IMG/VR virus record: IMGVR_UViG_3300044832_000020 | Span: 1 to 62,107 of that record | Length of the DNA stretch: 62,107 nt | Strand: one strand, 5' to 3' | Origin: a virus | Part shown: positions 1 through 62,107 of the stretch, in pieces | Layout of the letters: the number at the start of each line of letters is the position of its first letter | Numbering within the stretch: the stretch's first letter is position 1 | Program-made: the position numbers and the translations under genes | Notes under the pieces: generated by a model | What the model saw: the letters and a program-made list of their open reading frames with translations, nothing else | Databases searched by the model: none | Told to the model about the DNA's origin: nothing

Positions 1-23
1 AAGGCTGTAGCAGACCCACCAGA
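1..23. repeat. 23-bp direct terminal repeat, identical to 62085..62107
   Basis: aaggctgtagcagacccaccaga read at both window ends. Confidence 0.95.
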
Positions 24-2750
24 ACCACCAGACCCACCACTTTTGGGCCTTGCGGCCTCGATTTGCCACAATCTTTCATGAGCGCGACGCTCGCCGGCAT
101 TTCTTACCGTGAGCTGCCCGGCCCATCGACCGTTCCGATTACGTAGCCACATGCCCAGCGATTTGCTGACGACACCCACGCCGGCCGTCGATCGGTTGAC
201 CTTCTCGGCCAGCTCACCCGGCAGCGCGGTGACCGGGATCGGGCGGTCGGGTGCCCACAGGGAAGCGTCCAGCATGATGCTGGTGTTGACTTTGCTGAGC
301 AGCTCCTTCACCGACCAGGGCTCGGCCCCGAACACGCCGTAGATCGCTTCGAGGAACTCCCCCCAGTCGTCATCCTCGACGCCGGCAGGCTGCTGTACCG
401 AGTCGACGTGACCGAACGTCCCTGGCACACCCGCATGCATGAGCACACCCGACACGGTCTCTACCCAGCGCGCATAGCCATCGCTGCCCCGCTGCCGGTC
501 AACCGGTCGACCCGCCACCACCCAGGCACGGATAAGAACCAGCAGCGCGTGCAACAGCTCGCCACGGTGCTCGGTCGCCCAGCTTTCAAGGTCGCGGATC
601 GCGAACCCGGTCCGCGTTTCCGGGTTCGGCACGCCCGGGTCGATCGTCACCCACAGTGTTCGCCGGGCCAGGTCGCCGCCCAGAGAAAGGTTGTTGCCGG
701 TGATGATCCACAGGCGGTCGTTGGGGATCCCGATCCACTCGGTCGCCCCCAGCGGCCGGTCGCCCCAGGTCGCCGACGTCAGCAGGCCCGCCAGCGTCGA
801 GCTGCGCAACACACCCGACACGTTGTCGAAGTGGATTATCGGCCCGGTCGTCACCGTCAGCATGCTGGTTATCTGCTTGCGTAGCTCGGCCTCGTCCTCT
901 GGCACCTCCGCCCGGAACACGCCGCCGTGGATGATGCGGGCAATCGTGGCCAGCAAGGTCTTGCCGCTACCTGGCTGCGGGGACGAGATCGCGCCCAGCT
1001 TGTAGGGAGGTGGCGCCAACGTGCGGAGCAGCGGGGTCAGCAGCAAGCCGAAGTAGTTGGCCCGGTCGTGGTCGCTGACGAACCCGAACTCGCGCACCAT
1101 CTCGTCCAGCAACTTGACCGCGCGCTCCACGTCGCCGGTGCTCGGCTCGTCCGGCACCTCTGGCACATCGAACCCCGGCTCGGGCAGATACAGCAGCTCG
1201 GTCGCGACGTCGTAGCCGGGCTCGCGGACCAGCGAGCCATCCGGCCGGAAGACAGGGCTGTGGATAACACCCCGCAGCCGGCGTAGGTTCGGCAGCATGT
1301 CGGGCACGTCGGTCGCCACCCGGGCCGCGTCCGGTGGGAACATCGCCGACACGGCCGTCCAGGTGCTGCCGCGCTTCACCATCTTGTGACAGTCGAACGT
1401 GTACTGGACCCGGCTCGCCAGGTCGGATTTCTTGACCACCCGGACCTGCGCGGGGCCGTCCTCAGCCTTGGCGTCGTCGGACAGTGGCACGTAGCCCTCG
1501 TCGCCCTCACGCGGCGTGTGGACGATCTCGGTTCCCCGGGCGAACATCCCCGCCAGCGGGCCGGTGCCGACGTTGAGACGCAACCACTCGGCCATATCGG
1601 CCGGGTTGCCCACGTCGAGCGGGGGCTTGTCGGGTGGCCCCGACGGCGGTGGCTGGGGAGCCGCTGGACCCTGCCCACTACCGCCGCCGGACCCGTCCGG
1701 AGCACCCAGCGGTGGCACCCCGGAAAGTGTGAGCCTATCGCGCGGCGGCAACGGTGAACCGTAGTTGTCGTGTCGCAGCGCTGAGGCCGCAGCCGAGAGA
1801 TCCCCGCCGTGGCTGAGCAGCGCGTAGGCCGCGAATTTGCTGTAAGGCTTCTCGGTCTCGAACTCGGTCGACGTCGAGAACACGTACAGCCGGTCGACAC
1901 CGTCCGACGCGGTACCCGTCGTCGCGGACACGCCGTGTTCCTTGCCGGGCCGCGTCCAGGCGGCGCCGGTGCCGGCGAAGTTCTTCCGGGTCCGGTGCCA
2001 GCCCGCCGGGCCGAGAATGTCATCCCACTCAGCGCGCAGATTGAAGTCGTCACCGGGGCGTAGCTCACCGTCGACCGGCGCGCTCGTTGAGCCGTGGCTG
2101 ACGTACGGGTCAGCAGCCGGCATCGCGTCGAGCATGTTGGCGATCGCGTAGAGCAGGTCGCGCTCATCACCGGTGATGGTAGGGATAGTGACCGGTCCGC
2201 CGGCGAGCAGTTTCCACGACAGCCCGGTCTCGTGGGTGCGCCCACCGGACGGGGCGGTGATCACGAAGCCGCCCTCGCCGCGCGTCTCGACCAGCACCTT
2301 GACCCGGTCGGCCGGGTTGATCGCCAGCTCCTCGTCGGTGGCGGGCCGCCGGGCCAGCTTGGTGTTGCGGTGCGCGCCGTCGCTGACCCGGTACAGGAAG
2401 TGCAGCCCGCCGGACGGGGACTGCTCGACGTAGCCGGCGCAGAGCCGTGCCCACAGGCCGGCCGCGTCGTGGTTCGTGAAGGCATTGGCGAGGTCGGCGG
2501 TCAGGCCGATCGCGCGGCCCTCCAGCTCGAACATCTCCAGCCCGCGACTGACCGCGCCGCAGACCAGGCCGAACCCGTCGAACCGAGGACCCATCGGGGT
2601 CTCGCCGAACCAGTACTCCAGTTGCTCGTCGGCGGGTAGATCGGTCTGGTACTGCTCCCACCGGACAGCGGGCGCCTTGCTGCCGTCGACCCGGGCAGGG
2701 ATGACACAGCAGTCAGCGGCGGCGAACGCGCGCGCGGCGTCGAGTAGCAA
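1..2750 (-). CDS. bifunctional primase-polymerase (AEP/Prim-Pol) fused to a P-loop SF3/D5-like helicase; the 3-prime end leaves the window and continues in frame at 62084..61895 if the ends are joined
   Basis: The minus frame is open from 2918 to 1; it is missing from the ORF track because it is unterminated. My translation gives VLVETRGEGGFVITAPS (AEP motif) and SSPQPGSGKTLLAT (Walker A). TTG 2750 is preceded by GGAG. GTG 2918 is possible, but third-position GC is only about 60 percent in between. Confidence 0.8.
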   Translation of the reverse strand, partial: MLLDAARAFAAADCCVIPARVDGSKAPAVRWEQYQTDLPADEQLEYWFGETPMGPRFDGFGLVCGAVSRGLEMFELEGRAIGLTADLANAFTNHDAAGLWARLCAGYVEQSPSGGLHFLYRVSDGAHRNTKLARRPATDEELAINPADRVKVLVETRGEGGFVITAPSGGRTHETGLSWKLLAGGPVTIPTITGDERDLLYAIANMLDAMPAADPYVSHGSTSAPVDGELRPGDDFNLRAEWDDILGPAGWHRTRKNFAGTGAAWTRPGKEHGVSATTGTASDGVDRLYVFSTSTEFETEKPYSKFAAYALLSHGGDLSAAASALRHDNYGSPLPPRDRLTLSGVPPLGAPDGSGGGSGQGPAAPQPPPSGPPDKPPLDVGNPADMAEWLRLNVGTGPLAGMFARGTEIVHTPREGDEGYVPLSDDAKAEDGPAQVRVVKKSDLASRVQYTFDCHKMVKRGSTWTAVSAMFPPDAARVATDVPDMLPNLRRLRGVIHSPVFRPDGSLVREPGYDVATELLYLPEPGFDVPEVPDEPSTGDVERAVKLLDEMVREFGFVSDHDRANYFGLLLTPLLRTLAPPPYKLGAISSPQPGSGKTLLATIARIIHGGVFRAEVPEDEAELRKQITSMLTVTTGPIIHFDNVSGVLRSSTLAGLLTSATWGDRPLGATEWIGIPNDRLWIITGNNLSLGGDLARRTLWVTIDPGVPNPETRTGFAIRDLESWATEHRGELLHALLVLIRAWVVAGRPVDRQRGSDGYARWVETVSGVLMHAGVPGTFGHVDSVQQPAGVEDDDWGEFLEAIYGVFGAEPWSVKELLSKVNTSIMLDASLWAPDRPIPVTALPGELAEKVNRSTAGVGVVSKSLGMWLRNRNGRWAGQLTVRNAGERRAHERLWQIEAARPKSGGSGGSGGSATA
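11..39. repeat. arm of a 29-bp perfect inverted repeat (partner 61988..62016), built from three 9-bp units
   Basis: cagacccaccagaaccaccagacccacca is the exact reverse complement of 61988..62016. Confidence 0.95.
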
Positions 2751-2780
2751 CGGCTCCGCTTCCTCTCGATCAGGGATGGG

Positions 2781-2810
2781 GCCGTCACCGGTGACGTTCT
2801 GCCGGGTCGG
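2781..2810. promoter_or_regulatory. copy 4 of the quasi-palindromic motif GCCGTCACCGGTG-N8-10-CCGGGTCGG
   Basis: gccgtcaccggtgacgttctgccgggtcgg lies 31 nt upstream of the primase start, in a low-GC3 spacer. Confidence 0.7.
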
Positions 2811-2814
2811 GGAT

Positions 2815-2840
2815 CTCCCTGCATCTATTCGTGCAGGGGG
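2815..2840. promoter_or_regulatory. hairpin (about 9-bp stem, 8-nt AT-rich loop) upstream of the primase gene
   Basis: ctccctgca tctattcg tgcaggggg read directly. Confidence 0.5.
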
Positions 2841-2927
2841 ACTCGTGGACCAGCGGTGTGCGTCAAGCAGTGACGGTAGGGCGGGTGTTGCCGGGTTTCC
2901 GACGTCAGCCCGTGTCACCTCCCCCGC

Positions 2928-3119
2928 TCATCGGGTCCTGCGGATCTTGAGGACCAGCCCCGGGTCGTCAGTCTTCGCACCGATCACCCGCGACCGGACC
3001 AGCTCGTACTGGCAGCCCTCGACGTCTTCCAGCAGGATCTCGGCCGTGTGGGTCGGCAGGTCGTTGATGGCCTGCTGTAGTTGCTCGATCAGTAGCAGGT
3101 TCTCCGCCGGCGTGCTCAC
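2928..3119 (-). CDS. hypothetical protein (63 aa)
   Basis: Track ORF with a G/C-rich third position. The GTG start overlaps the upstream stop (GTGA). Confidence 0.6.
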   Translation of the reverse strand: MSTPAENLLLIEQLQQAINDLPTHTAEILLEDVEGCQYELVRSRVIGAKTDDPGLVLKIRRTR

Positions 3120-3430
3120 TGCTGGAACTCCCCGATGACGCGATAGCCGCCCTGGCCTTCGAGGTTGCCGATCCGGTACATGCCGCGCACCTCGAACTCC
3201 ACATCGGGCTCGATCTCGACCTGCGGGTTATCGGGGGTCGGGCCGGCGGGCAGCATCCATTCGATGTGCCCTTCCCAGGAATCCCCGACGGCGATCCGCC
3301 CGCGAATGTCATCCAGGTAGGTCAGGAACTGGGCCGTGGTCATCGGCACCGGGACCTGGCGCATCGGCACCGGGTGCGGGTCGTGTTTGGGTCGCTTGTT
3401 CGGTTCGGCCTTCCACTTCTCAGTAGGCAT
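3116..3430 (-). CDS. hypothetical protein (104 aa)
   Basis: Internal ATG 3430 of track ORF 3116..3586. The upstream part of that ORF is P/R-rich and overlaps the neighbouring gene. Confidence 0.55.
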   Translation of the reverse strand: MPTEKWKAEPNKRPKHDPHPVPMRQVPVPMTTAQFLTYLDDIRGRIAVGDSWEGHIEWMLPAGPTPDNPQVEIEPDVEFEVRGMYRIGNLEGQGGYRVIGEFQQ

Positions 3431-3719
3431 CGCCGGCCGCCTTCCTGGCCTCATAGGAACGGTCGGCCCGGTCCCACTCGGCCTGTAGCTCGGGGCTGGT
3501 GGGTGGGTGCTCGATCGGCCGGGGTGCCAGCCATTCGGCTCGGATCTCGGCCAGCAGCGGCAGTAGAACGTCGGCGATCCGGTCACGCTCGCTGGCCAGC
3601 AGCATCGATGTACTGGCGCTCGGGGTGGTGGTCCGGAAAATGACGTTCACCACTCGCGCGTCGTACAGCAGGTTGTCGATCCGCCGGCGGTCGATCAGCT
3701 CCTGCGGGGTGTCAGTCAT
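3420..3719 (-). CDS. hypothetical protein (99 aa)
   Basis: Start MTDTPQELI at 3719, in ATGA overlap with the 3716 stop. Confidence 0.6.
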   Translation of the reverse strand: MTDTPQELIDRRRIDNLLYDARVVNVIFRTTTPSASTSMLLASERDRIADVLLPLLAEIRAEWLAPRPIEHPPTSPELQAEWDRADRSYEARKAAGDAY

Positions 3720-3922
3720 TTGCTCTCTCTCGCTTCCAGTGATCGGGGCAGCTCCTCGACGTAGGCGGCTTTGGTGCGCCACCGGTGCCCGTCGAGCGTG
3801 CAGGTCACCTCGGAGTAGTCGGACCTAGTACGGCGGTACCCGTTAAAGGCTGAGTAGTTCGCCCTGTAGACCGTGACCCGCCAGGACGATCGGTGATCCT
3901 TGCGCTTGCAGCCGCTAGTCAT
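3716..3922 (-). CDS. hypothetical basic protein (68 aa)
   Basis: Internal ATG 3922 of track ORF 3716..3991; 8-nt overlap with the upstream gene. Confidence 0.5.
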   Translation of the reverse strand: MTSGCKRKDHRSSWRVTVYRANYSAFNGYRRTRSDYSEVTCTLDGHRWRTKAAYVEELPRSLEARESK

Positions 3923-4208
3923 CGTCGTCGTACCGCATGCCGGGGATCCCTGTCCGGCCGTCCTCGGTCTTGACGACCTTGCTCTCAGCAACTAGCGGGA
4001 TGACGATCGTGTGGATCATCACCTCGTTGTGTTCGACCAGGTAGTCGCCGTTGTCGTCGGTCGCGATGACCTCCGCCGTGATGGCGTTGGCGTGGAACAC
4101 CAGCGACCGGATGTGGTCGAGCTGCACCAGGCCCAGCTCGGCCAGCAGCGCGTCGCGCTTCGCCTGGGTGATCGATTGCGGGATGCCCGCCAGATCTGTG
4201 TCTCGCAT
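3915..4208 (-). CDS. hypothetical protein (97 aa, acidic DDDD C-terminus)
   Basis: Track ORF in a GC3-rich frame. Confidence 0.65.
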   Translation of the reverse strand: MRDTDLAGIPQSITQAKRDALLAELGLVQLDHIRSLVFHANAITAEVIATDDNGDYLVEHNEVMIHTIVIPLVAESKVVKTEDGRTGIPGMRYDDDD

Positions 4209-4280
4209 GTTCTCCCTTTCCCAGTAAGGGGTGACGCGCCCAGTCCCCTCAGAGCAACGCGCGCCACCCCGGTTCTGTGG

Positions 4281-4781
4281 TCAGCCGCCCCCGCCGGCCG
4301 GCTTGGCGGGCAGCGTGCCGCCGCCCCGGATCTCGTCCGGGGTAGGTCTTGCACCCGCAGAGCGGTTGAACGACAACTCCTCGCCCTGCTGCTCGGGCAA
4401 CACGTTGTCCTCGTACGCCAGATCCGGCGGCACCGGGGACTCGTGATCAGGCGGGAGCACCCGGGCTTCGCCCTTGGCGGCCTCAATGATCTCGGCCAGC
4501 ACCTCGGGCGCGACGTCAGCGGCAGCCGGTACCGGGTCGGGCTCGTCATCGGCGGGCAGGTCGAACGTGACCACGATCTGCCGCGTCGACGTCTGGAACT
4601 TCACCAGCGCCGCGTTCCTGATCAGGCCACTGGCGACCGCGCGCCGCTGGTGGTCGGTCAGGTTCACCCCGCCGAAGTTGAACGGGCCACCCACCCCGGC
4701 CAGGATCCGGCTGAGCAGTGCGTCCGCCAGGAACACATCGAACGCGCTCGATCGCCCGCTGGAGGATGCCTTGGCGGGCAT
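4281..4781 (-). CDS. hypothetical protein (166 aa)
   Basis: Track ORF in a GC3-rich frame; 1-nt overlap with the upstream stop. Confidence 0.6.
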   Translation of the reverse strand: MPAKASSSGRSSAFDVFLADALLSRILAGVGGPFNFGGVNLTDHQRRAVASGLIRNAALVKFQTSTRQIVVTFDLPADDEPDPVPAAADVAPEVLAEIIEAAKGEARVLPPDHESPVPPDLAYEDNVLPEQQGEELSFNRSAGARPTPDEIRGGGTLPAKPAGGGG

Positions 4782-5743
4782 CAGCCGACGACCTTCGACT
4801 GCCAGTCAGGCCCGTAGACGCTGGCCGGGTCGATGTTGATGGCTTGCAGGCCAGCGATCTGCTGGGCGGTCGGCGGCGTCGGCTGGCCGCCATTCTGAGC
4901 GGCCTGGGGCTGCTGGCCTTGCTGGGGTGCAGCCATCGTGGTCGGGCCGCCCTGACCCTGCGCCGGTGACGGGCCAGGGTTGCCCTGCTGCGCGGGGTTC
5001 CACTGCTGGTTGCTCGCCGGCGGCTGCGACTGCTGAGCCGACTGCGGCACCGCCCACGGGTCGTTGGTGGGAGCACCCGCCCACGGGTTCGCCTGCTGCT
5101 GCTGCTGTGACTGCGAGCCCCAGGCCCCGTTGTCGACCGGCTGCGACAACGTCTCCTGCTGCCCCGCCCACGGGTCGGCCGGCGGTTCCTGCTGCGCCCA
5201 CTGCGGGCCGGCGCCACCGCTCTGCCAGTCGCTCTGCCGCTGGCCCTGCTGCTGGCCCTGCGCCGGCGCCTGCTGCACCTTCGGCGGCTGATCCAGCTCC
5301 ATCGCCGGCGCCTTGTAGATCGCGCTGTAGAGCTTTGTTGCTGACAGCCCCCTCTGGGCCGGTGGCTTCTCACCGGTGAACGCCAGACCGAGGTAACCGC
5401 CGTACTGCAGGGCCGTCGACCCGTTCGTGGCCAGCTTCACCGCGCCGATCACGGCAGCCATCCGCGACTGGGATTCCGGCTTCTTGCTGCCGGTCAACGG
5501 GACGGTCCGCTTGCCGTCGTCGGTGGGGCTGTCGCGTAGCTCGGTCTGCAGGGTGACGATACTCATCATCTTGGGGTCGCCGTTCGGCCACGTCGACGGC
5601 TGCCCTGCGGTCGCCGTGCCCTCCATGTCGGTCTGCTGGCGGTCGACCAGATCGATCACCATTCCATACACTTTGTCGCCGATCCGGTCGAAGGGAAAGC
5701 TGTTGCCCTCTCCCCCTAGGTCCCAACTAGTCATTGGGGTCAC
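4781..5743 (-). CDS. hypothetical protein with a long Q/P/G-rich low-complexity C-terminal half (320 aa)
   Basis: Track ORF with a globular N-terminal part of about 150 aa, then QQ/PW/GQ-rich repeats. The competing overlapping ORFs are R-rich antisense or offset artefacts. Confidence 0.65.
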   Translation of the reverse strand: MTPMTSWDLGGEGNSFPFDRIGDKVYGMVIDLVDRQQTDMEGTATAGQPSTWPNGDPKMMSIVTLQTELRDSPTDDGKRTVPLTGSKKPESQSRMAAVIGAVKLATNGSTALQYGGYLGLAFTGEKPPAQRGLSATKLYSAIYKAPAMELDQPPKVQQAPAQGQQQGQRQSDWQSGGAGPQWAQQEPPADPWAGQQETLSQPVDNGAWGSQSQQQQQANPWAGAPTNDPWAVPQSAQQSQPPASNQQWNPAQQGNPGPSPAQGQGGPTTMAAPQQGQQPQAAQNGGQPTPPTAQQIAGLQAINIDPASVYGPDWQSKVVG

Positions 5744-6009
5744 TGCCTTTCTGTGGTGGGTGTGTTAGCTCGGTTGGCGCGGATCGCGTCGAGGACCGCG
5801 CGCCGCTCGGTCTCGATCTTGCGCAGGTCGAGGCCGAAGAAATCGGCCATGAGTTGCTCGCGCGATCGACCGGGATCAGGTTCCAGAACCAGGTTCTGCT
5901 CATCAAATAGCCAGTCGAGGAAGCGCTGGACGGTGTTGGTCTCCCCGGTGGCGATGAGTGCCGCCTGCTTGTCCAGCTCGGGGGTGGGCGGGTACTTGGT
6001 CACCGGCAC
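5740..6009 (-). CDS. hypothetical protein (89 aa)
   Basis: Track ORF with ATGA-type overlap downstream. Confidence 0.6.
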   Translation of the reverse strand: MPVTKYPPTPELDKQAALIATGETNTVQRFLDWLFDEQNLVLEPDPGRSREQLMADFFGLDLRKIETERRAVLDAIRANRANTPTTERQ

Positions 6010-6131
6010 GAGAGCGACCGCCCGCCGCTGATCAGTAACGCGATCAGGACGCCAGCGATCGCGCCGACCAGGATGGCGCCGGCGACGAACACCAGCCCGT
6101 TGCGAAAGATCGTGCGAGCGATGGGGGTCAT
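6000..6131 (-). CDS. small single-pass membrane protein (43 aa)
   Basis: Own translation: MTPIARTIFRNGLVFVAGAILVGAIAGVLIALLISGGRSLSCR. ATGA overlap with the 6128 stop. Below the track cutoff. Confidence 0.4.
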   Translation of the reverse strand: MTPIARTIFRNGLVFVAGAILVGAIAGVLIALLISGGRSLSCR

Positions 6132-6325
6132 CGGCTCATCACCTGATCTTGCGTACGGAACGCATCGCTACCGCCGCCGGCGAAGGTGACATGGACGAAC
6201 TTCGCCGGCGACGTCACGTTGAGCACACTGGTCAGCGTGAGCCAGTTGCCTTCCTTGTCGCGCACCTCCATGCCCTCCTTGAGATTGAAAGCCATCCGGT
6301 ATTTCTCGGGCCGTTTCAACTTCAC
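6128..6325 (-). CDS. hypothetical protein (65 aa)
   Basis: GTG 6325 overlaps the stop of the nuclease gene (GTGA). Confidence 0.5.
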   Translation of the reverse strand: MKLKRPEKYRMAFNLKEGMEVRDKEGNWLTLTSVLNVTSPAKFVHVTFAGGGSDAFRTQDQVMSR

Positions 6326-7164
6326 TGCTTGCCTTCCAGGGTTAGAGCCGGCTTCGGCAGGGACCGCTCGGCGTGACCGGGACAGCCTTCGAGGGGGTTC
6401 GTTGAATCCGGCGTGTAGTAGTCGCACCTGTAGCAGTACGCATCAGCGGTGGGCAGCAACGTCAGCGCCTTGCGGCCGAGCGCCGACGTCGCGGCGTGAA
6501 TCGCGTTGACCCGCGCCAGCGCGTCGAGCGCCACCTGTTCGTCGTAGGGCTCGAACCAGATATGAGCCTTGTCCAGCTCATCGTTCCTTGGCAGGAAGGC
6601 GATCATGACGGTGTCGACCGGCAGCCCGTGGTGACGCGACCAGCCGCGACCGTACAAGTGGGCTTGCGACCGGTACTGCGACCCTGGCCCGGATGCCCGG
6701 TAGCTCTTGAGCGGGGCCGGGCCGACGATCTTCCAGTCGACCACGGTGGCTGTCACTCGGTCGTAGAGATCGCATGACCCGTCGATCTCGTCCGGGCCGA
6801 CCTGACCGACGTTGCCGACCTTGGTTTCGACGTACCAGCGTTCATCGCCGGGTGACACCTTCGAGCTGTAGGCCAGGTTGTGCCGGTCGAAAATGTTGCC
6901 CAGCTCGGTGTGAACGCACGTCCCGATGAAGGGCTTCCAGGGAACCCCTTGGTGGGTGTTGAACTCAGGGGCATCCAGCAACTTGTATCCGAGCCGGCGC
7001 GGGCAGGGATGCCCGATCTCGCTGGGTCCGATCAGTCGCTGCTGGCTGCGTGGCTGGTTCTCGATCGCGGTGCCGATGATGCCGAGCAGTTCCCTGCCGA
7101 GCACGGCGGGATTCCCGCCGCGCTGCATCAGCTTCGGCGGCAGCGTGCTCGGCGCCCAGGTCAC
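6322..7164 (-). CDS. PD-(D/E)XK nuclease, Cas4/RecB-like with a C-terminal Cys cluster (280 aa)
   Basis: GSCDLYDRVTATVVDWKIVG matches the D..D/ExK motif. C-terminal CYRCDYY...CPG. GTG 7164 overlaps the upstream stop. Confidence 0.6.
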   Translation of the reverse strand: MTWAPSTLPPKLMQRGGNPAVLGRELLGIIGTAIENQPRSQQRLIGPSEIGHPCPRRLGYKLLDAPEFNTHQGVPWKPFIGTCVHTELGNIFDRHNLAYSSKVSPGDERWYVETKVGNVGQVGPDEIDGSCDLYDRVTATVVDWKIVGPAPLKSYRASGPGSQYRSQAHLYGRGWSRHHGLPVDTVMIAFLPRNDELDKAHIWFEPYDEQVALDALARVNAIHAATSALGRKALTLLPTADAYCYRCDYYTPDSTNPLEGCPGHAERSLPKPALTLEGKQ

Positions 7165-7442
7165 CAGATCCTCTCTTCCCAGTTGACGCCGTTGGTGGCC
7201 GGCTCGTATTCGCCTTGCAGGGCATGGATCGGGCAGCGCTTGGCGTACTGGCGGGCCAGGTGCGGGCACCCGAGCATCACGCAGGGATGCGTCTCGCAAT
7301 CGTCCTCGTTATCGTTGGGCGCCGGCTTGCCGGCGAGCACCCGTTCCCGGGTCTCCTCCCACCACTGCAGCATCACGCCTTCCAGGTAACCGCCGTCGCC
7401 GATGGGCCAGCCGAGCCGGTCGTAATCCGGTAGCCGGGGCAT
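7161..7442 (-). CDS. hypothetical Cys/His-rich protein (93 aa)
   Basis: Internal ATG 7442 of the track ORF (MPRLPDYDRLGW...), containing C..HPC..GCPH...CPIH. Confidence 0.55.
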   Translation of the reverse strand: MPRLPDYDRLGWPIGDGGYLEGVMLQWWEETRERVLAGKPAPNDNEDDCETHPCVMLGCPHLARQYAKRCPIHALQGEYEPATNGVNWEERIW

Positions 7443-7918
7443 CAGAACAGCTCTTTCGGCGGCTCGGGTGGCCGCAGGTCGGGCGGGTCGAGCGGCATCG
7501 GCGGCTCGCGCCACGGCGGGATCGGGTCGGGGGTCTTGCGCACCCACGGCAGTCGCAGCGTCGTTGACTCGCGGTCAAGGCTGGCCATCACGTAGCCGTC
7601 TTCGAGGACCCCGCAGAGCGCCAGCGCGATCAGCGCCTTTTTCAGGTGCTGCCACTGGATCGGCTTGTCGGTCTCGACATACAGGTGGCTGTGACCCGGC
7701 GTCGAGGACGGCACCAGCCACGCCGGCACGTCGAGATCGAGCAGGAGATAGTGCCCCTCGTCGCCGTTGATCTGCGAGCTGGCCGCCTGCGCCTCATCGA
7801 GATCCCGGGTTGGGGCACGCCGGCTGTCTTGGTCGTAGCTCTGCCAGGCGACGTTGCCATACAGGTCCAATTCCTGCAGCAGCTCGATCAGCCTGGGCGG
7901 TACGTTGTCGCGGATCAT
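7442..7918 (-). CDS. hypothetical protein (158 aa)
   Basis: Track ORF in a GC3-rich frame. Confidence 0.6.
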   Translation of the reverse strand: MIRDNVPPRLIELLQELDLYGNVAWQSYDQDSRRAPTRDLDEAQAASSQINGDEGHYLLLDLDVPAWLVPSSTPGHSHLYVETDKPIQWQHLKKALIALALCGVLEDGYVMASLDRESTTLRLPWVRKTPDPIPPWREPPMPLDPPDLRPPEPPKELF

Positions 7919-8076
7919 GTTCCCGCCGTTTCGTTCCTGATCGCCGTTTCGAGCGCGGTAGCGAGAGCGCAGACAGCATCAATCGGGGTAATGCCTGCCC
8001 CGTCGTAGTTGCCGTCATCAGTGGTGGCGAACCAGCGGATAGGACTGCGCTCGTTCGGGTCGTATTCGAGTTTCAC
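7915..8076 (-). CDS. hypothetical protein (53 aa)
   Basis: Own translation: VKLEYDPNERSPIRWFATTDDGNYDG... GTGA overlap upstream and ATGA overlap downstream. Confidence 0.4.
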   Translation of the reverse strand: MKLEYDPNERSPIRWFATTDDGNYDGAGITPIDAVCALATALETAIRNETAGT

Positions 8077-8333
8077 CCGTCGACCTCTTGACTGCCGATG
8101 GGTGACACGGCGAGCGCGTGGATGGCCAGGTAGAACGCCCGCCAGGTGATCTCGGCGACCACGGCCCGGCCGTCGTCAAGGTGAATCGCCAGCGCCACGG
8201 ACGCCTTGCCTTCCAGGGTTCCGTTGGGTAGCAGGCCAACCCGGGTGACCGCGCCGTGCAGCGTCTCGGCGATCGGCGGGAGACCCTCCCACGGTGCCCG
8301 GTCGAGGTCGGGCGTGATCTGTAGGTGGGTCAC
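8073..8333 (-). CDS. hypothetical protein (86 aa)
   Basis: Track ORF with ATGA overlap with 8330. Confidence 0.6.
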   Translation of the reverse strand: MTHLQITPDLDRAPWEGLPPIAETLHGAVTRVGLLPNGTLEGKASVALAIHLDDGRAVVAEITWRAFYLAIHALAVSPIGSQEVDG

Positions 8334-8605
8334 TTCGGGTTCGCCACCACAACCGCGTTCGGGCTGACAGCGGTCAGCCGCGACTCATCGCCGCCGGCCA
8401 GCTTGAGCGCTGCCAGCCAGGCCGGGTTGTCCTCGTTGCGAGTGACCGGGGCGGCGGGCTTGGCGGCAACGGCCTTGCGCACCTTCCGGGTAACGGGCTT
8501 CGAGGTCTTGCGCGCGGCAGTCTTCCGAGTCGTGACTGCCTTTGCGCGGGAGATCTTTGCCGGCTTCACAACCGGCTTGACGTCAGTGCTGGTGAGGGGT
8601 GTCAT
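8330..8605 (-). CDS. basic A/K/P/T-rich protein, possibly histone-like DNA binding (91 aa)
   Basis: ATG 8605 preceded by GGAGGA. Sequence KPVVKPAKISRAKAVTTRKTAARKTSKPVTRKVRK. Confidence 0.5.
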   Translation of the reverse strand: MTPLTSTDVKPVVKPAKISRAKAVTTRKTAARKTSKPVTRKVRKAVAAKPAAPVTRNEDNPAWLAALKLAGGDESRLTAVSPNAVVVANPK

Positions 8606-9059
8606 TGCGCGATCCTCCAAGAGGCTCGATGGTGGGGAACACGTCCGACATGCTGGCGAACATGTGATTACAAGAGACGCACCACACCGGGGGCGGGAGC
8701 GCCAGTTGGATGGTGAGGCAGCGGGTGCAGGCGAGCAGGGGTTCCGGCTTGTAGTCGCAGCACTTGGCGCGCCACATGATCCACTCGGCCGGCCTGTCAT
8801 CGCAGCCCTGGCAGCGGATATCCCACTCGGGCTCTGTTGTCTCGGGCAACGATGTGGGTTCGACCTCGATCGACGGGATCGGCGTGGGCGGCGCGTCGAT
8901 GACCGGAGCGGGCATCAGTCCGAGGATCTCGATCAGCTCGCGGGTCGAAGCGACGTCGCCGGTGATATCGGCGATCGTCAGCCGGGCGTGGTGCAAGTAC
9001 GCCTCGGGCAGATCCGGGTCACCGTGAAAGTGGTTGTCGAGGTTGATCTCGCCGCTCAT
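8583..9059 (-). CDS. hypothetical Cys-rich protein (158 aa)
   Basis: Track ORF with several CxxC-like pairs in the C-terminal half. Confidence 0.6.
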   Translation of the reverse strand: MSGEINLDNHFHGDPDLPEAYLHHARLTIADITGDVASTRELIEILGLMPAPVIDAPPTPIPSIEVEPTSLPETTEPEWDIRCQGCDDRPAEWIMWRAKCCDYKPEPLLACTRCLTIQLALPPPVWCVSCNHMFASMSDVFPTIEPLGGSRNDTPHQH

Positions 9060-9358
9060 GACGCGACCCGGGTAGCGGCCCGGCGGATCATGGCCAGCAC
9101 CTCGTCATCAGTCCGGCCGGGCGCGTCGTTCCAGGTGGTGATGTTGACCTTGCCGATCTCGTGCTGCAGGGCCTTGATCATCGTCCTGACCCGGGGCACC
9201 TCGGTGTCTTTGACGACCTCGCAGATCGCCATCAGCAGGCGGACTCTCCCGTCCTCGGCGACCAGCCGATTCTGGCAGCGACCCCGCGCCTGCAGTACGT
9301 CGGCGACGGCGAGGAGCTGGCCTTGCAGGGTTGAGGTTTCGGTCATTACGTCACTCAT
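9056..9358 (-). CDS. hypothetical protein (100 aa)
   Basis: Track ORF with ATGA overlaps at both ends. Confidence 0.6.
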   Translation of the reverse strand: MSDVMTETSTLQGQLLAVADVLQARGRCQNRLVAEDGRVRLLMAICEVVKDTEVPRVRTMIKALQHEIGKVNITTWNDAPGRTDDEVLAMIRRAATRVAS

Positions 9359-9585
9359 GCGACAGGGAACCCTTCTTCATCGTGGGGACGCACCGCGTCG
9401 TGCCAGTCGAGCGCAACGGTGCGGTTGGCGGCCTCGACGGTGATGGCGACCTGCGCGGCAGCGAAGTGCGCTTGCGCCAGGCCGACCAGCGCCATGGCGG
9501 CCGAGTGGGCGACTGACGCGGTGCCCATGGCTTCGGCTCTGGCCAGCAGTCGCTCACCGGCCAGGTAGTGCTCTGCGCCATTCAT
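9355..9585 (-). CDS. hypothetical protein (76 aa)
   Basis: ATG 9585 (MNGAEHYL) in ATGA overlap with the 9582 stop. Confidence 0.5.
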   Translation of the reverse strand: MNGAEHYLAGERLLARAEAMGTASVAHSAAMALVGLAQAHFAAAQVAITVEAANRTVALDWHDAVRPHDEEGFPVA

Positions 9586-9845
9586 CGGCAGGACCACTCT
9601 CGCCAGTAGTAGACGGGCTTCTCGGACGTGTGATCACACTCGGCGACCCAGGCGGTGCGGCACGCTGCACAGATCCATAGCCGGTGCGTGAACCGACGGA
9701 GCCGACGCTTCGGCCGGTCGAGACAGAAGTGACAGCTCGTTGGGTCGTCCATCCGAGGATTGGGGTAGCTCGGCTCGGCCCAGTTGTCGCTGTAGCCGGG
9801 GATCTCGGGACCGCGCCAGCGACGCGGCGGGTAAATGCCCATCAC
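9582..9845 (-). CDS. zinc-ribbon-like protein (87 aa)
   Basis: CHFC...CAAC motifs; track ORF. Confidence 0.55.
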   Translation of the reverse strand: MMGIYPPRRWRGPEIPGYSDNWAEPSYPNPRMDDPTSCHFCLDRPKRRLRRFTHRLWICAACRTAWVAECDHTSEKPVYYWREWSCR

Positions 9846-10075
9846 TCCATCTCCGTGCAGGACTCGTGGATGTAGTCGCCGTAAGCGGTGCGGCAGATCG
9901 GGTCGCCCTCGTACATGGGTTCACCGCAGTCGTCACACTCGGAGTCGAACCGGGCCATGAAGCGGGCCACGATCTGGCTGGCCGGGCGTAGATCTCTGTG
10001 CGCCTTGAAAGGCTTCGGCCGGCAGTAGTCGCAGTCGGTGGCCTTCATCTCGTGAACGCATCCGACGTCGCTCAT
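9842..10075 (-). CDS. Cys-rich small protein (77 aa)
   Basis: ATG 10075 (MSDVGCVHEM...) with CDYC...CDDC...C motifs; ATGA overlap. Confidence 0.55.
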   Translation of the reverse strand: MSDVGCVHEMKATDCDYCRPKPFKAHRDLRPASQIVARFMARFDSECDDCGEPMYEGDPICRTAYGDYIHESCTEME

Positions 10076-10809
10076 CGTCGCGGCCACCGATCCGGGTACA
10101 GCATCCGCATCGCCTCGGACCGGGTTCGCATCTGCACGCCGGCCGCCTTGAGGGTGTAGGTGATCGCAGCAGGCGTGACGTCGTACTGGCCGCCTAGCGA
10201 GGTGGCGGATTCGCCCATCTTGTAGCGGTGGACGATTTCGTCCCGCTGCTGCTGGGTCAGGTGAGCGCCAAGCGCGCCCCTGAGCGGTCGGGATCCGTTC
10301 CGCATGCAATCACGCACAGGACACCCTGCGGAGCCGGCAGCGTCGTGCTGGTGACGTGTGGCAGTGCGTAGACCTTCCTTGTCGTCCACGTAATCCTCGT
10401 CCGGGGAAAAGGTGTGGCCGCTCGGGGTGGTCAGCACGTCCGGGCTCGCGGTGAGCGGTTCGTCGGGTGGGCGCAGTGCCGCCCAGTCGAGGCCGGTCGG
10501 GATCGGCTTGTCGCGTTTCCGGTAGACCACGCTCGTTGGCAGTCCCCGGTCCCAGTCGCCGCCGCCCACGTACATGCCAGAGCCGCCGGCGGACAGCTTG
10601 AGATCCGTGGTGCGATGCGCGACCGGCCTGACCGTGTTCGGTTCGCCGGCGGTGTTGAACCCGGCATCGTTGAGCCGCGAGCGAAGCTGGCTGATCGTGC
10701 AGTGGTACTTCACCGACAGCCCGTCCAGGGTGGCGCGATTCTTGCGGATGCCAGCGGCCAGCTCGCAGCCGCTAGGTAGGTCGTTGCGTCGGTTGCTTAC
10801 GAACGTCAT
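10072..10809 (-). CDS. putative DNA-binding protein with HTH-like N- and C-terminal segments (245 aa)
   Basis: Track ORF. C-terminal QQQRDEIVHRYKMGESATSLGGQYDVTPAAITYTLK resembles a sigma-r4/resolvase-type HTH. Confidence 0.55.
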   Translation of the reverse strand: MTFVSNRRNDLPSGCELAAGIRKNRATLDGLSVKYHCTISQLRSRLNDAGFNTAGEPNTVRPVAHRTTDLKLSAGGSGMYVGGGDWDRGLPTSVVYRKRDKPIPTGLDWAALRPPDEPLTASPDVLTTPSGHTFSPDEDYVDDKEGLRTATRHQHDAAGSAGCPVRDCMRNGSRPLRGALGAHLTQQQRDEIVHRYKMGESATSLGGQYDVTPAAITYTLKAAGVQMRTRSEAMRMLYPDRWPRR

Positions 10810-11207
10810 GGCTTGACCTCCACGGTGACGTCGACTGCGAGCCCTGCGCCGGTCGTGCAGTGGTGCAGCGTGTCCGGCTTGTAGGGGATCGGGGACCCGT
10901 TGTGGATCTCATGCTTGTCAGGCGGCGGCACGTTGGTCGGTAGCGTGATCCGGGCCACCAGCGCCTTGCAGTCGCCGCAATGGAACACGTAGAGCGCCGC
11001 CATGGTCGGCCAGGCTTTCAACGCCCGGTGCTCGGCTCGCGCCAGCGCGGCCCAGTAGACAGCGAGCGCGAACCAGAGCAACAGCTCCCAGCTCCCGTAG
11101 GCGAGCGCCGAGTTGAGCAGGAATACCACCGTCATGACGACGTACCAGTCCCGCAGGTTGCGTCTCGGATTCGGCGCCGCCGTCAGCTTGAGATTGGGCC
11201 GCTTCAT
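10806..11207 (-). CDS. membrane protein (133 aa)
   Basis: ATG 11207 (MKRPNLKL...), two hydrophobic helices, C-terminal CGDC; ATGA overlap. Confidence 0.55.
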   Translation of the reverse strand: MKRPNLKLTAAPNPRRNLRDWYVVMTVVFLLNSALAYGSWELLLWFALAVYWAALARAEHRALKAWPTMAALYVFHCGDCKALVARITLPTNVPPPDKHEIHNGSPIPYKPDTLHHCTTGAGLAVDVTVEVKP

Positions 11208-11479
11208 CGGTCCTGCTTGAAGTCGGCCGGCGTGGGCGTCTCGCCAGGAACGAACGGGAGGACGGCGATCGTGGTCGCCTCGGCGGCCAGGATCTTCTCG
11301 ACGTCGAGCACGCCATAGGCCAAGCCGAGCCGGGTCACATTCGCCGTCGCGTCGTACTCGGCGGCGGTGACGGTCAACCACTCGCCGAGCATGTTCGGAC
11401 CCATGTGCTGACCGATCGCGTCGCGGGTACGGTCGCCCTTGTAGTTGAGCCACTGTTGTGGCAGTAGGCGTGATCCCAT
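11204..11479 (-). CDS. hypothetical protein (91 aa)
   Basis: ATG 11479 (MGSRLLPQQW...), 1-nt overlap with the upstream stop. Confidence 0.55.
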   Translation of the reverse strand: MGSRLLPQQWLNYKGDRTRDAIGQHMGPNMLGEWLTVTAAEYDATANVTRLGLAYGVLDVEKILAAEATTIAVLPFVPGETPTPADFKQDR

Positions 11480-11829
11480 CAGCCGACCTGCACCTTGTGA
11501 TTGGGCGAAACTTTCATGCACTGCGCGTAGAGGTCTGGCGGCAAAACCAGCTTGGCTTTCTTCGCACTGAGCGCCGTCTCGGAACACGCGGCGACCAGGG
11601 CTGGATTGATTGCTGTGAGCACCGGTTCCGCCGTCGCCGGGTCGAACCGGCGATTGGGTGACACGGTCACCGGGACGTCGCCGACGTCGTAGTGGCCGAT
11701 GCCGAGCTGGCGGAACTTCGCCTTGATCAGCTCTTGTTCTTCGGTGGCGGCGTCGATGATGGCGCCCAGTTGCTGATGGCGCTTGACCAGCTCGATGCGC
11801 TCGACCTCGATGGGCAGTAGCTCGCTCAT
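11479..11829 (-). CDS. hypothetical protein (116 aa)
   Basis: Track ORF in a GC3-rich frame. Confidence 0.6.
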   Translation of the reverse strand: MSELLPIEVERIELVKRHQQLGAIIDAATEEQELIKAKFRQLGIGHYDVGDVPVTVSPNRRFDPATAEPVLTAINPALVAACSETALSAKKAKLVLPPDLYAQCMKVSPNHKVQVG

Positions 11830-11969
11830 TGGTGCTCACCGCGCCGGTGGTGCAGCGCCGCGCGAGCCCTGGCCAGGTAGCCTTTCCAGTCCTCGACGTG
11901 CTGGTGCCAGTGCGTGTCGGGGTGTGGGGCCTCGTCGGTAACGGCGTCCACGTTCTCGTCGTCGCTCAT
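11826..11969 (-). CDS. hypothetical His-rich mini-protein (47 aa)
   Basis: Own codon-by-codon translation: MSDDENVDAVTDEAPHPDTHWHQHVEDWKGYLARARAALHHRRGEHQ. ATGA overlaps at both ends. Confidence 0.4.
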   Translation of the reverse strand: MSDDENVDAVTDEAPHPDTHWHQHVEDWKGYLARARAALHHRRGEHQ

Positions 11970-12148
11970 CGGTAATACCTCCCTGTGGGTGGGTTTTCGG
12001 GGAAGGGGTAGAGCAGATCGAGGTAGCGATCAATCAGGCGCAGATCCGGGTGTCTGGCGATCTGCTTGGCTATGTCGTCGCTGCTGCAGCCGTACAAGAT
12101 CCAGTGGACCCGGCTCGGCAGGTTGCGCCACTCGGACAAGCTGATCAC
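11966..12148 (-). CDS. hypothetical protein (60 aa)
   Basis: Track ORF with ATGA overlap. Confidence 0.5.
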   Translation of the reverse strand: MISLSEWRNLPSRVHWILYGCSSDDIAKQIARHPDLRLIDRYLDLLYPFPENPPTGRYYR

Positions 12149-12456
12149 CCTTCCCCCGTTCGAGCCGGCGCCTCGGTGCCCGAACCGCTGCAGGGGATCC
12201 GGCGCCCGCCGACCGTGAAGTGGTCATGGTCGCGGAAGCGCTCGATACCGACCGCGTCGCGGGTGACGCCGATTTTCTTGTTGCTGCCTTGCGGGCCGCA
12301 GCACTGCGGGCACGGGGCGGTGCGGATCGAGCGGGTGATCTGCCGCTTTTCGAGCTTGCGCTCGCCACTGCTCGGCGGCTTGATCTTGAAGGGCAACGGG
12401 TCTTGCTGGATCGCCGGGTGTCGGCGAGCGATCTTGTCGCGGTCCGGGTCGCTCAT
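12145..12456 (-). CDS. hypothetical protein with CPQCC motif (103 aa)
   Basis: Internal ATG 12456 of track ORF 12145..13035. The upstream 190 codons are an R/P-rich artefact that overlaps real genes. Confidence 0.5.
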   Translation of the reverse strand: MSDPDRDKIARRHPAIQQDPLPFKIKPPSSGERKLEKRQITRSIRTAPCPQCCGPQGSNKKIGVTRDAVGIERFRDHDHFTVGGRRIPCSGSGTEAPARTGEG

Positions 12457-12599
12457 CGTCTCGGCACCGTCCTTACCAGCAGCACGGCGCCGGCCATGCC
12501 GAGCGAGAGCAGCGCGGTAATCCGGTCGTCGGCCAGCACCAAGATGATGAAGCCGGCGAACAACAAACAACACGCCGCGTACTGCTGGCCCTCGGTCAT
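12453..12599 (-). CDS. small membrane protein (48 aa)
   Basis: ATG 12599 (MTEGQQYAACCLLFAGFIILVLADD...); ATGA overlap. Confidence 0.4.
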   Translation of the reverse strand: MTEGQQYAACCLLFAGFIILVLADDRITALLSLGMAGAVLLVRTVPRR

Positions 12600-12778
12600 C
12601 GCCGGCGCGCCCTCTCGTGCTGGTCGCGGTAGTGGTCGAACTCGCGGCGCGCGCCGCCACACTCGCAATCGGTCCACATGTGTGTCTGCTGACGCGGGCA
12701 GGTCGCGTCACACCAGGGCTCGGCCAGCGCATGCCGGGTGGATAGCTCGCGCTCCCGTCGTACGACGTCACGAAACAT
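12596..12778 (-). CDS. hypothetical Cys-containing protein (60 aa)
   Basis: Track ORF. Confidence 0.45.
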   Translation of the reverse strand: MFRDVVRRERELSTRHALAEPWCDATCPRQQTHMWTDCECGGARREFDHYRDQHERARRR

Positions 12779-13238
12779 TGCTGCCGCCGCCCCGGTGTTT
12801 CCCGCCGGCGTCGCGCCGAGCGCGGAACTTGGCGAGCTGCAGTGACAGCTCGATCTGGCGTTCGGGGCGCAGCTTCCACCAGCGACCCGGCTTCAGATCC
12901 CTGGCCGGGTTGACGTATGGCACGTTGGTGCTCGACGCGCGCAGGTCGCGCGGCCAGGTACGGACCTTGCCGGTGTCGCGGTCGCGATCGTGCCGCAGGT
13001 CGCGCGCCGGCTTGCCGGTGTGCTGGTGGATCCACAGCGGCTCGGGCCGCCGAACGTTGCGCATAGCAACAGTCACCCCGTGGCCGCCGCCTTCAGGCTC
13101 GGACTGCGCGGCCAGCTTGCGTCGCTCGGTCGTCCGCTTCTGGGCGGCAGCGAGACGGTCCTGGAACCAGTCCTGGAACACGCTCGCGCGGGCCGCCTTC
13201 TCGGCGTTGACTTCGGTCCGACGCCTTACCTTCTTCAT
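12768..13238 (-). CDS. hypothetical basic protein (156 aa)
   Basis: Track ORF; I checked that third positions are almost all G/C. Confidence 0.6.
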   Translation of the reverse strand: MKKVRRRTEVNAEKAARASVFQDWFQDRLAAAQKRTTERRKLAAQSEPEGGGHGVTVAMRNVRRPEPLWIHQHTGKPARDLRHDRDRDTGKVRTWPRDLRASSTNVPYVNPARDLKPGRWWKLRPERQIELSLQLAKFRARRDAGGKHRGGGSNVS

Positions 13239-13450
13239 CGTTCCTCCGGGTGGTTAACGAGATAGCGGGCGTACGCGGTTCTCGCGATGTGGTCCTGTAG
13301 CAGATCGAGCGCCTCGGACATTCGGCCATGCGTCAGCAAAAATTCGATCGTGGTCAGAAAGGCCGGGTCGCTGTCCTGCCGGGCAAGCCAGTCGGCCGCC
13401 GTCATCACCCCGAGGGAGATGGCGAGGTTGCCGACCGGCTTGCTGGACAT
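13235..13450 (-). CDS. hypothetical protein (71 aa)
   Basis: Track ORF with ATGA overlap. Confidence 0.55.
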   Translation of the reverse strand: MSSKPVGNLAISLGVMTAADWLARQDSDPAFLTTIEFLLTHGRMSEALDLLQDHIARTAYARYLVNHPEER

Positions 13451-13545
13451 GGCGCTATTTCGCCTTCTTCCAGGAGGGGAACTGGGGTGGAGCCGGGTGG
13501 CGCCGGGGGCTTGGGGGTTGCCGGCCCGGCGTCACCCGGGGTACT

Positions 13546-13782
13546 TCAGGCCGAGCGATCCAGGGGGTCGGTCTCGGCCGTGGGTGCGGTGTGCGTGCGG
13601 CGCTCGATCAGCGCCAGCAGGTCGGACTCGCGGATCCGAGCACGCCGGAACTTCGGGGTGCCGACGTCAACGAACGGGATCTCGCCGCTGCGGATCCACC
13701 TATCAACGACGTCATGGGAAACACCGAGCCGCTCGCCGGCTTGCTTCGGCGTGTAGAGCCGGGTTTCCGTTTCCGCAGTCAT
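13546..13782 (-). CDS. excisionase-family HTH protein (Xis, Cro-like or Cox-like early regulator)
   Basis: LYTPKQAGERLGVSHDVVDRWIRSGEIPFVDVG fits the excisionase/MerR-type winged HTH. It is the first gene of the leftward operon, divergent from the repressor. Confidence 0.7.
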   Translation of the reverse strand: MTAETETRLYTPKQAGERLGVSHDVVDRWIRSGEIPFVDVGTPKFRRARIRESDLLALIERRTHTAPTAETDPLDRSA

Positions 13783-13985
13783 TCGGTAACTCCCTTACGT
13801 GAGATCGCGTCAATCCGCAGCACGCTGCGTCGATCGGTTGCTGACCGACGGTACGCGCGGTTGGTGGATCTGACAAGCGCTTGGCCGATCTTGCTGCTGC
13901 AGGCGGTTGCAATCTGCGTCAGACATGACAAGATCGGATTACGCGCTATAACGCGCTATGACTCAGAAAGGGGCAGTAACGTGCC
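13783..13985. promoter_or_regulatory. divergent genetic-switch region
   Basis: A lower-GC 203-bp spacer between divergent HTH genes. It holds tandem ACGCGCTA boxes at 13941 and 13951, and a 9-bp inverted repeat ccgatcttg/caagatcgg at 13885..13893 and 13929..13937. Confidence 0.65.
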
Positions 13986-14312
13986 ATGATTGACGTCATG
14001 ACGGATGAAACCGGGCGACGATGGATCGCTGAGCTGGTGCAGTACGAGGTGAGCCGGCTAGGACTCACCCGCACGCGGATGCGAAAACAGTGGGGCAGCG
14101 TCGTCAGTCCCGCGACGGTTGACCGGGTACGTCGAGGCGAGGTGGTCGGCGACAGCTACCTGGCCGCGATCGGCGACCTGCTCGGGATGCCGCGTGGCTT
14201 CCTGACCTACGTCGGGGAGGGCGACGTCGCCCGGATCAAGACGTCGGGCGCCGACCCGGACCTGATCCGCTGGGTGCTCGATCTGCTCGACGCCGAAAGC
14301 GCGGCGGGCTGA
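13986..14312 (+). CDS. putative immunity repressor (XRE-like HTH, 108 aa)
   Basis: Sits upstream of the integrase and is divergent from the early operon. HTH-like segment SPATVDRVRRGE. Confidence 0.55.
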   Translation: MIDVMTDETGRRWIAELVQYEVSRLGLTRTRMRKQWGSVVSPATVDRVRRGEVVGDSYLAAIGDLLGMPRGFLTYVGEGDVARIKTSGADPDLIRWVLDLLDAESAAG

Positions 14313-14316
14313 GATC

Positions 14317-14586
14317 TTGACGGGCCGTACGCATCTAACGACTATGAGCGGCATGACCCCCACCGCGAAAGTCCTTACCGCCGCAGGATTCGGAGGGCTG
14401 GGGCTGGACCTCGGCTTCTCGCTGCTCTGTTACCGGCTGCTGATCCGCCGCGAGCACGCCGACACATCATCCTTCGACCGGGGGTACGACGCCGGCTATG
14501 ACGACCGCACCCGCGAGCTGGACCCATCACCACGCCCGGCAACGAAGCCCTGCCGGGTGATCCCGCTGCACCCGAAAACGAGCTGA
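14317..14586 (+). CDS. small membrane protein (start uncertain: TTG 14317 or ATG 14344)
   Basis: Track ORF with hydrophobic segment VLTAAGFGGLGLDLGFSLLCYRLL. Confidence 0.45.
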   Translation: MTGRTHLTTMSGMTPTAKVLTAAGFGGLGLDLGFSLLCYRLLIRREHADTSSFDRGYDAGYDDRTRELDPSPRPATKPCRVIPLHPKTS

Positions 14587-14590
14587 TCAC

Positions 14591-15772
14591 ATGGTGTCGT
14601 TCCGACGTCTCCCGGCCAGCCGGCAGAACCCGGCTGGCCGGTGGCAGGCGACTGTCGTTCTACCGATCAAGATGCCCAGCGGGAAGTCCAAGCGCGTCAC
14701 CCGGACCCACATCCTGAAAGGCGTCCTGCGCGACTGGGGCCGCGAGCTGGAGGCACGGATCGCCGCCGGCGAGTGGCACGATCCTCGCGGTGCCGAGATC
14801 ACGCTCGATCAATGGCGCGTGACCTGGCTGACCGGCCGGGTCGCGGCGTCGGCGACGCTGGCGAAGGATCAGAGCCACTGGCGCAATCACGTCCAGCCCA
14901 AGTGGGGCGGCTACCCGCTCGCCGAGATCACCCGCACCCGGCTGCATGTCTGGGTCCGGGAGATGATCGACGCCGGACTGGGGGCCTGGACGATCGCCGG
15001 CTCGGTCGCGCACTTGTCGAGCATGCTCGCCGGCGCGGTCGAGGACAAACGTTTACCAGCGAACCCGGCTGCCGGAATCAAACTGCCGCGCGCCGACCCG
15101 AAGCCGGTTTTTTACTGGACCCGGGACGAGGCGAGCGCGCTGCTGCTGGGGCTCGGCGGTGATGATGCGCTGCTGGCGGATATCGGGCTGCACACCGGGT
15201 TGCGGATCGGCGAGCTACTGGGACTGCGCCGGCGGTACGTCGACACCGAGGCCGGGCTGATCCATGTCGTCGGCGTCCAGACGCGGAAGGGGTGGCGCGA
15301 GTACCCGAAATCCCGCAAGAGCCGGCGGCCGGTGCCGGTGCCGGCGCACCTACGCGGCCAGCTCACCGACCGCGTCGACCTGCTCGGCCCGGACGATTAC
15401 GTGTTCACCCCGGATGGCGTCCATGCGTGGGATGACCGCAACTTCGCCCGCCGGGTGTTCGACCCGGCGGTGGCGGCGGCCGGGATCCGGCGCGGCACCG
15501 CTCACGACATGCGCCACACCGCCGCGAGCTGGCTGGCGCAAGGCGGCATGGACCCCGCCAAACTGCAGGCCCTGCTCGGGCACGAGAACTACAAGACGAC
15601 CCAGCAGTACGCCCACCTGGAGCCGGATGCGTTCGATGACGCGCAGGCGATCTGGGCGGCCCGGCCGGTGGATGTGCGTCGAGCGCCCCTTGACGCTGTA
15701 ACGGGTTACAGGGGTGATCGCGTACAGACAGATACCCACGATCTCCCCGAGCCGGGAGGTGAGCACCGGTGA
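14591..15772 (+). CDS. int: tyrosine integrase
   Basis: GLRIGELLGL (Arg), HDMRHTAASW (HxxR) and LLGHENYKTTQQYAHL (His and Tyr) match the tyrosine recombinase catalytic signature. Confidence 0.9.
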   Translation: MVSFRRLPASRQNPAGRWQATVVLPIKMPSGKSKRVTRTHILKGVLRDWGRELEARIAAGEWHDPRGAEITLDQWRVTWLTGRVAASATLAKDQSHWRNHVQPKWGGYPLAEITRTRLHVWVREMIDAGLGAWTIAGSVAHLSSMLAGAVEDKRLPANPAAGIKLPRADPKPVFYWTRDEASALLLGLGGDDALLADIGLHTGLRIGELLGLRRRYVDTEAGLIHVVGVQTRKGWREYPKSRKSRRPVPVPAHLRGQLTDRVDLLGPDDYVFTPDGVHAWDDRNFARRVFDPAVAAAGIRRGTAHDMRHTAASWLAQGGMDPAKLQALLGHENYKTTQQYAHLEPDAFDDAQAIWAARPVDVRRAPLDAVTGYRGDRVQTDTHDLPEPGGEHR

Positions 15773-15820
15773 CGGCCCGTGATGTACCGTCGTAACAATA
15801 GAGGCGAAAGGATTGTGACG

Positions 15821-16120
15821 ATGGCGAAGAAGGGCAGCACCCGCCCGCACCGTGTCGAGTACACCTGGACCGGCACGGGCATCAAGAGTACGGAGACGTT
15901 CGAGACCACCGAGCGCGCGGCGGATTTCATGCGGGAGATGGCCGAGCGCGCGACACGAAACGGGTCAGGTTTGGAACTTCGCCGGCTGCTGCGAATCGCC
16001 GCCGCCGGCGGGGGTAGCCGATTTCTCACGCAAGAGACCAAGACGATCGAGGCCGATGCCGCCACCGCCGCCCGGTGGCAGGCCGAGCGGTTCCCGCGCG
16101 GCTATGACGAACGCGACTAA
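15821..16120 (+). CDS. hypothetical protein (99 aa) between int and attP
   Basis: ATG 15821 follows the 20-nt leader agaggcgaaaggattgtgac, which contains an SD. Confidence 0.55.
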   Translation: MAKKGSTRPHRVEYTWTGTGIKSTETFETTERAADFMREMAERATRNGSGLELRRLLRIAAAGGGSRFLTQETKTIEADAATAARWQAERFPRGYDERD

Positions 16121-16148
16121 ACATCAGAGGCGAAAGGATTGTGACACG

Positions 16149-16478
16149 ATGACTACCGACTGGTCAGACACAGGAAGCGGTGGCGGCTACCAACAGCCGA
16201 CCGCTGCTGAGCACTTCGCGTGGGCACGCGCTCGCGCAATGGAGTACGTCGAGCGGAACGAGGCAGGCAACGCGATGGCGTCGTTCGTGCAGGATCTGGG
16301 GACCCACGAGGGAACTCGCGAGATCCTGCACGCCGACCTGTTGGGGTTGTTCGCCGGCGAGATCTTGATGCACGGCGCGCGTGGCGCTCGCAGCTTCATC
16401 GAGGGGCTGGCCGGGCCGCCGGCCGACGTGCCGTGGCATGACATGCGCACACCCAGCGAGGTGGCCGAGGAGCGCTGA
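16149..16478 (+). CDS. hypothetical protein (109 aa) between int and attP
   Basis: ATG 16149 follows an identical 20-nt leader (16126..16145). Confidence 0.55.
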   Translation: MTTDWSDTGSGGGYQQPTAAEHFAWARARAMEYVERNEAGNAMASFVQDLGTHEGTREILHADLLGLFAGEILMHGARGARSFIEGLAGPPADVPWHDMRTPSEVAEER

Positions 16479-16522
16479 CCTCCCAGCTCCGTCCGCATGG
16501 CGTCCGCACGGACGCAGAAAAC

Positions 16523-16553
16523 GAGCCCCTCCCGCTGGCAGCGGGAGGGGCTC
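16523..16553 (+). terminator. 13-bp perfect stem-loop terminator after the lysogeny operon
   Basis: gagcccctcccgc tggca gcgggaggggctc read directly. Confidence 0.7.
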
Positions 16554-16582
16554 AATCGTGCTCTGACCTGCGGTTATACCTC

Positions 16583-16631
16583 GGTGGAGCTTAGGGGATT
16601 CGAACCCCTGACCTCTTCCATGCCATGGAAG
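16583..16631 (-). other. tRNA 3-prime fragment (anticodon arm, GGC anticodon, Ala-like, through T arm and acceptor 3-prime strand); likely attP core
   Basis: Reverse complement reads cttcc atggcat ggaag aggtc agggg ttcgaat cccct aagctcc a cc. No D arm or 5-prime acceptor strand lies upstream. Confidence 0.65.
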
Positions 16632-16837
16632 CGAAAGGCCCTGGTCAGTAAGGGGTTTGCGGCTCTGACCTGCGGTTATATAACGCGGTAATACGCGCTA
16701 AAACGCAACAGAATGCCGGGTCCGTCCGCACGGCGTCCGCACGGAATAGGGGCCACAGGCTACGATCGCAAACGAGATCTCGCCGCCGGCGACCACGGGG
16801 GCCACCGGCGGCGAGATCTTATCGGGGGATCTTCAGA

Positions 16838-17017
16838 CTACCGGCGCCGACGTCGCGAGATCAGCAACACGCCGACCGCCACCGCCGGGATCGCCAGCAG
16901 CAGCGGGCAGCTCTTACCCTTCGCCGGCGGTTTGCCGCCGGCGCCGAGCCAGTCGATCAGTGCGTCGTCCTGGTCCTCGTCCCGTGGCTTGAACCACGGC
17001 TCATGCTTCGCCATCAT
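16838..17017 (-). CDS. tail-anchored small membrane protein (59 aa)
   Basis: MMAKHEPWFKPRDEDQDD...CPLLLAIPAVAVGVLLISRRRRR. GGAGG lies upstream of the ATG pair at 17017/17014. Confidence 0.5.
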   Translation of the reverse strand: MMAKHEPWFKPRDEDQDDALIDWLGAGGKPPAKGKSCPLLLAIPAVAVGVLLISRRRRR

Positions 17018-17063
17018 CGCCTCCGCTGACCAGCGTAACGTCAATGGCGTCTTGACAGTGAAG

Positions 17064-17225
17064 TTACGGCAAGACCTTCTGCCACGCCTGGATCATGAAC
17101 ACGGCAAAGCAGAGCGCCAGGCCGAGTGCGATCCAGTTGATCCGTGCCACCACGCCGAACGCTGCCAGCACGAAACAGATCACGCCGAGCAGGAACAGGA
17201 AGGCGAACAAAACCAAGAGTCCCAT
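17064..17225 (-). CDS. small two-helix membrane protein (53 aa)
   Basis: Own translation: MGLLVLFAFLFLLGVICFVLAAFGVVARINWIALGLALCFAVFMIQAWQKVLP. Strong SD gaggaggtgagtccgATG. Below the track cutoff. Confidence 0.55.
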   Translation of the reverse strand: MGLLVLFAFLFLLGVICFVLAAFGVVARINWIALGLALCFAVFMIQAWQKVLP

Positions 17226-17342
17226 CGGACTCACCTCCTCTCACAGTGCGTGTGGGCCACGCCAGGTCATCGCCTGCCGGGTCAGGACCAGTGCCCGCGT
17301 GTGATGCGTTGCCCTCGCGGGTCGGACGCGGCAGATCGTCAC

Positions 17343-17693
17343 CTAGACGAGGTCTTCGAGGATGCGGACGGCGATGTACCCGTTGTTGGGGAACGTCTGC
17401 TTGCGCCCACCCGGCCACGTTGCCTCATACTCGATCAGCAGGACGCCGGCGGTCGCGGTCTCGCCGGTCTGCCAGGTGTGTTTGATGACCGCTTTGGTGT
17501 GGTCGGACGGGTTGACGGTGATCACCATGTTGCCGCCGGTGTCGATGAACGCCGGCGTGACCACATCGCGCATCCGGGCGATCATCCGCCAGGAGCTGAC
17601 CGTCGTCAGGTCCGCGACCCCAGACCCGTCGGCGACGTCGGCGTACAGCGCCGGTTCGAGGTCGTTGCGCTTCGGACCCATCACCGTTGCCAC
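17343..17693 (-). CDS. tail-associated protein, BppU-N/Ig-like pattern (116 aa)
   Basis: The pattern ADLTTVSSWRMIARM...AVIKHTWQTGETATAGVLLIEYEATWPGGRKQTFP resembles baseplate upper protein N-domains. Last gene of the late operon. Confidence 0.45.
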   Translation of the reverse strand: MATVMGPKRNDLEPALYADVADGSGVADLTTVSSWRMIARMRDVVTPAFIDTGGNMVITVNPSDHTKAVIKHTWQTGETATAGVLLIEYEATWPGGRKQTFPNNGYIAVRILEDLV

Positions 17694-17695
17694 GG

Positions 17696-18079
17696 TCAGA
17701 CCAATTCCCCAGCGAGCCAGATCCGCAACCCCGGGTAATTCGACAGGCCCGTATATGTGCTCGGCACGCCGAAGTAGTCAGCCGCTCCCATGGTGACGGT
17801 GATGACGCCGTTGGACCCCCCGAAAACTGATGAAGGTCCATTCTTGAGTGAAGCCAGGTTCACCTGATTTCCCGGCCCCACGGCTGCCTCGAAGTCGCCG
17901 CCGTTGCCTCCGTAGGCCCAGGTTCCCGAGAGGCTGATACTCACCGCGTAATACGCAAAGCTGCTGAGGTGGATATCGGTGATGGTGAACGTCTTGCTGG
18001 CCGAGCTGGGGATGGTGAAGTTGTAGACGTTGCCAACGTTTCCGGTGATGAGCGGTAGCGCGAGCGTGATGACCGACAT
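17696..18079 (-). CDS. hypothetical fibre-associated protein (127 aa)
   Basis: Track ORF in a GC3-rich frame. Confidence 0.55.
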   Translation of the reverse strand: MSVITLALPLITGNVGNVYNFTIPSSASKTFTITDIHLSSFAYYAVSISLSGTWAYGGNGGDFEAAVGPGNQVNLASLKNGPSSVFGGSNGVITVTMGAADYFGVPSTYTGLSNYPGLRIWLAGELV

Positions 18080-18082
18080 TTT

Positions 18083-19012
18083 TTAGCCTCCTTGGTTGGG
18101 GATGAGCTGATACGTGTACTGGATGGAGTCGCCCGAGTTGACGTTGATCGCCGTAAACACCCGGTGGTCCCAGATCACCGGCCGGAATACGAGCGTGTCA
18201 GCGGCGACCGGGGCGGTGCCGGCAGCACCGGTCGCGGTCAAATACCAGGCGCCGACCGTTGCGACAGAGTTGCCTGCAGCATCGTTCGACAACACCAGGC
18301 CCCAGGAGACGCGGGTGACGTTCGTATTGTCGAGGATGGTATTGGCCTGCCCCTGCACCGTTGTCGATGACGCGGTGAGAGCACCGGTGACCGTACCGCT
18401 GGTGGCGCCGCCGGCGGTGAACGGCGATTTGGTCGCGTCCGTGAGCCCCGTGCCGCCGAGCGTTCCCAGGTTCCCGAACAAGCCCCACTCGGTGACAGCC
18501 TCGGTGCCGGTGTAGCTGATCGTGGCGACCGACTGATATTTCTGGGTGCCGGTGGTGCCGGTCCCGGCCGTCGTCGCCTGCACTAGCGATTGCGCACCGG
18601 TCACCCGAGTCTGACCGCCGAACGCGGACGGCGTTTGCAGCTTGATATCCGTGACCGCCGCCGCCGTGGTACCGGTCCCGGAGGCATGCGTGTTCGCGAG
18701 TCGGATGATGTTGATCGCGCCGGCGGATGGCGCCGGCCAGGCGAAGTCATTGGCCAGCGACAACACGCCGGCATCAGTGACCAGCCCGGAACCCAGCTCG
18801 CGGACGTCGATGATCTTGCCATCGCCGTCACGATGGATTGCCTGCAGCGTGCTGGAGAAATACTCACGCGCGAGCAGACCTCCCTCACCCTGATCGCGCG
18901 TGAAGCTGACCCGTCCGAGCCCGGGAATCCGGAGCGACCGTACCGGCTTCCTCTGTGGTGCGCGGATGACTCGCGTGCTGAGCTGTCCGCCCATCCCTAC
19001 CGATCCTTGCAT
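18083..19012 (-). CDS. putative tail fibre/receptor-binding protein (309 aa)
   Basis: Track ORF with a T/G/A-rich beta-type composition; SD gggaaggaa upstream. Confidence 0.55.
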   Translation of the reverse strand: MQGSVGMGGQLSTRVIRAPQRKPVRSLRIPGLGRVSFTRDQGEGGLLAREYFSSTLQAIHRDGDGKIIDVRELGSGLVTDAGVLSLANDFAWPAPSAGAINIIRLANTHASGTGTTAAAVTDIKLQTPSAFGGQTRVTGAQSLVQATTAGTGTTGTQKYQSVATISYTGTEAVTEWGLFGNLGTLGGTGLTDATKSPFTAGGATSGTVTGALTASSTTVQGQANTILDNTNVTRVSWGLVLSNDAAGNSVATVGAWYLTATGAAGTAPVAADTLVFRPVIWDHRVFTAINVNSGDSIQYTYQLIPNQGG

Positions 19013-19038
19013 GGTGGTTCCTTCCCTGGTTGGGCGAA

Positions 19039-22017
19039 CTACTCGCCGTCGCCGCTGGTCGACGTCGGCCGATCCGAGGCGTCGTTTTCGGTTGGCCGGG
19101 CTGCCCCCGTGGACGGCCCGCCGGCAACATCACCCGGGCTTGAACTGCTGCGGGCGCTGCCGCTGGAGGCAACGTTACGGATCGCCGCGAGCGCCTTCCG
19201 GGCTGCGACATAGGACGCGGCGCTGATCGTGGTCAGGACACCAGCGAACGGCAGCGAGGCGACGATCCGCTTGCTGATCCGCCGGGTCTGGCTGCTGGTG
19301 AATGACAGGCCGGCCGAGATCGCGTGACCAGTCCTGCGGGTCTGCGAGCTGGTGAATCCGACCGTGGCGGATAGCGCCTTGAACACGAGCCGGGTCGCCG
19401 ACAGCGAGCCGGTGAACCCAACAGTCGCGTTGAGCGCCTTGGTGAAGAGGTGAACCGCGACCGTGGCCAGGTTGCCGGTGGACCCGAGTGTCGCGCTGAG
19501 CCCCTTCGAGATCCGGCGCGCCTGGCTGGACGTGAACGACACCGTCGCAGCGAGCTGCTTACCGATCAGCCGGGTCTGCGAGCTGGTGAATCCCAGCCCG
19601 CCGGCGCCGAGCTGCTTGGCGACCCGGCGAGTCTGCGAGCTGGTGAATCCGACGGTCGCGCCGGCCACGATCTTGGCGACCCGGCGAGTCTGCGAGCTGG
19701 TGAATCCGAGGGTCGCGTTGAGCGCCTGCGTGAAGACATGCACGGCACTGGTTGCCAGGCTGCCGGTGAACCCCACAGTCGCGTTGAGCGCCTGGGTGTA
19801 GTGATGCACTGCGAGCGCCGACATGGAGCCGGTAAACGACAACGTCGCGCTGATCCCTTTGGCGACCAGGCGGGCCTGCGAGCTGGTGAACCCGACAGTT
19901 GCCGAGATCCCCTTGGCGACCCGGCGAGTCTGCGAGCTGGTGAACCCGACAGCCGCCGCCATGGCCACCTTGGCGATCGCCCGGGTCTGGCTGCTGGTAA
20001 ACCCCACAGAGCCGGCGAGCCCCTTGACAACACGCCGGCTCTGCGAGCTAGTGAACCCGAGCGTCGCACTGAGCGCCTGGGCGAAAAGGTGGGCGCTGGT
20101 CCGGCTGCCGGTGAACGACAGTGTGGCCGAGATCCCCTTGGCGACGCTCCGGGCCTGCGAGCTGGTCCAGCCGATCGTCGCGCCGGCCACGGTCTTGGCG
20201 GTCCGCCGGGTCTGCGAGCTGGTGAACGACACGGAGCCGGCGCCGAGCTGCTTGGAGGTCCGTAGAGTCTGGCTGCTGGTGAACGACAAGGTCGCGTTGA
20301 GCGCCTGGGTGAAGAGGGTCCCGCCGTGGGTGAGGAACGTAGCGATCGAGCCGGTAAAGCTGAGCGTCGCGTTGATCAGCTTGCTGGTCAGGAAAGCATC
20401 GCTGGACGTGAACGACAGGATGGCGCCGGGCAGCGTCTTGCGGGTCTGGATCGTCAACGGGTCAGAGCCGGACGGGATCAAGTACAGCAGGCCCATGGCC
20501 GCGTGCGAGGCAGCTTGCCCGGTCGCGGTATACGTGTGGCCGGCCTGGGTCACAGCGCCATTGGAGTCGGCGACCTCGATCCCCACGAACGGCGTCCCGG
20601 TGTAAACGGCGTCGACCCGCTCGACCAGTGCCGCGTCGGGCGTGAAGGCGACGGCCGACGTCGTACCGCGAGCACCGAACAGGCCCACGGCCCACCGGTT
20701 GGTGCCGGTCGGGGTCGCCGTCGCCGTGGCGTAGGTCGTGATCGAGCCGGCGCTCCGGGTCGCCCAGGTCAGATTCTCGAACGGGACAGTGGTGTCCACG
20801 CCCGGCCACGAGATCGGCACCCACTGGTTCTTGGTGGAAAACGTCCAGTTGGTCGCGTCGGTGATCGTAACCGTGGTGTCGGTCGACTGCTTGACCTTCC
20901 AGAAGGCGACCATCCGGCAAGATGCCACACCGGTCGCGCCCTCGAACGTCTGGCCGGCATTGGTCCAGCCAGCCGGCGCAGTGATGTTGCCCAGCTCGGC
21001 GTCACCGAGGAAGCCGAAGATCCAGCAGACCTGCCCGTTGGTCGCGCCCGAGACGTCGACCGTGGTGGACGTGCCGGCGGTGCCGGCGACGTTGCCCCCG
21101 ACAGCGGTCCCCACCCACGGGGCGCTGATGCTGCTGCCGGTGCTGGCGAACCCGAGAGTCGCGCTGAGCGGCTGGGTGTAAGCCTGGATGGCGTAGCGAT
21201 CCCCGAGCGTGACCTGGCTGGCCAGGGCCATCGGGGTCGGTGGCAGGAGTGACGAGAATCCGAGGGGCAGAGCCGGCGCGAGTCGATCGACTGCTGCACC
21301 GCCGGCGCCTGCTGGCATGAACTCGACCAGCGCCATGGAGCCGGGGCTGGTTATATTGCAGGTAACTCCCAGAGTGGTCGCGCCCGGGGAGGATGTGAGC
21401 GCTGTCTGCTTGAAAGCGCCCGTCGCGGTCCCATCACCGGGACCATTGTCCCATTGGGCCAATACCGTGCTGGCAGCAGCAGCGGTGAAGGTCGCCGAAC
21501 TAAAGCTGGTGGTGCTCTCATCGACAATGCCAGCAACGTACGAGCCCACAGCCGTCGTGGTGATCGAGGTGGTGTAGGCGTTTGTGGAGGCTTTGCTCAC
21601 AGGCACCGTGGCGCCGGTCGGGGTGGTCATGTCGACCCCGGTCAGCGTCTTGATGTAGATGAACTGGTCGAACCCTCCGGTGGCGTCGACAACCCGAACC
21701 GAGATACTCCCGGGAGCGGAGACGAACTTCCGGTAGGCCACCGTCGAGCACCCGTTGTTAGTTCCCGAGCCGAGCCCCTCCACCTTCGTCCAGGTGGTGG
21801 CGTTGGCGTCGGACGAGTCGGTGACAGTCAGCGCGCTAGGGCTGGAATCCCACCCGAGCGAGGTCATGCAGACCACCACGCTGTTTGCCGGCGGGCTGAA
21901 TGCTCCGGTGGTAAGGGTTCCGGAGGCGCCCGGCATAAGGAGAGGGTTGGTGCCAGACGGGGTGCCGGTACCGGTCCCCGTCGTGGTCGGTGCAGCGGCA
22001 TCCTCAACGATCGCCAT
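19039..22017 (-). CDS. large repeat-containing fibre-like protein (992 aa)
   Basis: N-terminal duplicated beta-sandwich-like regions, then about 25-30 tandem units of the type GFTSSQTRRVAKxxxAxV and FTGSxxxxAVHxFTQALNATxG. SD gggagggg upstream. Confidence 0.75.
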   Translation of the reverse strand: MAIVEDAAAPTTTGTGTGTPSGTNPLLMPGASGTLTTGAFSPPANSVVVCMTSLGWDSSPSALTVTDSSDANATTWTKVEGLGSGTNNGCSTVAYRKFVSAPGSISVRVVDATGGFDQFIYIKTLTGVDMTTPTGATVPVSKASTNAYTTSITTTAVGSYVAGIVDESTTSFSSATFTAAAASTVLAQWDNGPGDGTATGAFKQTALTSSPGATTLGVTCNITSPGSMALVEFMPAGAGGAAVDRLAPALPLGFSSLLPPTPMALASQVTLGDRYAIQAYTQPLSATLGFASTGSSISAPWVGTAVGGNVAGTAGTSTTVDVSGATNGQVCWIFGFLGDAELGNITAPAGWTNAGQTFEGATGVASCRMVAFWKVKQSTDTTVTITDATNWTFSTKNQWVPISWPGVDTTVPFENLTWATRSAGSITTYATATATPTGTNRWAVGLFGARGTTSAVAFTPDAALVERVDAVYTGTPFVGIEVADSNGAVTQAGHTYTATGQAASHAAMGLLYLIPSGSDPLTIQTRKTLPGAILSFTSSDAFLTSKLINATLSFTGSIATFLTHGGTLFTQALNATLSFTSSQTLRTSKQLGAGSVSFTSSQTRRTAKTVAGATIGWTSSQARSVAKGISATLSFTGSRTSAHLFAQALSATLGFTSSQSRRVVKGLAGSVGFTSSQTRAIAKVAMAAAVGFTSSQTRRVAKGISATVGFTSSQARLVAKGISATLSFTGSMSALAVHHYTQALNATVGFTGSLATSAVHVFTQALNATLGFTSSQTRRVAKIVAGATVGFTSSQTRRVAKQLGAGGLGFTSSQTRLIGKQLAATVSFTSSQARRISKGLSATLGSTGNLATVAVHLFTKALNATVGFTGSLSATRLVFKALSATVGFTSSQTRRTGHAISAGLSFTSSQTRRISKRIVASLPFAGVLTTISAASYVAARKALAAIRNVASSGSARSSSSPGDVAGGPSTGAARPTENDASDRPTSTSGDGE
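19230..20470 (-). repeat. in-frame tandem coding repeats (about 51 and 66 nt units)
   Basis: Recurring ctgcgagctggtgaa / ctggctgctggtgaa blocks on the plus strand. Confidence 0.8.
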
Positions 22018-22050
22018 GCCGTGCCCCTCCCTTCAGCAGTGAGGGAAGGG

Positions 22051-22614
22051 TTAGATCTGGGTCAACTCTTCGACCGAAAACCCGTGCAGGACAACGATGT
22101 TAGACGCCGACTGCGCCGAGAAGGCGGCATTTAGCGTGAACACTGAGGCGACCGTGGTGTCAATGCCGACCGTGGCAATCGCGATCTGCGGAAGACACTG
22201 GATGGTCACCGTGCCGGTCACGCTGGTGGTGTTGTAGGTCAGGTGCCCGTGAGTTACCGCCAGGCCGGCCGCCACCAACCCCGTGTCTCGGACGACCGTC
22301 AGGGTCTCCCACTTCCACGGCAGGGTGGTCACGGTTGAGGTGGCGATTGCGTTTGACGTGCAGAGCGTCGTGGCCGCAAGAGTCAGGCTAAAGGTCAAGG
22401 TCGGCGTGCCGGTACTGCTAAAGGTGCCGAACGCGGTCGTCTTGAGCATCGTGCCGGTCTTGAGATAGTTGGCCGGGATGACCAGCGGTGGATTCAGCGG
22501 CGCGACGTTGCCCTTGTAGATATCCACGGCGGTCGCAGCGGCACCGTTGTTCGTGGTCGACACGGCCAGCAGTGGCTCGGACAGCTCATTCGCGTAGCTC
22601 TGGCGCAGTGGCAT
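22051..22614 (-). CDS. hypothetical structural protein (187 aa)
   Basis: Track ORF; SD aaaggga upstream. Confidence 0.55.
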   Translation of the reverse strand: MPLRQSYANELSEPLLAVSTTNNGAAATAVDIYKGNVAPLNPPLVIPANYLKTGTMLKTTAFGTFSSTGTPTLTFSLTLAATTLCTSNAIATSTVTTLPWKWETLTVVRDTGLVAAGLAVTHGHLTYNTTSVTGTVTIQCLPQIAIATVGIDTTVASVFTLNAAFSAQSASNIVVLHGFSVEELTQI

Positions 22615-22625
22615 GGAATCCCTTT

Positions 22626-23255
22626 CTAGGGCCGGGTGGCGATGAGGATGGAGACAGCCACGGCCACGGTCGCCACGATAACGCTGGCCAGCAGATACAT
22701 GCTGTTGATTGCGGTCCGGGAACGGTTCCGCTCATCGCTGACGCCCATCCGCTGAGCCTCGATCGCCGCGAGCCGTTCCTTGTTGGCGTCGATCTTGTCA
22801 GCCAGCGCGTCGGTCTGGGTTTTCACCAGCTCGGCCAGCTTGGCGATCGTCTCTGCCGTGCTGGTCTCTGACTTGCTGATGGCCAGCGTGTTGGACTGGT
22901 TCTGCTGCGCCGCGATTTCCTTCTGGGCCGCGAACGCCGCATCGACCGCGATCTTGTTGTCCCGGCTCTCGCGCTCGGAGCGGGTGTCGCGTTCCTTGAA
23001 CTGCAGGGCGATGGAGTCAAACTTCTCTTCCATCAGCTCGCGGACGTTCCCGATCGCGACCTGGACGACGGTCGGCGTCCGGTTCACGGTCTCGTTGAGC
23101 ACCACGGTGGCCCGGTCAATGCCGTTGAGTCGCTCTTTCAGGATATCTAGCTGGCCGTCGACGTAGTCACGTTCGGCGATGCGTTCACGGTCGCGGGCGG
23201 CGGCGTCGATCGCTCCCTGCAGTGGCTCGGACGGTTCACGCTCATCATTAGGCAT
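22626..23255 (-). CDS. coiled-coil protein with C-terminal transmembrane anchor (209 aa); possible lysis accessory
   Basis: Long charged heptad-like region, then MYLLASVIVATVAVAVSILIA. 8-nt overlap with the nuclease gene. Confidence 0.55.
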   Translation of the reverse strand: MPNDEREPSEPLQGAIDAAARDRERIAERDYVDGQLDILKERLNGIDRATVVLNETVNRTPTVVQVAIGNVRELMEEKFDSIALQFKERDTRSERESRDNKIAVDAAFAAQKEIAAQQNQSNTLAISKSETSTAETIAKLAELVKTQTDALADKIDANKERLAAIEAQRMGVSDERNRSRTAINSMYLLASVIVATVAVAVSILIATRP

Positions 23256-23667
23256 TGCCCCCAGCCCCTATTCGCTTGCCGCCGTCGTACGGCTTGGCCT
23301 GGCCGGACGCCAGTAGCGCCTCGTTGATGTTGACCGGGTCGACGCCCAGCCCGCCCGGCTTGATGATCGTGCCGAGATACCGCCCATATTTCTCGGTGTG
23401 ATCCTTCTCGGTCCGTAGGATGACGACCGTGCCGACCGGCAGCGCGGCGGCCAGCCAGGCGCGAACATCCTTGCCGGCTTGCGTCGACAGCTCGGGTGCG
23501 TCCAGCCCGTTGAGCCGGATCGACATGTCGTGGTGAATGTCGAACCCGAGATCGACCCGGAGCCAGAGGGTGTCGCCATCGTGGACAGGGTCGATCTCGG
23601 TCACCTTCGGGCCGGCGGGCGTCATCGTGATCTGGGTCCGGACCACCACCGCCTGGTATTCGTACAT
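23248..23667 (-). CDS. staphylococcal-nuclease-like thermonuclease (139 aa)
   Basis: DGDTLWLRV, IRLNGLDAPE, EKYGRYLG and NINEALLASGQAKPY match SNase motifs. ATG 23667 overlaps the holin stop. Confidence 0.7.
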   Translation of the reverse strand: MYEYQAVVVRTQITMTPAGPKVTEIDPVHDGDTLWLRVDLGFDIHHDMSIRLNGLDAPELSTQAGKDVRAWLAAALPVGTVVILRTEKDHTEKYGRYLGTIIKPGGLGVDPVNINEALLASGQAKPYDGGKRIGAGGNA

Positions 23668-23972
23668 CAGACGACCGGCGGCGGCGCGGCCTTGGTGACG
23701 TCGACGGCGTGACCTTCCTTGGTGGCGCCTGGCGCTGCGGGGCCGGCGACCAGCTTGCCGGACGGGAGCACCCGGGCCGCCACGGCGGCGAACGGTGTCA
23801 CCACGCCGTTGACGTAGACGCCCCAGCCGACCGTGATCGTTGCGACCAGCAAGGATGCGAGCCCGGACACCCACGGCGGAACGGTGTCGATGAACGCGGT
23901 GCCGGCGACGAACACGTTCGCGCCGGCCAGGACGCTGGCCATCACGAGGACTGGCTTTGATTGAGTAGCCAT
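23667..23972 (-). CDS. holin-like membrane protein (101 aa)
   Basis: MATQSKPVLVMASVLAGANVFVAGTAF...LASLLVATITVGWGVYV gives two TM helices, directly after the endolysin genes. Confidence 0.55.
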   Translation of the reverse strand: MATQSKPVLVMASVLAGANVFVAGTAFIDTVPPWVSGLASLLVATITVGWGVYVNGVVTPFAAVAARVLPSGKLVAGPAAPGATKEGHAVDVTKAAPPPVV

Positions 23973-23983
23973 CGGTGCAACCC

Positions 23984-24496
23984 CTATCTGGTACATGTGA
24001 TCCCCGCCGGCACTGTGCCGGTCAGATATTTGAGTGCCGCCTTGAACGAGTCGCAGCGGTAACCGTCCTCGACGCCGGGCGGGTAGCCGATCGCGCCGTT
24101 GACCTTGCCCATCTGCAGGGCGTCGGCGAACGGGTTGATATGGCGGGCAACGGTCCAGTACCACTTGGCGATCTTCGCGCTCCAGTCGAGCGACAGCGCC
24201 AGGTCTGGACTCCCCTGCAGGTCGATGCCGAGGAACGTGCCAGCCGCGCGGTAGTTGTCTACGCCGGTGAGCTGGATGTAACCACGGCCGGCGTAGGTGG
24301 CTGTGCTGGAGTGCTGGTGGATGTTGTAGAGGAACGCGGACTCATGCGCGAGCGTGGCCAGGAACGCGGCGATGCGGCGCGGCGTGATGATCCCGGCGGC
24401 GACCATCTGCGCGTTCAAGCTGGGTAGCCCCTGGCTGACGATCGCGTCGTTCCCTACCCGGCCAGGGAACATGGCGTGCAGATCGGCCAGGGTCAC
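23984..24496 (-). CDS. endolysin, glycoside hydrolase family 19 (chitinase-like) domain (170 aa)
   Basis: AAFLATLAHESAFLYNIHQH...YAGRGYIQLTGVDNY is a GH19-type signature. GTG 24496 overlaps the amidase stop (GTGA). Confidence 0.65.
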   Translation of the reverse strand: MTLADLHAMFPGRVGNDAIVSQGLPSLNAQMVAAGIITPRRIAAFLATLAHESAFLYNIHQHSSTATYAGRGYIQLTGVDNYRAAGTFLGIDLQGSPDLALSLDWSAKIAKWYWTVARHINPFADALQMGKVNGAIGYPPGVEDGYRCDSFKAALKYLTGTVPAGITCTR

Positions 24497-25377
24497 ACTT
24501 TTGGGGGCACCACCGGTGGCGGGGTGACGACGGGCACGAGCGCCTGGACTGCCGCCGTGAGGGTCGCGAGATCGGCCCGGATCGCGGTCACCGCATCCTG
24601 GGTCTGCGACCAGCGCTGGCCGGCCAGGGCGTCGCGCGTGTCGGTCCGGGCGTCGAGCGCGCCGAGTGCCGTGGTGAGATCGGCGACCTTGAGCTGAATG
24701 TCGTTGGTGTCGTTCTGCAGGGCGGCGTACCGCATGCCTTCGGCGCCGGCGGTCGCCTCGTAGCCGGCCATCGCGGTAAGGATCTGCTGGACTTCTGCTG
24801 CTGACATGGGTTGGTCTCCCGCCGTTCCGTTGATGATGTTGGCTTCGTTGTGGACCATCGCGATGAACGCGACCCACGGGAAGTATGGCCCCGGGTCCCA
24901 ATGGGTCGACTGGCCGAACGCCAGCGAGACCTCGTTGTGACCGCAGATCCCGTGTTTGCCGGCGCGCAGGTCAGCGACTGACAGCCGCACGATCGGCACC
25001 CCGTACTGGATGGCTTTCTGGGCCACCAGCTTGGCGGTGATCTTCATCATGGCGACGTGGTTGGGCAGGATCCAGTGACCTTTGCCCTGGTTCGCCAGTG
25101 AACACTCCATCTCGATCCCGATCGAGTGCGGGTTCGGCGGCGCGTGCCAGCAGACGACGTTGTCGCGAGCGCACTGGATCGCCTTGCCCGGGTCGGTGAT
25201 GTAGTGCGCCGACCCGCCGGCGGCAGCGGTCTGGAAGTACTTCGCGGTGCCGGTCGCGTTCCCGCCGTCGGTGCCGACGGTGCAGTGGATGACGATCCGG
25301 GTCAGCGGCAGGTTGCCGGTCCCCGAGCTGTGAGCGACCGGGCCGTAATACGGCAGGGTCGGCGGTGTGTACGCCAT
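24493..25377 (-). CDS. endolysin, N-acetylmuramoyl-L-alanine amidase (PGRP/Amidase_2) with coiled C-terminal part
   Basis: IVIHCTVG...SAHYITD...WHAPPNPHSIGIEMEC...ICGHNEV...THWDPG. ATG 25377 with GGAGG 9 nt upstream. Confidence 0.75.
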   Translation of the reverse strand: MAYTPPTLPYYGPVAHSSGTGNLPLTRIVIHCTVGTDGGNATGTAKYFQTAAAGGSAHYITDPGKAIQCARDNVVCWHAPPNPHSIGIEMECSLANQGKGHWILPNHVAMMKITAKLVAQKAIQYGVPIVRLSVADLRAGKHGICGHNEVSLAFGQSTHWDPGPYFPWVAFIAMVHNEANIINGTAGDQPMSAAEVQQILTAMAGYEATAGAEGMRYAALQNDTNDIQLKVADLTTALGALDARTDTRDALAGQRWSQTQDAVTAIRADLATLTAAVQALVPVVTPPPVVPPKV

Positions 25378-25396
25378 TCTGAGCGCCTCCAAGGGT

Positions 25397-25479
25397 GGGT
25401 AGATGCGATGACACGCGAGCAGTACTGCCGACCCGGGAGGGGCTTCACCGGTGACGGGCCAGCCTGCGCTGGGGGTTAC
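25397..25479. repeat. about 83-nt intergenic element, copy A (about 90 percent identical to 26398..26482)
   Basis: Aligned by eye. It starts at the stop codon of the upstream minus-strand gene and contains the motif at 25425..25459. Confidence 0.85.
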
Positions 25480-25907
25480 TTGCCGCCTTTGAGGATGCTG
25501 ATCTCAGCGTTGGCGTGTGACAGATCCAGACCGCACCGGGTCAGGAGCCGGTTGAGCTTCACGTTTTCCTTGCGGAACTCTTCGATCACCGCATTGGAGT
25601 TTTCCTGGGCGTCCGCCAGCGCTTTGATGTGAGCGCGCTGCATCTCTGCCATGTCGGCGGTCCGCTTGCTGATCTCGCTATCGAGGTTGGCGCGGAGTTT
25701 ATCGACCTCATCAAAGGCTCGTTTTAGCTCGACCTCCAACCGGAGAACCTGGTTGTTCGCGGCGGTGACGACTACCGAGTCAGACTCGGTATTGGTCTTC
25801 CGGAGATCACTCTTCTTGAAGGCCAGTCGGATGATGAGTTGTACGCTGCCGCCTCCCAGTAGGACGGCGAAAACCTGCAGGAGGAACCGTGTGGTGGCGT
25901 CATTCAT
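25476..25907 (-). CDS. N-terminally anchored coiled-coil protein (143 aa)
   Basis: ATG 25907 (MNDATTRFLLQVFAVLLGGGSVQLII...), 8-nt overlap with the upstream gene. Confidence 0.55.
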   Translation of the reverse strand: MNDATTRFLLQVFAVLLGGGSVQLIIRLAFKKSDLRKTNTESDSVVVTAANNQVLRLEVELKRAFDEVDKLRANLDSEISKRTADMAEMQRAHIKALADAQENSNAVIEEFRKENVKLNRLLTRCGLDLSHANAEISILKGGK

Positions 25908-26358
25908 CGGTCCCCCGATCCCCCAGATCGTGGTGCTCCATCGCGCTGAGCTTCGCCGCCTCGTACAGGATCCGCGAGCGGTACCAGCAGGCCAGGGTGT
26001 AGGCCAGCGCGAACGACCCGGACACAATGCCGCCGACGCCCAAGCCGATGTAGCAGCACACCGCGTAGAACACCAGACCGAACGCCATGAGCTGGAGGCC
26101 GACGTACTCCCACAGCCATGAACCCCGGGCGATCCCGAACAAGGTGGTGGCGCCGGCGATCGCGAGCAAGCCTCCCCAAAGATGCGGGACCGGCTCGCCT
26201 TCGAGGACGTTGCTGATCGCCTTAGACACTTCACTGCCAAGAACGGCTGCAGTGATGCCGACCGGGATCAGAGCGAGCGCCAGGAACAGGGAGAACGGGG
26301 TGGCAGATAATCGCGCCTGCCACCGCAGGAGCCACAGCTTCCGTTTCATGATGACCAA
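25900..26358 (-). CDS. polytopic membrane protein (152 aa), holin-like candidate
   Basis: Track ORF with four hydrophobic helices. Confidence 0.55.
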   Translation of the reverse strand: MVIMKRKLWLLRWQARLSATPFSLFLALALIPVGITAAVLGSEVSKAISNVLEGEPVPHLWGGLLAIAGATTLFGIARGSWLWEYVGLQLMAFGLVFYAVCCYIGLGVGGIVSGSFALAYTLACWYRSRILYEAAKLSAMEHHDLGDRGTDE

Positions 26359-26397
26359 TTTCCTCTACCCCCAATGACGTTCTGGTGGATCAGGAAT

Positions 26398-26482
26398 GGG
26401 TGGTGATGCGATCACACGCGAGCCGTACTGCCGACCCGGGAGGGCTTCACCGGTGACGGGCCAGCCTGTGCTGGCGGGTTTA
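26398..26482. repeat. about 85-nt intergenic element, copy B
   Basis: See copy A. Contains the motif at 26428..26461. Confidence 0.85.
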
Positions 26483-26845
26483 CGAGTCGAGCAGATCGCT
26501 CGCGACCAGTAGCCGGATGACGGCTTGCATCTGGCGGGTCAACTTCGGCACTTGCGCGATGTGGTCCGCGTTCGTGGCGGTGCCGGCAACGATCAGCGCC
26601 AGATAGGTGGCGTTGTTCGCGTAGGCGATGCGAGCCTGGGCCAGGATCGCGGCGCGGTTGATCGAGCGCGTGTCGTTGACGATCGTGGCGGCGGCCTGCG
26701 CGCTCTCGGCGTCAGCCTGCTGGTTCTCGGCGTCATCGAACGGGCGCGAGACCACCACCGCGCCGTTCTCGGTGCGGGTGTAGATCCGGGCGTCGGTGTC
26801 CCATTGTTCAAGCGTGGTTGAATCCTGGCGGACGATGATCGGCAT
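26480..26845 (-). CDS. hypothetical tail-module protein (121 aa)
   Basis: Track ORF. Confidence 0.55.
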   Translation of the reverse strand: MPIIVRQDSTTLEQWDTDARIYTRTENGAVVVSRPFDDAENQQADAESAQAAATIVNDTRSINRAAILAQARIAYANNATYLALIVAGTATNADHIAQVPKLTRQMQAVIRLLVASDLLDS

Positions 26846-26848
26846 TTG

Positions 26849-27607
26849 TCAGGCCATCATCGTCATCACGAAGCAATACCCGGGCGCGCCGGCGCCGCCG
26901 GCGACAGCGGCGTTGCTGTTGGTGAGGCCGCCACTGCCGCCGCCGCCGTAGTTTTGGCCGGTGAGACCGACGCCACCGACCGACGCGGCCGGCGAGTCGG
27001 CGCCCCAGCCCATGTTGGAATCGCCGCCCATGCCGCAGTCGGCGACGAAGCCGTTGCCGCCACCGTTGGTCACGCGACCGCGCGAGCCGTCCTTACCTTC
27101 GAGGTTGAGGTGCCCGCCGGACCCGATCCCGCCGGTGCCGCCCGTGTTGATCGACAGCGTCGTGGCGACCATGCCCTGCCCGCCGGTGCCGCCGGTCGCG
27201 TTGCAGAATGCCCCGAACGAGGTGGTGCCGCCGGTGCCGCCGGCGTTGTTACCAGCCGCCCCAGCAGTGCCGCCCGAGCCGATCGTGACCGCCACGGATG
27301 ATCCGATCGTCGCGGCGTTGAGCCACATCTCCGAGTAGCCGCCGCCGGCGCCGCCCGCACCGATCGAGCACTGACCAGCGGTGGTGAGTGCAGCGCCGCC
27401 ACCGCCACCGCCGGCACCACACAGGCAAATCTTCGAGACGATCGCGCCGGCGGGCCTGGTCCAGCTCGCCGACCCGGCGAATACCTGGATATCGATGTTG
27501 CCCATCAGCAGCCCATCGACGCCGGTCCCCAACGTCTGTAGGTGTTCCCAGATCCGGGTATGCCCGGTCTGGTCCGGGTAAACGATCCCCTTGGGTGTAG
27601 TGGGCAT
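26849..27607 (-). CDS. glycine-rich minor tail/fibre protein (252 aa)
   Basis: GAGGGGGG, GGAGGG and GGTGG runs, typical of actinophage glycine-rich minor tail proteins. Confidence 0.65.
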   Translation of the reverse strand: MPTTPKGIVYPDQTGHTRIWEHLQTLGTGVDGLLMGNIDIQVFAGSASWTRPAGAIVSKICLCGAGGGGGGAALTTAGQCSIGAGGAGGGYSEMWLNAATIGSSVAVTIGSGGTAGAAGNNAGGTGGTTSFGAFCNATGGTGGQGMVATTLSINTGGTGGIGSGGHLNLEGKDGSRGRVTNGGGNGFVADCGMGGDSNMGWGADSPAASVGGVGLTGQNYGGGGSGGLTNSNAAVAGGAGAPGYCFVMTMMA

Positions 27608-27608
27608 G

Positions 27609-28451
27609 TCAGCGCCTCCAGTACAGCGTCAGGGTCCAGGCGGCCGAGTAGGTCCCGATGCCGCTGAAAACCATGTATGGGTCGTCGGCCGAGATGAAGG
27701 TGGCGATCCCGCCCCGGGTACCGTCCACCAGCGCCTGCCCCCAGGCGATCGGGAGGTCGAACACAATCTCGTCATCGATCTCGATCGAGGGGCCGGACGT
27801 CGTCTCGTTGAGCGTGGGCGCGCCGCCCGGCCGAGCAGTCTGGGTGATGAGCCGCAGGGTCGGCGTCCGAGCCGAGTAGCTCCCGCCGTTCCGTCGTCGG
27901 ATCACGACCGTCGCCTTGGTGACCGTTGCCCCCGTCAACGACTGAGCCGTGGTCCCGTAGAACGCACACCCGGTCTGGATGCCATAGCTGGAGCCGCTCG
28001 ATCTCCCCTGCCAGGTGTAGTTGGTCGCGCTGGCCGGGCCTTGGTCCGTGCGCCAGGTCCCACTGCGATACGTCGCGGTCTGGGTGGCCGACACCACTAG
28101 CGTCCCGGTCGTATAGGCCGGCTTCGGTGCCGGTGCCGGGTCCGAGACCGGTGGCACCTTCCCGCCGATGACCGGTGGCGGGAGCGGTGGCGGGATCGCC
28201 GGCGGCGGCGCCAGGATCCCGATCACGAATCGCTGCGACCCGTTGCGTGCGATCAGCAGGTTATCGCCGACGAGAATGTTGAGCCCGAGCGTGATCCGAA
28301 CGGTGGACTGGACGCCACCAATGTCTACGAGAACCGACGTGGTCGTTCCGAACGGCGGGCCACCGTCAGAGGTGGACAGCGCGAAACCGATCATCGTGCC
28401 GAGCGGCGCCAGCGACAGTTTGCTACCGCTGAGATCTACCTCGTCTGCCAT
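27609..28451 (-). CDS. minor tail protein (280 aa)
   Basis: Track ORF in the tail module. Confidence 0.6.
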   Translation of the reverse strand: MADEVDLSGSKLSLAPLGTMIGFALSTSDGGPPFGTTTSVLVDIGGVQSTVRITLGLNILVGDNLLIARNGSQRFVIGILAPPPAIPPPLPPPVIGGKVPPVSDPAPAPKPAYTTGTLVVSATQTATYRSGTWRTDQGPASATNYTWQGRSSGSSYGIQTGCAFYGTTAQSLTGATVTKATVVIRRRNGGSYSARTPTLRLITQTARPGGAPTLNETTSGPSIEIDDEIVFDLPIAWGQALVDGTRGGIATFISADDPYMVFSGIGTYSAAWTLTLYWRR

Positions 28452-29524
28452 CAGATCACCAACTGCATCGTTTGCTCGATCGGGTTATACGGGAGCACCA
28501 TCTGCTCGATCGTCGCCGTGGCCGCCGTGGCGAATTCCAGACCGCTCACGGTGACCGGGTCCCCGATCTGCAGGCCAGGATGCGGGACCATGCGCGCGGT
28601 GATCTTGCGGGTCGCCGTACGACGTTTGCGTTCGAGGATGGTCGCGGCGGCTGCCCGGCATTGCGCCACTGTCGACATGAGCGGCGAGGTGAATTCATAC
28701 GGCACCGGCAACGGGTTGAACGGGCCGCTGATCCGCATCGGGGAGTTTGAGTCGACGTCGGACGCGGTACCGACGATCTGGTTACCTGTTGCGTCCTGGC
28801 CTTTGCAGACGACGATGTTGAACCCGCCATCCCGGGCCGCCAGGCCCTGCCAGCGAATGATGGTCCCGCCCACGCCATCGGTCAGACTCTCGACCGGCGT
28901 CAGCGTGGTGGGCGGTTTCGTGACCACGAGGATGCCGTTTTCATCGACGTGGCCCACGGCCGGCCAGGCGTCCAGCAGCTCGAACAACCCGCCGAGCCGG
29001 TCGGTGTCCCACTGGAACCCGACTGGCACGGAGCGATCGGCCAGGGCGCCGTCGATCGACACGGTCAGCGCCGGCTCGACCAGTCCCCGCAGGGTGGAGA
29101 TGAACGTGCCCGTCGGCTCGAAGGGAGCCACGAATTTGGCTTCATCGATCAGCGCCAGCAGCCCGGATGCGTTGACGGTAACGGTGTCCTGATCGAGCTG
29201 GGAGCCGGTGACGAGGAACCAGCCGCGCTGGATCCACTCGGTGCCGAAGCCGGTCTGGACGCCGAACGAGACTCGCAGTCGCTGCCCGTACGCGGCGAGC
29301 GGGTGATCCGGCGCGAGCGGGTCCCAACTGGAGCCGCGATCGGTGCGCGGGACCTGCAGTGTCACGCTCTCGGGGATCGAGGACGAACGGTCGAGGGTTT
29401 CGCTGCCGGTGTTGACCGGCACGTCGCTGCTGAGCAACTGGGCGCCGAGCCAGGACTCGACCCGCATCTGCATCGTGTAACTGCGCTTCACCATCGCCAG
29501 CGCGTCGCTCGACAGGGTGAGCAT
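28451..29524 (-). CDS. minor tail protein (357 aa)
   Basis: ATG 29524 (MLTLSSDALAMVK...), 1-nt overlap with the upstream stop. The N-terminal extension in the track ORF is R-rich. Confidence 0.6.
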   Translation of the reverse strand: MLTLSSDALAMVKRSYTMQMRVESWLGAQLLSSDVPVNTGSETLDRSSSIPESVTLQVPRTDRGSSWDPLAPDHPLAAYGQRLRVSFGVQTGFGTEWIQRGWFLVTGSQLDQDTVTVNASGLLALIDEAKFVAPFEPTGTFISTLRGLVEPALTVSIDGALADRSVPVGFQWDTDRLGGLFELLDAWPAVGHVDENGILVVTKPPTTLTPVESLTDGVGGTIIRWQGLAARDGGFNIVVCKGQDATGNQIVGTASDVDSNSPMRISGPFNPLPVPYEFTSPLMSTVAQCRAAAATILERKRRTATRKITARMVPHPGLQIGDPVTVSGLEFATAATATIEQMVLPYNPIEQTMQLVI

Positions 29525-30348
29525 CAGAAATTCGCCTGGGCGATGACCAGCAAGGTGGCGTAGCTGTTGCGGATATCGTTGAGCGTGCCGGACGAGTAGG
29601 CGGTGTTGATATCCAGCAGCGTGAAGCCGCGCGCCTCCAGGTTCGCCGGCCAGGGCTCGGTCTCTTGTACGTCGAGCGTCCACCAGCGAACCGGCCCCCA
29701 CCACTGACGGTCGTCGGAGTCGGTCAGGACGGCCAGGTAGGCAGCGAAGCCGGCGAGGTTGAACTCCTCCCGCACGAGGACGACGCCTGACGTCGCCGTG
29801 TCAAGCAGTGCGTCCATTGCATCGCCATCGTTCGCGGTGTCGGTACGCAGGCGCAGGGTCGACGCCGGCGCCATGCGTGGCCCGGACACCACCACGGCCC
29901 GCCCGCCGACGTTGAACGTCGTGGCGTCGCGGATGCTCTTGTGTTCGGGCCAGGTCTCGGCGCCGACCATGGCGCCGGTCGCGGTGATCGCGTCGCTGAT
30001 GACGTACCGGGCGCCGAGCGTGACCGTCAGCGGATCCGAGTATGCCTCGGAGACGATGCCGAGACTGTCGGTCACCACTGCCACGTAGTTGTAAGCGACC
30101 CCGAACGGCTGCTCGCCATCGACCCGGACGACCGTGTCCACGCCGACCGTGTTGAGGTTGATTGCCCCGCGCAAGGGGAACCGGTTGGTGCCGATCTGCC
30201 GGTAGACGGTCACGGTGGCGATGCCGTCAGCGACCAGCCCGGCCAGGGTGATCAGCACGCGGGGCGGGAACACGGGCTGAATCAAGGTGGCGATCGCCGA
30301 CCCGCCGTAGAGGCTGGCGCCATAGAGCCCGGAGCCGTAGTTGCTCAC
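29524..30348 (-). CDS. minor tail protein, distal-tail (Dit)-like by position (274 aa)
   Basis: Track ORF, second gene after the tape measure. Confidence 0.55.
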   Translation of the reverse strand: MSNYGSGLYGASLYGGSAIATLIQPVFPPRVLITLAGLVADGIATVTVYRQIGTNRFPLRGAINLNTVGVDTVVRVDGEQPFGVAYNYVAVVTDSLGIVSEAYSDPLTVTLGARYVISDAITATGAMVGAETWPEHKSIRDATTFNVGGRAVVVSGPRMAPASTLRLRTDTANDGDAMDALLDTATSGVVLVREEFNLAGFAAYLAVLTDSDDRQWWGPVRWWTLDVQETEPWPANLEARGFTLLDINTAYSSGTLNDIRNSYATLLVIAQANF

Positions 30349-30351
30349 GAG

Positions 30352-30891
30352 TCACGCCACCTGACGTGCGAGCATCCAGGAACCGAGGAGGATGTTGCTG
30401 GCGGTCGCGTTGCCGGTGCCTTGCGCCACTTGCATCTTGAACACGCCGGTATTGGTCGACATGATCAGCAGCCCGGTGCCCTCGACGCGGCTGGTGGTAC
30501 CGACAGCGATCGTGCCGTGGAGCACGTTAGTGCCGATCAGCGGGGCGTCCTGATCGGTTGACGCGGTAATGATGGTCGTGGCGGCGACGTCGAGACCGAG
30601 CGAAGACCACGTCATGGTCGCGCCGGTCGGCCCGACGAAGGAATACCGGAAGTCAGCGGCGGCCAGCCCGTCGGTGCGAAGCGACCACTGCACCAGGTAG
30701 ACCGAGCTGACCACCGTCATCGACAGTGAGAGCGCGTTGTCGTCAACCAGCGTGACCGCCGGCAGTGCCTGGCTGGCCGTCTTGCGGGCAAACAGGTCGT
30801 ACGTGTTGAGCTGGGTCAGTGCCGTGTTGAGGGTCGAGCCCCAGGTGTTGCTGGAGCCGCCGACCGTGGGGAGTGCCAGACCAATGGCCAT
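30352..30891 (-). CDS. minor tail protein (179 aa)
   Basis: ATG 30891 (MAIGLALPTVGGSSNTWGSTLNTAL...), 4 nt after the tape measure stop. Confidence 0.55.
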   Translation of the reverse strand: MAIGLALPTVGGSSNTWGSTLNTALTQLNTYDLFARKTASQALPAVTLVDDNALSLSMTVVSSVYLVQWSLRTDGLAAADFRYSFVGPTGATMTWSSLGLDVAATTIITASTDQDAPLIGTNVLHGTIAVGTTSRVEGTGLLIMSTNTGVFKMQVAQGTGNATASNILLGSWMLARQVA

Positions 30892-30895
30892 GGGT

Positions 30896-33796
30896 CTATC
30901 GCCTTCCGCGTTTGAGGCTTCGAGCCTGCGCACCGTCGAGCGCGCCGGCACGGACGTCGATCAGCCCGGTCAGCTTGCCCTCGTTGAGATTGACGTCGAC
31001 CCGTGAGACGGAGGACGCGATCGCGGCCAGGTCATCCGGGTGGAGACGTCGCGAACCGCCGCCCATCATCGCGAGCTGGGCCTGATTGAACACCGCTTCC
31101 GGCTTGCTGGTCTCGTTGTAGCCCAGCTTGCCGGGCATCAGCCAGCCGCCATCCTTGTAACCGCCGGGCCGGTCCCAGCCACGCGGCGCGACACCGTACC
31201 GCGCGTTGGCGTACTTGATCGCCGCGTAGATATTGGCGAACGGGTCGAGGATGCCGCGCGACCGGTACGGGCCGGCGTAGGCGTTGAACGTGCCCGGGAT
31301 GGTCTGCATCAACCCCTGGGACGGGTGGCCGGCGCGAGCGTTGGAGTCGGTCAGGTTGATCGCGTTGGGATTGCCCCCGCTCTCCTGATTCATGCGACGA
31401 AGCAACGAGTTGATCCAGATCGCCGGGGCACCGGCCGCCTGTAGCGCCTGCAAGGCAACAGCGCGCCAGCGCGCCACGCCAGAGCCGCCGGCGGTGGGCA
31501 GACTGTTGCTACCGATGCCGCCGATGATGCCGCCGATCGCGCTACCAACGGAACTGAGCGCGCTGAGCGCCTTCTTAGGCAGGCTGGCCAGTGAGATCAA
31601 GCCCTTGTTGACGATGCGCCCGAGCGCCGTCGGCATACTGCCGAAGATCTTGCCGATCGCCTTGGCCATGTTCACCGAGCCCAGCCCTTTGAATAGGCCC
31701 ACAGCCAGGGCGCTACCGAGGTTGGCCATCACCTTTGACGGCGATGCAATGCCGAAGAACTTTCTGACGTTGGCGATGATCGGGTCCACGACCTGCGTCT
31801 TGATCCAGGCGCCGACTCCCTTCATCTTGTTCCAGATCCCGGACAGCAGCCCACCGATGACGCTTTGGCCCATGCTGTAGAGCCACTTGCCGGCGGTGCC
31901 GAACTGACCGACCACGCGGCGTACGACGTTGGTCCAGACCCAGGAGCCGATCGTGCTGGCGATATTCCAGAGGCCGGACCTGAGCCCGATAAGGACTTGC
32001 CGGCCTCGCTGGTACAGCCACGAGCCGGCGGAGACGAACACCCGCCACACGGGCTGGACAACGTACTGGTTCGTCCAGGTGTAGAGGGTGCGAGCGATCG
32101 CCCAGATACCGTTCTTCAGCCCGGTAACGACCTGCGAGCCCCGCTGATACAGCCAGGTGCCGGCCTTGACGAACGCGCGGATATTGGGCTGGATGACCCA
32201 GTTATTCATCCAGGTACCGATGGATTTGGCGACAGCCCAGACGCCGCTGAGGAAGCCGGTCATGAGTTTCCGGCCGTGGATGACCAGCCAGACGCCGGCG
32301 TACAGCCAGGGCGCCACGACCTTGACCACCGGGGCGCGCAGGATCCACGCACCGACACCCTTGGCGACAGCCCAGATCCCGGCCTTGAACCCCTCGAATA
32401 GATCCTGGCCCTTGCGGAGCAGCAGTTTCGCGACGTTGCCGACCTTGGCCGGCAAGCCGACGAAGAAGTTTTTAACGGTGTTCGCCATGCCACCGAAGGT
32501 TTTAACCGTCCAGGTGCTGATCGCCTTCCACTTCCAGATCACCAGCGCGACCAGCGCGGCGATCGCGACCACGACCCAGGCGATCGGTCCCATCGCGATG
32601 ACCCAGGCGACAGCCATCCGGCCGGCCTGGATGATCGACTGCACGCCCATGATTGCCCAGCCGGCCACGATCCTGACCACGGCCCACGAGTGAGCGATGG
32701 CGCCGGTGATCGCGTCGCGCTTGAGTAGCAGCCAGATCGCGGCGGTCTCAGCACCGGAGACGGTGGCGGCCACACCCATGGCGATCAAGTGCGGGATGAA
32801 CACGGCGGCGATCACCAGGCTGGCGATCGCGAGCGGGGTCTTGAACTCCCACAGGAATTTGGCCGCAGCAGACAGCGGCGGCAGCGTCGCCGTGAACGCG
32901 CCGAAGAGATCCCGGATGACGCCGACGAACGCTCCCCCGACACCCTTCCCACTGCGCATCTGGCCGATAAAGGTGTTGATCGTTGTGCCGACCTTGGTCA
33001 GGGTCGGCAGCAGCGCGCCGCCGATGGCCAGCTTGACGCCGAGCATGGTCGCCGCGAACTGCCGCTGCTGGGTCCGGTAGGCGACGATCGCGGACAGAGA
33101 CTTGCCGCTCATCGTGGTGCCGAGCTTGTCTGACTGCGCCTCCAGCGCCCTGATCCCGGCCGAGCCCTTGTTGAGGAACGGGATCATGTCGACCCCGGAC
33201 CGGCCAAAGATCTTCATCGCCAGGGCCGTTTTCTGCACGCCTGGCGGCATGCTCTTGAACCTGTCCGCGATCTTCGGCAACAGCGCGGCCCACGGCAGCA
33301 CCTTGCCGTGGGCGTCCTGGTAGTTGAACCCGAGCAGGGCGACCATCTTGGCGGTGGCCTTGGTGTTGCCCTCGGTGTTCGAGAGCGCCTTACTGCCCAG
33401 CCGCAAGCCCTTGGTCAGGGTGTCGACCGAGATCCCCGACAGCACCGCCGCCTCCCGTAGTCGGCTCATTTGCTCGGCCGTGCCGCCAGCGATGCGCTGC
33501 AGTTTGATGACCTCAATGCCGGTGTCCTGAAAAGTCTGGATCGAAGACTTGGCGATACCGATGGCGCCGAGCACGGAGAACGCGGCGATCGCGGGAGCGA
33601 TCATCCCCTTGATGCCGGAGAACGTGTTGGACAGCCCCTTGTGGATCCGGCCGGTTGACTTGGTGACGTTGCCCTCAGCGCCCTTGATGGACGACCCGAT
33701 CGCTCGGCCGGCCTTGCCTGATTCAGCGCCTGCGGTCTTGAATGCGGGAGACAGTTTGTCGACGCCCAGCAGAGTGAAAACCATCGTGTTGCTCAT
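30896..33796 (-). CDS. tape measure protein with C-terminal lytic transglycosylase (SLT-like) domain
   Basis: 966 aa with central hydrophobic/W-rich repeats. NQESGGNPNAINLTDSNARAGHPSQGLMQTIPGTF is an SLT-type motif. Confidence 0.85.
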   Translation of the reverse strand: MSNTMVFTLLGVDKLSPAFKTAGAESGKAGRAIGSSIKGAEGNVTKSTGRIHKGLSNTFSGIKGMIAPAIAAFSVLGAIGIAKSSIQTFQDTGIEVIKLQRIAGGTAEQMSRLREAAVLSGISVDTLTKGLRLGSKALSNTEGNTKATAKMVALLGFNYQDAHGKVLPWAALLPKIADRFKSMPPGVQKTALAMKIFGRSGVDMIPFLNKGSAGIRALEAQSDKLGTTMSGKSLSAIVAYRTQQRQFAATMLGVKLAIGGALLPTLTKVGTTINTFIGQMRSGKGVGGAFVGVIRDLFGAFTATLPPLSAAAKFLWEFKTPLAIASLVIAAVFIPHLIAMGVAATVSGAETAAIWLLLKRDAITGAIAHSWAVVRIVAGWAIMGVQSIIQAGRMAVAWVIAMGPIAWVVVAIAALVALVIWKWKAISTWTVKTFGGMANTVKNFFVGLPAKVGNVAKLLLRKGQDLFEGFKAGIWAVAKGVGAWILRAPVVKVVAPWLYAGVWLVIHGRKLMTGFLSGVWAVAKSIGTWMNNWVIQPNIRAFVKAGTWLYQRGSQVVTGLKNGIWAIARTLYTWTNQYVVQPVWRVFVSAGSWLYQRGRQVLIGLRSGLWNIASTIGSWVWTNVVRRVVGQFGTAGKWLYSMGQSVIGGLLSGIWNKMKGVGAWIKTQVVDPIIANVRKFFGIASPSKVMANLGSALAVGLFKGLGSVNMAKAIGKIFGSMPTALGRIVNKGLISLASLPKKALSALSSVGSAIGGIIGGIGSNSLPTAGGSGVARWRAVALQALQAAGAPAIWINSLLRRMNQESGGNPNAINLTDSNARAGHPSQGLMQTIPGTFNAYAGPYRSRGILDPFANIYAAIKYANARYGVAPRGWDRPGGYKDGGWLMPGKLGYNETSKPEAVFNQAQLAMMGGGSRRLHPDDLAAIASSVSRVDVNLNEGKLTGLIDVRAGALDGAQARSLKRGRR

Positions 33797-33802
33797 TGCG
33801 GC

Positions 33803-34347
33803 TCACCCTCCCTGTTGCTGCTGTTGTCGTTTCTCCTGCGCCTGGATCTCGTCAACGACCCGGCAGGCTTGATCGAAGAACCGCCACTCGATCTGCTCGG
33901 CGGTCAGGACGGTGAGTCCGAAGTACTTCCAGAGTCCGACGGAGTAGCTGGCGATGGTCCCGTCCAGGTCAGTGTCTGGGGCGGCTCGGCCTCGACGCCC
34001 AAAGAGCCAGGCTTGTCGAGCGCGGGCGACACGTTCCTCTCGGCTTTTCCCACCGGGTCCTTGCCCTGTGCAGCCATCGCCTCATCAACCAGCTTTTGTT
34101 CCTCAGCGCTGAGCACGGTCTCGAAATCCTCGTACTCGCCGTCGACCTGATCCCACTCGGTCGGCCGGCCGGCGCGGGTGAGCATGATCGCCACCATCAT
34201 CGACAGTGCGTCCGGGTCGCCGACGTTGAGCGCCTCGCCGAAATCCATCGGCAGCATGCCCAGCTTTGCCTTGATCAGACGGGCCTCGGCGAGTCGCGGT
34301 TGCCCGTTGAACTCGCCGAGATACTCGCCCTTGAATGAGATTTTCAT
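33803..34347 (-). CDS. tail assembly chaperone G-T fusion, made by a -1 frameshift at 34045..34051
   Basis: The -1 frame stays open from the slippery site to TGA 33803..33805 and reads ...TIASYSVGLWKYFGLTVLTAEQIEWRFFDQ... Confidence 0.65.
33904..34347 (-). CDS. tail assembly chaperone G (zero-frame product)
   Basis: ATG 34347 (MKISFKGEYLGEF...), directly upstream of the tape measure. Confidence 0.65.
   Translation of the reverse strand: MKISFKGEYLGEFNGQPRLAEARLIKAKLGMLPMDFGEALNVGDPDALSMMVAIMLTRAGRPTEWDQVDGEYEDFETVLSAEEQKLVDEAMAAQGKDPVGKAERNVSPALDKPGSLGVEAEPPQTLTWTGPSPATPSDSGSTSDSPS
34045..34051 (-). promoter_or_regulatory. slippery heptamer G_GGA_AAA
   Basis: Plus strand ttttccc. The zero-frame phase checks out (GGA starts at 34050). 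Confidence 0.7.
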
Positions 34348-34481
34348 GTGGTGGGGTTTCCTTCTGGTGGTGGGAAACGCCAGAGCACGCACCACCCTGG
34401 CCAGGACAGCGCCTGCCTGGTCGGTACGCGCTCTCGCGTGTGATTGCTTGCGTACGGGTGCTCGACGCGGCAGATCGACGC

Positions 34482-34949
34482 CTAGAGCCTCTGGCCGAGC
34501 CTGCTCTGCAGGTCTGCCAGCGCGGTGGCGATCTCGCGCCGCGCTTCCTTCTCGTTTTCCTTCATCGGGACCGAGAACCAGCCGGCCTTGACTGGCTGCG
34601 TGACCCAGCGGTCCGGGTGGCCGTACACCGGGTGTCGGACGCGGCCCTTGTCGATGCCGTGGATGTTGGCCGTTCCCTTGGCGATGAGCTGCAGGGACGG
34701 GTCACCTTTGCCGGTGGTCCGGTTGCGGGTCGTGAACCGTGACGCCGCGACTCGCTTGGCCAGGCCGCCACGGTGCGGCAGGATCAGCAGTGCTCGTGCT
34801 CTGGCCTCCGCCTTGGGTTTCTTGGTGGCCCGGTTGAGCGCCTTATACAGCTCGCGCTTGACTTCCTTGTCGCCGGTTTCCTTGAGCCGCTTGGACAGCT
34901 TCGCGAGCTGCTCGGCCCCGACGATCTTGAGCGGGGCGAATCCCGCCAT
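34482..34949 (-). CDS. HK97 gp10-like tail/neck component (155 aa)
   Basis: Track ORF. LKETGDKEVKRELYKALNRA...LPHRGGLAKRV resembles the gp10 family. Assignment is tentative. Confidence 0.45.
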   Translation of the reverse strand: MAGFAPLKIVGAEQLAKLSKRLKETGDKEVKRELYKALNRATKKPKAEARARALLILPHRGGLAKRVAASRFTTRNRTTGKGDPSLQLIAKGTANIHGIDKGRVRHPVYGHPDRWVTQPVKAGWFSVPMKENEKEARREIATALADLQSRLGQRL

Positions 34950-35024
34950 GTTTGCTCCTCCCTCGGTGGGCGCGTAACGTCGAGAGCGTCACGCCATCTA
35001 TGTTTCCCGAAAGGAAGTTCCACC

Positions 35025-35582
35025 ATGAACGCACGAACCGTAGCGACGCTCTCAGCGCTCGCCGTCCTGACACTGGCCGGCTGCGGGACAGCGCCGGCCC
35101 CGAATGGCTCACCGCCGCCGAGCGCGCCACGGCAGTCGCAGCCGCAGTCGACGCCGTCACAGTCCCCCGCAGAATCCCCGCGCGGCTCCGAAGCCTGGAC
35201 GACCAAGACAGCCGGCCAGATCGTGGAGGCGATGCGACCGAGCATCCCGCAGGTCACGAAAGTAACTGTCTGGACCGAAGCCACCGACGAAAATAACCTG
35301 CTCGGCCGGCCGTTCCAATACACCAGCGCCGCGTCGATGGCTGACAAGCGAGTCCCCGCCGGCCAAACCGGCGTCGACGCCGGCGCCACCGTCGAGGTGT
35401 TCCTCACTGACTACGACGCCCAGAACCGCGCCGACTACATCGCCGGTTTCAAGCAGGGCGGGCTTCTGGGCACCGAGTACCAGACAGTGGCCGGCAATGC
35501 GCTGTTGCGCGTTACCGGCACCCTGACGCCGACCGCCAGCAGGGCGTACGTCGCTGCTTTCGCAGCGGCCCTGACGCACTAG
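35025..35582 (+). CDS. secreted lipoprotein (185 aa), opposite-strand moron inside the tail module
   Basis: MNARTVATLSALAVLTLAGCG gives a signal peptide plus an LAGC lipobox. SD gaaaggaag lies upstream. It is the only plus-strand gene within 28 kb of minus-strand late genes. Confidence 0.75.
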   Translation: MNARTVATLSALAVLTLAGCGTAPAPNGSPPPSAPRQSQPQSTPSQSPAESPRGSEAWTTKTAGQIVEAMRPSIPQVTKVTVWTEATDENNLLGRPFQYTSAASMADKRVPAGQTGVDAGATVEVFLTDYDAQNRADYIAGFKQGGLLGTEYQTVAGNALLRVTGTLTPTASRAYVAAFAAALTH

Positions 35583-36073
35583 GCCGGGACCGCGATGTTT
35601 TCTGCCGGCGTCGCGGTGACCGAGAAGCTGACCTGCACAAGGCCGGCGGAGTCATCGACCGCGACCGGCTTGCCGACCGAGCGGATACGGGTCCGGAAAC
35701 AGTCCATCTTCGCGCCGGTCACGTCGCCGCCGTAGAGGATCAGGACGACCCAGGTCGAGCCGCGCGCCAGTACGCCCCGGACGTCCACGCCGTTGTCGTC
35801 GGCGTACATGTCGACCGTGTTATCGCTGGCCATCGAGGTCGCGCCGGGGATCGTTGACGTAAAGATGGTCCCCAGGTCCGGGGTGTCGGTCTGAGCGCTG
35901 GTGATCAGCCAGCCCGAGATCGCCGCGACCTCGGGTGACAGGTCGGTGCCTGCGGTCATCTCGGCCCGGGTCGGCGCGGTCAGCACTGTGACCGTTGGGC
36001 ATACGTAGATTTTGGTTTTGCCCCGGGCGAAATACCGATCGCTCGCGACGATGGGGGTAGCGGGTGTGCCCAT
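35579..36073 (-). CDS. major tail (tube) protein (164 aa)
   Basis: Size and position upstream of the chaperones; T/V/G-rich beta composition. Confidence 0.6.
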   Translation of the reverse strand: MGTPATPIVASDRYFARGKTKIYVCPTVTVLTAPTRAEMTAGTDLSPEVAAISGWLITSAQTDTPDLGTIFTSTIPGATSMASDNTVDMYADDNGVDVRGVLARGSTWVVLILYGGDVTGAKMDCFRTRIRSVGKPVAVDDSAGLVQVSFSVTATPAENIAVPA

Positions 36074-36079
36074 GTTCTC

Positions 36080-36382
36080 TTACTCCTCTGTCTTCGCGGC
36101 GCGAGTACGAGCCTTGCGCTTAGGTGCGGCATCATCGGCGGGCGCGTCATCATCCGGCGCGTCATCGGTGGGTTCGTTGTCGGCGGACTCGCTGGCCGGC
36201 TCGGACTCGCTGACCGGCTCGGGTTCCAGCAGCTCGCCGTCCGCGCCGCGCGCCGGCGGCTCGATCTCGGCCCAGCCCGATGCGCCCAACTGCCGCAGCG
36301 CGGACCGTGGCATCCAGGTGTCGGGTAGCCCCTCGTGCCGGACGAGAGCCATCTCCATGACCTGCTCGGGTTCGCGGATCAT
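36080..36382 (-). CDS. hypothetical acidic protein (100 aa)
   Basis: Track ORF. Confidence 0.55.
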   Translation of the reverse strand: MIREPEQVMEMALVRHEGLPDTWMPRSALRQLGASGWAEIEPPARGADGELLEPEPVSESEPASESADNEPTDDAPDDDAPADDAAPKRKARTRAAKTEE

Positions 36383-36705
36383 GACCGGCCGATCACGTAG
36401 AAGGTCACCGAGGTGTTCGGCGAGAACCCAACCGTCACCAGGCCGGTCACCGGGTCGACGTAGGTCGAGTTGTTCGGGATGTAGACATACTTGTTAGCGC
36501 CGGTCAGGAACGAGACCGTCCGATCCGCCACCGCCAGGTCGCCGGCTACGAGCGGCGGCGTGGTGATCGTGACGGTCACCGTGCCGGCGTTGGCGTTGGT
36601 GATATCGAGGATGACGCCGCCCGGCACCGTGTCGCTGGCTGACGCGGTCCGCTGTGTCGGAATGATCCCCTGCTCGGTGGGGAACTCGGCTGGGTAGTTC
36701 GCCAT
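36379..36705 (-). CDS. hypothetical head-tail joining module protein (108 aa)
   Basis: Track ORF with ATGA overlap. Confidence 0.55.
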   Translation of the reverse strand: MANYPAEFPTEQGIIPTQRTASASDTVPGGVILDITNANAGTVTVTITTPPLVAGDLAVADRTVSFLTGANKYVYIPNNSTYVDPVTGLVTVGFSPNTSVTFYVIGRS

Positions 36706-36720
36706 GGTGGTCTCTCCCTC

Positions 36721-37146
36721 TTACGTGAAGGCTTTGCAGGTAACGACGAAGGCGACGACCGCCCAGGTCCCGTCGGGTGTCTGTGTCTGGTCCAGGTCGA
36801 CCACCCGGAGCTGCGCGTTGGTGACCGCTCCCCCGAGCTTCCGGTCATTGGCCAAGATGACGTTGACGGCGGCGATGACGGCGAACACTCCATCGCGGAT
36901 CGTCTTCATCTCGCCCTCACCGGATCGCTGCCAGGCCAGGCAGTTGATATCGAACGTCTCCATCTCGGCCACCAGGCCGGCGCCGTCGGAGACCGCCTGG
37001 ACCGAGATCTGGTCGGGCGTGTAACCGATGGCGATCCCGACCTCTTCCAGGTTGATGATCGGCGGCCCGTCGATGATCTGCACGTCCGGCAAGGCGGTGG
37101 TGAGCGTCAGCACGAGACGGTCGATCGCGGCCGGGACCTTGCTCAT
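36721..37146 (-). CDS. tail completion/terminator-like protein (141 aa)
   Basis: ATG 37146 (MSKVPAAIDRLVL...) in ATGA overlap. Function assigned by position only. Confidence 0.5.
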   Translation of the reverse strand: MSKVPAAIDRLVLTLTTALPDVQIIDGPPIINLEEVGIAIGYTPDQISVQAVSDGAGLVAEMETFDINCLAWQRSGEGEMKTIRDGVFAVIAAVNVILANDRKLGGAVTNAQLRVVDLDQTQTPDGTWAVVAFVVTCKAFT

Positions 37147-37691
37147 GCGATGACCACCCGGCGCTTGCCAAGCAGCTCCAGCGCGCGACGTGGCACGGCG
37201 TACGACATGCCAGCCGGCACGGCGGTCTCTTCGGGCCGGGTCGTGCCGGGGATCTTCGGCGGCAGCGGTCGCTGCGTCTTCCACAGGTGCGCGATGATGA
37301 TGAGCGTGGCCAGCCGCACATTCTGCGACACGACCGTCAGGCCGGCTGTGTAGGTGACCTTGAACGGTCCCCAGTAGAACGGGAAGCCGTTGTTCCGGTA
37401 GACGATCCCTGTGTCCGGGTCGAACATCAGGGTCGTCACGTCGTACGTCATCCCGAACCCGTTCGGGAACCAGCGATCCACGGCGGCCAGCGACAGCACC
37501 GGCGGGTGAAACAGGACAAGCCGATCTCCACCCGCATGCTTCTCCACGTACGTCCTGGGGAGCACGGGACCGATGTACTGCTCGACAACCGTCGTAGCGG
37601 CTTCGAGGTAGTCCATCAGCTCGGCGTCAGCAGTCGACCTGGAAATGTCCAGGTGCTGCTTGACGTCGTCAAGGGTTACGAGATCGACCAT
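37143..37691 (-). CDS. head-tail connector/adaptor (gp6-like N-terminus, 182 aa)
   Basis: MVDLVTLDDVKQHLDISRSTADAELMDYLEAATTVVEQYIG is a typical head-tail connector N-terminus. Confidence 0.65.
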   Translation of the reverse strand: MVDLVTLDDVKQHLDISRSTADAELMDYLEAATTVVEQYIGPVLPRTYVEKHAGGDRLVLFHPPVLSLAAVDRWFPNGFGMTYDVTTLMFDPDTGIVYRNNGFPFYWGPFKVTYTAGLTVVSQNVRLATLIIIAHLWKTQRPLPPKIPGTTRPEETAVPAGMSYAVPRRALELLGKRRVVIA

Positions 37692-37787
37692 GACTCACCT
37701 AGTGAGGCGCTGGCGGGCTGGGCGGGCTGGGCTGTTGCGGTGGCGTCGGCGGTGCCGGCGGCCTCTCGTCAGGGCAGTTTCTCGTGA

Positions 37788-38141
37788 TCATTTTGCAGCC
37801 GCTTTCTTGGCGGCAGGCGCCGCCGTCTTGTGCGCCTCGGCCGTCTTGGCGGCGGGCTTCTCCGCCGGCTTCTCAGCCGGCTTGGGCTCTGGCTTCGCCT
37901 CAGCCTTGGCGGCAGGCTCCGCCGTCTTGCGCGCGTCAGCTCGGCCGGTGTCGCGCGTCCGGCTCGACGTGTCCTCGCTGACCTCGTACTGGACGGTGAT
38001 CGGCTCGAACAACTGCGGATACAGATCCAGCAGCTCATGCCCGGCGCGAACGCGGGTCACGCCTGCGGTAAGCAAGGTCGGTACGCCGTCGATCATCGCC
38101 ATGGCGTTTTCCTTGCAAATGTAGATATCGCCCTTTGCCAT
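37788..38141 (-). CDS. hypothetical head-module protein with A/K/P/E-rich tail (117 aa)
   Basis: Track ORF with C-terminal AEPAAKAEAKPEPKPAEKPAEKPAAK. Confidence 0.55.
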   Translation of the reverse strand: MAKGDIYICKENAMAMIDGVPTLLTAGVTRVRAGHELLDLYPQLFEPITVQYEVSEDTSSRTRDTGRADARKTAEPAAKAEAKPEPKPAEKPAEKPAAKTAEAHKTAAPAAKKAAAK

Positions 38142-38156
38142 GGTTGAAAACCTCTC

Positions 38157-38660
38157 TTATCGCAGCGGGGCGGGCATGGCCGTCGCCACACGGCGGTCGT
38201 CGCTGCGTAGCAGGTAGGACACCGAAACGATCTGCGTGGCGGCCGTGCTGGCAATGTTGAGACTGATCCAGCCCGTCGTAGAGGACAGCGCCTCCGACGG
38301 AACGGGGATCGCGATCAACATCTGGTTGACCGCGTTACCGGTCAGCGTGATGGTGGCAGCGTTCGTCTGGGACACAGCGGTCCAGACCTCGGAGCCAAGC
38401 AGGGACGGGGCTCCGGTCTTGGTGTAATAGTTGCTGATCGCAACGAGGTTGGTCGACGTGCCGGCGGCTGACAGCGTGTGCTGTTGGAGGGTCAGTACCG
38501 GGTCCTGGGTCGTCGTGCCGACGCCCTTGTTGACCAGGATCGTCACGTTCTCGACGCCCTGCATGTTCAAACGCTTGCCGGTAACGGCGCCGGAAAGCAG
38601 GTCCACGGGGGCCGAACCGATCGAGATATCGATGACTTCGCCGATTCCTATACCTGACAT
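38157..38660 (-). CDS. hypothetical head-associated protein (167 aa)
   Basis: ATG 38660 (MSGIGIGEVIDIS...) with SD aaggaaag. Confidence 0.55.
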   Translation of the reverse strand: MSGIGIGEVIDISIGSAPVDLLSGAVTGKRLNMQGVENVTILVNKGVGTTTQDPVLTLQQHTLSAAGTSTNLVAISNYYTKTGAPSLLGSEVWTAVSQTNAATITLTGNAVNQMLIAIPVPSEALSSTTGWISLNIASTAATQIVSVSYLLRSDDRRVATAMPAPLR

Positions 38661-38730
38661 GACACTTTCCTTTACTGGGTTGGTGATCCAGGATCGGGGC
38701 GGCTCGCGATGAGCCACCCCGATCGTCCGG

Positions 38731-41178
38731 TCAGGAGGTCCGCTGCAGAACCTGGAAGGCGGCGTCGGCCAGGATCTTCGAGTTGTTGCGCCAGATCGCG
38801 TAGAGCCCGCGCTGGCCGGTCGGCATGCCGAGACCGGGAGCAGCAGCGACGTTGAAGATCTGCGGGATCAGCTCGACGCTCATGCCGAGCCGGTCCACGA
38901 TCAGGAACTGGGAGAAGTCCCCGAAGATCATCCAGCGGTCGCCGACGTTGCCGGGGCCGGTGAGCATCGCCGACGCCTCGTAGGCCGGGTAACCCAGCAG
39001 CTCCGGGGGCTGCCCGAATCCAACGCGCTGCCAGAGCGCCGAGCCGCCGGTGGTGTCGAGCTGTCGGAGCAGGTTGTAGGTGCTCTTGTTGGCCAGGAAG
39101 GTGGCGCCCGGCCGGAAGCGCGGGTTCAACCCGGACTCCAGCGAGTAGACGTTGGCCATCAGCACCAGGGCGCCGGCGGTGCCGACGTTCTGCGAGCTGT
39201 TGAGCGTCTTGACCACACCGTTGGGCTGCACGCCGATGCCGGTGCCGTTGAGGAAGGAGGTTCCCTCTTCCACGTTCTTGGCGTCAGCCAGCAGACGGAA
39301 CATCTCCGACTGCAGGCCGGTCCAGTCCTGGTCGACCTCGTACGAGAAGGGCACGAAGCCCTGGACGCGAGTCGGGGTCAGGGTCGGCTGTGCCAGGGCC
39401 GGCGAGTTGTCGGTGGCCGCTGCGGCTTCAGCAGCACGGCTGACCGTGATGCCGGCTGAGGTGACGCCCTGCCACTGCTGGCCGGTGATCGTCTCGATGC
39501 GGGCGACCTGACGGATCGGGCTGAGCACGGCGGTCGAGGTGAGGATCACCGTCGGGTCGAGGGTGAACGGCACCGCGAACGCGCCGGACGCGCCGGCACC
39601 CATCGCCAGGGCGCGTTGTTCCTCGCTGGTCAGCGTGTTGGTGCTGAGCGCCAGGCACGCCTTGCCGAACGCGCGCTGATAGGTCGGCGAGCCGGTGACG
39701 ATGATCCGCCGGGCGAACGTGCCCTGCTCATCGTCAACGAAGTCCAGCAGGTACTGGATCCGGTCGGCGGCCTCAGAGTGCTTGACGCCCCGGCCAGGGA
39801 ATCGGGTCTGCTCAACGATCCGCAGAGCAGCGTCCCGCATCAGCGACGGGACCTCGTCAATGCTGCGGGCCTGCTGCCGGATCGCGGCCAGGTCGTAGAT
39901 GTTGTCCGGGCGGCGAACGACGTTCGGCACCTGCGGGGTGACCTGCTCGCCGGCCTGGCGGGCAGCCATGTCAGCAAGGCGGGCCTTGCGGCGCTGGTCA
40001 GCGGCAATCGCCGTCTCGTTGCCGTCGAACTCGGTGTTAAGCGAGTCCCACTCGGTCTGGGTCTCACCCGGCAGGGTGGCCCCGTTGAATTCGTTGTCGA
40101 TCTCCTGCAGGCGTACGCGGATCTCCGACTGGCGAGCTTCGCGCTCCTCCGAGGTCAGAGGGTCGAGGTCAGGCATGGGGGTTGGTCCTTCCGGGCGCGG
40201 TGACGACGAATCGACCCGGGCTGCACGCGCAGGGGGTCGCTTGATTGCCTCGGAGTGCCGTTCGGCCGGTGCGTCCTCGGAGTGCTCGGTGAGCGAGTCC
40301 AGGCTCGACGCCGGGGTCGGCGGGTCGTCGGATACTGCGACGGCAACAGGGGCGGTGATGGTCGCGGGCTCGGGTTCCGAGGTGCGAAGCGTCACCGTTT
40401 CGATGGTGCCGGTGGCGCCGGCGGCGGCGTCGGGGATCGCGGGTTCGGCAGATACCGGAGTGCGAATCTCTTTCGTGCGCGCTAGCGCCTGGTCATAGAG
40501 TACCGGGTCGCGCCGGCGAAGGCGCTCATAGAAATCGTCGGTGCTGGACCGGAGGCTACCGGCCGAGCGCAGACCGGCGTCAGCAGCCGGGTTGGCGGGG
40601 AACGCGGTCGGCCCGAACTCGATCAGCCGAACCTCCCGGATGGTGCGCTGCGGGAGATCAGTCCACTTGTCATTGCCCGGGTCCTCCCAGGTGTCGGCTT
40701 CCGGGTCCTCGACCCAGTCATCGGCCATCACGTTGAACCGGAACGACTGCCCGTAGGCGCCAGCGCGGAGACCGCTCACGATGATCTGCGGCACGCCCTC
40801 GAACAACGGCACCTCGGCGTACGGGCCGGTGGCGTCTTCCTGCAGCATTTCGGGCAGGCCCAGCGGCCGGTCGCCCATCCCCGGGTCGAACCCGTGATCG
40901 AGCAGCACGCGCACCGGCGACTGGTTCGAGCGGTTGTTGATCGTCCGCTTGAACGCGCCTGGCGCGATCCGCTCGATGAACTTGCCCTCCCAGAATGAGT
41001 TGATCTCGTACCAGTCGTTGAACGTGGAGAAATGCCCCGTCATGGTGCCGGGGCTGTTGTCCGGGTTCGCGTCGGCGACAGCAGCCCGCAGCTCGGCCAC
41101 CAGTGCGGCGTCGCGGCAGACCTCGATACCGTCGAGCCTGGCCGGCGGCGAGTCGCGGAAAGTCGGGATAGCGGTCAT
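38731..41178 (-). CDS. prohead protease / scaffold-like linker / HK97-fold major capsid protein fusion (815 aa)
   Basis: N-terminus GKFIERIAPGAFKRT...LLDHG...GQSFRF resembles an HK97-family prohead protease. The middle is an acidic coiled linker. The C-terminal 300 aa resemble an HK97-type capsid. Confidence 0.75.
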   Translation of the reverse strand: MTAIPTFRDSPPARLDGIEVCRDAALVAELRAAVADANPDNSPGTMTGHFSTFNDWYEINSFWEGKFIERIAPGAFKRTINNRSNQSPVRVLLDHGFDPGMGDRPLGLPEMLQEDATGPYAEVPLFEGVPQIIVSGLRAGAYGQSFRFNVMADDWVEDPEADTWEDPGNDKWTDLPQRTIREVRLIEFGPTAFPANPAADAGLRSAGSLRSSTDDFYERLRRRDPVLYDQALARTKEIRTPVSAEPAIPDAAAGATGTIETVTLRTSEPEPATITAPVAVAVSDDPPTPASSLDSLTEHSEDAPAERHSEAIKRPPARAARVDSSSPRPEGPTPMPDLDPLTSEEREARQSEIRVRLQEIDNEFNGATLPGETQTEWDSLNTEFDGNETAIAADQRRKARLADMAARQAGEQVTPQVPNVVRRPDNIYDLAAIRQQARSIDEVPSLMRDAALRIVEQTRFPGRGVKHSEAADRIQYLLDFVDDEQGTFARRIIVTGSPTYQRAFGKACLALSTNTLTSEEQRALAMGAGASGAFAVPFTLDPTVILTSTAVLSPIRQVARIETITGQQWQGVTSAGITVSRAAEAAAATDNSPALAQPTLTPTRVQGFVPFSYEVDQDWTGLQSEMFRLLADAKNVEEGTSFLNGTGIGVQPNGVVKTLNSSQNVGTAGALVLMANVYSLESGLNPRFRPGATFLANKSTYNLLRQLDTTGGSALWQRVGFGQPPELLGYPAYEASAMLTGPGNVGDRWMIFGDFSQFLIVDRLGMSVELIPQIFNVAAAPGLGMPTGQRGLYAIWRNNSKILADAAFQVLQRTS

Positions 41179-42578
41179 GGTTTAGCCCCTCCTACTGGTA
41201 GCTGGGGTGGTTGAGCTGGCCCGGTGGGAGGCGCGACGGGTGGTGCGTTGGGGTCGACGGGTGGCTGGAGCTGCACGCTGGTCAGCCCGGTATGGACCAA
41301 CAGCGTCCAGTCGCTGGCCAGCACGGCTTTGACTGCTGAGTCGGCGGTGAACCCGCCATTGACGAGCTGGGTGATCGTGACCGCCTGCGAGGACTGGATC
41401 ACGGCGGCGTCCTTGGCGTCCTCGCGCAGAAACGGGATCCCGGTCGTGTCGTACCAGAGGTTGGCGCCGTTCGGCGGGAAGAGGATCGGCTCCAGCGACG
41501 CGGCGGCGTTCGACCACAGGTGCTGCATGGTCCCGTCACCGAAGCGACGTCGAGCGGAGGCGAAGTTGCCGGCGTTGAGCGCGCTGCCCTGCAGCCCCTC
41601 GGAGAAGCCGACCCAGCTCGGCGGTACGCCGGCGGCGGCGGCCAGCCGGGATTCGCCCTTGCCCTGGGTGGCGGAGAAGTCCAGCTCTTTGAAGTCCTTG
41701 CCGATGACCTCGACGTCGGCGCCGCCGCCGAGATAGAGGGTCTTGTAGGCGTTCCAGACGCCCTGGTGCTCCTCTTCCATCAGCGATTTGAACTGCCGTA
41801 CCTGGTCGATCGTCATGGACGGGTCGAACTTGATCGACAGGTTGGGGGTAGCGGCGTTCTGCATGAACTTCCGCTTGTGCAGAACCATGCCGTCATCAGC
41901 GGCGGCTTCGGCGATCACCGGGGTGATCCAGCTCATCCCGAGAAAGTTGTTGTTCGGGTCGGGGATCGGCGCGTAGTGCGCGACCTCGTTGGGCAGCAGG
42001 AAGACTGCCCGATCGGTCTCCCTCTTGTTGCCGCCCGCCCAGTAGATGTAGCCAGCCACCTCGACGTCGCCGGCTTCGCTCGGGTGATCCTCGTCCTCTT
42101 GCGAGCCCATGACGATCGTCACCCACTCGGGGCGTAGCCGGTTGAGTCGGTCGACCTTGGTCGGGCCGAGACCGCGCCGAACGCGCCGGGTGTAGGAGTT
42201 GCCGGCCTGGCTGACGTCGACCTCCATCCGGGCCAGTAGATCGCCAGTGACGCCGCCGGCCCAGGGCCGTTCGAGGATCCCCAGCTCGGGACTGCCGAAC
42301 AGGTCGGTGGGCCGGCCGCTCCTGAACCGGGTCCACTGGAAGCGCGCCTGGCTGAAAACCTGCATCCGGGCCATGACGAGCGCGAACACCGGCCCGTTGG
42401 AGTGGTACGCCTGCGAGCTGGTCCGGATGATCGACTCTTCATCCTGGTTGCCCCAGGTCGTGTTGAGCAGCGGGTACGAGCTGCCCGCAAACGAGAACAT
42501 GTCGACCCAGTCCTGGAACCCCAGAGAAGGGTCGGTCCGTCCCTCGGTGCGGCCGATCAGTGATTCCCAGACCTTCAT
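41175..42578 (-). CDS. portal protein (HK97-family-like, 467 aa)
   Basis: Size and position between terminase and protease-capsid; ATGA overlaps. Confidence 0.75.
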   Translation of the reverse strand: MKVWESLIGRTEGRTDPSLGFQDWVDMFSFAGSSYPLLNTTWGNQDEESIIRTSSQAYHSNGPVFALVMARMQVFSQARFQWTRFRSGRPTDLFGSPELGILERPWAGGVTGDLLARMEVDVSQAGNSYTRRVRRGLGPTKVDRLNRLRPEWVTIVMGSQEDEDHPSEAGDVEVAGYIYWAGGNKRETDRAVFLLPNEVAHYAPIPDPNNNFLGMSWITPVIAEAAADDGMVLHKRKFMQNAATPNLSIKFDPSMTIDQVRQFKSLMEEEHQGVWNAYKTLYLGGGADVEVIGKDFKELDFSATQGKGESRLAAAAGVPPSWVGFSEGLQGSALNAGNFASARRRFGDGTMQHLWSNAAASLEPILFPPNGANLWYDTTGIPFLREDAKDAAVIQSSQAVTITQLVNGGFTADSAVKAVLASDWTLLVHTGLTSVQLQPPVDPNAPPVAPPTGPAQPPQLPVGGAKP

Positions 42579-42739
42579 GGGCGCTTCACCGGCCTAGTGG
42601 CGCGTTCGAGCGAGCCGATGCCGGCGGCGCCGAGCAGTAGGCCGGCCACGATGAACCCGGCCCAGTACGCGAGCAGACCCGCACCGATGACGAGACACGC
42701 GGCAGCGCAGAGCAACAGCACGAGCGCGTACCAAGTCAT
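42575..42739 (-). CDS. small two-helix membrane protein (54 aa) between terminase and portal
   Basis: MTWYALVLLLCAAACLVIGAGLLAYWAGFIVAGLLLGAAGIGSL. Start overlaps the TerL stop (TAATG) and its stop overlaps the portal start (ATGA). Confidence 0.5.
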   Translation of the reverse strand: MTWYALVLLLCAAACLVIGAGLLAYWAGFIVAGLLLGAAGIGSLERATRPVKRP

Positions 42740-44424
42740 TAGCCCTCCCCGTAGATGAAGAACGGATCCTTCGGTGGTTCTTCGGCTTCCAGCACGGCCA
42801 GGCGCCCGTCGATCGACATAAGCAGCGTCACCATGCCGTCGATCCGCTTCCCGGTCTTGCCGCGATCCGGCTTCACCGGTCGTACCCGGTCGCCGTCGTC
42901 GCGGGGTGATTTCGCCTCCAAGCTGTCCGCCATCCATGTCGAGACGGGGTTGCCGCCGTGGGCCAGCTCCTGGGATTTGAGTAGCCGGGAAAGTTCCTTC
43001 ATCGGCAGCGTCATGCGGTCGAACGTCGTGGCGGACTCATTCATCTCCAGCCCGGTCCGTTTCTGGATCTCTTGCCGGACGGGCTCGCCGGACCACCGGT
43101 CGTAGACGATGCCGGCGATCGAGTAGCGCGCGTGGTCGATCTCGATCGCCGAATAGATCAGGTCGTAATCGATCGTGTTGCCATCGGTCAGGGTGACCCA
43201 GCCGGCGTCGCACCACAGCGAGAACTTGCCGGCGGTGTGTTTGTCGAGCAGTGGCACGACCGACTCGGGTGCCCAGTACCGCCAGATCACGGTGCCGTCC
43301 TCGAACAACAGCGACCACGCGGTCAGGTCCAGCTTGGACGAGAGGTCGAGACCGGCCCAGCACTTGCGCCCTTCGAGCTGAGGGGCGAGCCAGTCGGGCT
43401 CGGGCGCGATGCCGAGATCGCCGATGTTGTCGTTCCACTCGGCGATCGACAACCAGCGGGTCGTCTGCTGCACCCATTGGCTGAGCCGGAACTGCCGGAA
43501 CTTGTTCTCTTTGGTCCGGTCGTTCTTGGCTTCGACCGCTTCCTCCCGCAGTACCTGCAGGGACAGGAAGTCACCGAGCGCCGGGTTGCCCAGCTTCCAG
43601 TTGCGTTCGTTCCACGGGTCCGCGTCGGCCGGGACGTTGCGGATGTAAACGAACGTGTGGGGGTTCCGGCTCGGGTCCTCAGCGATCCGGATCATCTCGT
43701 CGTGCTCGGCCTTGGCGAACGATGAATCGTCGTCGCCGGGCGTCGTGACGCCGACCATGAGCGGCTGGGTGCGAGCGCCGAAGCCGGTTCGCAGCGCTGA
43801 CCAGAGATCCCCGTTCGGCTGGGTGATGACCTCATCGAACGCGATCCCGTGCGGGTTCTGTCCGAGGTTGCCGGATGCGTCGGCGGCGATCACTTGATAG
43901 AACGACCCGGTTCGTTCGTCCACGATCCGCTTGCCTTGCTTGTAGATCGTCAACCGCTGAGACAGGATCGGCGACAGCTCCACCATCCGGCGCGCGACCT
44001 CGTAAACGATCGACGCTTGGTCCCTGTCTTTGGCGCACCCGTACAGCTCGGCGCCCTCTTCGCCGTCGGCGACCAGCAGAAACAGCATGATGCCGGCGAG
44101 CAGCTCGGATTTCCCGTTCTTGCGGCCCAGCTCGATCCACGCGATCCGGTACCGGCGGACGTACGTCTCCGACTCGGGGTCCCAGCGGATCGTCCCGAAC
44201 AACGGCGCGACGATATCCCGTTTCTGCCACAACGCCAGCGCGAACGCTTTCCGCGCCCACCTGGCCTTGGTGTGGACGAGCACTTCGGCGAAGAACTTGA
44301 CGACATGCGTGACGCGCGGCGCGCAGTGATGATCGCCGACCTTGCGACATGTCGTCCCGTCGAGCGCGTAGCCGCAAGGCGGTAGGCGCCGCTGTACCGC
44401 CTTCGAGGGGGTTCTAGTTGTCAT
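42739..44424 (-). CDS. terL: terminase large subunit
   Basis: 561 aa. LGRKNGKSELLAGI (Walker A-like), FDEV (Walker B-like) and a C-terminal nuclease-type region. Confidence 0.8.
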   Translation of the reverse strand: MTTRTPSKAVQRRLPPCGYALDGTTCRKVGDHHCAPRVTHVVKFFAEVLVHTKARWARKAFALALWQKRDIVAPLFGTIRWDPESETYVRRYRIAWIELGRKNGKSELLAGIMLFLLVADGEEGAELYGCAKDRDQASIVYEVARRMVELSPILSQRLTIYKQGKRIVDERTGSFYQVIAADASGNLGQNPHGIAFDEVITQPNGDLWSALRTGFGARTQPLMVGVTTPGDDDSSFAKAEHDEMIRIAEDPSRNPHTFVYIRNVPADADPWNERNWKLGNPALGDFLSLQVLREEAVEAKNDRTKENKFRQFRLSQWVQQTTRWLSIAEWNDNIGDLGIAPEPDWLAPQLEGRKCWAGLDLSSKLDLTAWSLLFEDGTVIWRYWAPESVVPLLDKHTAGKFSLWCDAGWVTLTDGNTIDYDLIYSAIEIDHARYSIAGIVYDRWSGEPVRQEIQKRTGLEMNESATTFDRMTLPMKELSRLLKSQELAHGGNPVSTWMADSLEAKSPRDDGDRVRPVKPDRGKTGKRIDGMVTLLMSIDGRLAVLEAEEPPKDPFFIYGEG

Positions 44425-44481
44425 CGCACACGCCCTGACGTGCGGACCCGGCAGGCGCTCACCGGCGACTGCTGGCGCGGG

Positions 44482-44949
44482 TCAGGACAGCAGTCGTGCG
44501 GCGCCGGCACCATGGCCCTTGCCGCCGCCCATGTGAATGTCGGAACGCCCGGACGGGGTCAGCCCGAACTCGCGCGCGTAGACCCGGATCGTGGCGGCGG
44601 CGTCGCGCTGCACCTGGACGGCGGGGTTGCGGACGGCGACCTGCCCGGTGCGCGCGTTGACCGTGACGAGCACGTTGGATTTCGCGAGCAGCCGGGATGC
44701 CTTGCGGTGGATCACCACGGCCTCGCAGTAGCAGACGAGTGCGTCACGGTCGGCGGGGCTGGCCAGCTTCATCGCGACGAGCTGGGTCAGGGTGTAGTCC
44801 CAGACGGCGCGCACTTCGGGGCTCATCTCCGCCGGCGGCTCGGGCTGCCCTTCGGGCGCGTCGGGTTCGTCGGTGTTGATCCGATCTTTCCGGTCGCCCT
44901 TCAGGATTCGCAGGTTGGTGGGTGCGCCTTTCGGTCCTCGTGCGCCCAT
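44482..44949 (-). CDS. terS: terminase small subunit (P27-family-like)
   Basis: MGARGPKGAPTNLRILKGDRKDRIN...AVWDYTL...VRNPAVQV...REFGLTPSGR resembles the P27 small terminase family. Confidence 0.7.
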   Translation of the reverse strand: MGARGPKGAPTNLRILKGDRKDRINTDEPDAPEGQPEPPAEMSPEVRAVWDYTLTQLVAMKLASPADRDALVCYCEAVVIHRKASRLLAKSNVLVTVNARTGQVAVRNPAVQVQRDAAATIRVYAREFGLTPSGRSDIHMGGGKGHGAGAARLLS

Positions 44950-44976
44950 GACTGCTCCCTCTCGTAGTTGTTCTGA

Positions 44977-45009
44977 GCCGTCACCGGTGCGGTTCTACCG
45001 GGTCGGCAG
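44977..45009. promoter_or_regulatory. copy 3 of the quasi-palindromic motif, 28 nt upstream of terS
   Basis: gccgtcaccggtgcggttctaccgggtcggcag. Confidence 0.7.
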
Positions 45010-45102
45010 ATCGAGGCGACACGTTCTATCGCAGGCGTGCCCCGACGCGGTAGAAACGTCAGGGGCCAGTTGACACTCTTGTTTACAGGGAGCCACGGTC
45101 CG

Positions 45103-45215
45103 TCACCCAAAATAGTTGCTTACTTCAGTGGTCGGGGGCTTGTTTTCTCTGGGCGGGCGCGTAACTTGAGTGGTGTAGTGCCCCGCAAGTTCAACCCCCA
45201 CCCGAGGAGCCCGCC
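45103..45215 (+). promoter_or_regulatory. promoter/operator/leader cassette, copy 1
   Basis: tcacccaaaatagttgc ... cttgtttt N16-17 taactt ... ggtgtagtgccccgcaagtt ... ggag ... ATG. Confidence 0.7.
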
Positions 45216-45401
45216 ATGAACGCAACCCAGACACTCGCAGCCCAGCTCGCATCGCTCGCTGTCCTGCTCCCGGTCCTGGTGTGGTCCGGCCGGGCGTACG
45301 TCAAAGCTGTCTACGCCCCGCACCCGGACACCGACCCCACGTACCAGTGGGACGTCGAGCTGACCGCCGATGGCCGCTTCCTCGTCCACCCCGTCTCATG
45401 A
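45216..45401 (+). CDS. small membrane protein (61 aa)
   Basis: Track ORF, first gene after cassette 1. Confidence 0.55.
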   Translation: MNATQTLAAQLASLAVLLPVLVWSGRAYVKAVYAPHPDTDPTYQWDVELTADGRFLVHPVS

Positions 45402-45601
45402 CCGCCACGATCGCGGCCCGCGATCTCGCCAAGGCGAGCACCGCCGACCTCATCGCGCAGTACGACAAAGCGGTCAGCAGCAACGCTGGCCGCTACACCA
45501 ACACGTCACCCCGCCAGACGCGGATCAACCTGATCGTTGATCTGCTCGCCGGCCGCGCCGACAAAGACGACGCCCTGGCGATCGAGTGGCTCGCATCATG
45601 A
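45398..45601 (+). CDS. hypothetical protein (67 aa)
   Basis: ATG 45398 in ATGA overlap (MTATIAARDLAK...). Confidence 0.5.
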   Translation: MTATIAARDLAKASTADLIAQYDKAVSSNAGRYTNTSPRQTRINLIVDLLAGRADKDDALAIEWLAS

Positions 45602-45771
45602 ACACCCGCTGGCCCGTCGTCGCGCGACACATCGACCGCGTCACTTGCGACCACGTCGAGTGCCACGCGCTGCGGGCTCTCGCACAGGAGGCCCACCGCC
45701 TCCACCGGTACGACCTCGTCAACACGGCTGAGCGCGAGCTGAGCCGCTGTCCAGAAAGGACTGACTCATGA
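45598..45771 (+). CDS. hypothetical protein (57 aa)
   Basis: ATG 45598 in ATGA overlap (MNTRWPVVARH...). Confidence 0.45.
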   Translation: MNTRWPVVARHIDRVTCDHVECHALRALAQEAHRLHRYDLVNTAERELSRCPERTDS

Positions 45772-46025
45772 ACAACCCCGCCGACCTTTTCTGCGCCGAA
45801 TGCGGCGCGCCCGCCACCCAGCGCGTGACCGTGCTGGTCGACGTCAACGGCGACCCCGACGCGGCCCGGCTCGACTCGCAGTCTTACTGCACTCTGCACG
45901 CGGCGACCGTCACCGAGGAACTTGCCCACGGCAACCCTCCGAACGCCGAGCTGGTCTCTGTGCTCGCGATCACCGAGGCGTGGTTGGCGCACCGAGAGGT
46001 CTGTGACAACTGTCGCAACCTGTGA
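45768..46025 (+). CDS. zinc-ribbon-like protein (85 aa)
   Basis: CAEC...C..H...CDNC; track ORF. Confidence 0.55.
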   Translation: MNNPADLFCAECGAPATQRVTVLVDVNGDPDAARLDSQSYCTLHAATVTEELAHGNPPNAELVSVLAITEAWLAHREVCDNCRNL

Positions 46026-46032
46026 TCTCTCG

Positions 46033-46141
46033 TCACCCAAAATAGTCGCTTACTTTAGTGGCCCAGAGCTTGTCAGGTTTCTCGGACGCGCGTAACTTCA
46101 GAGTCAGTAAGCCCCGCAAGTTACCAGCTAGGGAGACCGAG
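46033..46141 (+). promoter_or_regulatory. promoter/operator/leader cassette, copy 2
   Basis: -35 TTGTCA, 17 nt, -10 TAACTT; same flanking boxes. Confidence 0.7.
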
Positions 46142-46483
46142 ATGAACACCACCACCGCCGCCAGCTTCACCGCCACCATCGTGTTCTGCGACTACAGCCA
46201 GAACCAGCAGTCCACCGTCTCCCGCGAATTCACCGACTACGCCAAGGCGATCCAGTGGATCAACATCCAGAAGTTCCAGGTGACCGAAGACCTGCTGAGC
46301 GCGACGATCGTTCCCACCCCCGCCGCCCCGACCGCCCTGCAGATCACGCTTGCTGAGCTGCAGGCCGAAGAGTCCGCTCGCGAGTTGGACAGCATGCTGG
46401 CCCGCGACTGGACCCAGCCCGAGACGCCCGCCGAGTGGGCCGAGCGCCTCAACCGCAAGCTAGCCCGGGGCGTCCGCCCCTGA
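46142..46483 (+). CDS. hypothetical protein (113 aa)
   Basis: ATG 46142 directly after cassette 2. Confidence 0.55.
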   Translation: MNTTTAASFTATIVFCDYSQNQQSTVSREFTDYAKAIQWINIQKFQVTEDLLSATIVPTPAAPTALQITLAELQAEESARELDSMLARDWTQPETPAEWAERLNRKLARGVRP

Positions 46484-46517
46484 TCTCCCACCGGGGGCGG
46501 GTGAAACCGCCCCCAAC

Positions 46518-46590
46518 GGGTCTATAGCTCAATGGCAGAGCAGGCCATCTATATGCGCTTGGCGCCGGTTCGATTCCGGCTAGATCCACC
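46518..46590 (+). tRNA. tRNA-like gene (73 nt) with canonical acceptor, D and T arms but an irregular anticodon arm; identity unresolved (loop tctatat)
   Basis: gggtcta ta gctc aatggca gagc a ggcca tctatat gcgct tggc gccgg ttcgatt ccggc tagatcc a. Only 3 of 5 anticodon-stem pairs form. Confidence 0.55.
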
Positions 46591-46624
46591 GAGACCGCCA
46601 ACCGGGCGGTCAGAAGGGAAAGTC

Positions 46625-47095
46625 ATGACAGGCACGACCCTGCGCACTCGCACTCACCAACAGCGAATCGAGCAGATCCGCCGACTGGTCGCTGAGCATC
46701 ACGTCCCCGTGACCGGCCAGAACCTGCACGAAGATTTCGTCCTCGACAACATCGCCAGCGTGCTCGGCGGCGGCGAGGCTACGATCTCCCACCCCCACTA
46801 CGTCGCATGCCTGGAATACCTGGCCCGCCGGCCGATCTACCGCGCCGATCGTTCGTCGCTAACGACAGTGTCGAATCTGATCCTGCGGATCCGCCGCGAG
46901 CATGACAAGGCATTCAGCTACGACGCCGGCTATGACGGCGGCGAGTTCTCTGGCCCAGCTCATCAGCGAGCTGAGACCCGGGAGATCGAGGTCGCGGTGG
47001 CCAGCAACGGCTGGACCTGGCAAGCGCTAGAGGATGAGCTACGCGCCCGCACGACTGCGCGCTGGGCTCACTACGTACTGATGGGCTGGTTCTGA
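46625..47095 (+). CDS. hypothetical protein (156 aa)
   Basis: ATG 46625 with SD gaaggga. Confidence 0.55.
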   Translation: MTGTTLRTRTHQQRIEQIRRLVAEHHVPVTGQNLHEDFVLDNIASVLGGGEATISHPHYVACLEYLARRPIYRADRSSLTTVSNLILRIRREHDKAFSYDAGYDGGEFSGPAHQRAETREIEVAVASNGWTWQALEDELRARTTARWAHYVLMGWF

Positions 47096-47292
47096 TGGCT
47101 GAGAGCGAGCCCCTGTGGGGCCTGTTGTTCGACGGTAAGGAACTGGCCGCCGCTGGCCCGATGGTCATGACGCGCCACAGCGACGCGCCCGCCGATTACA
47201 GCATGATGATCCGCCGCGACGGCGAGACCATCACCCTGCCCGGGTCGTTCCGGCTGCGCTTCATCGCGACCGAGATCCCGTCTCTCAACTAG
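47095..47292 (+). CDS. hypothetical protein (65 aa)
   Basis: Track ORF with start/stop overlap. Confidence 0.5.
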   Translation: MAESEPLWGLLFDGKELAAAGPMVMTRHSDAPADYSMMIRRDGETITLPGSFRLRFIATEIPSLN

Positions 47293-47304
47293 GAGGAACC
47301 AACC

Positions 47305-47673
47305 ATGTCCGAAGTCACCTTCGCCGACGTCCTCACGTACGTCGCCACAACCGCAACCTTCGATGAGATCAAGGCGCTGTTTGCCGCCGGCAACGCGCGG
47401 GGCAAAGCGCTCCATGCTGCTGACGCCGCCGTCACTGCCGGGCTGCTGAAAGCCGGCGACCGGGTCGAGCTGGCCGGCGTCCGGCCCGCGTACCTCAACG
47501 GGCTCACCGGGACGTTCGTTCGTCTGGACACCGCGAATCGTGCTCGCACGACCGCCAAGCAGCGCGCCACGGTCAAGCTGGATGAGGCAAGCGCCTTCAA
47601 GGCTGGCCGCTACGTGAACGGCAGTCGCGAGATCGCCGGGATCCCCGTCAGCGCTCTCAAGATCGTCGCCTGA
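47305..47673 (+). CDS. hypothetical protein (122 aa)
   Basis: Track ORF; SD aggagg upstream. Confidence 0.6.
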   Translation: MSEVTFADVLTYVATTATFDEIKALFAAGNARGKALHAADAAVTAGLLKAGDRVELAGVRPAYLNGLTGTFVRLDTANRARTTAKQRATVKLDEASAFKAGRYVNGSREIAGIPVSALKIVA

Positions 47674-47769
47674 CACGCGCCCGCGTGACTCTTCATGTGT
47701 CTGTGTGCCCAGCGGGTCAGGACCCGGCAGATCGTCGCCGGTGACTCGGCCCGTCTGGGCGACGGATCG

Positions 47770-47876
47770 TCACCCGAAATAGTTGCTCCCGGTTCGCGCC
47801 CAGCCCTTGTTTCCCCGCCGGGCGCGCGTAACTTGAGAGGTGTAGTACCCCGCAAGTTTACTCAGAGGAGACCGAG
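47770..47876 (+). promoter_or_regulatory. promoter/operator/leader cassette, copy 3
   Basis: As copy 1; dyad AACTTG N17 CAAGTT intact. Confidence 0.7.
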
Positions 47877-48263
47877 ATGACCACCACCCCGACCGCCGTC
47901 CTCACCGCCTACTTCCACTCGGGGTTTGGCGAGAGCAGCCCGATCTTCGCCGACCTCAAAGTCGAATTCGGCACCGACGAAACCGCCGCCCGCGAGCTGG
48001 CCGCGAAACTCCCCAAGAGCTACGGGGCCAGCGTTCACACCGTCGGCCGCTACTCCGGTGGGACCAGCACCTACTACCTCGCAGTCCACGCCAACCTGTT
48101 CCCGACCGAGGGCAACGACCGCAACGAAACCGGCATCCGCCGCCTCATCAACGCCGAGCGCAAGCTCACCGCGCTGGGCGTCGAGATCGCCTTCGGCAAC
48201 CCCGCCGACCGCACGATCAACGCCTACCGCACCCGCGAGCAGTTCAACGCCGCGATCGCCTGA
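47877..48263 (+). CDS. hypothetical protein (128 aa)
   Basis: Track ORF after cassette 3. Confidence 0.6.
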   Translation: MTTTPTAVLTAYFHSGFGESSPIFADLKVEFGTDETAARELAAKLPKSYGASVHTVGRYSGGTSTYYLAVHANLFPTEGNDRNETGIRRLINAERKLTALGVEIAFGNPADRTINAYRTREQFNAAIA

Positions 48264-48315
48264 CCTGAGCGGGCGGGTCTCCCCCGAGACTCGCCCAACT
48301 GAGGGCCACGATCCA

Positions 48316-48424
48316 TCACCCAAAATAGTTGCCGCGATCAAGCGCCCAGCCCTTGTTTTCCCGCTGGGGGCGCGTAACTTAAGAGGTGTAGTACCCCGCA
48401 AGTTCAACCCCAAGGGAGCCGATC
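48316..48424 (+). promoter_or_regulatory. promoter/operator/leader cassette, copy 4
   Basis: -35 ttgttt 48353..48358 and -10 taactt 48375..48380. Confidence 0.7.
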
Positions 48425-48649
48425 ATGATCACTCGCACCGTCGCCACCGTCGTCGCCACCCCGGCCACCGAACTCCAGTTCGCCGTCGAGGGCTTCACCA
48501 CCGAACTCGCCACCGACCTGCTCCCCCTGCTCGTTGCGTCAGCGCAAGTTGACGGCACCGACGTCAGCGAAGCCCGCGAGTCGTTCCTCTCCACCCTGCG
48601 CGACGCGCTGACCACCGCCCACCAGCTCTCCCACGAATTCGACAACTGA
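48425..48649 (+). CDS. hypothetical protein (74 aa)
   Basis: Track ORF after cassette 4. Confidence 0.55.
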   Translation: MITRTVATVVATPATELQFAVEGFTTELATDLLPLLVASAQVDGTDVSEARESFLSTLRDALTTAHQLSHEFDN

Positions 48650-48736
48650 CCAGACAGCAGTTGAGCGAGTCCGCCCCGACTCGCTGAATCGGTTGCCTGA
48701 CCACCCCGGCCAGACCCGAACCCCGAAAGGAAAGTC

Positions 48737-49753
48737 ATGTCGCACCAGCTAGAACGCAACGGCACCGAGGTCGCCTTTGTCGACAACCGGAACGATGCTT
48801 GGCACCAGCTCAACAACCTGCCGGCCGAGTATCAGGGCAAGAAAATCAGCGCGGAGGTAGCGCTGGAGGCCGGCCACCTCGCCGACTGGAACGTCCGCAA
48901 GGTTCCCGCGTATGCCCTGCTCGACGGCGGCGAGTACGTCGCGATGCCCGGTCAATTCGCCACCGTTCGCGACAACCCCTGGACGCCAGGCCAAGTCGAT
49001 CTGCTCGGCAGTGTCGGCAGCGCCTACGTGCCCGTCCAGAACGAAAGCAACATCGACGTCCTGAATGCCGTTATCGATGAGACGGGCGCCACGATCGAGA
49101 CCGCCGGCTCGCTGCGCGACGGCAAGAACGTGTTCGTCACGATGAAACTCCCCGACACGATGAGCGTGGGCGGCGTCGACAAGGTCGATCTCTACATCGC
49201 CGGTCTCAACAGCCACGATGGGACGTCCGCGTACAACATCCTCGTCTCGCCGGTCCGCGTCGTCTGCGCCAACACCCAGAGCTATGCGCTCCGCAACTTC
49301 GAGGCGAAACACCCGATCCGCCACACATCCAGCGCGACCAAGAAAATCGAGCTGGTCCGCCAGTCGCTCGGGCTCGCGTTCAAGTACGCCGAGGAGCTGC
49401 AGGTCGAGGCAGACAAGATGATCGACACCGCGCAGACCGAGGCCCAGTTCCTGGAGATCGTCAACCAGATCTGGACCCCCGACGACGAGCCCAGCAAGCG
49501 GGCCGTCACCGTCGCTGCCGAGCGCACCGCAAAGCTGGTCGACCTGTTCTCAGTCGCCCCCACCCAGGCGAACATCAGGGGCACCCGCTGGGCCGGTCTG
49601 CAGGCAGTCACCGAGTACATGGACCATTTCGCGCCCGTCCACAGTGGCCAGCGCGACGAAGCCACCCAGCGCGCCGAGCGCGTCCTGGTCGGCTCCACCG
49701 CCGCCAGCAAGTCGACCCGCCAAAAGGCGTTCGACCTCTTCTCCGTCAACTGA
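48737..49753 (+). CDS. DUF932-family phage/plasmid protein (338 aa)
   Basis: NDAWHQL...VPVQNE...GKNVFVTMKLP...LNSHDGTSAY...VRVVCANT fits the DUF932/TIGR03299 pattern. Confidence 0.65.
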   Translation: MSHQLERNGTEVAFVDNRNDAWHQLNNLPAEYQGKKISAEVALEAGHLADWNVRKVPAYALLDGGEYVAMPGQFATVRDNPWTPGQVDLLGSVGSAYVPVQNESNIDVLNAVIDETGATIETAGSLRDGKNVFVTMKLPDTMSVGGVDKVDLYIAGLNSHDGTSAYNILVSPVRVVCANTQSYALRNFEAKHPIRHTSSATKKIELVRQSLGLAFKYAEELQVEADKMIDTAQTEAQFLEIVNQIWTPDDEPSKRAVTVAAERTAKLVDLFSVAPTQANIRGTRWAGLQAVTEYMDHFAPVHSGQRDEATQRAERVLVGSTAASKSTRQKAFDLFSVN

Positions 49754-49829
49754 CCGAAAGCGGATCACCCCCGCCCCACCAGGCAGGGGTGATCCGGCAC
49801 CACCCCACCAACCCCGAAAGGAACACGTC

Positions 49830-50255
49830 ATGAACGACACATCCAACCCGACTGTCTGGGTCTCGATCGCCGAGCTACAGGCCGCCGTGTATGAGGTCGA
49901 GGCCGGTCGCAACGGCGACGTCAACGATCTCGTGAGGCTGCGCCACGCGCTGAATCTGGCGCTGGCCCGCTGGCCCGAAGTCAACCCCTACCCGCCCGTC
50001 TGGCACGTCGCACAGGCTCACGTTGACGATCACAGCCGGCCCGAAGTGCTGCTGCACCTTGAGCACTGCCCGCACTTCTACACCGACGCGGAGCGGGCTG
50101 CTGAAAGCATCCGAGACCCCGACGTCCGCCAGACGACCGCTGGGGAACGCGCGCTCACACTCGACGGCGCCGGCCGTACATGGCGCCACTGTCAGCACTG
50201 CGACGCGAAAGCCGCGAAGGGCGAATCCTGGCCGGATTGGAACGCGGCATCGTGA
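49830..50255 (+). CDS. hypothetical protein (141 aa)
   Basis: ATG 49830 (MNDTSNPTVWV...), in frame within the track ORF. Confidence 0.55.
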   Translation: MNDTSNPTVWVSIAELQAAVYEVEAGRNGDVNDLVRLRHALNLALARWPEVNPYPPVWHVAQAHVDDHSRPEVLLHLEHCPHFYTDAERAAESIRDPDVRQTTAGERALTLDGAGRTWRHCQHCDAKAAKGESWPDWNAAS

Positions 50256-50497
50256 TCACCGTCGGGATCGTCGGCGACTACAACAACGACCATCACTATG
50301 AGCGCACCGTCGCGGTCGCCGGCCCCACCGCTGAGGAACGCAACGATCTCGGCGAGTGGTGGTGGGACGTTGTGTATCCCGAGACAGGTGACAACCAGAC
50401 AGAGCGGGGCGTCGAGGGCATACACACATGCACGATCCTCGCTGCCGACCCGCCAGACAACGACCTCGTGGGCGTCACGTACGACCTAGGCGGCTGA
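50252..50497 (+). CDS. hypothetical protein (81 aa)
   Basis: GTG 50252 in GTGA overlap. Confidence 0.5.
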   Translation: MITVGIVGDYNNDHHYERTVAVAGPTAEERNDLGEWWWDVVYPETGDNQTERGVEGIHTCTILAADPPDNDLVGVTYDLGG

Positions 50498-50500
50498 GCA

Positions 50501-50701
50501 GTGAGAATCACCGAGGCCCGGAAGCGCGCGACCGCCACGGGGCGGCACGGGTACTTCCGGGCCAGCGCCACCGAGATGTATGCGCGTTGCCCGGAGTGCC
50601 GGGTCAACGTCACCACGACCGTGTTCGCCTGGGCGAGCGAATCCGAAAAGTCCAAGGCCCGTAAGCAGTCAATGATCGAGCACCTGATGGAGGAGCACTG
50701 A
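50501..50701 (+). CDS. hypothetical protein with CPEC motif (66 aa)
   Basis: Track ORF. Confidence 0.5.
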   Translation: MRITEARKRATATGRHGYFRASATEMYARCPECRVNVTTTVFAWASESEKSKARKQSMIEHLMEEH

Positions 50702-51054
50702 TGATGAGCACCGCAATCGACACGAGACAAGCGCCCCTGTGGGTACGGACAGCGAGGCGCCCATGGAAGCCGCCGCGACTGTCGCCCGACGGGAAGCCGT
50801 TCGAGCCGGAAGGGTTCCACCCGGGCGCGACAGTGACATGGCGGCAGCTCGTTGCCGGCGACTGGGCCGAGCGTTCCGGGCAAGTCTGGTCGGACGGCTG
50901 GCTGCCCAAATCAGTCTGGGTGATCCCCTTCGAGCCACTCGCCGGCGAGCACGCGGTGCTCGTGCAGCAAGAGCGGTACGGCCGATACGAACGCAGCACC
51001 TGGGGCGACGACAACGCCGCCACATTCAAGGCGAACACCGAGAGGAACCACTGA
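50701..51054 (+). CDS. hypothetical protein (117 aa)
   Basis: Track ORF. Confidence 0.55.
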   Translation: MMSTAIDTRQAPLWVRTARRPWKPPRLSPDGKPFEPEGFHPGATVTWRQLVAGDWAERSGQVWSDGWLPKSVWVIPFEPLAGEHAVLVQQERYGRYERSTWGDDNAATFKANTERNH

Positions 51055-51055
51055 C

Positions 51056-51302
51056 ATGTCCGCTGATCGCACGTCGACGTTCAACCACCCGTACCAATTG
51101 CGGGGCCGGCAGTTCAAGACGCGCACCTACAAGACCGAGGCCGCCATGGATGCGGCTGCGGCCAAGGCACTCGCCGACAGCTACTGGCCCAACACCGGCT
51201 GGCCGGTGGCTGCGCGGGCTGCGGGAATTCCAGCCGAAGGGGATGCCCCACGACTGGTACGAGATCAAGACGTACTACCCGGAAGCCGAGAGGGTGTGGT
51301 GA
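51056..51302 (+). pseudogene. small gene whose coding signal switches +1 frame near the GGG at 51223..51225 (indel, pseudogene or recoding)
   Basis: The frame of ATG 51056 is GC3-rich until about 51222. From there the +1 frame is GC3-rich (EFQPKGMPHDWYEIKTYYPEAERVW) and stops at 51300..51302. Confidence 0.45.
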
Positions 51303-51304
51303 CG

Positions 51305-51844
51305 ATGAACCAGCGCGAGCAACTACTGGCCGCGTATAACGCATGGCAGATCGAGCGGGCCTCGCTGTCCGAGCGCGAGAACAACCAGAGGGACCCGGAC
51401 GGCCCGGTCAGCTCGGACGAGTGGCACGCCAGCGACGACGCGGGGATCGACCTGCTGCACAGCTTCGCGGCGTTCGATTGGAACGTCTTGCCGGCCGAGC
51501 GCCCCGATCACTGGGCCGAGGACAGGGAGTTTCCCGTCGCCGACTGGCGAGCCGAGGTCGCCGATGACAACACCCGCCAGAGCTACGTCGACTGGGTAGC
51601 GAGCCAGCGGGGTGAGCTGGCTGACAACGTCCTGGCCGAGCCGGCGCCGTTACCGCCGAACTGGCAGGTAGCAGATCTGCATGACCCGGACTCACCGGAT
51701 CTGGCCGACAACATCCTGGCCGTGAGCGACGACGTCGACCCGTTCGCCTACGCCGAACACACCGAGGACGCGAACGCGGGTAGCGACGATGACCAAGCAG
51801 AGCCATACGCCAGCGATGAGCCGATCGAGGGCGGTTATCGGTGA
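51305..51844 (+). CDS. hypothetical acidic protein (179 aa)
   Basis: ATG 51305 (MNQREQLLAAYNAW...); GC3 recovers here. Confidence 0.55.
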   Translation: MNQREQLLAAYNAWQIERASLSERENNQRDPDGPVSSDEWHASDDAGIDLLHSFAAFDWNVLPAERPDHWAEDREFPVADWRAEVADDNTRQSYVDWVASQRGELADNVLAEPAPLPPNWQVADLHDPDSPDLADNILAVSDDVDPFAYAEHTEDANAGSDDDQAEPYASDEPIEGGYR

Positions 51845-51876
51845 ACGCGACCCCGTCACGGGTTAACGTGGGAGGT

Positions 51877-52152
51877 ATGACTACTCCCACGTTTCTCCCG
51901 CTACGGGAAATCGCTGAGCTGATCGGCGTCGAGTACCGCACGATCCGCAACTACCACCAAATGGCTGAGCGCCGGCGCCGCGAGAGCGAGTCGAGCGGCG
52001 TCGACGTCACGCGACCCGGCGATTTCCCGAAACCCGATGACACATTCAGTCGGACGCCCGTCTGGAAGGTCTCGACGGTACGCGCCTGGGAGAAGCGCCG
52101 GCCCGGTCGCGGCGTGGGTGGCGGCCGGCCACCTAAGAAAGATGCTGGCTGA
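51877..52152 (+). CDS. AlpA/excisionase-type HTH protein (91 aa)
   Basis: ATG 51877 after gggaggt. LPLREIAELIGVEYRTIRNY...DFPKPD...TPVWKVSTVRAWEKRR. Confidence 0.6.
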   Translation: MTTPTFLPLREIAELIGVEYRTIRNYHQMAERRRRESESSGVDVTRPGDFPKPDDTFSRTPVWKVSTVRAWEKRRPGRGVGGGRPPKKDAG

Positions 52153-52234
52153 CACCGCCTGACCCCTACCGGGTCCGATCGAGCGCCCTAAGCAGTCACT
52201 AGCGCTCGATACCCACCGAAAACCCACTGTCAAC

Positions 52235-52305
52235 GGGCTCTTGACACCGCCAGAGGCATGCGCGAATCTTAGAGGGCAACACACCCACCAAGTTAGGAGC
52301 CCGCC
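52235..52305 (+). promoter_or_regulatory. diverged fifth copy of the promoter/leader cassette
   Basis: cttgaca ... gcgcgaatctt ... caagtt aggagcccgcc ATG. The last 15 nt are nearly identical to copy 1. Confidence 0.5.
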
Positions 52306-52590
52306 ATGAGCCGCAAGCTAGGTCCCGTCGAAACCCCCGAGTATGGCGCGATGGTGCGTCGCATGGTCCGCGCGTACGGCAAGCGCGTTGGCAACGCCGA
52401 CGACGTCGACCTGAGCCAAATGCTCGCCCTGCGCGATGAGGTCGAGGCAGCGATTGCCACCGCCGTGACCCTGCAGCGCACCGAGTGGAACCGCTCATGG
52501 GCCGAGATCGGCCGTGGGCTCGGCATCACCCGCCAAGCAGCCCAGCAGCGTTACGGGCGCACCCAGAACGAAGAGGAGCAGGCATCGTGA
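52306..52590 (+). CDS. small HTH DNA-binding protein (94 aa)
   Basis: C-terminal WAEIGRGLGITRQAAQQRYGR is a sigma-r4/Hin-like HTH. Confidence 0.55.
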   Translation: MSRKLGPVETPEYGAMVRRMVRAYGKRVGNADDVDLSQMLALRDEVEAAIATAVTLQRTEWNRSWAEIGRGLGITRQAAQQRYGRTQNEEEQAS

Positions 52591-52763
52591 CCGACTGCAC
52601 CGGCAGCGGGCGACCGTGGGGCTCGGGGACGGGCGCCCCGATCTGCCCCGTCTGCCACCGAGGACCCAACGCACTACAGACCAAGCGGCCCGTGCGCCGC
52701 AAAGGCCACTGGTCCGGCATCGTGCCGGCCCACGAACACAGGGAAGGATCGCTGAGGAAATGA
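52587..52763 (+). CDS. hypothetical protein with CPVC motif (58 aa)
   Basis: GTG 52587 in GTGA overlap. Confidence 0.4.
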   Translation: MTDCTGSGRPWGSGTGAPICPVCHRGPNALQTKRPVRRKGHWSGIVPAHEHREGSLRK

Positions 52764-52987
52764 ACGACACAGTGAACTGCCTGGGCTACGCCGGCGGCGC
52801 CTGCTCGGGTCCCATCGAATACCGCATGCCGCTATCTGGCACTGGGGAATCGTTCCCGCGCTGCGACAAACACTGGGCCGCGCGCCTCGAACTGGAGCAG
52901 GAACTGCGCGAGCGCTACCCGGCGACGCCACCGGCCGACTGGTCCCCGCTCGACGCCGGCGAGCACTGGAATGAAGAGGACTACTGA
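52760..52987 (+). CDS. hypothetical protein (75 aa)
   Basis: ATG 52760 in ATGA overlap. Confidence 0.5.
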   Translation: MNDTVNCLGYAGGACSGPIEYRMPLSGTGESFPRCDKHWAARLELEQELRERYPATPPADWSPLDAGEHWNEEDY

Positions 52988-52988
52988 G

Positions 52989-53177
52989 ATGAGGGCATAT
53001 CCGATGTGGCCAGGGGTCCCGGCCGCCGGCCACGTCACATCAGGCGGCGCCTGGCACCCGGGCGCAATCAGCTCGTGCAGCAAGTGCGACCGCCACGACT
53101 ACGAGCCGGGCGACGTCACGCACCCGATGCACACCGACCCCAACTGCCGGCACTGCGGAGAGGCGAAACACTCATGA
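52989..53177 (+). CDS. Cys/His-rich mini-protein (62 aa)
   Basis: ATG 52989; CSKC...H...CRHC. Confidence 0.45.
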   Translation: MRAYPMWPGVPAAGHVTSGGAWHPGAISSCSKCDRHDYEPGDVTHPMHTDPNCRHCGEAKHS

Positions 53178-53392
53178 GCTACGAACTCGGCAACGCCGTC
53201 GCCCGCGTCGTCGCAGAACACACCGGCCTGGAAGAGGGCTCGATCGTCGGGCTGCACATCACCGGCGATCTGGTCTGGGTCGTTTACGGCGTTCGCACCG
53301 GCCCCGGCCCCGAAGACATTCAGCGACGCACCCGAGCACTTGACCCCGTCACTGGCGCCACCGTCAGCGACGATTTTGGAGAGATGACATGA
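53174..53392 (+). CDS. hypothetical protein (72 aa)
   Basis: ATG 53174 in ATGA overlap. Confidence 0.5.
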   Translation: MSYELGNAVARVVAEHTGLEEGSIVGLHITGDLVWVVYGVRTGPGPEDIQRRTRALDPVTGATVSDDFGEMT

Positions 53393-53709
53393 GCGACTGG
53401 CACGAAAACCCACCACCACGGCACCGCGTACCGATCCCGGTCGAGACCCTCGAACACGTCGACGGCGTGCAGTGGCTCGACGCGCCGGTGCCGCCCCGCC
53501 AGCATGACTGCTGGGCGCAGACCAAGGCATTCGACGTGTTCGGCATGTTGATCGCCGAGCGCTGCGCCTGTGGTGCAATCCGACTGTGCGACAACCCGTA
53601 TCGCGAGCACCCGTGGCTCGAACGGAACTCGCGCGACGACGCCGAGCGACGTCATACCCCACCGCGCGGCCGGCTCGCCGCCTGGCTGTCCCGGCGGAGC
53701 CGGCGATGA
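53389..53709 (+). CDS. hypothetical protein (106 aa)
   Basis: Track ORF. Confidence 0.55.
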   Translation: MSDWHENPPPRHRVPIPVETLEHVDGVQWLDAPVPPRQHDCWAQTKAFDVFGMLIAERCACGAIRLCDNPYREHPWLERNSRDDAERRHTPPRGRLAAWLSRRSRR

Positions 53710-53933
53710 GAGCCAAGCTGGAGCGAGATTTCGACGGCGGCGCCATCGTCATCACGACCCGGCGCCGCTGGTATCGAGCCGGCGCCTGGTTCGGCATTGC
53801 GCCCGGTCACCACAAGGGACTGTGGCACACACCCGGCCGAGTGCATGGCTGGAATCTGCGGGTCGGGTCGCTGCACAAGTGCCTCACTCTGCTCGGTCAC
53901 ACGCGGCCCCGCGATGACAGGTATGACCGATGA
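53706..53933 (+). CDS. hypothetical protein (75 aa)
   Basis: ATG 53706 in ATGA overlap. Confidence 0.45.
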   Translation: MRAKLERDFDGGAIVITTRRRWYRAGAWFGIAPGHHKGLWHTPGRVHGWNLRVGSLHKCLTLLGHTRPRDDRYDR

Positions 53934-54319
53934 TGCCGCCCGAAGAACTGCGCGTGCTGACCGTGCGCCAGCCCCACGCCAGCGCGATCGTGCTCGGGCA
54001 CAAAGACGTCGAGAACCGCACATGGCAATGCCCGGTGCGTAGCGTCATCGCCATCCATGCCGGCAAGTCGCCCAGCGAGATCGCGCTGGCCATGCCGCTG
54101 CTGCTGCCCGACCCGCTACCGACCGGCGCCATCATCGGCGTGGTTCGCGTCGCCGACTGCCTGCCCGGCACGTCGACCAGCCCGTGGGCGATCCCCGGGC
54201 ACTGGCACTGGGTGCTCGCCGACCCCCGGCTACTGAAAGTGCCGGTCGCCTTCACGGGGCGCCAGGCCCTCATCCACGCACCGGCCGACGTCGCTCGCGC
54301 CGTGCTGGACCAGCTTTGA
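53930..54319 (+). CDS. ASCH-domain (PUA-like) protein (129 aa)
   Basis: LTVRQPHASAIVLGHKDVENRTW...IAIHAG fits the ASCH N-terminal pattern. Confidence 0.6.
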   Translation: MMPPEELRVLTVRQPHASAIVLGHKDVENRTWQCPVRSVIAIHAGKSPSEIALAMPLLLPDPLPTGAIIGVVRVADCLPGTSTSPWAIPGHWHWVLADPRLLKVPVAFTGRQALIHAPADVARAVLDQL

Positions 54320-54345
54320 CGGGAACCCGCTCCCTTTGCGTGCCC

Positions 54346-54373
54346 GACGCTCCCCTCCCTGGAGGGGAGCGTC
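54346..54373. terminator. bidirectional stem-loop at the convergence of the plus block and the early minus operon
   Basis: gacgctcccctcc ct ggaggggagcgtc read directly. Confidence 0.7.
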
Positions 54374-54394
54374 TCCCCTGTGTGTTCGTATCTG

Positions 54395-55522
54395 TCAGCC
54401 TTCCGACGCGGCAGGGGGCAACGTCGAGCGTCCCAGCGGCACGTACTCGAACGACCTCACCGAGAGCCGGCGGGGGCTGAGGTTCCCGCGTCGCAGACTG
54501 GAGCGGGTTGTCGTCATCAACTGCCGAAGGTTCTTCGACGTCGAGCGCCAGCGCGGCGAGCGGGTGCAGTAGGCGATCACCGCCGGGTGCGCCACCACGT
54601 ACCGATAGCGGAACCCCTGATCGGCCAGGCGCTCCCCGACCCAGTCATTCATCCGCATGCCCAGACCGAGGCCCTGGAAGTCAGGCAGCACCACCAGCCG
54701 GTGCGCCATCTTGATCGTGCTCGTGTGCGGGTGCTGGAAATGCTTGTAGGCCGTGAACGCCACCAGCCGGCCGTCGATCCAGCCGCCGTAGCACGTCGCC
54801 GAACTGATCAGCTCGGCGCTCAAATAGTGATGACGGCGGAACATCTGCCAGGCAGCTTTGCCCACCGGGGCAATGGCAAGCTCGACTGGAGGGTGGGGTT
54901 GAACCGACCTCCAGTTGAATTCGCCGGTCGCCAGATCCAGCACCCAATCGGGCTGCAGCCAGTCGTGAACGTCGTAATGGCACGTCACCGCGACGAACCG
55001 CTGGCCGTTGCGGCGGACCGTTTTCTGCAGGGCATGCGAGGCGACCTGCGCGACCTGGCGATCCACGACCGAGGTGAACTCGTCCACGACCGTGACGCCG
55101 TCGACCGGCTCGGACAGCAGGCGCGCCATGTCGGCGCGGAACTGCTCGCCGTTGCTCAACGTCCGGTACGGCCGGCACCAGCTCGGCGGTGAGGACAGCC
55201 CCACGGCGGACAGCGCGCCGGTCACGTCTTTGATGCCCATCTGCTCGGGGAAGCCGTCAACGATCGCGGAATCCGCCGGCCAGGGCTTCATCTCGCGCAT
55301 CTGCTCGGGCCAGCGCTCCCGGGCGATGGTCGTCTTGCCCGATCCGGACGGGCCGACGATCATGCCGACCTGCCACGGTTGCGCATCGAGCGGCAGCGAC
55401 ACGTCCCAACTGAGGTCGGCCCGGTCAGCCAGCGGCACATCGAACATCGCCGAGAGCTGCAGCACCCGGCCGGATCGCTGCACCGGCGTGGAGACTGAGA
55501 CCTTGACCCGGTCGCCGCTCAT
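54395..55522 (-). CDS. ABC-type ATPase fused to a GNAT-like acyltransferase domain (375 aa)
   Basis: GPSGSGKTT (Walker A), LSNGEQFRA (signature), VVDEFTS (Walker B). The C-terminal RRHHYL...RLVVLPDFQGLGLG is a GNAT-like CoA-binding loop. Confidence 0.6.
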   Translation of the reverse strand: MSGDRVKVSVSTPVQRSGRVLQLSAMFDVPLADRADLSWDVSLPLDAQPWQVGMIVGPSGSGKTTIARERWPEQMREMKPWPADSAIVDGFPEQMGIKDVTGALSAVGLSSPPSWCRPYRTLSNGEQFRADMARLLSEPVDGVTVVDEFTSVVDRQVAQVASHALQKTVRRNGQRFVAVTCHYDVHDWLQPDWVLDLATGEFNWRSVQPHPPVELAIAPVGKAAWQMFRRHHYLSAELISSATCYGGWIDGRLVAFTAYKHFQHPHTSTIKMAHRLVVLPDFQGLGLGMRMNDWVGERLADQGFRYRYVVAHPAVIAYCTRSPRWRSTSKNLRQLMTTTRSSLRRGNLSPRRLSVRSFEYVPLGRSTLPPAASEG

Positions 55523-55824
55523 GTCCCCACCTTCAGGTCGGTACCGTCCCAGACGAACTCGCCGGCCTCGCCGACCGGGAAGTGAGCCCTGCAGCCGACG
55601 CAGAACGTCCCGCCATAGAAGGACGGATCGCGGGCGTACGTCTCGGCGATCGCCCGGCCCATCGTCGTGACCGTGCCACATGGCAAGTGCCGGTATCGGG
55701 TGCGGACAGGTCGCACGAAACCCTTGGCGCGCTCGTCGTCCGACAGCACCAGATATTTCTCCTGCATGCCGTCCGGCTCGATCTTGCGCAGGCCCGGATC
55801 GTTGCGATCGTCTGTCGTGCTCAC
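55519..55824 (-). CDS. hypothetical protein with C...CVGC motif (101 aa)
   Basis: GTG 55824 in GTGA overlap; ATGA overlap downstream. Confidence 0.5.
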   Translation of the reverse strand: MSTTDDRNDPGLRKIEPDGMQEKYLVLSDDERAKGFVRPVRTRYRHLPCGTVTTMGRAIAETYARDPSFYGGTFCVGCRAHFPVGEAGEFVWDGTDLKVGT

Positions 55825-55919
55825 ACTGCCCACCAGCCCCCGATGGATCCGACCATGACGACGATCACGCCGGCCAGGAATCCGAGCAGCCCGAAGTACG
55901 CCTCGTCCCAGCCCTTCAT
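55821..55919 (-). CDS. 32-aa transmembrane mini-protein
   Basis: MKGWDEAYFGLLGFLAGVIVVMVGSIGGWWAV; overlaps at both ends. Confidence 0.35.
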   Translation of the reverse strand: MKGWDEAYFGLLGFLAGVIVVMVGSIGGWWAV

Positions 55920-56581
55920 GCGAACGTGACGGCGTCGCCGTCGCCGTCGACCAGCTTGGCGAGATCGTCCCAGCTCAACTTGAACCGGCCCTTCACTCCC
56001 CAGCCGGCGCCCCACGAATTGGTGCCGAGCACGTACTTGCCTTTGACGTTGACGCCATTCAGCTCGACCTCATGGCCGCCGACCTCAGCGCCGGTCGCGT
56101 GGATGAAACCGGCCGGATCGGTGAACATCATGCCATTGAGCCAGCGAACGCCGATCCCCACCGGGCCGACGTGCGAGATCGTGTCGATGATCTGCTGATG
56201 GCCGAAACACCAGCGGTAGCCGGTGATCAGGTTCACGGACAGCAGGTACTTGCAGGCGCCGAGCGCGGAGGTGCCGTCGTAGTTGGCGCCGGGCCACTCG
56301 TCAAAGTCCTGTGCGTGCCGGTAGATATCCAGCGCATTGAGGCCGGCGCGCTGAGCCGGCGACAGGTGAGCCGTGAACGGGGTCGTTGTCAGTAGCCCCT
56401 TCATTGTTTGCCCAACGCAACTACTGGTCTGACCCTGATCGAATGGCGCCGGCCGGCGCCAGGTCCGGTTGCGCAGGGGCTGATCGGTCGCCAGCGTGAC
56501 CGGGTAGTCCCGTGAGCGGGGGTCGTGCTGGATCACCGACCGGCCCATGTAGCTCGGGGAAACAATCTGGATGCTGGTCAT
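55916..56581 (-). CDS. papain-like (C1 family) cysteine peptidase (221 aa)
   Basis: DQGQTSSCVGQ (Gln/Cys), GGHEVEL (His) and GTNSWGAGWGVKGRF (Asn-Ser-Trp) match the papain catalytic signature. Confidence 0.65.
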   Translation of the reverse strand: MTSIQIVSPSYMGRSVIQHDPRSRDYPVTLATDQPLRNRTWRRPAPFDQGQTSSCVGQTMKGLLTTTPFTAHLSPAQRAGLNALDIYRHAQDFDEWPGANYDGTSALGACKYLLSVNLITGYRWCFGHQQIIDTISHVGPVGIGVRWLNGMMFTDPAGFIHATGAEVGGHEVELNGVNVKGKYVLGTNSWGAGWGVKGRFKLSWDDLAKLVDGDGDAVTFA

Positions 56582-56781
56582 CGTGCGCCGCCCTTCCAGC
56601 CGGTGTCGTTGACCGGCATGCCGTGCGAGTCGAGCAGCCGGGGCCAGCCGGGCTGTTCCGGGCCGTCAATGTTCGAGTAGAGCCGCTTGGTCCGGCGCGC
56701 CCCGCAACTGCACTGGTAGTAGGCGTGAAGGTCGGCCTGCCAATTGGGGTCGCTGTGGAAATGCGGCCAGCGCCACCTCAT
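56578..56781 (-). CDS. hypothetical protein (67 aa)
   Basis: Track ORF with ATGA overlaps. Confidence 0.5.
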   Translation of the reverse strand: MRWRWPHFHSDPNWQADLHAYYQCSCGARRTKRLYSNIDGPEQPGWPRLLDSHGMPVNDTGWKGGAR

Positions 56782-57374
56782 CGGACCATCGCCCGGACGT
56801 CGAGCCCTTCCGCGTCGAGCTTCTCCAAGAGATCGAGCTGTTGCGCCTCATCCCGGCAAGTGATGATCACACCCCAGACCGGGTCCTCCTCGTCGTCGCC
56901 GCCCTCGTCCACGGACTGATCCCCGACCAGCTTGGCGAGATCCTCCTCGCTGTAGCCGGTCGCGGTGAGATCGTCCATGCCGCCGAGCATTTCGGCCAGC
57001 ATCTCCGGGTCCCGCTTCGCCAGCTCGGCGATGCGATTGTCGGCAGCAACGATCCCGACCGCCTCTTCCTGGTCGACGTCGATCAGCGTCCGGGCGATAT
57101 CCGGCCAGCCTTCCTGCCGGGCCGCCTGCCAGGTGTGGTTGCCGGCCAGGATCTCATTCGGCCGGCCAGTCAACGTGCCGATGTTGACCGTGATCGGCTT
57201 GTACTGGCCGAACCGGCGCAGGCTCCGCCGGATCAACGCGACGTCGCCCACGTTCGGGTTGCCCTTGAACTGACGCAGCTCCTCGATCGGCACCACCAGC
57301 TCGGCGAGCTGGGTATGGATCCGTGGCCGGGTCTCGGACGCCTCGGTCACCTCGGTCGCCTTCCGCGCGTTCAC
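56778..57374 (-). CDS. ParB N-terminal-domain (ParB-like nuclease/NTPase fold) protein (198 aa)
   Basis: VPIEELRQFKGNPN...LIRRSLRRFGQYKPITV...ILAGNHTWQAA fits the ParBc motif pattern. Confidence 0.55.
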   Translation of the reverse strand: MNARKATEVTEASETRPRIHTQLAELVVPIEELRQFKGNPNVGDVALIRRSLRRFGQYKPITVNIGTLTGRPNEILAGNHTWQAARQEGWPDIARTLIDVDQEEAVGIVAADNRIAELAKRDPEMLAEMLGGMDDLTATGYSEEDLAKLVGDQSVDEGGDDEEDPVWGVIITCRDEAQQLDLLEKLDAEGLDVRAMVR

Positions 57375-57721
57375 GGGTGCGCCGGCTTGTCGCTCGGTTC
57401 GAGCCGGGCCGCCTGACAGGTCGTGCAGGTCGCCGGGTCATGCTCGCTGACCGGCGCCGCCGGCAGATAGCCGCCCTTGGCTCGATCAGCCGCGATCTGC
57501 TCGGCCATGCCGGGGACCTTCGCCAGCTCAATGTCACCGGCGAACGCGAACGCCAGGATGCCGACCTTCTCGAACGACTCAGCCATGGCGTCGAGCGCCT
57601 GCCGGCTCGCCGCCGCCAGGTCACTACCGACGTTGCCGATCAGCAGCACGTCACCCGGCTTGATCAGTACGACGCGCGTCCCGCCCTGGCTGGGACGGCG
57701 GGTCGATGGGAGCGGGCTCAC
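57371..57721 (-). CDS. hypothetical protein (116 aa)
   Basis: GTG 57721 in GTGA overlap. Confidence 0.5.
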   Translation of the reverse strand: MSPLPSTRRPSQGGTRVVLIKPGDVLLIGNVGSDLAAASRQALDAMAESFEKVGILAFAFAGDIELAKVPGMAEQIAADRAKGGYLPAAPVSEHDPATCTTCQAARLEPSDKPAHP

Positions 57722-57960
57722 GACTCGCTCCGCTCGGGCCAGTGCCAGGTGCCGGCGGCTCGCCACTCCTCGTCGTTCTCCACGGCTCGGTCGTAGCGCT
57801 GGCCGGACACGCCGATGGTCGGGTTGAACACGACCACCCCGACGACGTCGCTGCCGTCCGCCTCCACGATGATCGCAGCCCGGCAGTCACCGCCGGCAGG
57901 TAGCTGCCCCGGGTTGCCGCGACTCACGTAATGCACGATCCGACCAACGCTCGGCTTCAT
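57718..57960 (-). CDS. hypothetical small beta-rich protein (80 aa)
   Basis: Track ORF. Confidence 0.55.
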   Translation of the reverse strand: MKPSVGRIVHYVSRGNPGQLPAGGDCRAAIIVEADGSDVVGVVVFNPTIGVSGQRYDRAVENDEEWRAAGTWHWPERSES

Positions 57961-58172
57961 TTCTTCCTCGTCTCGGTGATCGGGATCACGATCTGCCGCG
58001 TGACCGCCGCGCCGGCTTTCGGGTCGGCGACCGTGGCGATCACGCGCTTGTCCGCGACGTGCAGCGACAACACATCGGGCGGGTTGAGCCCGAGCGCGCG
58101 GCAGAACTGCTTGATCTCGAACACCGAGATCTCGTAACCCTTGGTGGGTGTGGGTCGTACAGCGACAGCCAT
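57957..58172 (-). CDS. hypothetical protein (71 aa)
   Basis: Track ORF. Confidence 0.55.
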   Translation of the reverse strand: MAVAVRPTPTKGYEISVFEIKQFCRALGLNPPDVLSLHVADKRVIATVADPKAGAAVTRQIVIPITETRKK

Positions 58173-58376
58173 GGTGGTGGCCCTTTCCAGGGTAGGTGAC
58201 TCTCAGTTACTCGAAATCGGGAAACGTGTCGGGCGGTGTTTACTGCTGAGAGGGGTCATAGCGGCGCGTCTCGGTGGATCCGTCCGGACCCCCACCCCCC
58301 GCTACCCGCAGCGACCTGCCAGGTCGGGCCGGTCGGCGTGCGCTGGGGTTCAGGGCAGCGCTTCCGACCCGGCAGA

Positions 58377-58706
58377 TCACTGCCGACCTCGGGTATTGCG
58401 GTTCTCGTTCTCGTGTTCGGGTCCTTTGTAGATTCGGGGATCGGCCGGATCGTGACCGAGATCCCACGCTTGACCGGGCTCGATCAGCTCGTCGCATCGC
58501 CAGCAGTGCGCGAGACCTGCTGCGACCTGCTCGGCTACCTGTGCGCGCAGTCGCTGATGCGGCGTGCCGTAGCCACGCTGACTGGTGGTGCCTTTGCGCG
58601 CTGCACACACACCACACCGCTGACCCACTGGGTGCTTGGTCGTGCAGCGGGGGCAGATCGTGAGCGGGCGTGTGGGCATGGGACTCAGCGCAGGTAGCGG
58701 CCACAT
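58377..58706 (-). CDS. HNH endonuclease (start 58706 or ATG 58679)
   Basis: CPRC...RC..C...RGYG..H.RLR...CWRC...WDLGHD...GPEH resembles a phage HNH. Confidence 0.7.
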   Translation of the reverse strand: MWPLPALSPMPTRPLTICPRCTTKHPVGQRCGVCAARKGTTSQRGYGTPHQRLRAQVAEQVAAGLAHCWRCDELIEPGQAWDLGHDPADPRIYKGPEHENENRNTRGRQ

Positions 58707-59293
58707 GAGGGCCAGGGTGAGGCGCCACGCTGGGCGTACAGGGCTTTGGCCCTGGCGAGCTGCTCGGATGCTGAGGCCGCTGCCGGGTCACCGCTACCGC
58801 CGACGCTGCGCCAGGTGCGGGTGTCGAACTGGAACAGCCCCCGATAGGTGCCTGATGGGTTGACTGCCCGGGGGTTGCCACCGCTCTCGCAGCGGGCGAC
58901 CTGTGCCCATGCGCCTGACAGTGTGACGCGGCTACTGGTACGTGATGGCCGGGTGGTGCGTGACCGGGTGGTGCGTGACCGGGTGGCCGGGTGGTAGGCC
59001 CGTGCTGCCGGTGTCGGTGGGTAGTAGCGGCGCTCGATCGAGCTGACGCCGGTGAGGTCGAGGTGTTGACCGATGAGGATCAGGTCAGGGTTGGCGAGGT
59101 GGTTGGTGATGGCCAACAGGTGCCAGTCGACACCTCGTGCGGCGCCCAGCCCGGACAGTGTGTCGCCCGGCTTGACGGTGTAGGCATCAGCGCTGATGGC
59201 GCCGGCTACTGCGAGACCGGTGCCTAGGAGGGTTGCGAGTAGAGCTCTGACCGCATAGCGCGAGCGAGGCTTGGCATGACGGGCATGAGACAT
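58685..59293 (-). CDS. secreted LysM + Rpf-like (resuscitation-promoting-factor-type transglycosylase) protein (202 aa)
   Basis: Signal peptide ALLATLLGTGLAVAGAISA. LysM YTVKPGDTLSGL...ILIGQHLDL. Rpf-type domain WAQVARCESGGNPRAVNPSGTYRGLFQFDTRTW...WPSCG. Confidence 0.7.
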   Translation of the reverse strand: MSHARHAKPRSRYAVRALLATLLGTGLAVAGAISADAYTVKPGDTLSGLGAARGVDWHLLAITNHLANPDLILIGQHLDLTGVSSIERRYYPPTPAARAYHPATRSRTTRSRTTRPSRTSSRVTLSGAWAQVARCESGGNPRAVNPSGTYRGLFQFDTRTWRSVGGSGDPAAASASEQLARAKALYAQRGASPWPSCGRYLR

Positions 59294-59393
59294 GGGTGGG
59301 TCAGCTCCTCTGAGCTGCTAGGTCAATGGCGTTGCACGCGCGCCGCATCTGGCGGTGCTCGCTGGTTCTGCTTGGCCCAAAGGGTTCTCCTGA

Positions 59394-59897
59394 TCAGATA
59401 CGTGGTGGGTGCAGGCGTGGCATGTACGGATAGCCGCCCAGGCGCCCGACGGTGCTGTAGGGCCAGTCGCTGGTCCACTCGTTGACCTCGTCAACGATGA
59501 CGTGGTTGAGGTGCCACCCACCGAACCCGGCCACGGTCAGGTCGGTGTGCGCTGTGACCTGCTCTCGGATCTCTTCAGTGCTGAGCGGCCCTACCGCTGA
59601 GGCGGGCAGTGGGTGCCAGGTCCGACCCCCGTCGTACGAGACAGCGGGCATGGCGCTACCACGGTGCTGGACGATGGCATCGCGCTCGGCCCGCGCCTGC
59701 ACCTCGCGCTCGATCGCGTGAAGATCCACCAGCATCGACAACGCCTTGACCTGAGCGGGGTCATCAGCGCAGGCGGGACACAGCAGGCGCGATGCGCCGG
59801 GTAGCCCGGTGCCGGCGTATTCGGAGGCGACGTGCAGCCCACAGGCCGAGCACCATTGCCGGGGATCGATCATCTCTGGGTGCGGGTGAGCGGTCAT
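59394..59897 (-). CDS. hypothetical protein with CSAC...CPAC motifs (167 aa)
   Basis: ATG 59897 with SD gggggag 8 nt upstream. Confidence 0.55.
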   Translation of the reverse strand: MTAHPHPEMIDPRQWCSACGLHVASEYAGTGLPGASRLLCPACADDPAQVKALSMLVDLHAIEREVQARAERDAIVQHRGSAMPAVSYDGGRTWHPLPASAVGPLSTEEIREQVTAHTDLTVAGFGGWHLNHVIVDEVNEWTSDWPYSTVGRLGGYPYMPRLHPPRI

Positions 59898-59960
59898 CTC
59901 TTCACACTCCCCCTTGAAAAAGGGCGCACTGGTACGGGTCAAAAACTACCACTCCCGGTC

Positions 59961-61043
59961 TCACGCGGTGTCAACCTGCCTCTCAGCGGCTCGGGCGCGG
60001 ATATCGACCAGGCTGTAAACGACCCGTCCGGTCTCCGGATCCCGGCGCTTGCGGATCTCTTCCTTGGACGCCCAGCCCTGGATACTGCCCCTCGGTACGC
60101 CGGTCAGGCGGGTGCAGTCGGCTTGGGTGCGCCAGTCGGCGTGCTCGTCGTAGCTGGCTTTGACGGCGAGCATGTATTCGCCGGCGGTGTAGCGGCGCTT
60201 GCACCGGGGGCAGCGCCACCCGGTGGTGGGGTCGGGATCGAGCAGTCCGCCTTGGTCGCAGTCGGCGTGCTCGTCGCCCAGCTCGGGATAGCTCGCCAGG
60301 ATGCGGACCCAGCCGGCGAAGCGCAGTCCGGCCTTCTCGGCTTCGGCGACGTGCCGGCAGTGGACGGGATCGCGGTATTCCCGGATCAGGGTCGCGTTGC
60401 ACTGGAAACAGGCGACCCCTTCGGCGGGATAGTCGCCGGCGTGCAGCAGCTCCTCCAGGTAGCGCCGCATGCCGGCGACGTCGCCGGCGAACACGCCGAA
60501 CCCGGGGTGATGCGCGGCGGCCCAGCCAAGGTTGGCGTTGAGGTAGGCGTACGCGAGCCGGATGGTGCGATCGGCGCGGTAGTGCCGCCGGTCGCGCGGG
60601 TAGGGCTGGCCGAGCGCGTTGCGCCAGGTCTCCTCCCACCAACTGAGCAGATAGCTGGGCGGCATCGGGTCGCCGGGGTTGGTGGTGCCGTCGTCGCTGA
60701 GCCCTTCGCTGCCACGGGCCAGCATCACGATCGCGTCCCCGCCGGGGATCGGGTCGGCGGCCACGAGGTGGCTCCACCGGGCGGCGTTGATCGAGTGATC
60801 GGGCAGCAACGCCACCAGGTCGAGGCCGGCCAGGAGATCCCGCCGGGCCTGGCCGAGACAGTCGACACAGGTCCCGTACTCGGTCAGGTCGAGGTGGATG
60901 GCGCACACCGAGCAGTGCCGTTTGTCGCACGGCGCACACCCGAAACAGTCGGTGCCATGCCGGTCAGGCAACGGGTCGAGGTGCTGCTGCAGGGTGACGA
61001 CGATCCGGCGGGCGTCGGCGGTGAGGAAGTGGCGGCATGTCAT
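59961..61043 (-). CDS. hypothetical Cys-rich protein with HTH-like C-terminus (360 aa)
   Basis: Track ORF in a GC3-rich frame. The 455-aa plus-strand ORF 59832..61199 is its antisense artefact. Confidence 0.6.
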   Translation of the reverse strand: MTCRHFLTADARRIVVTLQQHLDPLPDRHGTDCFGCAPCDKRHCSVCAIHLDLTEYGTCVDCLGQARRDLLAGLDLVALLPDHSINAARWSHLVAADPIPGGDAIVMLARGSEGLSDDGTTNPGDPMPPSYLLSWWEETWRNALGQPYPRDRRHYRADRTIRLAYAYLNANLGWAAAHHPGFGVFAGDVAGMRRYLEELLHAGDYPAEGVACFQCNATLIREYRDPVHCRHVAEAEKAGLRFAGWVRILASYPELGDEHADCDQGGLLDPDPTTGWRCPRCKRRYTAGEYMLAVKASYDEHADWRTQADCTRLTGVPRGSIQGWASKEEIRKRRDPETGRVVYSLVDIRARAAERQVDTA

Positions 61044-61444
61044 GAGAACCCCCCGGCGGCGGCGATCGCGGTTATCGCGATGATGACGGTCGCGATGACA
61101 CCGAGGATCAGCCAGAGCGCGACCCGGCTGGCGTCGAAATCGGGCCGCTGCTGGTACGGGTCCATCAGGCGAGGCTTCGGCCGGTACAGCGCGGCATAGG
61201 CGCCCTCGCTGGCGCTGCCCGGCACGCTGACGAGATCGCCTTCACGGTTCGCGACGACGGCGCAGTGCGGGTTGCCGTCACGGCGCCACCTCTTGCCGGC
61301 GCCTGCTTGGTCGAGCGACCAGATCTGCCAGCAGCGGTCGCACTGCCACTTGGTGCCGACGACCCTGCCCTGGAGATCAAGATCGCCGGCGGGCGGCTGG
61401 CAGTCGTGCAGCGGGGTGGGCGTATAAACGATCCGGCCGGTCAT
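61040..61444 (-). CDS. C-terminally membrane-anchored protein (134 aa)
   Basis: ATG 61444 with SD gaggag. C-terminal VALWLILGVIATVIIAITAIAAAGG. Confidence 0.55.
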   Translation of the reverse strand: MTGRIVYTPTPLHDCQPPAGDLDLQGRVVGTKWQCDRCWQIWSLDQAGAGKRWRRDGNPHCAVVANREGDLVSVPGSASEGAYAALYRPKPRLMDPYQQRPDFDASRVALWLILGVIATVIIAITAIAAAGGFS

Positions 61445-61463
61445 GGTGACTCCTCGTGTTCTT

Positions 61464-61898
61464 TTAAAAGGGTGGGTCGCCGCTGTAGTCGCCAACTTTC
61501 GGCGCGGCGTGGACGGTCTGGATCGAGGGCAGCGGGAGCACCCAGCAGGCATGCTCGGCAACGACGTCGTACGGCGGGAGTCGACCTGGCCGGCGGGGAG
61601 TGCCGGCAGGGTGGCCACGGATCTCGAAATGGCCGCGCTGGTCGAGCTGCAGGAACCCGGCGGTCCAGCGCAGGCAGTACGTGCGGCGCCCCAGGATCAG
61701 CGCTGCCGCTTCCCCGCGCGAGCTGAGTGGGTTCGTATCGCAGACGGCTTCACCAGCGATCAGGTCAGCGTCAAGGCCAACGATGACGCGGTGGTTGCAC
61801 TTGCGACAGCGCCGGACCCTGGCGTGCCGGGTGACGCCGTCGACGTCCCAGAGCCCGGAGGCTTCGAGGTGTTTCTGGAGCCAGGTGGGGATGGTCAC
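61464..61898 (-). CDS. hypothetical protein (144 aa)
   Basis: Track ORF. Its GTG overlaps a TGA that terminates the frame continuing the primase ORF across the junction. Confidence 0.6.
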   Translation of the reverse strand: MTIPTWLQKHLEASGLWDVDGVTRHARVRRCRKCNHRVIVGLDADLIAGEAVCDTNPLSSRGEAAALILGRRTYCLRWTAGFLQLDQRGHFEIRGHPAGTPRRPGRLPPYDVVAEHACWVLPLPSIQTVHAAPKVGDYSGDPPF

Positions 61899-62107
61899 GG
61901 CGCCTCACCTCGCGCTCGCTGCAGGCATGGATCACACCAGAGCGAGTTGGGGGCGGCGGGCGCTGCCTGGCAGGCCGCACAGGGCGATGGTGGGTCTGGT
62001 GGTTCTGGTGGGTCTGTCCCAACGCTATTCACGGGAACACGTATACGTCCCATATCGTGAGACGAGGTATCGATCTGAGCTAATAAGGCTGTAGCAGACC
62101 CACCAGA
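61895..62107 (-). CDS. C-terminal tail of the primase-helicase ORF (only if the ends are joined): DPPEPPDPP linker plus CxxC...CxxC zinc-ribbon
   Basis: The frame phase matches after removing one 23-bp copy. There is no stop until TGA 61895..61897. Sequence PCAACQAAPAAPNSLWCDPCLQRARGEAP is GC3-rich. Confidence 0.55.
   Translation of the reverse strand, partial: SGGSATALLAQIDTSSHDMGRIRVPVNSVGTDPPEPPDPPSPCAACQAAPAAPNSLWCDPCLQRARGEAP
61988..62016. repeat. arm of the 29-bp perfect inverted repeat (partner 11..39); encodes GGSGGSGGS on the minus strand at the partner arm
   Basis: tggtgggtctggtggttctggtgggtctg read directly. Confidence 0.95.

Follow-up and report, generated by a model that had tools for sequence, protein, structure and literature searches.

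A conserved ParB-like and ABC-ATPase/GNAT gene pair in a mosaic phage operon: a candidate system for acylating nucleic-acid bases

Do six overlapping phage genes at the end of an operon, among them genes for a ParB-like protein, a papain-family protease and an ABC-ATPase/GNAT fusion, encode one system? The question arises in a viral DNA of 62,107 nucleotides, here called the window (IMG/VR record IMGVR_UViG_3300044832_000020). The original prediction, made from the sequence alone, treated these genes as a single functional cluster serving host takeover, DNA or protein modification, or counter-defence. Comparison of related loci separates a conserved pair of genes from others inserted between its members, and it is the pair whose function calls for an explanation.

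A mosaic at the end of the operon

All six open reading frames are confirmed on the minus strand, with coding-type GC3 values of 0.84-0.89, and the domain assignments originally given to them are correct as judged by Pfam, PHROG, PDB and AlphaFold/Foldseek comparisons. The genes are chained as described: 5/5 junctions are 4-nt start/stop overlaps (ATGA or GTGA), which makes co-transcription of the six genes, and thus their proposed co-expression, plausible. The expected convergent terminator is also found. Folding of the RNA of 54310-54405 and a scan for terminator-like elements reveal a perfect, GC-rich 12-bp hairpin at 54346..54373 (assigned to neither strand), located between the convergent stop codons and likely to be a bidirectional terminator ending the operon.

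The comparison set consists of 174 loci encoding a relative of the ABC/GNAT protein; these were the best matches to the window protein, so the resulting statistics best describe its own branch of the family. A ParB-like gene is located directly upstream of the ABC/GNAT gene, on the same strand and with nothing between, at 146 of the 174 loci, and within 500 nt at 10 more; only 3 loci with sufficient upstream sequence do not have one. The pairing also occurs in Gordonia, Arthrobacter, Streptococcus and Leptospira phages and is present in integrated prophages and lytic T4-like phages. There is little doubt that the region is a mosaic, made up of a conserved ParB-like and ABC/GNAT pair into which other genes have been inserted. 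The neighbourhoods at the 174 loci contradict a co-functional cluster of six: independent occurrence, with no conserved neighbourhood, holds for the four inserted genes and fails for the pair. The ParB-like and ABC/GNAT genes are a widespread, uncharacterised phage gene pair; a literature search found no characterisation of it, and the earlier statement that no described system matches still holds for these two genes.

The four remaining genes are independent mobile insertions, unrelated to the module and merely co-transcribed with it; almost none of the 174 loci contains any of the four, and they are found by themselves elsewhere. The 67-aa protein (56578..56781, minus strand) has no family match and only 8 homologue clusters. 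L009 and L012, the two closest relatives, carry a homologue inside the pair, and in L183-L186 homologues are found in unrelated early or replication regions; it is a mobile small gene that does not belong to the module. The inserts themselves vary: neither L009 nor L012 has the peptidase, and L012 carries a different gene of 120 aa.

The C1 (papain-family) cysteine peptidase (221 aa; 55916..56581, minus strand) matches PHROG 16701 at 3e-44 and Pfam Peptidase_C1 (PF00112) at 22.4 bits (cut-off 20.7), and its best PDB match is cathepsin B. Read directly, the sequence contains Q48...C54, GGH and N-S-W-G, an intact catalytic signature that agrees with the Q/C/H/N-S-W signature first reported; the protein has no signal peptide. 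Only 3 of the 173 other ABC/GNAT loci contain a homologue, never between ParB and ABC/GNAT. Elsewhere, homologues adjoin membrane proteins (Mufasa8, BirdsNest) or are part of lysis cassettes, directly before the holin (Aleemily, Sixama, Lilbeanie). The window peptidase is 33-37% identical to the Gordonia lysis-cassette proteases Aleemily gp29, Sixama gp109 and Lilbeanie gp40. As in those actinophage cassettes, where a small membrane protein or holin follows the protease, the peptidase is followed by a single-pass membrane peptide of 32 aa (55821..55919, minus strand; Kyte-Doolittle maximum 2.3), whose ATGA overlap links it to the peptidase stop codon and which travels with the peptidase. Unlike the cassette genes, however, the two sit within the ParB-ABC/GNAT module, outside any lysin A/lysin B cassette that can be recognised, and the membrane partner has just 32 residues. 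The peptidase is an insertion whose role is probably in lysis or on the cell envelope; together with the membrane peptide it most likely acts on the envelope at lysis.

The last insert encodes a Cys/His-motif protein (C...CxxCxxH; 55519..55824, minus strand). The 101-aa reading from a GTG start is preferred because its homologues have that length: there are 5252 of them, mostly 101 aa and 70-83% identical. The protein has no Pfam match. In other phage contigs its gene adjoins cell-wall enzymes, in L181 an Amidase_2 lysin and in L182 a PIG-L deacetylase, and among the 174 ABC/GNAT loci a homologue is found only in L009 and L023. It is a very widespread conserved phage protein that is not tied to the module.

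The conserved pair and its convergent neighbour

The second gene of the pair encodes the 375-aa ABC-ATPase/GNAT fusion (54395..55522, minus strand), which matches PHROG 11143 end to end (E=1e-101). Residues 1-205 (54908..55522, minus strand) form an ABC-type ATPase domain with Walker A GPSGSGKT, signature LSNGE, Walker B VVDEF and H-loop CH. Residues 206-375 (54395..54907, minus strand) form a GNAT acyltransferase domain that contains the acyl-CoA-binding motif R-x-V-V-L-P-D-x-Q-G-x-G and matches Pfam Acetyltransf_1 (PF00583) at 25.1 bits (cut-off 20.7). The AlphaFold model (pLDDT 86) likewise places an ABC nucleotide-binding domain before a GNAT fold. Walker A, the signature, Walker B with its Glu and the H-loop are invariant across phyla, as is the acyl-CoA motif among relatives, and judged by these motifs both enzymatic domains look active. 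In Foldseek searches, the ABC domain best matches the nucleotide-binding domains of MalK, PotA, SufC and FtsE (E~1e-7) and is closer to transporter-type domains than to the DNA-binding SMC/Rad50/UvrA type; a membrane-domain partner gene is absent. The GNAT domain retrieves generic GNATs only (TM 0.5-0.6), with the protein acetyltransferase RimI among the best matches, and the fold search does not indicate the acceptor.

The first gene of the pair encodes the ParB-like protein (198 aa; 56778..57374, minus strand), which matches PHROG 723 'ParB-like' at E=4e-44 and scores below threshold against Pfam ParB_N (18.3 bits; cut-off 26.3). Its best PDB sequence matches are to Noc, and ParB-methyltransferase profiles (phrog_498, PDLC03229) match it as well, over their N-terminal region. 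The protein consists of a ParB/Srx N-terminal fold, an acidic linker and a C-terminal mini-domain, and a helix-turn-helix domain is absent. Box II reads G-N-H-T, compared with G-H-x-R in 114 of 168 module-linked relatives; the window protein lacks two Arg kept by most relatives, and the phosphate-binding Arg of Box II is absent.

The mini-domain (aa 165-198, 'WGVIITCRDEAQQLDLLEKLDAEGLDVRAMVR'; 56781..56882, minus strand; PHROG 28816) is the most conserved stretch in the 168 module-linked ParBs, with C kept in 149, E in 164, Q in 166 and G in 162. phiE255 and Porphyromonas phages lack the ParB domain, yet a copy of the mini-domain (gp28 in phiE255) still precedes ABC/GNAT, as a free-standing protein of 42-54 aa encoded directly upstream. 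Additionally, a full-length ParB is fused to ABC/GNAT in a single chain in 11 of the best 150 family representatives. The mini-domain is predicted to be the part that contacts ABC/GNAT.

Across the terminator, and outside the range first reported, is a convergent gene that the original prediction overlooked and that neighbours the pair in 43 of the 174 loci. It encodes an ASCH-domain protein of 129 aa (53930..54319, plus strand), whose best PDB sequence matches are to the ASCH domain of human TRIP4/ASC-1 (E=3.5e-5); the Pfam ASCH match is sub-threshold in the window protein and above threshold in the L009 homologue. In at least 29 of the 43 loci, the gene is downstream and convergent, usually abutting the module, and all 43 homologues keep a G-x-K-x-x-E-x-R motif with the catalytic Lys, Glu and Arg. 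This gene belongs to the conserved core as a third component, present in a quarter of the loci. ASCH proteins, TRIP4-ASCH among them, deacetylate N4-acetylcytidine with the help of catalytic Lys and Glu residues (bioRxiv 10.64898/2026.02.27.708502; YqfB, PMC6972931). YqfB and EOLA1 act on free N4-acetylcytidine (YqfB: PMC6972931), and ASCH activity has been demonstrated on N4-acetylcytidine, free or within tRNA, and not on DNA (bioRxiv 10.64898/2026.02.27.708502; PMC6972931).

Two further features of the neighbourhood bear on function. The pair's usual place is just upstream of the terminase genes, a position immediately before terS/terL that DNA methyltransferases also occupy. A terminase large subunit gene is found downstream on the same strand at 79 of the 131 loci with at least 3 kb of downstream sequence, and in many loci a small-terminase-like gene (cluster 9) separates it from the pair. 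The window differs from most relatives in that ~10 kb, including a block on the opposite strand, separate its module from the terminase genes. Moreover, genes for an aspartate decarboxylase and a CoA-transferase III directly follow the module in 10 of the 174 loci, and a formyltransferase gene follows ABC/GNAT in 3 (L003 BiggityBass, L004 phiE255 and the Porphyromonas phage L006). These genes point to an unusual, amine-carrying acyl group rather than acetyl. The window has no acyl-donor-making genes.

Relation to known modification systems

Acyl transfer to a base amine is known chemistry. TmcA/NAT10, a P-loop ATPase joined to a GNAT, writes N4-acetylcytidine, and the GNAT-like Mom of phage Mu acylates N6 of adenine in DNA. 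The window fusion resembles TmcA/NAT10 in placing a P-loop ATPase and a GNAT in one polypeptide, and the linked ASCH protein, with its catalytic Lys/Glu, parallels the erasers YqfB, EOLA1 and TRIP4-ASCH. However, the window ATPase is ABC-type rather than helicase-type, DUF1726 and a tRNA-binding domain are absent, the partner is a ParB protein and the family is set among genes for phage packaging; the fusion may also differ in acting on DNA, and perhaps in transferring a group other than acetyl. Mom, which forms N6-carbamoylmethyl-adenine, is likewise a phage GNAT fold that modifies a DNA base amine to evade restriction, and in the Mu-like phage phiE255 the ABC/GNAT gene follows the tail-fibre genes, where Mu has com/mom. 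Mom nevertheless has neither an ATPase domain nor a ParB partner, and the two have no detectable sequence relationship (hhalign probability 0.08).

ParB folds are repeatedly coupled to DNA-modifying enzymes. For activity on double-stranded DNA, phage thymine dioxygenases (5mYOX) need a cognate ParB that has no DNA-binding domain and can dispense with its conserved NTP-binding residues; terminases are found together with these 5mYOX-ParB modules (PNAS 2026, PMC13229309). The window shares with them a ParB-like protein (N-terminal NTP-binding fold plus C-terminal domain) encoded beside a modifying enzyme, which is here a putative acyltransferase, the ABC-ATPase/GNAT, and not an Fe/2-oxoglutarate dioxygenase. 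Fusions of phage ParB folds to DNA methyltransferases and to PUA-like/ASCH domains are frequent too (PMC12704722). In DpdB (7-deazaguanine, Dpd), DndB (phosphorothioation) and ParB-fused methyltransferases, a ParB/Srx fold is similarly coupled to a DNA-modifying enzyme; the chemistry differs, and in the window the coupling element is the C-terminal mini-domain, which can be a free-standing small protein.

What the pair may do

Among the roles first proposed for the cluster, DNA or protein modification stands, for the two end genes only. A tentative reading, which may well prove wrong, is that the pair carries out ATP-driven, ParB-assisted acylation of a nucleic-acid base; that the target is specifically cytosine N4 in DNA is more doubtful. 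The ATPase/GNAT would dimerise on ATP and use that cycle to take hold of nucleic acid and make a base accessible, and the GNAT domain would then move an acyl group from acyl-CoA to an exocyclic base amine. The most likely acceptor would be cytosine N4 in replicated phage DNA, before packaging. Because donor-making genes are absent, the donor in this phage would be a host acyl-CoA such as acetyl-CoA, and in relatives with the aspartate decarboxylase and CoA-transferase it would be beta-alanyl-CoA. The ParB-like protein would dock through its mini-domain and activate or target the enzyme on double-stranded DNA, and the ASCH protein may be the corresponding amidohydrolase for N4-acyl-cytosine, with a role in erasure or salvage.

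Several observations count against base acylation. The GNAT fold search yields only generic relatives, RimI among the best, and there is no sequence similarity to Mom; the ABC domain is transporter-like and not of the SMC/Rad50/UvrA type. ASCH is present in only a quarter of loci, and its demonstrated substrates are not DNA. The window itself has no donor-making genes, a ParB without two commonly kept Arg and a module ~10 kb from the terminase genes. Furthermore, no experiment on any ABC/GNAT family member was found in the literature, and no modified base is known from any module-carrying phage.

Some of this evidence suits an RNA target instead. ABC/GNAT could acylate cytidines in host or phage tRNA or rRNA and so retune translation, with ASCH reversing the modification; the demonstrated ASCH substrates are all N4-acetylcytidine in tRNA or free nucleoside, the architecture parallels TmcA and the ABC domain is nearer to soluble or transporter-type ATPases than to DNA-clamp types. 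Kaljevic et al. also note that phage ParB folds can be fused to PUA-like domains, and propose a connection with RNA (PMC12704722). This reading is nonetheless unlikely: a tRNA-binding domain was not detected, the near-obligate partner is a ParB fold, whose known accessory roles concern DNA modification (5mYOX, DpdB, DndB), and the usual position immediately upstream of terS/terL is shared with DNA methyltransferases.

No better placed is protein acetylation in host takeover or counter-defence, aimed at a host factor or at a packaging or structural protein of the phage, with ParB only a regulator. Takeover was part of the original proposal, RimI and N-terminal acetyltransferases are among the best structural neighbours of the GNAT domain, and it has been argued that the GNATs of phage conflict proteins act on proteins (PMC5512222). 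However, this account leaves unexplained the linked ASCH amidohydrolase, the ParB fusions and the aspartate decarboxylase/CoA-transferase and formyltransferase genes, and the proteins match no known defence or anti-defence families.

A free nucleotide is a rather improbable substrate. CTP, dCTP or a signalling nucleotide would be bound by the ParB fold and acylated by the GNAT, giving a modified replication precursor or an inactivated defence signal, with ASCH salvaging the acylated nucleoside. ParB folds are general NTP-binding modules for CTP, ATP or GTP (PMC12704722), YqfB and EOLA1 use free N4-acetylcytidine, and donor-making genes suit a small-molecule pathway. Yet the window ParB is without the phosphate-binding Box II Arg, phiE255 and Porphyromonas phages keep the mini-domain and no NTP-binding fold, and small-molecule acylation needs no ABC ATPase.

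Still less probable is a role in DNA handling, either packaging-site recognition or prophage or plasmid partition, in which ParB, the classical partition protein, would bind DNA, the ABC ATPase would be the motor and the GNAT would be regulatory. The terminase large subunit downstream at 79/131 loci favours it, but the helix-turn-helix domain and ParA are both absent, many loci have a separate small-terminase-like gene between the pair and TerL, the pair is found in integrated prophages and lytic T4-like phages alike, and the acyl-CoA motif is invariant with donor-making enzymes linked. Finally, that all six genes form one system joining a DNA-binding fold, a protease and an acyltransferase is very improbable: five consecutive 4-nt overlaps imply co-translation and the closest relatives, L009 and L012, carry small inserts at the same spot, but the inserts differ and do not include the peptidase in either, each inserted gene occurs independently elsewhere and nothing separates ParB from ABC/GNAT at 146/174 loci.

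If the pair does acylate a base in phage DNA, the payoff for the phages that carry it would be protection from host restriction.

Gene content of the region

Between positions 54395 and 57374, six minus-strand ORFs with coding-type third-position GC (0.84–0.89) are arranged as one chain. The first to be transcribed encodes a ParB-like protein of 198 aa (56778–57374, minus strand), followed on the same strand by a 67-aa protein (56578–56781), a papain-family peptidase of 221 aa (55916–56581), a hydrophobic peptide of 32 aa (55821–55919), a Cys-motif protein whose most plausible reading is 101 aa, with a GTG start at 55824 (55519–55824) and, last, a 375-aa protein in which an ABC-type ATPase is joined to a GNAT acyltransferase (54395–55522; hereafter ABC/GNAT). 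By coordinates and sequence, all five gene junctions are 4-nt overlaps reading ATGA or GTGA, and a perfect 12-bp GC hairpin (54346–54373) separates the ABC/GNAT gene from a convergent plus-strand gene. Profile and PDB sequence searches bear out the original prediction in all checkable details, including ORFs, strand, domains and overlaps. However, its proposal that the six genes form a single protease-centred system does not hold, as four of them are found independently elsewhere, an outcome that the prediction itself had named as evidence against such a system.

No close sequenced relative of the window exists: in near-identity DNA searches against deposited phages, the region was without a match, and a 54-nt match was all that the first 25 kb of the window returned. 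At the window start, a 972-aa ORF with coding-type GC3 (1–2918, minus strand) runs off the sequence, so this point is neither a genome end nor a gene boundary.

The four middle genes are unrelated insertions. The peptidase is absent from both closest relatives; locus L012 (ABC/GNAT 78% identical) has another gene of 120 aa and the 67-aa protein between ParB and ABC/GNAT, and locus L009 (70% identical) has the 67-aa protein, a 50-aa ORF and the Cys protein. Homologues of the peptidase occur in 3 of 173 other loci and inside the pair in none. The window enzyme is a C1 peptidase by Pfam PF00112 (22.4 bits, over the 20.7 cut-off) and PHROG 16701 (3e-44); among PDB sequences it matches cathepsin B in an alignment spanning the His and Asn-Ser-Trp region, and Q48, C54, GGH and NSWG can be read directly from its translation. 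It is 30–37% identical to "cysteine protease" genes of deposited actinophages. In Aleemily, Sixama and Lilbeanie, the lysis cassette runs lysin A, lysin A, hypothetical, protease, holin, membrane proteins and lysin B, and in Mufasa8 and BirdsNest the protease homologues are flanked by a membrane protein; the window peptidase and 32-aa membrane peptide correspond to this recurring pair. The same operon also encodes a 202-aa protein (58685–59293, minus strand; PHROGs 4602/29757) that combines a hydrophobic N-terminal segment with a LysM-like region and a transglycosylase motif of the Rpf type; it is adjoined by an HNH endonuclease (PHROG 1808; 58377–58706, minus strand) and constitutes a second cell-wall-active gene in addition to the C1 peptidase, away from any obvious lysis cassette.

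The 67-aa protein has only eight homologue clusters, and those examined lie in early or replication regions that contain neither ParB nor ABC/GNAT. The small 101-aa Cys/His protein has more than 5000 homologues, strongly conserved (70–83% identical) and unannotated, and is matched by neither Pfam nor PHROG. Two sampled phage contigs carry it immediately before a cell-wall enzyme, an Amidase_2 lysin in one (L181, 4001–4306) and a PIG-L deacetylase in the other (L182, 4001–4306).

The ABC/GNAT protein and its ParB-like partner

ABC/GNAT matches PHROG 11143 ("unknown function") end to end (E=1.1e-101; residues 7–361 against profile positions 2–349 of 357). The identity of its ATPase half is indicated by PDB sequence matches to SufC and other ABC ATPases, by Foldseek matches of the domain to MalK, SufC and FtsE at E~1e-7 and by the motifs GPSGSGKT, LSNGE, VVDEF and CH, which are invariant in alignments. 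That of the GNAT half is indicated by Pfam PF00583 (25.1 bits, over the 20.7 cut-off), an invariant R-x-V-V-L-P-D-x-Q-G-x-G and Foldseek matches to GNATs at TM 0.5–0.66. The Walker A, ABC signature, Walker B Glu, H-loop and acyl-CoA motif are invariant from phages of Actinomycetota to T4-like Aeromonas phages and the AlphaFold model is confident (pLDDT 86); judged from these motifs, both catalytic domains look active. Neither the window nor the related loci examined contain a permease gene, and the ABC domain is instead fused to GNAT, so the protein is not a transporter.

The family is large. An exhaustive search of 1.84 billion cluster representatives gave 674 members at 50% identity (E<=1e-30), and a larger collection contains more than 7600 sequences. 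Its hosts span Actinomycetota, Bacillota, Pseudomonadota, Bacteroidota, Spirochaetota and Planctomycetota, and Streptococcus pyogenes prophages are included. Databases nevertheless call this core protein "ABC transporter", "ATP-binding cassette-like protein", "GNAT" or "unknown", and a BFVD structure search with the GNAT domain found only a family member, from Leptospira phage LE4. In a Pfam scan of long representatives, no informative fusion was found besides ParB and an intein. The intein (Hint plus LAGLIDADG homing endonuclease) lies within the ATPase domain of the 715-aa homologue P0330, and P0288 and P0363 show similar split matches. In streptococcal, lactococcal and Oenococcus phages, among them Streptococcus prophage 315.4 and related S. 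pyogenes prophages (L005, 3968–5037), ABC and GNAT match as two pieces and carry two gene annotations, "ABC transporter" and "hypothetical"; these are either split genes or a frameshift.

The 198-aa partner has the N-terminal fold of the ParB/Srx superfamily, as shown by profile matches to PHROG 723 (E=4e-44) and four other ParB PHROGs; among PDB sequences it matches Noc (E=0.002), and Pfam PF02195 scores 18.3 bits, under the 26.3 cut-off. It also matches the N-terminal part of ParB-methyltransferase profiles. Pfam finds neither an HTH nor a ParB-C domain. The phosphate-binding arginine of Box II (GERRxRA; G-H-x-R in this clade) is missing from the window protein, which reads G-N-H-T. At this position, 114 of 168 module-linked ParBs have R and 38 have T; in the latter, the window's own clade, G-H-x-R has become G-N-H-T and N-x-R has become N-P-N within residues ~40–95. 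With the Box II arginine replaced by Thr and the second Arg by Asn, canonical NTP binding by this clade is doubtful and may have been lost, with the C-terminal mini-domain intact.

This mini-domain is the best-conserved stretch across the 168 module-linked ParBs. In Burkholderia phage phiE255, which is Mu-like, and in Porphyromonas phages, the ParB domain is absent and a protein of 42–54 aa directly precedes ABC/GNAT. In alignments, these small proteins correspond to the C-terminal ~35 residues of the ParB-like proteins (consensus GVIVxCxDExxQxxLxxRLxxEGxxCR), and profiles built from the small proteins and from ParB converged on exactly the same ORFs. From this pattern, we infer that the mini-domain is a docking element for ABC/GNAT. 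Apparent long ParB variants (290–470 aa) contain no extra domains by Pfam and probably reflect ORFs called too long in GC-rich DNA; one is a ParB-methyltransferase on the opposite strand.

Conservation of the pair and its neighbours

A translated search identified relatives of ABC/GNAT in 73 deposited phage records, with hosts including Gordonia, Arthrobacter, Streptococcus, Lactococcus, Porphyromonas, Aeromonas, Leptospira, Burkholderia and Pseudomonas. A ParB gene lies directly 5ʹ of ABC/GNAT, with overlapping stop and start, in Gordonia phages Jace (gp85-86) and BiggityBass (gp1-2), Arthrobacter phage EastWest (gp74-75), Streptococcus prophage 315.4 and Leptospira phages LE3/LE4 (gp12-13; PMC6078989). 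Neighbourhoods were counted by searching all six-frame ORFs with iteratively built profiles in 174 loci from the family branch nearest the window protein: 80 from IMG/VR and 80 from GTDB (found with a nine-sequence family alignment), 13 others and the window. ParB is immediately upstream on the same strand in 146 of the 174, 151–500 nt away in 10 and more than 500 nt away in 11, the window among these (1274 nt). Only three loci with sufficient upstream sequence have no ParB; another three end too soon upstream to show one, and one has a ParB-methyltransferase on the opposite strand. Clustering of neighbouring ORFs also produced clusters 2, 3, 5, 8, 10 and 12, which are spurious antisense or alternative-frame ORFs inside ABC/GNAT and were ignored.

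Gene fusions provide independent evidence that the two proteins work together. Among the best 150 of the 674 family members, 11 are single chains of 558–623 aa in which a full-length ParB forms the N-terminal part and ABC/GNAT follows, and they belong to eleven separate 50%-identity clusters (P0251, P0256, P0260, P0261, P0269, P0270, P0279, P0294, P0313, P0349 and P0382). The window is an ordinary, though atypically interrupted, instance of this ParB–ABC/GNAT family.

The convergent plus-strand gene (53930–54319) encodes a 129-aa ASCH protein whose best PDB matches are to the ASCH domain of human TRIP4/ASC-1 (E=3.5e-5). Pfam PF04266 scores 17.8 bits for the window protein (under the 21.2 cut-off) and 22.3 bits for its L009 homologue, and the characteristic octapeptide G-x-K-x-x-E-x-R is present as GHKDVENR. 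ASCH homologues occur in 43 of the 174 loci, all 43 retaining the Lys, Glu and Arg of the octapeptide; at least 29 lie downstream in convergent orientation, for the most part right up against the module, as in Jace and Nonomuraea prophages. In Streptococcus prophage 315.4, the ASCH gene is on the same strand.

Other downstream genes vary. An aspartate 1-decarboxylase and a family III CoA-transferase directly follow the module in 10 loci; as a pair, the two enzymes would produce beta-alanine and could attach it to CoA. A formyltransferase is found after the module instead in three loci, those of BiggityBass (L003), phiE255 (L004) and a Porphyromonas phage (L006). None of these three enzymes is encoded anywhere in the window. 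Of the 131 loci with 3 kb or more of sequence beyond the module, 79 have a same-strand terminase large subunit gene downstream; three different families of the subunit are represented, and a small-terminase-like gene often intervenes. The window terminase (42739–44424, minus strand) is ~10 kb from the module, with a plus-strand block in between. A 338-aa protein of the opposite-strand block (48737–49753, plus strand) matches PHROG 1221, of unknown function, end to end (E=3e-99) and is thereby a further large, conserved protein of phages.

As a practical point for annotation, several deposited entries within this phage module look wrong or are empty. Jace gp89 (L001, 7211–7531), deposited as "helix-turn-helix DNA binding protein", is homologous to the ASCH protein of the window; Jace gp88 (L001, 6535–7218), deposited as "hypothetical", is a CoA-transferase III; and BiggityBass gp3 (L003, 1823–2473), deposited as "tRNA-methyltransferase", matches Formyl_trans_N.

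Proposed function in base acylation

The preferred reading, given somewhat less than an even chance, is that the pair acylates the amine of a nucleic-acid base. It is suggested by a ParB partner lacking a DNA-binding domain, the chemistry of ASCH proteins, architectural precedent and the variable downstream enzymes. The precedent comes from TmcA and NAT10, writers of N4-acetylcytidine in which a P-loop ATPase is fused to a GNAT domain, and from Mu Mom, a GNAT-type enzyme able to acylate a DNA base. For TmcA/NAT10, the likeness is one of architecture rather than homology: all Pfam and NCBIfam matches are ABC-type, and neither TmcA nor DUF1726 is among them. The phiE255 ABC/GNAT gene follows the tail-fibre genes, where Mu has com/mom. 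However, no sequence relationship to Mom is seen (hhalign of a 48-sequence profile against Mu Mom, probability 0.08, E=0.62), which counts against base acylation. Among structure matches, a Mom structure appears only as a weak generic GNAT match at rank 46.

As for the partner, one phage thymine dioxygenase is activated on double-stranded DNA by a ParB fold without a DNA-binding domain, and its modules likewise occur together with terminases (PMC13229309). DNA methyltransferases and PUA-like or ASCH domains are frequent fusion partners of phage ParB folds (PMC12704722), and ParB folds are found with the Dpd and Dnd systems of DNA modification as well. Each of the 19 ASCH proteins tested, TRIP4-ASCH among them, strips N4-acetyl from cytidine via a conserved Lys and Glu (bioRxiv 10.64898/2026.02.27.708502), and YqfB has N4-acetylcytidine amidohydrolase chemistry (PMC6972931). 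Linkage of a putative GNAT writer to a candidate amidohydrolase of N4-acyl-cytosine suggests cytosine N4 as the site, although DNA cytosine N4 as the specific target is a more doubtful proposition than base acylation in general. In the proposed mechanism, an ATPase/GNAT dimer would clamp nucleic acid in an ATP-dependent manner, the ParB mini-domain would dock so that the ParB protein activates or targets the enzyme, and the GNAT domain would move an acyl group onto a base amine. ASCH would reverse the modification or salvage the acylated product, and the modification would guard packaged DNA against restriction. The lineage-variable downstream enzymes would make or tailor an amine-bearing acyl group, as is typical of hypermodification pathways. 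In its fullest and decidedly tentative form, this proposal describes a new class of phage DNA hypermodification: an ATP-driven, ParB-activated N4-acyl writer acting on cytosines of replicated DNA before packaging, with acetyl as the acyl group here, beta-alanyl in loci with the decarboxylase and CoA-transferase and a formylated amino-acyl group in loci with the formyltransferase, and with ASCH as the first eraser of N4-acyl-cytosine in DNA.

Several observations count against base acylation. Only one locus in four has a linked ASCH gene, the substrates proven for ASCH are RNA and nucleosides, and the 174 loci are drawn from the branch nearest the window. Acylation of cytidine in RNA would suit those substrates and the TmcA/NAT10 architecture; set beside a ParB precedent on double-stranded DNA and the frequent terminase neighbours, it is an unlikely explanation. 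Moreover, the ABC domain looks like a soluble or transporter-type ATPase and unlike SMC, Rad50 or UvrA, and the GNAT domain alone retrieves only generic GNATs in Foldseek, protein acetyltransferases included. Acetylation of a protein by ABC/GNAT, consistent with those matches, has a similarly small chance given the recurrent ParB and ASCH partners. Acylation of a free nucleotide such as (d)CTP would agree with the activity of ASCH proteins on nucleosides, and is less probable again. A role in packaging or partition draws on the neighbouring terminases and the ParB fold and is improbable; a ParABS partition system does not fit, as the ParB-like protein is without an HTH and the adjoining ATPase is ABC-type with GNAT, not ParA. 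The original six-gene system is the least credible explanation, its overlapping genes notwithstanding, with the peptidase missing from the closest relatives.

Against known anti-phage defence and counter-defence families, PADLOC-DB profiles gave only generic matches: a type II methyltransferase model matched in its ParB region, and MADS proteins in ABC stretches. The original prediction had matched the cluster to no described system, and for the pair this still stands, as no account of it was found in a full-text literature search. The folds are individually known, as is ParB-assisted DNA modification, whereas the ParB–ABC/GNAT(–ASCH) module appears undescribed.

In the fullest form of the proposal, acylated cytosine would join the DNA bases that occur in nature, and would do so in phages infecting six or more bacterial phyla. 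If the preferred reading is correct, the pair would represent a nucleic-acid modification new to nature's known set and a further strategy against restriction. The module would also be a second example of the ParB fold as an enzyme activator and would give phage ASCH proteins a physiological context. The near-constant ParB, the gene fusions, the ASCH link, the putative donor genes of some lineages and the usual proximity of terminase together yield, for this large, cross-phylum phage family, a concrete and specific hypothesis that is cheap to test.

Follow-up and report, generated by a model that had tools for sequence, protein, structure and literature searches.

An ABC ATPase-GNAT fusion protein with a ParB-like partner and a convergent ASCH gene in a phage genome: a candidate system for acylation of phage DNA

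Gene content of the locus

The stretch of DNA analyzed here (the window) is the whole of IMG/VR record IMGVR_UViG_3300044832_000020, a complete viral record of 62,107 bp with direct terminal repeats and a G+C content of ~66%. It carries an integrase gene (14591-15772), and the cellular homologs nearest to the fusion protein described below come, by their database names, from Nonomuraea, Streptomyces and related actinomycetes; for these two reasons the record is that of a temperate actinophage. A megablast search against cultured phages returned no near-identical DNA.

The ABC-ATPase/GNAT fusion gene (P0001) occupies 54395..55522 on the minus strand and encodes 375 aa plus the stop. An earlier, sequence-only reading had described this stretch as a single polypeptide, and it is indeed one minus-strand gene whose product joins an ABC-type ATPase to a GNAT fold and a basic tail: the reading frame is open throughout, without internal stops, the product matches the PHROG family phrog_11143, and AF2 models the full-length protein with high confidence (pLDDT 92, pTM 0.88). 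The ATG at 55522 is preceded by a GAAGGTGGGGA stretch and overlaps the stop codon of an upstream 104-aa ORF as ATGA. A longer reading of 428 aa from 55681 was dropped, as the homologs are ~365 aa long and align from about residue 5.

The fusion gene is the last gene of a leftward operon that includes an HNH endonuclease gene and, 1.26 kb upstream on the same strand, the gene of a 198-aa ParB-like protein with a ParB/Srx N-terminal domain (56778..57374, minus strand; phrog_723, E 4e-44). Three minus-strand genes lie between the two: a 67-aa ORF (56578..56781; GC3 0.87), a papain-like cysteine peptidase gene (55916..56581; Peptidase_C1, E 1.4e-4; phrog_16701, E 3e-44), and the gene of the 104-aa Cys-containing protein (55519..55833), which is translationally coupled to the fusion gene through the ATGA overlap. 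Pfam and PHROG gave no match for the 67-aa ORF or the 104-aa protein, and the closest Atlas clusters to the latter are unnamed viral proteins. The ParB-like protein consists of an N-terminal nucleotide-binding domain and a small C-terminal domain; a DNA-binding helix-turn-helix domain was not detected in it. A further profile match links it to the N-terminal region of a family of phage DNA methyltransferases (phrog_498, E 9e-26), and over its whole length it is 35% identical (E 2e-21) to the N-terminal part of a natural ParB-ABC-GNAT fusion (P0141).

Convergent with the fusion gene is a gene for a 129-aa ASCH-domain protein (53930..54319, plus strand; phrog_3193, E 5e-35), which ends a rightward block of small genes at about 45.2-54.3 kb. 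Its product matches the ASCH domain of ASC-1/TRIP4 in the PDB (E 3.5e-5) and contains the catalytic-type octapeptide GHKDVENR (residues 23-30; 53996-54019, plus strand). In the 75-bp gap between the converging stops lies a G+C-rich hairpin (54346..54373) whose 12-bp stem is perfect and whose loop has 4 nt; a 96-nt stretch that includes it has a folding energy of -37.1 kcal/mol (z -2.0), and a terminator-like site is called there on the plus strand.

The terminase genes of the window are 9.4 kb from this module, beyond a block of opposite-strand genes: the small terminase gene is at 44482-44949 (minus strand; phrog_83, E 4e-30) and the large terminase gene at 42739-44424 (minus strand; phrog_9, E 2e-132). 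A search for a membrane partner between 44.4 and 61.9 kb turned up only genes with one membrane-like segment or none, in agreement with the earlier remark that no transmembrane partner is nearby. We reject a role in transport: there is no permease within 10 kb, and the conserved neighbors of the enzyme are ParB, ASCH and terminase genes.

Domain structure of the fusion protein

The ABC-type ATPase domain comprises residues 1-205 (54908..55522, minus strand) and is recognized by PDB profiles, Foldseek and invariant motifs. Pfam reports ABC_tran on the fusion protein at E 2e-4, a PDB search with the family profile matches ABC domains down to E 5e-17, and the Foldseek matches of the model include FtsE, MetN and MalK; in NCBIfam the similarity to ABC transporter ATPases is weak and falls far short of all family cut-offs. 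The motifs, all on the minus strand, are a Walker A GPSGSGKT (residues 57-64; 55331-55354), an ABC signature LSNGEQ (residues 122-127; 55142-55159), a Walker B VVDEF with the catalytic Glu (residues 145-149; 55079-55096) and an H-loop His182 (54977-54979).

Conservation was assessed across 73 full-length homologs of 33-84% identity. Within the ABC domain S59, G60, G62, K63, L122, S123, G125, D147, E148, C181 and H182 are invariant in this set, and R129 of the signature and D154 of the D-loop (SVVD) are invariant or nearly so. The stretch from Walker A to the signature has W81 and D89 as its conserved residues, with no invariant or near-invariant Gln that could mark a Q-loop. Conservation of the signature motif implies that the domain forms the usual ATP-sandwich dimer of ABC ATPases. 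The domain resembles the transporter-type nucleotide-binding domains of FtsE, MetN and MalK in its fold and in its Walker A, signature, Walker B, D-loop and H-loop, and by PDB profiles and Foldseek it is not of the SMC or Rad50 type. Unlike ABC transporters, however, the fusion enzyme is without a membrane partner, has a short helical subdomain (about residues 87-121 of the AF2 model), has no Q-loop Gln among its invariant or near-invariant residues and is fused to a GNAT domain.

The GNAT acyltransferase domain follows at residues 206-325 (54548..54907, minus strand), as defined by Pfam, fold and invariant residues. Pfam Acetyltransf_1 covers residues 236-309 at E 2e-5, above its cut-off. The acyl-CoA pyrophosphate-binding motif RLVVLPDFQGLGLG (residues 275-288; 54659-54700, minus strand) includes the QGLGLG of the acyl-CoA site, and its R275, P280, Q283 and G284 are invariant among the 73 homologs; G286, W225, H232 and Y233 are invariant or nearly so. 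All motifs that had been quoted for the protein are present where they had been placed, and Pfam and PDB profile matches together with this invariance put them beyond chance.

Folded alone with 71 homologs, the C-terminal domain is modeled at pLDDT 87. Its top Foldseek matches are all GNATs, at probability 1.00, and the 50 top VIA-align matches are likewise GNATs without exception (Z 11.8-14.3). The fold prediction, which had been named beforehand as a check that could refute the proposed GNAT-like core, therefore supports it. The nearest solved folds are those of the protein N-terminal acetyltransferases RimI (the best match, Z 14.3), Naa50 (13.8) and Naa10 (13.2), values from which many other GNATs differ by no more than about 1 Z and which do not separate the protein-acting ones.

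Residues 326-375 (54398..54547, minus strand) form an Arg-rich tail that is mostly of low confidence: the model has a pLDDT of 53-59 at residues 331-350, rises to 82 and 68 in 351-370, and falls under 50 at 370-375. Its net charge is +8 in the window protein; the family medians are +6 for the charge and 10.8 for the pI. The GNAT domain is also basic, with a median pI of 10.0 across the family (charges and pI values were estimated from sequence).

A widespread phage family

Residues 7-361 of the fusion protein align to positions 2-349 of the 357 in the profile of phrog_11143, a family of unknown function, at E 1e-101. A 90%-clustered database yields more than 7,600 matching proteins at E <= 1e-5, and all 120 of the matches listed cover 79-99% of the query; a 50%-clustered library contains 674 representatives at E <= 1e-30. 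At least 583 IMG/VR contigs encode a relative of the enzyme, as do 73 cultured phage records, 55 of which cover at least 80% of the protein in one place. The cultured carriers infect Gordonia, Arthrobacter, Streptococcus, Lactococcus, Pseudomonas, Burkholderia, Aeromonas, Porphyromonas, Leptospira and others; their hosts span Actinobacteria, Firmicutes, Proteobacteria, Bacteroidetes and spirochaetes. The window protein is 56% identical to gp86 of Gordonia phage Jace (95% coverage) and 33% identical to its homolog in Tenacibaculum phage pT24.

One homolog carries an intein (Hint plus LAGLIDADG) in its ABC domain, starting near its residue 63. Intein insertion at such a site is typical of functionally constrained ATPases.

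The family has been predicted before. Iyer, Zhang, Burroughs and Aravind (NAR 2013, doi 10.1093/nar/gkt573) described, according to the 2021 restatement in PMC7824862, a "GNAT coupled with an ABC ATPase"; the activity predicted for it, as PMC7824862 relates, is DNA base acylation, and Tenacibaculum phage pT24 is named there. Since pT24, the named example, is among the homologs that we found, the window gene belongs to this predicted system. The fusion protein is therefore an intact, ordinary member of a known and widespread phage family, phrog_11143, and, as its kind was predicted in 2013, the window copy is not new. It shares with the system as represented by pT24 and Jace gp86 the full-length two-domain architecture, the ParB-like partner gene and a tailed-phage genome. 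For the family as a whole the function is predicted, and our literature searches found no experimental work on any phrog_11143 member.

Conserved gene neighborhood

We compared 85 loci (80 viral contigs and 5 cultured phages), in which ORFs were called and searched with iterated profiles seeded from the window proteins. ParB is present at 81 of the 85, in nearly all cases as the immediate upstream gene in the same orientation, the gene ends overlapping or abutting, and three of the four ParB-less loci have no upstream DNA. The two proteins can also be joined: the ParB profile matches 13 of 150 listed family representatives (50%-identity clusters), and in 12 of these ParB is N-terminal to ABC-GNAT. 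The ParB gene is thus a near-universal upstream neighbor of the enzyme and is fused to it in some phages.

This arrangement has parallels among base-modifying enzymes. The phage thymine dioxygenase 5mYOX176 requires its ParB protein, ParB176, only on double-stranded DNA (PMC13229309), and DpdB is, as summarized in PMC12839542, a ParB-like ATPase that acts with DpdA. In these systems, as here, a short ParB-like protein is encoded beside a base-modifying enzyme (a predicted one in our case), often near terminase (PMC13229309; for DpdA/DpdB, the summary in PMC12839542). Unlike the dioxygenase 5mYOX176 and the transglycosylase DpdA, the catalytic partner in our case is a predicted acyltransferase with an ATPase of its own.

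Terminase genes are another recurrent neighbor. Of the 77 loci in which 2 kb or more of DNA follows the enzyme gene, 48 have the start of a large terminase gene within 3 kb downstream, and these large terminases fall into four unrelated sequence families. The module thus normally heads the DNA-packaging operon, a key position in a phage genome. Placement directly before terminase is therefore typical of the family and a variable trait, and it is absent in the window phage. Separate small terminase genes are still present in the relatives, as they are in the window phage.

Some relatives carry further genes directly downstream of the enzyme. Jace has genes for PanD and for a fragment of a CoA-transferase in this position; in phiE255 and BiggityBass the gene encodes a protein with a formyltransferase fold (Formyl_trans_N). 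These accessory genes point to tailored acyl donors. None of the three kinds of donor-making gene (PanD, CoA-transferase, formyltransferase) is present in the window phage, which differs from those members in this respect.

The module has an ASCH gene nearby in 19 of the 85 loci, and in about half of these it is on the opposite strand with its stop overlapping that of the enzyme gene. The GxKxxExR motif is kept in the window ASCH protein and in 18 of the 19 neighbor ASCH proteins. We rejected the idea that ASCH is limited to one enzyme clade: its presence is scattered over the enzyme tree, with 16 changes as against 17.2 in shuffles, at least 10 of them forced by well-supported branches. From this scatter it follows that the ASCH-enzyme pairing was gained or lost many times. 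ASCH proteins are N4-acylcytidine amidohydrolases (YqfB, PMC6972931) and remove N4-acetylcytidine (ac4C) from tRNA, for which the Lys and the Glu/Thr of the conserved octapeptide are essential (bioRxiv 10.64898/2026.02.27.708502). With its ASCH fold match and its G-x-K-x-x-E/T-x-R octapeptide, the window ASCH protein is like these N4-acylcytosine amidohydrolases and may have the same activity.

Against this background the window locus departs from most loci of the family in two ways. Its ParB gene is three genes away from the enzyme, with the papain-like peptidase among them, and its module is not directly before terS/terL. These peculiarities, the separation of ParB from the enzyme by three genes and the detachment of the module from terminase, are minor.

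Comparison with Mom and TmcA

The sequence-only reading had compared the protein to the helicase-GNAT enzyme TmcA and to the GNAT-fold Mom protein of phage Mu; both comparisons are analogies only. A Pfam scan of the fusion protein at E <= 1 found neither Mom (PF25680) nor the TmcA/NAT10 families. When 72 GNAT domains were aligned to 44 Mom proteins with hhalign, the probability was 1.7% (E 0.03, over 47 columns only), and we reject Mom membership on these two grounds. The alignment sets the H-Y-S of Mom opposite the invariant H232-Y233, with a score that is not significant. Membership in TmcA/NAT10 is rejected as well, as no helicase, GNAT_acetyltr_2 or tRNA_bind_2 domain is found at E <= 1; the sole trace is a NAT10 match restricted to motif A, at E 0.58.

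As models of how the enzyme may work, the two analogies keep their use. Mu Mom, which carries out N6 methylcarbamoylation of adenine, is a GNAT-fold phage enzyme whose target is an exocyclic amine of a DNA base, as we suppose for the fusion enzyme; Mom has neither an ATPase domain nor a ParB partner, whereas the fusion family has both. To our knowledge, Mom is the only GNAT-fold enzyme known to modify a DNA base. TmcA/NAT10 is a precedent for the combination of an ATPase with a GNAT to make ac4C: like the fusion protein, it holds both in one polypeptide, it transfers acetyl to cytidine N4 in an ATP-dependent way, and ASCH proteins erase that mark. The ATPase of TmcA is helicase-like, in contrast to the ABC ATPase of the fusion enzyme, and TmcA, which includes a tRNA-binding domain, is not encoded near ParB or terminase genes. 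Of the earlier interpretation, then, the ABC ATPase plus GNAT without a permease stands, the comparisons with TmcA and Mom hold as analogies, and the context of ParB, ASCH and terminase had been overlooked.

Discussion

The sequence-only reading thought an ATP-driven acyl transfer to nucleic acid or protein conceivable, and as a general idea this agrees with the published family prediction as given in PMC7824862. We propose that the module carries out ParB-assisted, ATP-dependent acyl transfer to phage DNA, possibly to N4 of cytosine, a proposal whose target is derived from gene context and to which we give an even chance. ATP binding would join two ABC domains head to tail, as in other ABC ATPases, and the ParB-like protein would open access to double-stranded DNA. 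The GNAT domain would then transfer an acyl group from acyl-CoA to an exocyclic base amine of the replicated phage DNA, either ahead of packaging or in the course of it. Because the window phage has no donor-making gene, acetyl-CoA is the probable donor here. The acyl mark would protect phage DNA against host nucleases, and the convergent ASCH protein may be its remover or limiter.

Acylation of DNA draws support from the linkage and fusion to ParB, from a ParB domain common with DNA methyltransferases, from the placement before terminase, from the basic GNAT domain and tail, from ASCH, from the donor-making genes of relatives, and from the precedents of 5mYOX176 and DpdA with their ParB-like proteins. 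Against it stand the nearest GNAT folds, which are those of protein N-terminal acetyltransferases, the lack of significant similarity to Mom, and the fact that only about one module in five has an ASCH gene near it; in the window phage itself, the 9.4 kb between module and terminase and the three unrelated genes between ParB and enzyme also count against it. ASCH activity has so far been found on nucleosides and tRNA, not DNA (bioRxiv 10.64898/2026.02.27.708502).

The target could be specified further, as the window ASCH protein has retained the Lys/Glu/Arg motif found in N4-acetylcytidine amidohydrolases and so suggests cytosine N4. In the fullest version of the proposal, ParB and the ATPase-GNAT would write N4-acyl (probably acetyl) cytosine marks on the double-stranded phage DNA at packaging and ASCH would remove them; this we regard as possible, though doubtful as a whole.

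The structural neighbors of the GNAT domain bear on a different target. The enzyme could be a protein acetyltransferase with ParB as its adaptor, acting on a phage or host protein at the onset of late expression, such as ParB itself or a protein of packaging, the nucleoid or transcription. The best GNAT structural matches are indeed protein N-alpha-acetyltransferases (RimI, Naa50, Naa10), and phage GNATs that modify host proteins are known and provide a precedent, such as Rac of phiKMV-like phages as cited in PMC7824862. However, the Z scores do not distinguish protein-acting from other GNATs, and acetylation of a protein does not explain why ParB is near-obligate and sometimes fused to the enzyme, why GNAT domain and tail are basic, why ASCH recurs, or why relatives carry donor-making genes. 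We therefore consider a protein target unlikely.

The ASCH gene and the basic charge would fit RNA as well as DNA. In a TmcA-like reaction the enzyme would use ATP and acetyl-CoA to place ac4C on host or phage tRNA or another RNA, and ASCH would erase it. The TmcA/NAT10 precedent speaks for such a cytidine acetyltransferase, as do the removal of ac4C from tRNA by ASCH (bioRxiv 10.64898/2026.02.27.708502), whose motif the window protein keeps, and a GNAT domain and tail basic enough for either nucleic acid. We nonetheless rate an RNA target as quite improbable: no TmcA-type domain at E <= 1 accompanies the marginal NAT10 motif-A match, and the ParB/Srx partners and fusions, the ParB domain common with DNA methyltransferases and the pre-terminase position all point to DNA.

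That same position, next to the terminase genes in most relatives, could instead mean that the module is a packaging accessory without acyl transfer. Some ABC ATPases act as DNA-bridging dimers, and ParB together with an ABC dimer might recognize, bridge or condense DNA for terminase while the GNAT domain is a structural remnant. A remnant would hardly be expected to keep its acyl-CoA motif and other GNAT residues invariant or nearly so in 73 homologs that are as little as 33% and at most 84% identical; in addition, separate small terminase genes remain, including in the window phage, and the ABC domain is transporter-type rather than SMC or Rad50. Such a role has in our view very little probability.

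Finally, the artifact raised by the sequence-only reading, two genes joined by assembly or sequencing, has practically no chance of being right, for although some Firmicutes prophages show the gene as two pieces or two annotated genes, it is ruled out by the open frame, the pTM of the model, the full-length match to phrog_11143, the coverage of at least 80% in 55 of 73 phage records, and the thousands of database matches and hundreds of representatives, with 79-99% coverage in every match listed.

The window copy itself adds little beyond the family. It does show that the ParB-enzyme pair and ASCH stay together though the module is away from terminase, and its intact ASCH catalytic motif narrows the hypothesis of DNA acylation to N4-acylcytosine. 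If true, acylation of DNA by this family would be a new class of phage DNA modification, with a bearing on restriction evasion, sequencing artifacts and enzyme tools. If an N4-acyl mark is indeed written and erased, the ATPase-GNAT and ASCH would be the first pair of enzymes to write and erase an acyl mark on DNA, a pair that would be present in thousands of phages across many bacterial phyla.

Genes and signals around the fusion gene

In the window, three genes lie between the ParB-like gene and the ABC-ATPase/GNAT fusion gene, all on the minus strand; two of them are described here. A papain-like cysteine peptidase gene (55916-56581; Peptidase_C1, E 1.4e-4; phrog_16701, E 3e-44) is inserted between the ParB and ATPase-GNAT genes; a homologue of it was detected in only one of the 85 related loci, and there it lies on the opposite strand. 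The other gene (55519-55833) is translationally coupled to the fusion gene through an ATGA overlap and encodes a 104-aa protein with four cysteines, for which searches of Pfam and PHROG returned no match and whose closest Atlas clusters are viral proteins without names.

On the other side of the fusion gene, a perfect G+C-rich hairpin with a 12-bp stem and a 4-nt loop (54346-54373) sits between its stop codon and that of the converging ASCH gene. This hairpin is likely the shared terminator of both genes; a T-rich stretch follows it on the plus-strand side only.

Further from the fusion gene, the leftward operon that holds the module also encodes, at 58377-59293 (minus strand), an HNH endonuclease (phrog_1808) together with a protein that combines LysM and an Rpf-like transglycosylase. 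A DUF932 gene (48737-49753, plus strand; E 5e-61) belongs to the block of small rightward genes standing between the module and the terminase genes. An 815-aa open reading frame on the minus strand (38731-41178) matches a head maturation protease at residues 37-208 and a major head protein at residues 344-812, and from these matches looks like a protease-capsid fusion gene.

Accessory genes in cultured relatives

The enzymes of phages phiE255 and BiggityBass form their own deep branch of the tree (100% support). In both phages a Formyl_trans_N protein is encoded directly 3' of the enzyme: gp30 in phiE255 (locus L003, 4128-4742) and gp3 in BiggityBass (locus L004, 1823-2473), the latter annotated as a tRNA methyltransferase. 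The annotation of Jace gp89 (locus L001, 8211-8669) is that of a DNA binding protein of the helix-turn-helix type, but gp89 is a match to the ASCH profile and contains the motif GIKDVENR; Jace therefore has a convergent ASCH gene beside those for ParB, ABC-GNAT, PanD and a CoA-transferase fragment.

Variation in the enzyme itself

Comparison of the family's GNAT domains with Mom proteins by hhalign aligned the nearly invariant H58-Y59 of Mom with the invariant H232-Y233 of the family, after the first helix, with an overall score that was not significant (hhalign probability 1.7%).

In P0211, a homologue taken from the library of representatives, the ABC domain is interrupted by an intein, composed of Hint and a LAGLIDADG homing endonuclease, which starts near residue 63 of P0211. 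Homologues P0169 and P0244 each carry long insertions.

In Streptococcus prophage 315.4 (locus L005, 2968-4037) and 11 other Streptococcus records the gene matches as two pieces, and the enzyme is annotated in these prophages as two genes, one for an ABC protein and the other for a small protein labelled hypothetical, which together suggest a frameshift or split form. The gene order there is ParB, ABC, GNAT piece, ASCH, terminase. A split variant occurs in the SSU5-like Escherichia phage PhiR41_1 (locus L088, 2156-5053), where two ParB_N proteins, one of them annotated as a DNA modification methylase, are followed by a 221-aa ABC-only protein and an unknown 296-aa protein, with all ends overlapping. 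This last protein may replace the GNAT domain.

Follow-up and report, generated by a model that had tools for sequence, protein, structure and literature searches.

Genomic context of the initiator gene

The window (the whole stretch of DNA analyzed, 62,107 nucleotides) is the genome of a temperate siphovirus-like phage of 62 kb, with a tyrosine integrase and the head and tail genes listed in Table 1; a 992-aa ORF (19039..22017, minus strand) had no PHROG match. Nucleotide searches of GenBank phages in the "near" and "distant" modes gave no match to the window. Its last 23 bases repeat the first 23 exactly, which yields a circle of 62084 bp, and the locus studied here lies across this junction on the minus strand. 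It comprises a gene for a 1035-aa protein with the Prim-Pol/SF3-helicase/winged-helix architecture (below, the initiator), an inverted pair of short-repeat arrays embedded in the 3' part of that gene, and a small gene downstream. The initiator stop codon TGA (61895..61897) overlaps the GTG start of the downstream gene (61898) in the sequence GTGA. The downstream gene, which encodes a CRKC motif, is translationally coupled to the initiator and also adjoins the element in the related loci L001 and L058.

Table 1. Features of the window considered in this study, in order of position.
Feature	Position	Strand	Remarks
Spacer, last 10 of 78 bp	1..10	.	continues from 62084 over the circular junction
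Gene-proximal iteron arm	11..39	-	three 9-bp units; minus strand reads TGGTGGGTCTGGTGGTTCTGGTGGGTCTG; translated as GGSGGSGGS (residues about 961-969)
Initiator, main body	40..2918	-	residues 1-959; likely start GTG 2918, alternative TTG 2750
Winged-helix domain, predicted	about 54..230	-	residues about 897-955; directly precedes the first arm
Prim-Pol domain	about 2241..2729	-	PF09250, residues 64-226
Tyrosine integrase	14591..15772	+	
Tape measure protein	30896..33796	-	
Fused protease/major-capsid protein	38731..41178	-	
Portal	41175..42578	-	
Large terminase	42739..44424	-	
Downstream gene, 144 aa	61464..61898	-	phrog_16156 only; GTG start overlaps the initiator stop (GTGA)
C-terminal CxxC...CxxC tail and stop TGA	61895..61987	-	SPCAACQAAPAAPNSLWCDPCLQRARGEAP; pLDDT 72-86
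Gene-distal iteron arm	61988..62016	+	perfect reverse complement of 11..39; minus-strand translation DPPEPPDPP (residues 996-1004)
Spacer, first 68 of 78 bp	62017..62084	.	presumed unwinding/priming region; half adjoining the distal arm conserved with L001
Assembly overlap	62085..62107	.	exact repeat of 1..23; adds no sequence to the circle

Inverted repeat arrays around a spacer of lower GC content

When the ends are joined, the two 29-bp arms face each other as exact reverse complements (29 of 29 positions), each composed of three 9-bp units in the order GGTGGGTCT/GGTGGTTCT/GGTGGGTCT and a single further base at either end. The 27-mer formed by the three units occurs at two places only, both of them arms, with none expected from 100 shuffles. 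The 9-mer GGTGGKTCT has eight matches in the window against 0.85 expected: the six arm units, one in the duplicated window end and one elsewhere. When gapless inverted repeats with spacers of 20-260 bp were scored around the entire circle, the pair of arms came first with 29 and the runner-up reached 13; the pair is the sole strong inverted repeat and repeat cluster in the genome. The hairpin energy of the element as DNA is -44.8 kcal/mol (z = -10). The exact arm sequence had no match in a search of IMG/VR.

The spacer between the arms measures 78 bp and has 48.7% GC (51% AT), compared to 66.4% GC in the genome; 14 of the 62084 windows of 78 bp have a lower GC content. The genome minimum for windows of this size, 47.4%, falls inside the spacer and is equalled at 38083 and 38617. 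An earlier note on this DNA had described two perfect arms of three units each, inverted across the join around a core of 78 bp, and all of this agrees with our measurements. Its further statement that the core is AT-rich and the lowest in GC stands in so far as the minimum lies there, but that minimum is tied with the two other places and the core is AT-rich only relative to the rest of the genome. The two tied stretches (38083..38160 and 38617..38694) adjoin, on the downstream side, the 3' end of the capsid/protease gene. Cumulative GC skew has its minimum at 5727 and its maximum at 45180, and the site of the element is not singled out by it.

Reading frame, codon usage and the encoded peptide

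A single minus-strand frame runs through the whole element, giving the C-terminal sequence ...LWQIEAARPK-SGGSGGSGGS-ATALLAQIDTSSHDMGRIRVPVNSVGT-DPPEPPDPP-SPCAACQAAPAAPNSLWCDPCLQRARGEAP*, where the element encodes residues 960-1004. Among the six frames the spacer is open in the used one only, and flipping it introduces stop codons. The 46 codons of the element have a GC3 of 0.33, compared to 0.857 in ten large genes of the genome. They include TCT, GGT, CCA, TTA and ATA; in the ten large genes GGT makes up 13% of glycine codons, TCT 3.1% of serine codons and CCA 7.6% of proline codons.

These results uphold what had been claimed for the coding side: the whole structure lies within the Prim-Pol/helicase frame, the arms are read as GGSGGSGGS and DPPEPPDPP, the GGT, TCT and CCA codons are rare, and the frame continues into a CxxC...CxxC tail to end in the GTGA overlap. 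Judged from codon usage, the low GC3 and the rare codons support the proposed constraint on the element at the level of DNA. At the level of the peptide, a G-run repeat is translated into glycine and the complementary C-run into proline, and both arms yield disorder-prone peptides.

Domains of the initiator protein

The sole Pfam match in the initiator is to the Prim-Pol family PF09250 (31.1 bits, cutoff 22.8). Pfam has no family for the winged-helix region, the zinc-ribbon tail or the downstream gene, and NCBIfam gave no match in the C-terminal half of the initiator. The protein also has an SF3/D5-like helicase domain with the Walker A motif GSGKT. Its AlphaFold model (mean pLDDT 82) resembled, in Foldseek searches with E-values of 4e-8 to 1e-6, MPXV E5, vaccinia D5, the C-terminal region (CTR) of NrS-1, AsfvPrimPol and the pRN1 Prim-Pol; according to the model, the protein is an initiator composed of an AEP primase and an SF3 helicase, together with a winged helix. 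The winged helix was assigned from the secondary structure of this model only (helices 901-909 and 913-927, strands 936-944 and 948-955). It presumably binds the iterons, if pRN1 and P4 alpha (PMC4234260) are taken as analogues.

Directly after the confidently modelled winged helix, the pLDDT falls below 50 across residues 960-1002, that is, across the part encoded by the arms and the spacer. This is the sole low-confidence stretch near the C-terminus, and the peptide is predicted to be disordered.

Distribution of the element among relatives

A protein search with the initiator identified 2485 homologues, and 136 loci were fetched from bacterial genomes and IMG/VR. The end of the winged helix was located in 90 of the 136, the window counted, and 89 phage, prophage and plasmid loci could be scored. 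For each locus we determined the best gapless inverted repeat between -60 and +500 bp from the winged-helix end, considering a score of at least 18 as strong. Sixty two of the 89 loci had a strong inverted repeat after the winged helix; in equal-sized upstream controls the mean score was 9.2 and the maximum 14 (n=257), and downstream controls had a mean of 9.7 and a score of at least 18 in one of 225. The other 27 loci had no strong gapless repeat, some of them being truncated or having imperfect arms.

In the 62 loci the arms consist of about three tandem units of 8-10 bp each, the median spacer length is 83.5 bp, and the GC content of the spacer is below that of the locus in 56 cases (0.58 vs 0.69). 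The repeat units vary from locus to locus (for example, TGCAGGGTT, TGCCGGGAC, TGCGGGGAY, GGGGGGAGT and CTGACAAC), while the two arms of a locus always match; both arms change together and so evolve in concert. A comparison by eye of winged-helix residues with repeat sequences produced no clear code.

Fifty of the 62 elements follow the stop codon, often by only 1-90 bp, and are non-coding, as in the plasmid pWTY27. Two have the stop codon within the element, and in ten, one of which is the window, the reading frame of the gene runs on through the element. The read-through loci cluster among the nearest relatives of the window, and in five of the ten, two or more CxxC motifs are encoded past the distal arm. 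Among the closest homologues the tail keeps its layout with another repeat: that of P0001 reads GDSGDSGDS...ESPVSPESP, that of P0004 GDSGDSGDS...ESPESPESP, those of P0009 and P0011 AGFAGFAG...NPANPANPA and that of P0026 AGTAGTAGT...VPAVPAVPA, each being followed by CxxC motifs. The linker peptide changes with the repeat (GGS/DPP, GDS/ESP, AGF/NPA, AGT/VPA), each of these pairs being the product of one DNA repeat and its reverse complement, both translated. The CxxC..CxxC tail is conserved in relatives with only about 50% overall identity, and this conservation argues that the zinc-ribbon extension is translated and selected.

Two motifs were seen at fixed positions in some spacers (including those of L005, L006, L012, L013, L032, L035, L060, L064, L066 and L078). 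Ten of the 62 loci have YTACRNRNNGT in mid-spacer, against a background of 0.003 per spacer. ACGCGNG is found on the gene strand in 14 of the 62 spacers, in most cases at a distance of 10-15 nt from the gene-proximal arm, and on the opposite strand in 18 of them (background 0.036). These motifs may be priming or host-factor sites; neither of them is present in the spacer of the window. Two genomes harbor two paralogous elements each: Actinoplanes sp. CA-142083 with units TGCCGGGAC (L005) and TGCAGGGTT (L023), and Salinispora cortesiana with units CCGGGTTT (L032) and TGCAGGGTT (L035). If replicon incompatibility is avoided through the divergence of repeats, such differences between paralogues of the same genome are what one would expect.

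Comparison with the closest relative

The closest relative, L001, is a JGI metagenome contig whose initiator protein is 92% identical to that of the window. The same two positions differ between the two in all six units (GG/GT/GG in the window vs AC in L001), and the middle unit of the distal arm of L001 has one further mismatch. Identity is 92-97% in the flanking gene and in the zinc-ribbon tail; in the latter there are three synonymous changes and one non-synonymous change. Arms that differ in concert between flanks of such identity point to a constraint on the DNA repeat, in agreement with the codon usage. The array unit may be described as a 7-bp core TCTGGTG with two variable bases and would be a candidate initiator-binding repeat.

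The two halves of the spacer differ in their similarity to L001: identity is only about 55% in the half adjoining the gene-proximal arm (62050..62084 and 1..10 vs 4181..4215 of L001) and 92-97% in the other half. The winged helix (54..230, minus strand) is nearly identical in both, with four amino-acid differences just before the KSLGMW helix (RSTAGVGVVSK in the window vs RSQSGVGVITK in L001). Since the winged helix and the zinc ribbon are nearly identical and the repeats differ, either the protein does not read the two variable bases, or specificity is determined elsewhere.

The element as a candidate replication origin

The earlier note had read the element as iterons plus an unwinding region, that is, as a replication origin. 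This reading is strongly supported by the homology of the protein to RepA of pWTY27, by the inverted repeats in 62 of the 89 loci and by the predicted disorder of the encoded linker. Weighing against it are the GC skew, which does not mark the site, the moderate AT content of the spacer, the near identity of winged helix and zinc ribbon in the window and L001 despite their different repeats, the lack in the window of the spacer motifs that many relatives share, and the 27 loci scored without a strong gapless repeat. Taking these comparisons together, the element is very probably the replication origin of the phage, of the pWTY27 type, with two inverted arrays flanking a 78-bp spacer of lower GC content. 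By analogy with that plasmid we infer initiator binding, melting, priming and origin activity in the phage of the window.

The Prim-Pol/SF3/winged-helix protein would bind the repeats on both arms, probably through its winged-helix domain, and multimerise, possibly on an extruded stem-loop. The multimerised initiator, with its SF3 domain assembling, would then melt the spacer; the helicase domain would load at the melted site, the Prim-Pol domain would lay the first primers, and replication would run both ways. In the clade of the window the reading frame extends across the putative origin into a tether, predicted to be disordered, that carries the small CxxC..CxxC tail. This read-through, followed by the zinc-ribbon tail, is the clade-specific part, and the extension over the putative origin is probably tolerable because both arms translate to disorder-prone peptides.

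Alternative explanations

The arrays could be initiator-binding sites with a mainly regulatory function, the origin being elsewhere; through them the rep gene could regulate itself, or they could control the downstream genes as a roadblock or an operator. The translational coupling of the next gene through GTGA and a GC skew that does not mark the site are consistent with this possibility, which te Poele et al. also raise for the RepAM sites inside repAM (PMC2440964). However, the homologous region of pWTY27 is required in cis for replication (PMC3583192), the lower-GC spacer in 56 of 62 loci suits an unwinding element better than an operator, and the genome has no other repeat cluster. We consider a mainly regulatory function improbable; the arrays may have a regulatory role alongside that of an origin.

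An element acting at the RNA level, namely an mRNA stem that pauses or terminates transcription or translation and sets the ratio of a short to a zinc-ribbon-bearing protein, would account for the very stable stem and for the existence of relatives both with and without the extension. It is a still weaker candidate and would be quite surprising, as the element lies beyond the stop codon in 50 of the 62 loci and there has no effect on rep translation, and a simple hairpin does not need tandem units in its arms. Moreover, a search of Rfam with the L001 homologue gave a chance sub-threshold match to an miRNA hairpin only, and in pWTY27 termination is left to a hairpin of its own, located ahead of the iterons.

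The perfect 29-bp terminal inverted repeats, the total length of 136 bp and a composition unlike that of the host gene are reminiscent of a MITE-like mobile element inserted in frame. We rejected such an insertion as hardly credible: the element is present as a single copy in the genome with no target-site duplication, and as 136 is not a multiple of three, its absence would put the tail in another frame. It also has a fixed position in dozens of diverged relatives, with lineage-specific arm sequences.

GGSGGSGGS is a classic synthetic linker. An engineered linker of this standard kind, or an assembly fold-back at contig ends joined by 23 bp only and breaking exactly in the element, has next to no credence, because L001, from another metagenome, runs unbroken through the homologous element, an independent Logan contig from another run (L139) is identical in sequence over the distal arm, 58 bp of the spacer and the downstream genes, and complete chromosomes of cultured actinomycetes share the architecture (for example, Actinoplanes sp. 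CA-142083, L023). The ends of the window and the 1..60 end of L139 both fall within the inverted-repeat element. That two independent assemblies break there is to be expected of a perfect 29-bp inverted repeat in a de Bruijn graph, and such repeats have probably fragmented short-read assemblies.

Implications of a putative translated origin

Replication origins of actinobacteriophages are largely unmapped, and the window provides a concrete candidate. It also suggests a rule by which further candidates can be found: short repeats in inverted arrays are to be sought where the winged-helix part of a Prim-Pol/RepA-type gene ends. This rule would reach dozens of relatives among phages, prophages and integrative elements. 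The read-through clade would be a natural example of an array of DNA-binding sites dictating a protein linker in two frames, Gly/Ser in one arm and Pro in the other. The elements are, in addition, candidate minimal replicons for actinomycete vectors.

Whether the read-through is functional rather than merely tolerated is a separate matter. The joint proposal, comprising the tether, the CxxC module, the coupling and a specificity switch, seems to us rather unlikely, if less so than any of the alternatives above. If it were correct, the origin would encode the flexible tether of its own initiator, and the CxxC..CxxC tail would be a new origin- or template-recognition module comparable to the zinc-binding domain of primases. 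Transcription and translation over the 29-bp stem would couple the synthesis of the initiator to the opening of the origin, and this coupling would result in cis-preferential loading. Finally, concerted GG to AC switches in the six units between close relatives would create new replicon specificities and at the same time rewrite the linker peptide.

Comparison with known systems

The origin of phage lambda lies inside gene O, in the part encoding the inter-domain linker, and consists of iterons and an AT-richer region. Four direct iterons are located there beside the AT-rich region, and the host helicase is recruited through the P protein. The likeness to lambda drawn in the earlier note holds for the position, since in the window too the putative origin is in the part of the initiator gene that encodes a linker, here the one joining the winged helix to the zinc-ribbon tail. 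It goes no further than analogy: the initiator is not homologous to O (Phage_rep_O of Pfam had no match in it), lambda has direct iterons on one side instead of two inverted arrays flanking a core, and it uses a host helicase via P, whereas the helicase of the window phage is within the initiator.

In SaPIs two iteron sets flank an AT-rich region. The SaPI Rep and SCCmec Cch2 systems have a self-loading helicase whose iterons, which it recognises, come shortly after the helicase gene (Ubeda 2007, as cited in PMC7581432). They differ from the window in their helicase families, their Firmicutes hosts and their non-coding origins.

A further comparison is with the actinomycete mobile element pMEA300. 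Its RepAM binds multiple identical 8-bp repeats forming a hairpin inside its own 3' coding end, and a pC194-like nick site and rolling-circle replication were proposed for it (te Poele et al. 2006, as reviewed in PMC2440964). The window shares with it the repeats and the hairpin inside the 3' coding end of the initiator gene. RepAM belongs to the DUF3631 family (PF12307, defined in PMC3218068), to which the initiator had no match at E-values up to 5, and homology of the two proteins was rejected on this ground.

For Prim-Pol/SF3/winged-helix initiators, Berkner et al. 2014 proposed that the protein assembles on a stem-loop located immediately 3' of the gene encoding it, the systems concerned being pRN1 ORF904 and the Bordetella phage BIP-1 (PMC4234260); the scheme of binding, melting and priming outlined above for the window follows their model. 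ORF904 and the BIP-1 protein have the AEP primase, the SF3 helicase and the C-terminal winged helix in the same order as the window protein. Their origin is likewise a large stem-loop that follows the replication gene, but it does not code for protein and, unlike that of the window, was described without iteron structure; the hosts are archaeal or proteobacterial, and sequence homology of the origins to the window is not evident.

A literature search, with most subscription journals outside its coverage, found no origin of this arrangement described for an actinophage Prim-Pol/helicase, the precedents being plasmid, AICE and archaeal only. The earlier note likewise named no description for an actinophage Prim-Pol/helicase; at the level of the protein family, however, pWTY27 and pRN1/BIP-1 are precedents, in addition to RepAM of pMEA300.

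The closest system is pWTY27 of Streptomyces sp. Y27, the top match in a tblastn search of plasmids (35.6% identity, 95% query coverage, E 6e-63). In BLASTP the initiator is 36% identical to pWTY27 RepA over 454 aa (E 3e-70), the aligned residues 486-934 extending from the P-loop into the winged helix. A Prim-Pol gene, repB, is located just upstream of pWTY27 repA, and the Prim-Pol of the window has distant similarity to RepB (E 0.001). The two plasmid genes are co-transcribed (Wang et al. 2012, PMC3583192). To replicate in S. lividans, pWTY27 needs repA and repB together with the 300 bp that follow repA immediately on its 3' side; RepA binds this region specifically, its footprint being a long inverted repeat of GTGGGAAC/TTCCCAC units with an unprotected loop; propagation of the locus in linear form indicates bidirectional replication (PMC3583192).

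The plasmid sequence follows the same plan as the window, with inverted arrays of 7-9-bp G-rich units around a less GC-rich loop, starting within about 50 bp of the winged-helix end, and the window unit (G)GTGGGTC(T) resembles GTGGGAAC. Prim-Pol and RepA are separate proteins in pWTY27, whereas the window encodes a fused RepB-RepA. The iterons of pWTY27, 5+5 copies, are non-coding and come after a terminator hairpin, whereas those of the window are translated and followed by the zinc-ribbon tail; and pWTY27 is a plasmid/AICE, the window a 62-kb temperate phage. Measured against the features that define the plasmid origin, the window has the RepA homology, the Prim-Pol and the inverted arrays, and departs solely in that the element is not non-coding.

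In summary, on the basis of these alignments the window element is the counterpart of the experimentally characterised pWTY27 origin, accompanied by a fused RepB-RepA protein. Such an origin follows a classical principle, and one homologue is already characterised; what is new is that the putative origin is translated, with a Gly/Pro linker specific to the lineage, that a zinc ribbon extends the protein beyond it, and that a rule for locating candidate actinophage origins holds across the family.
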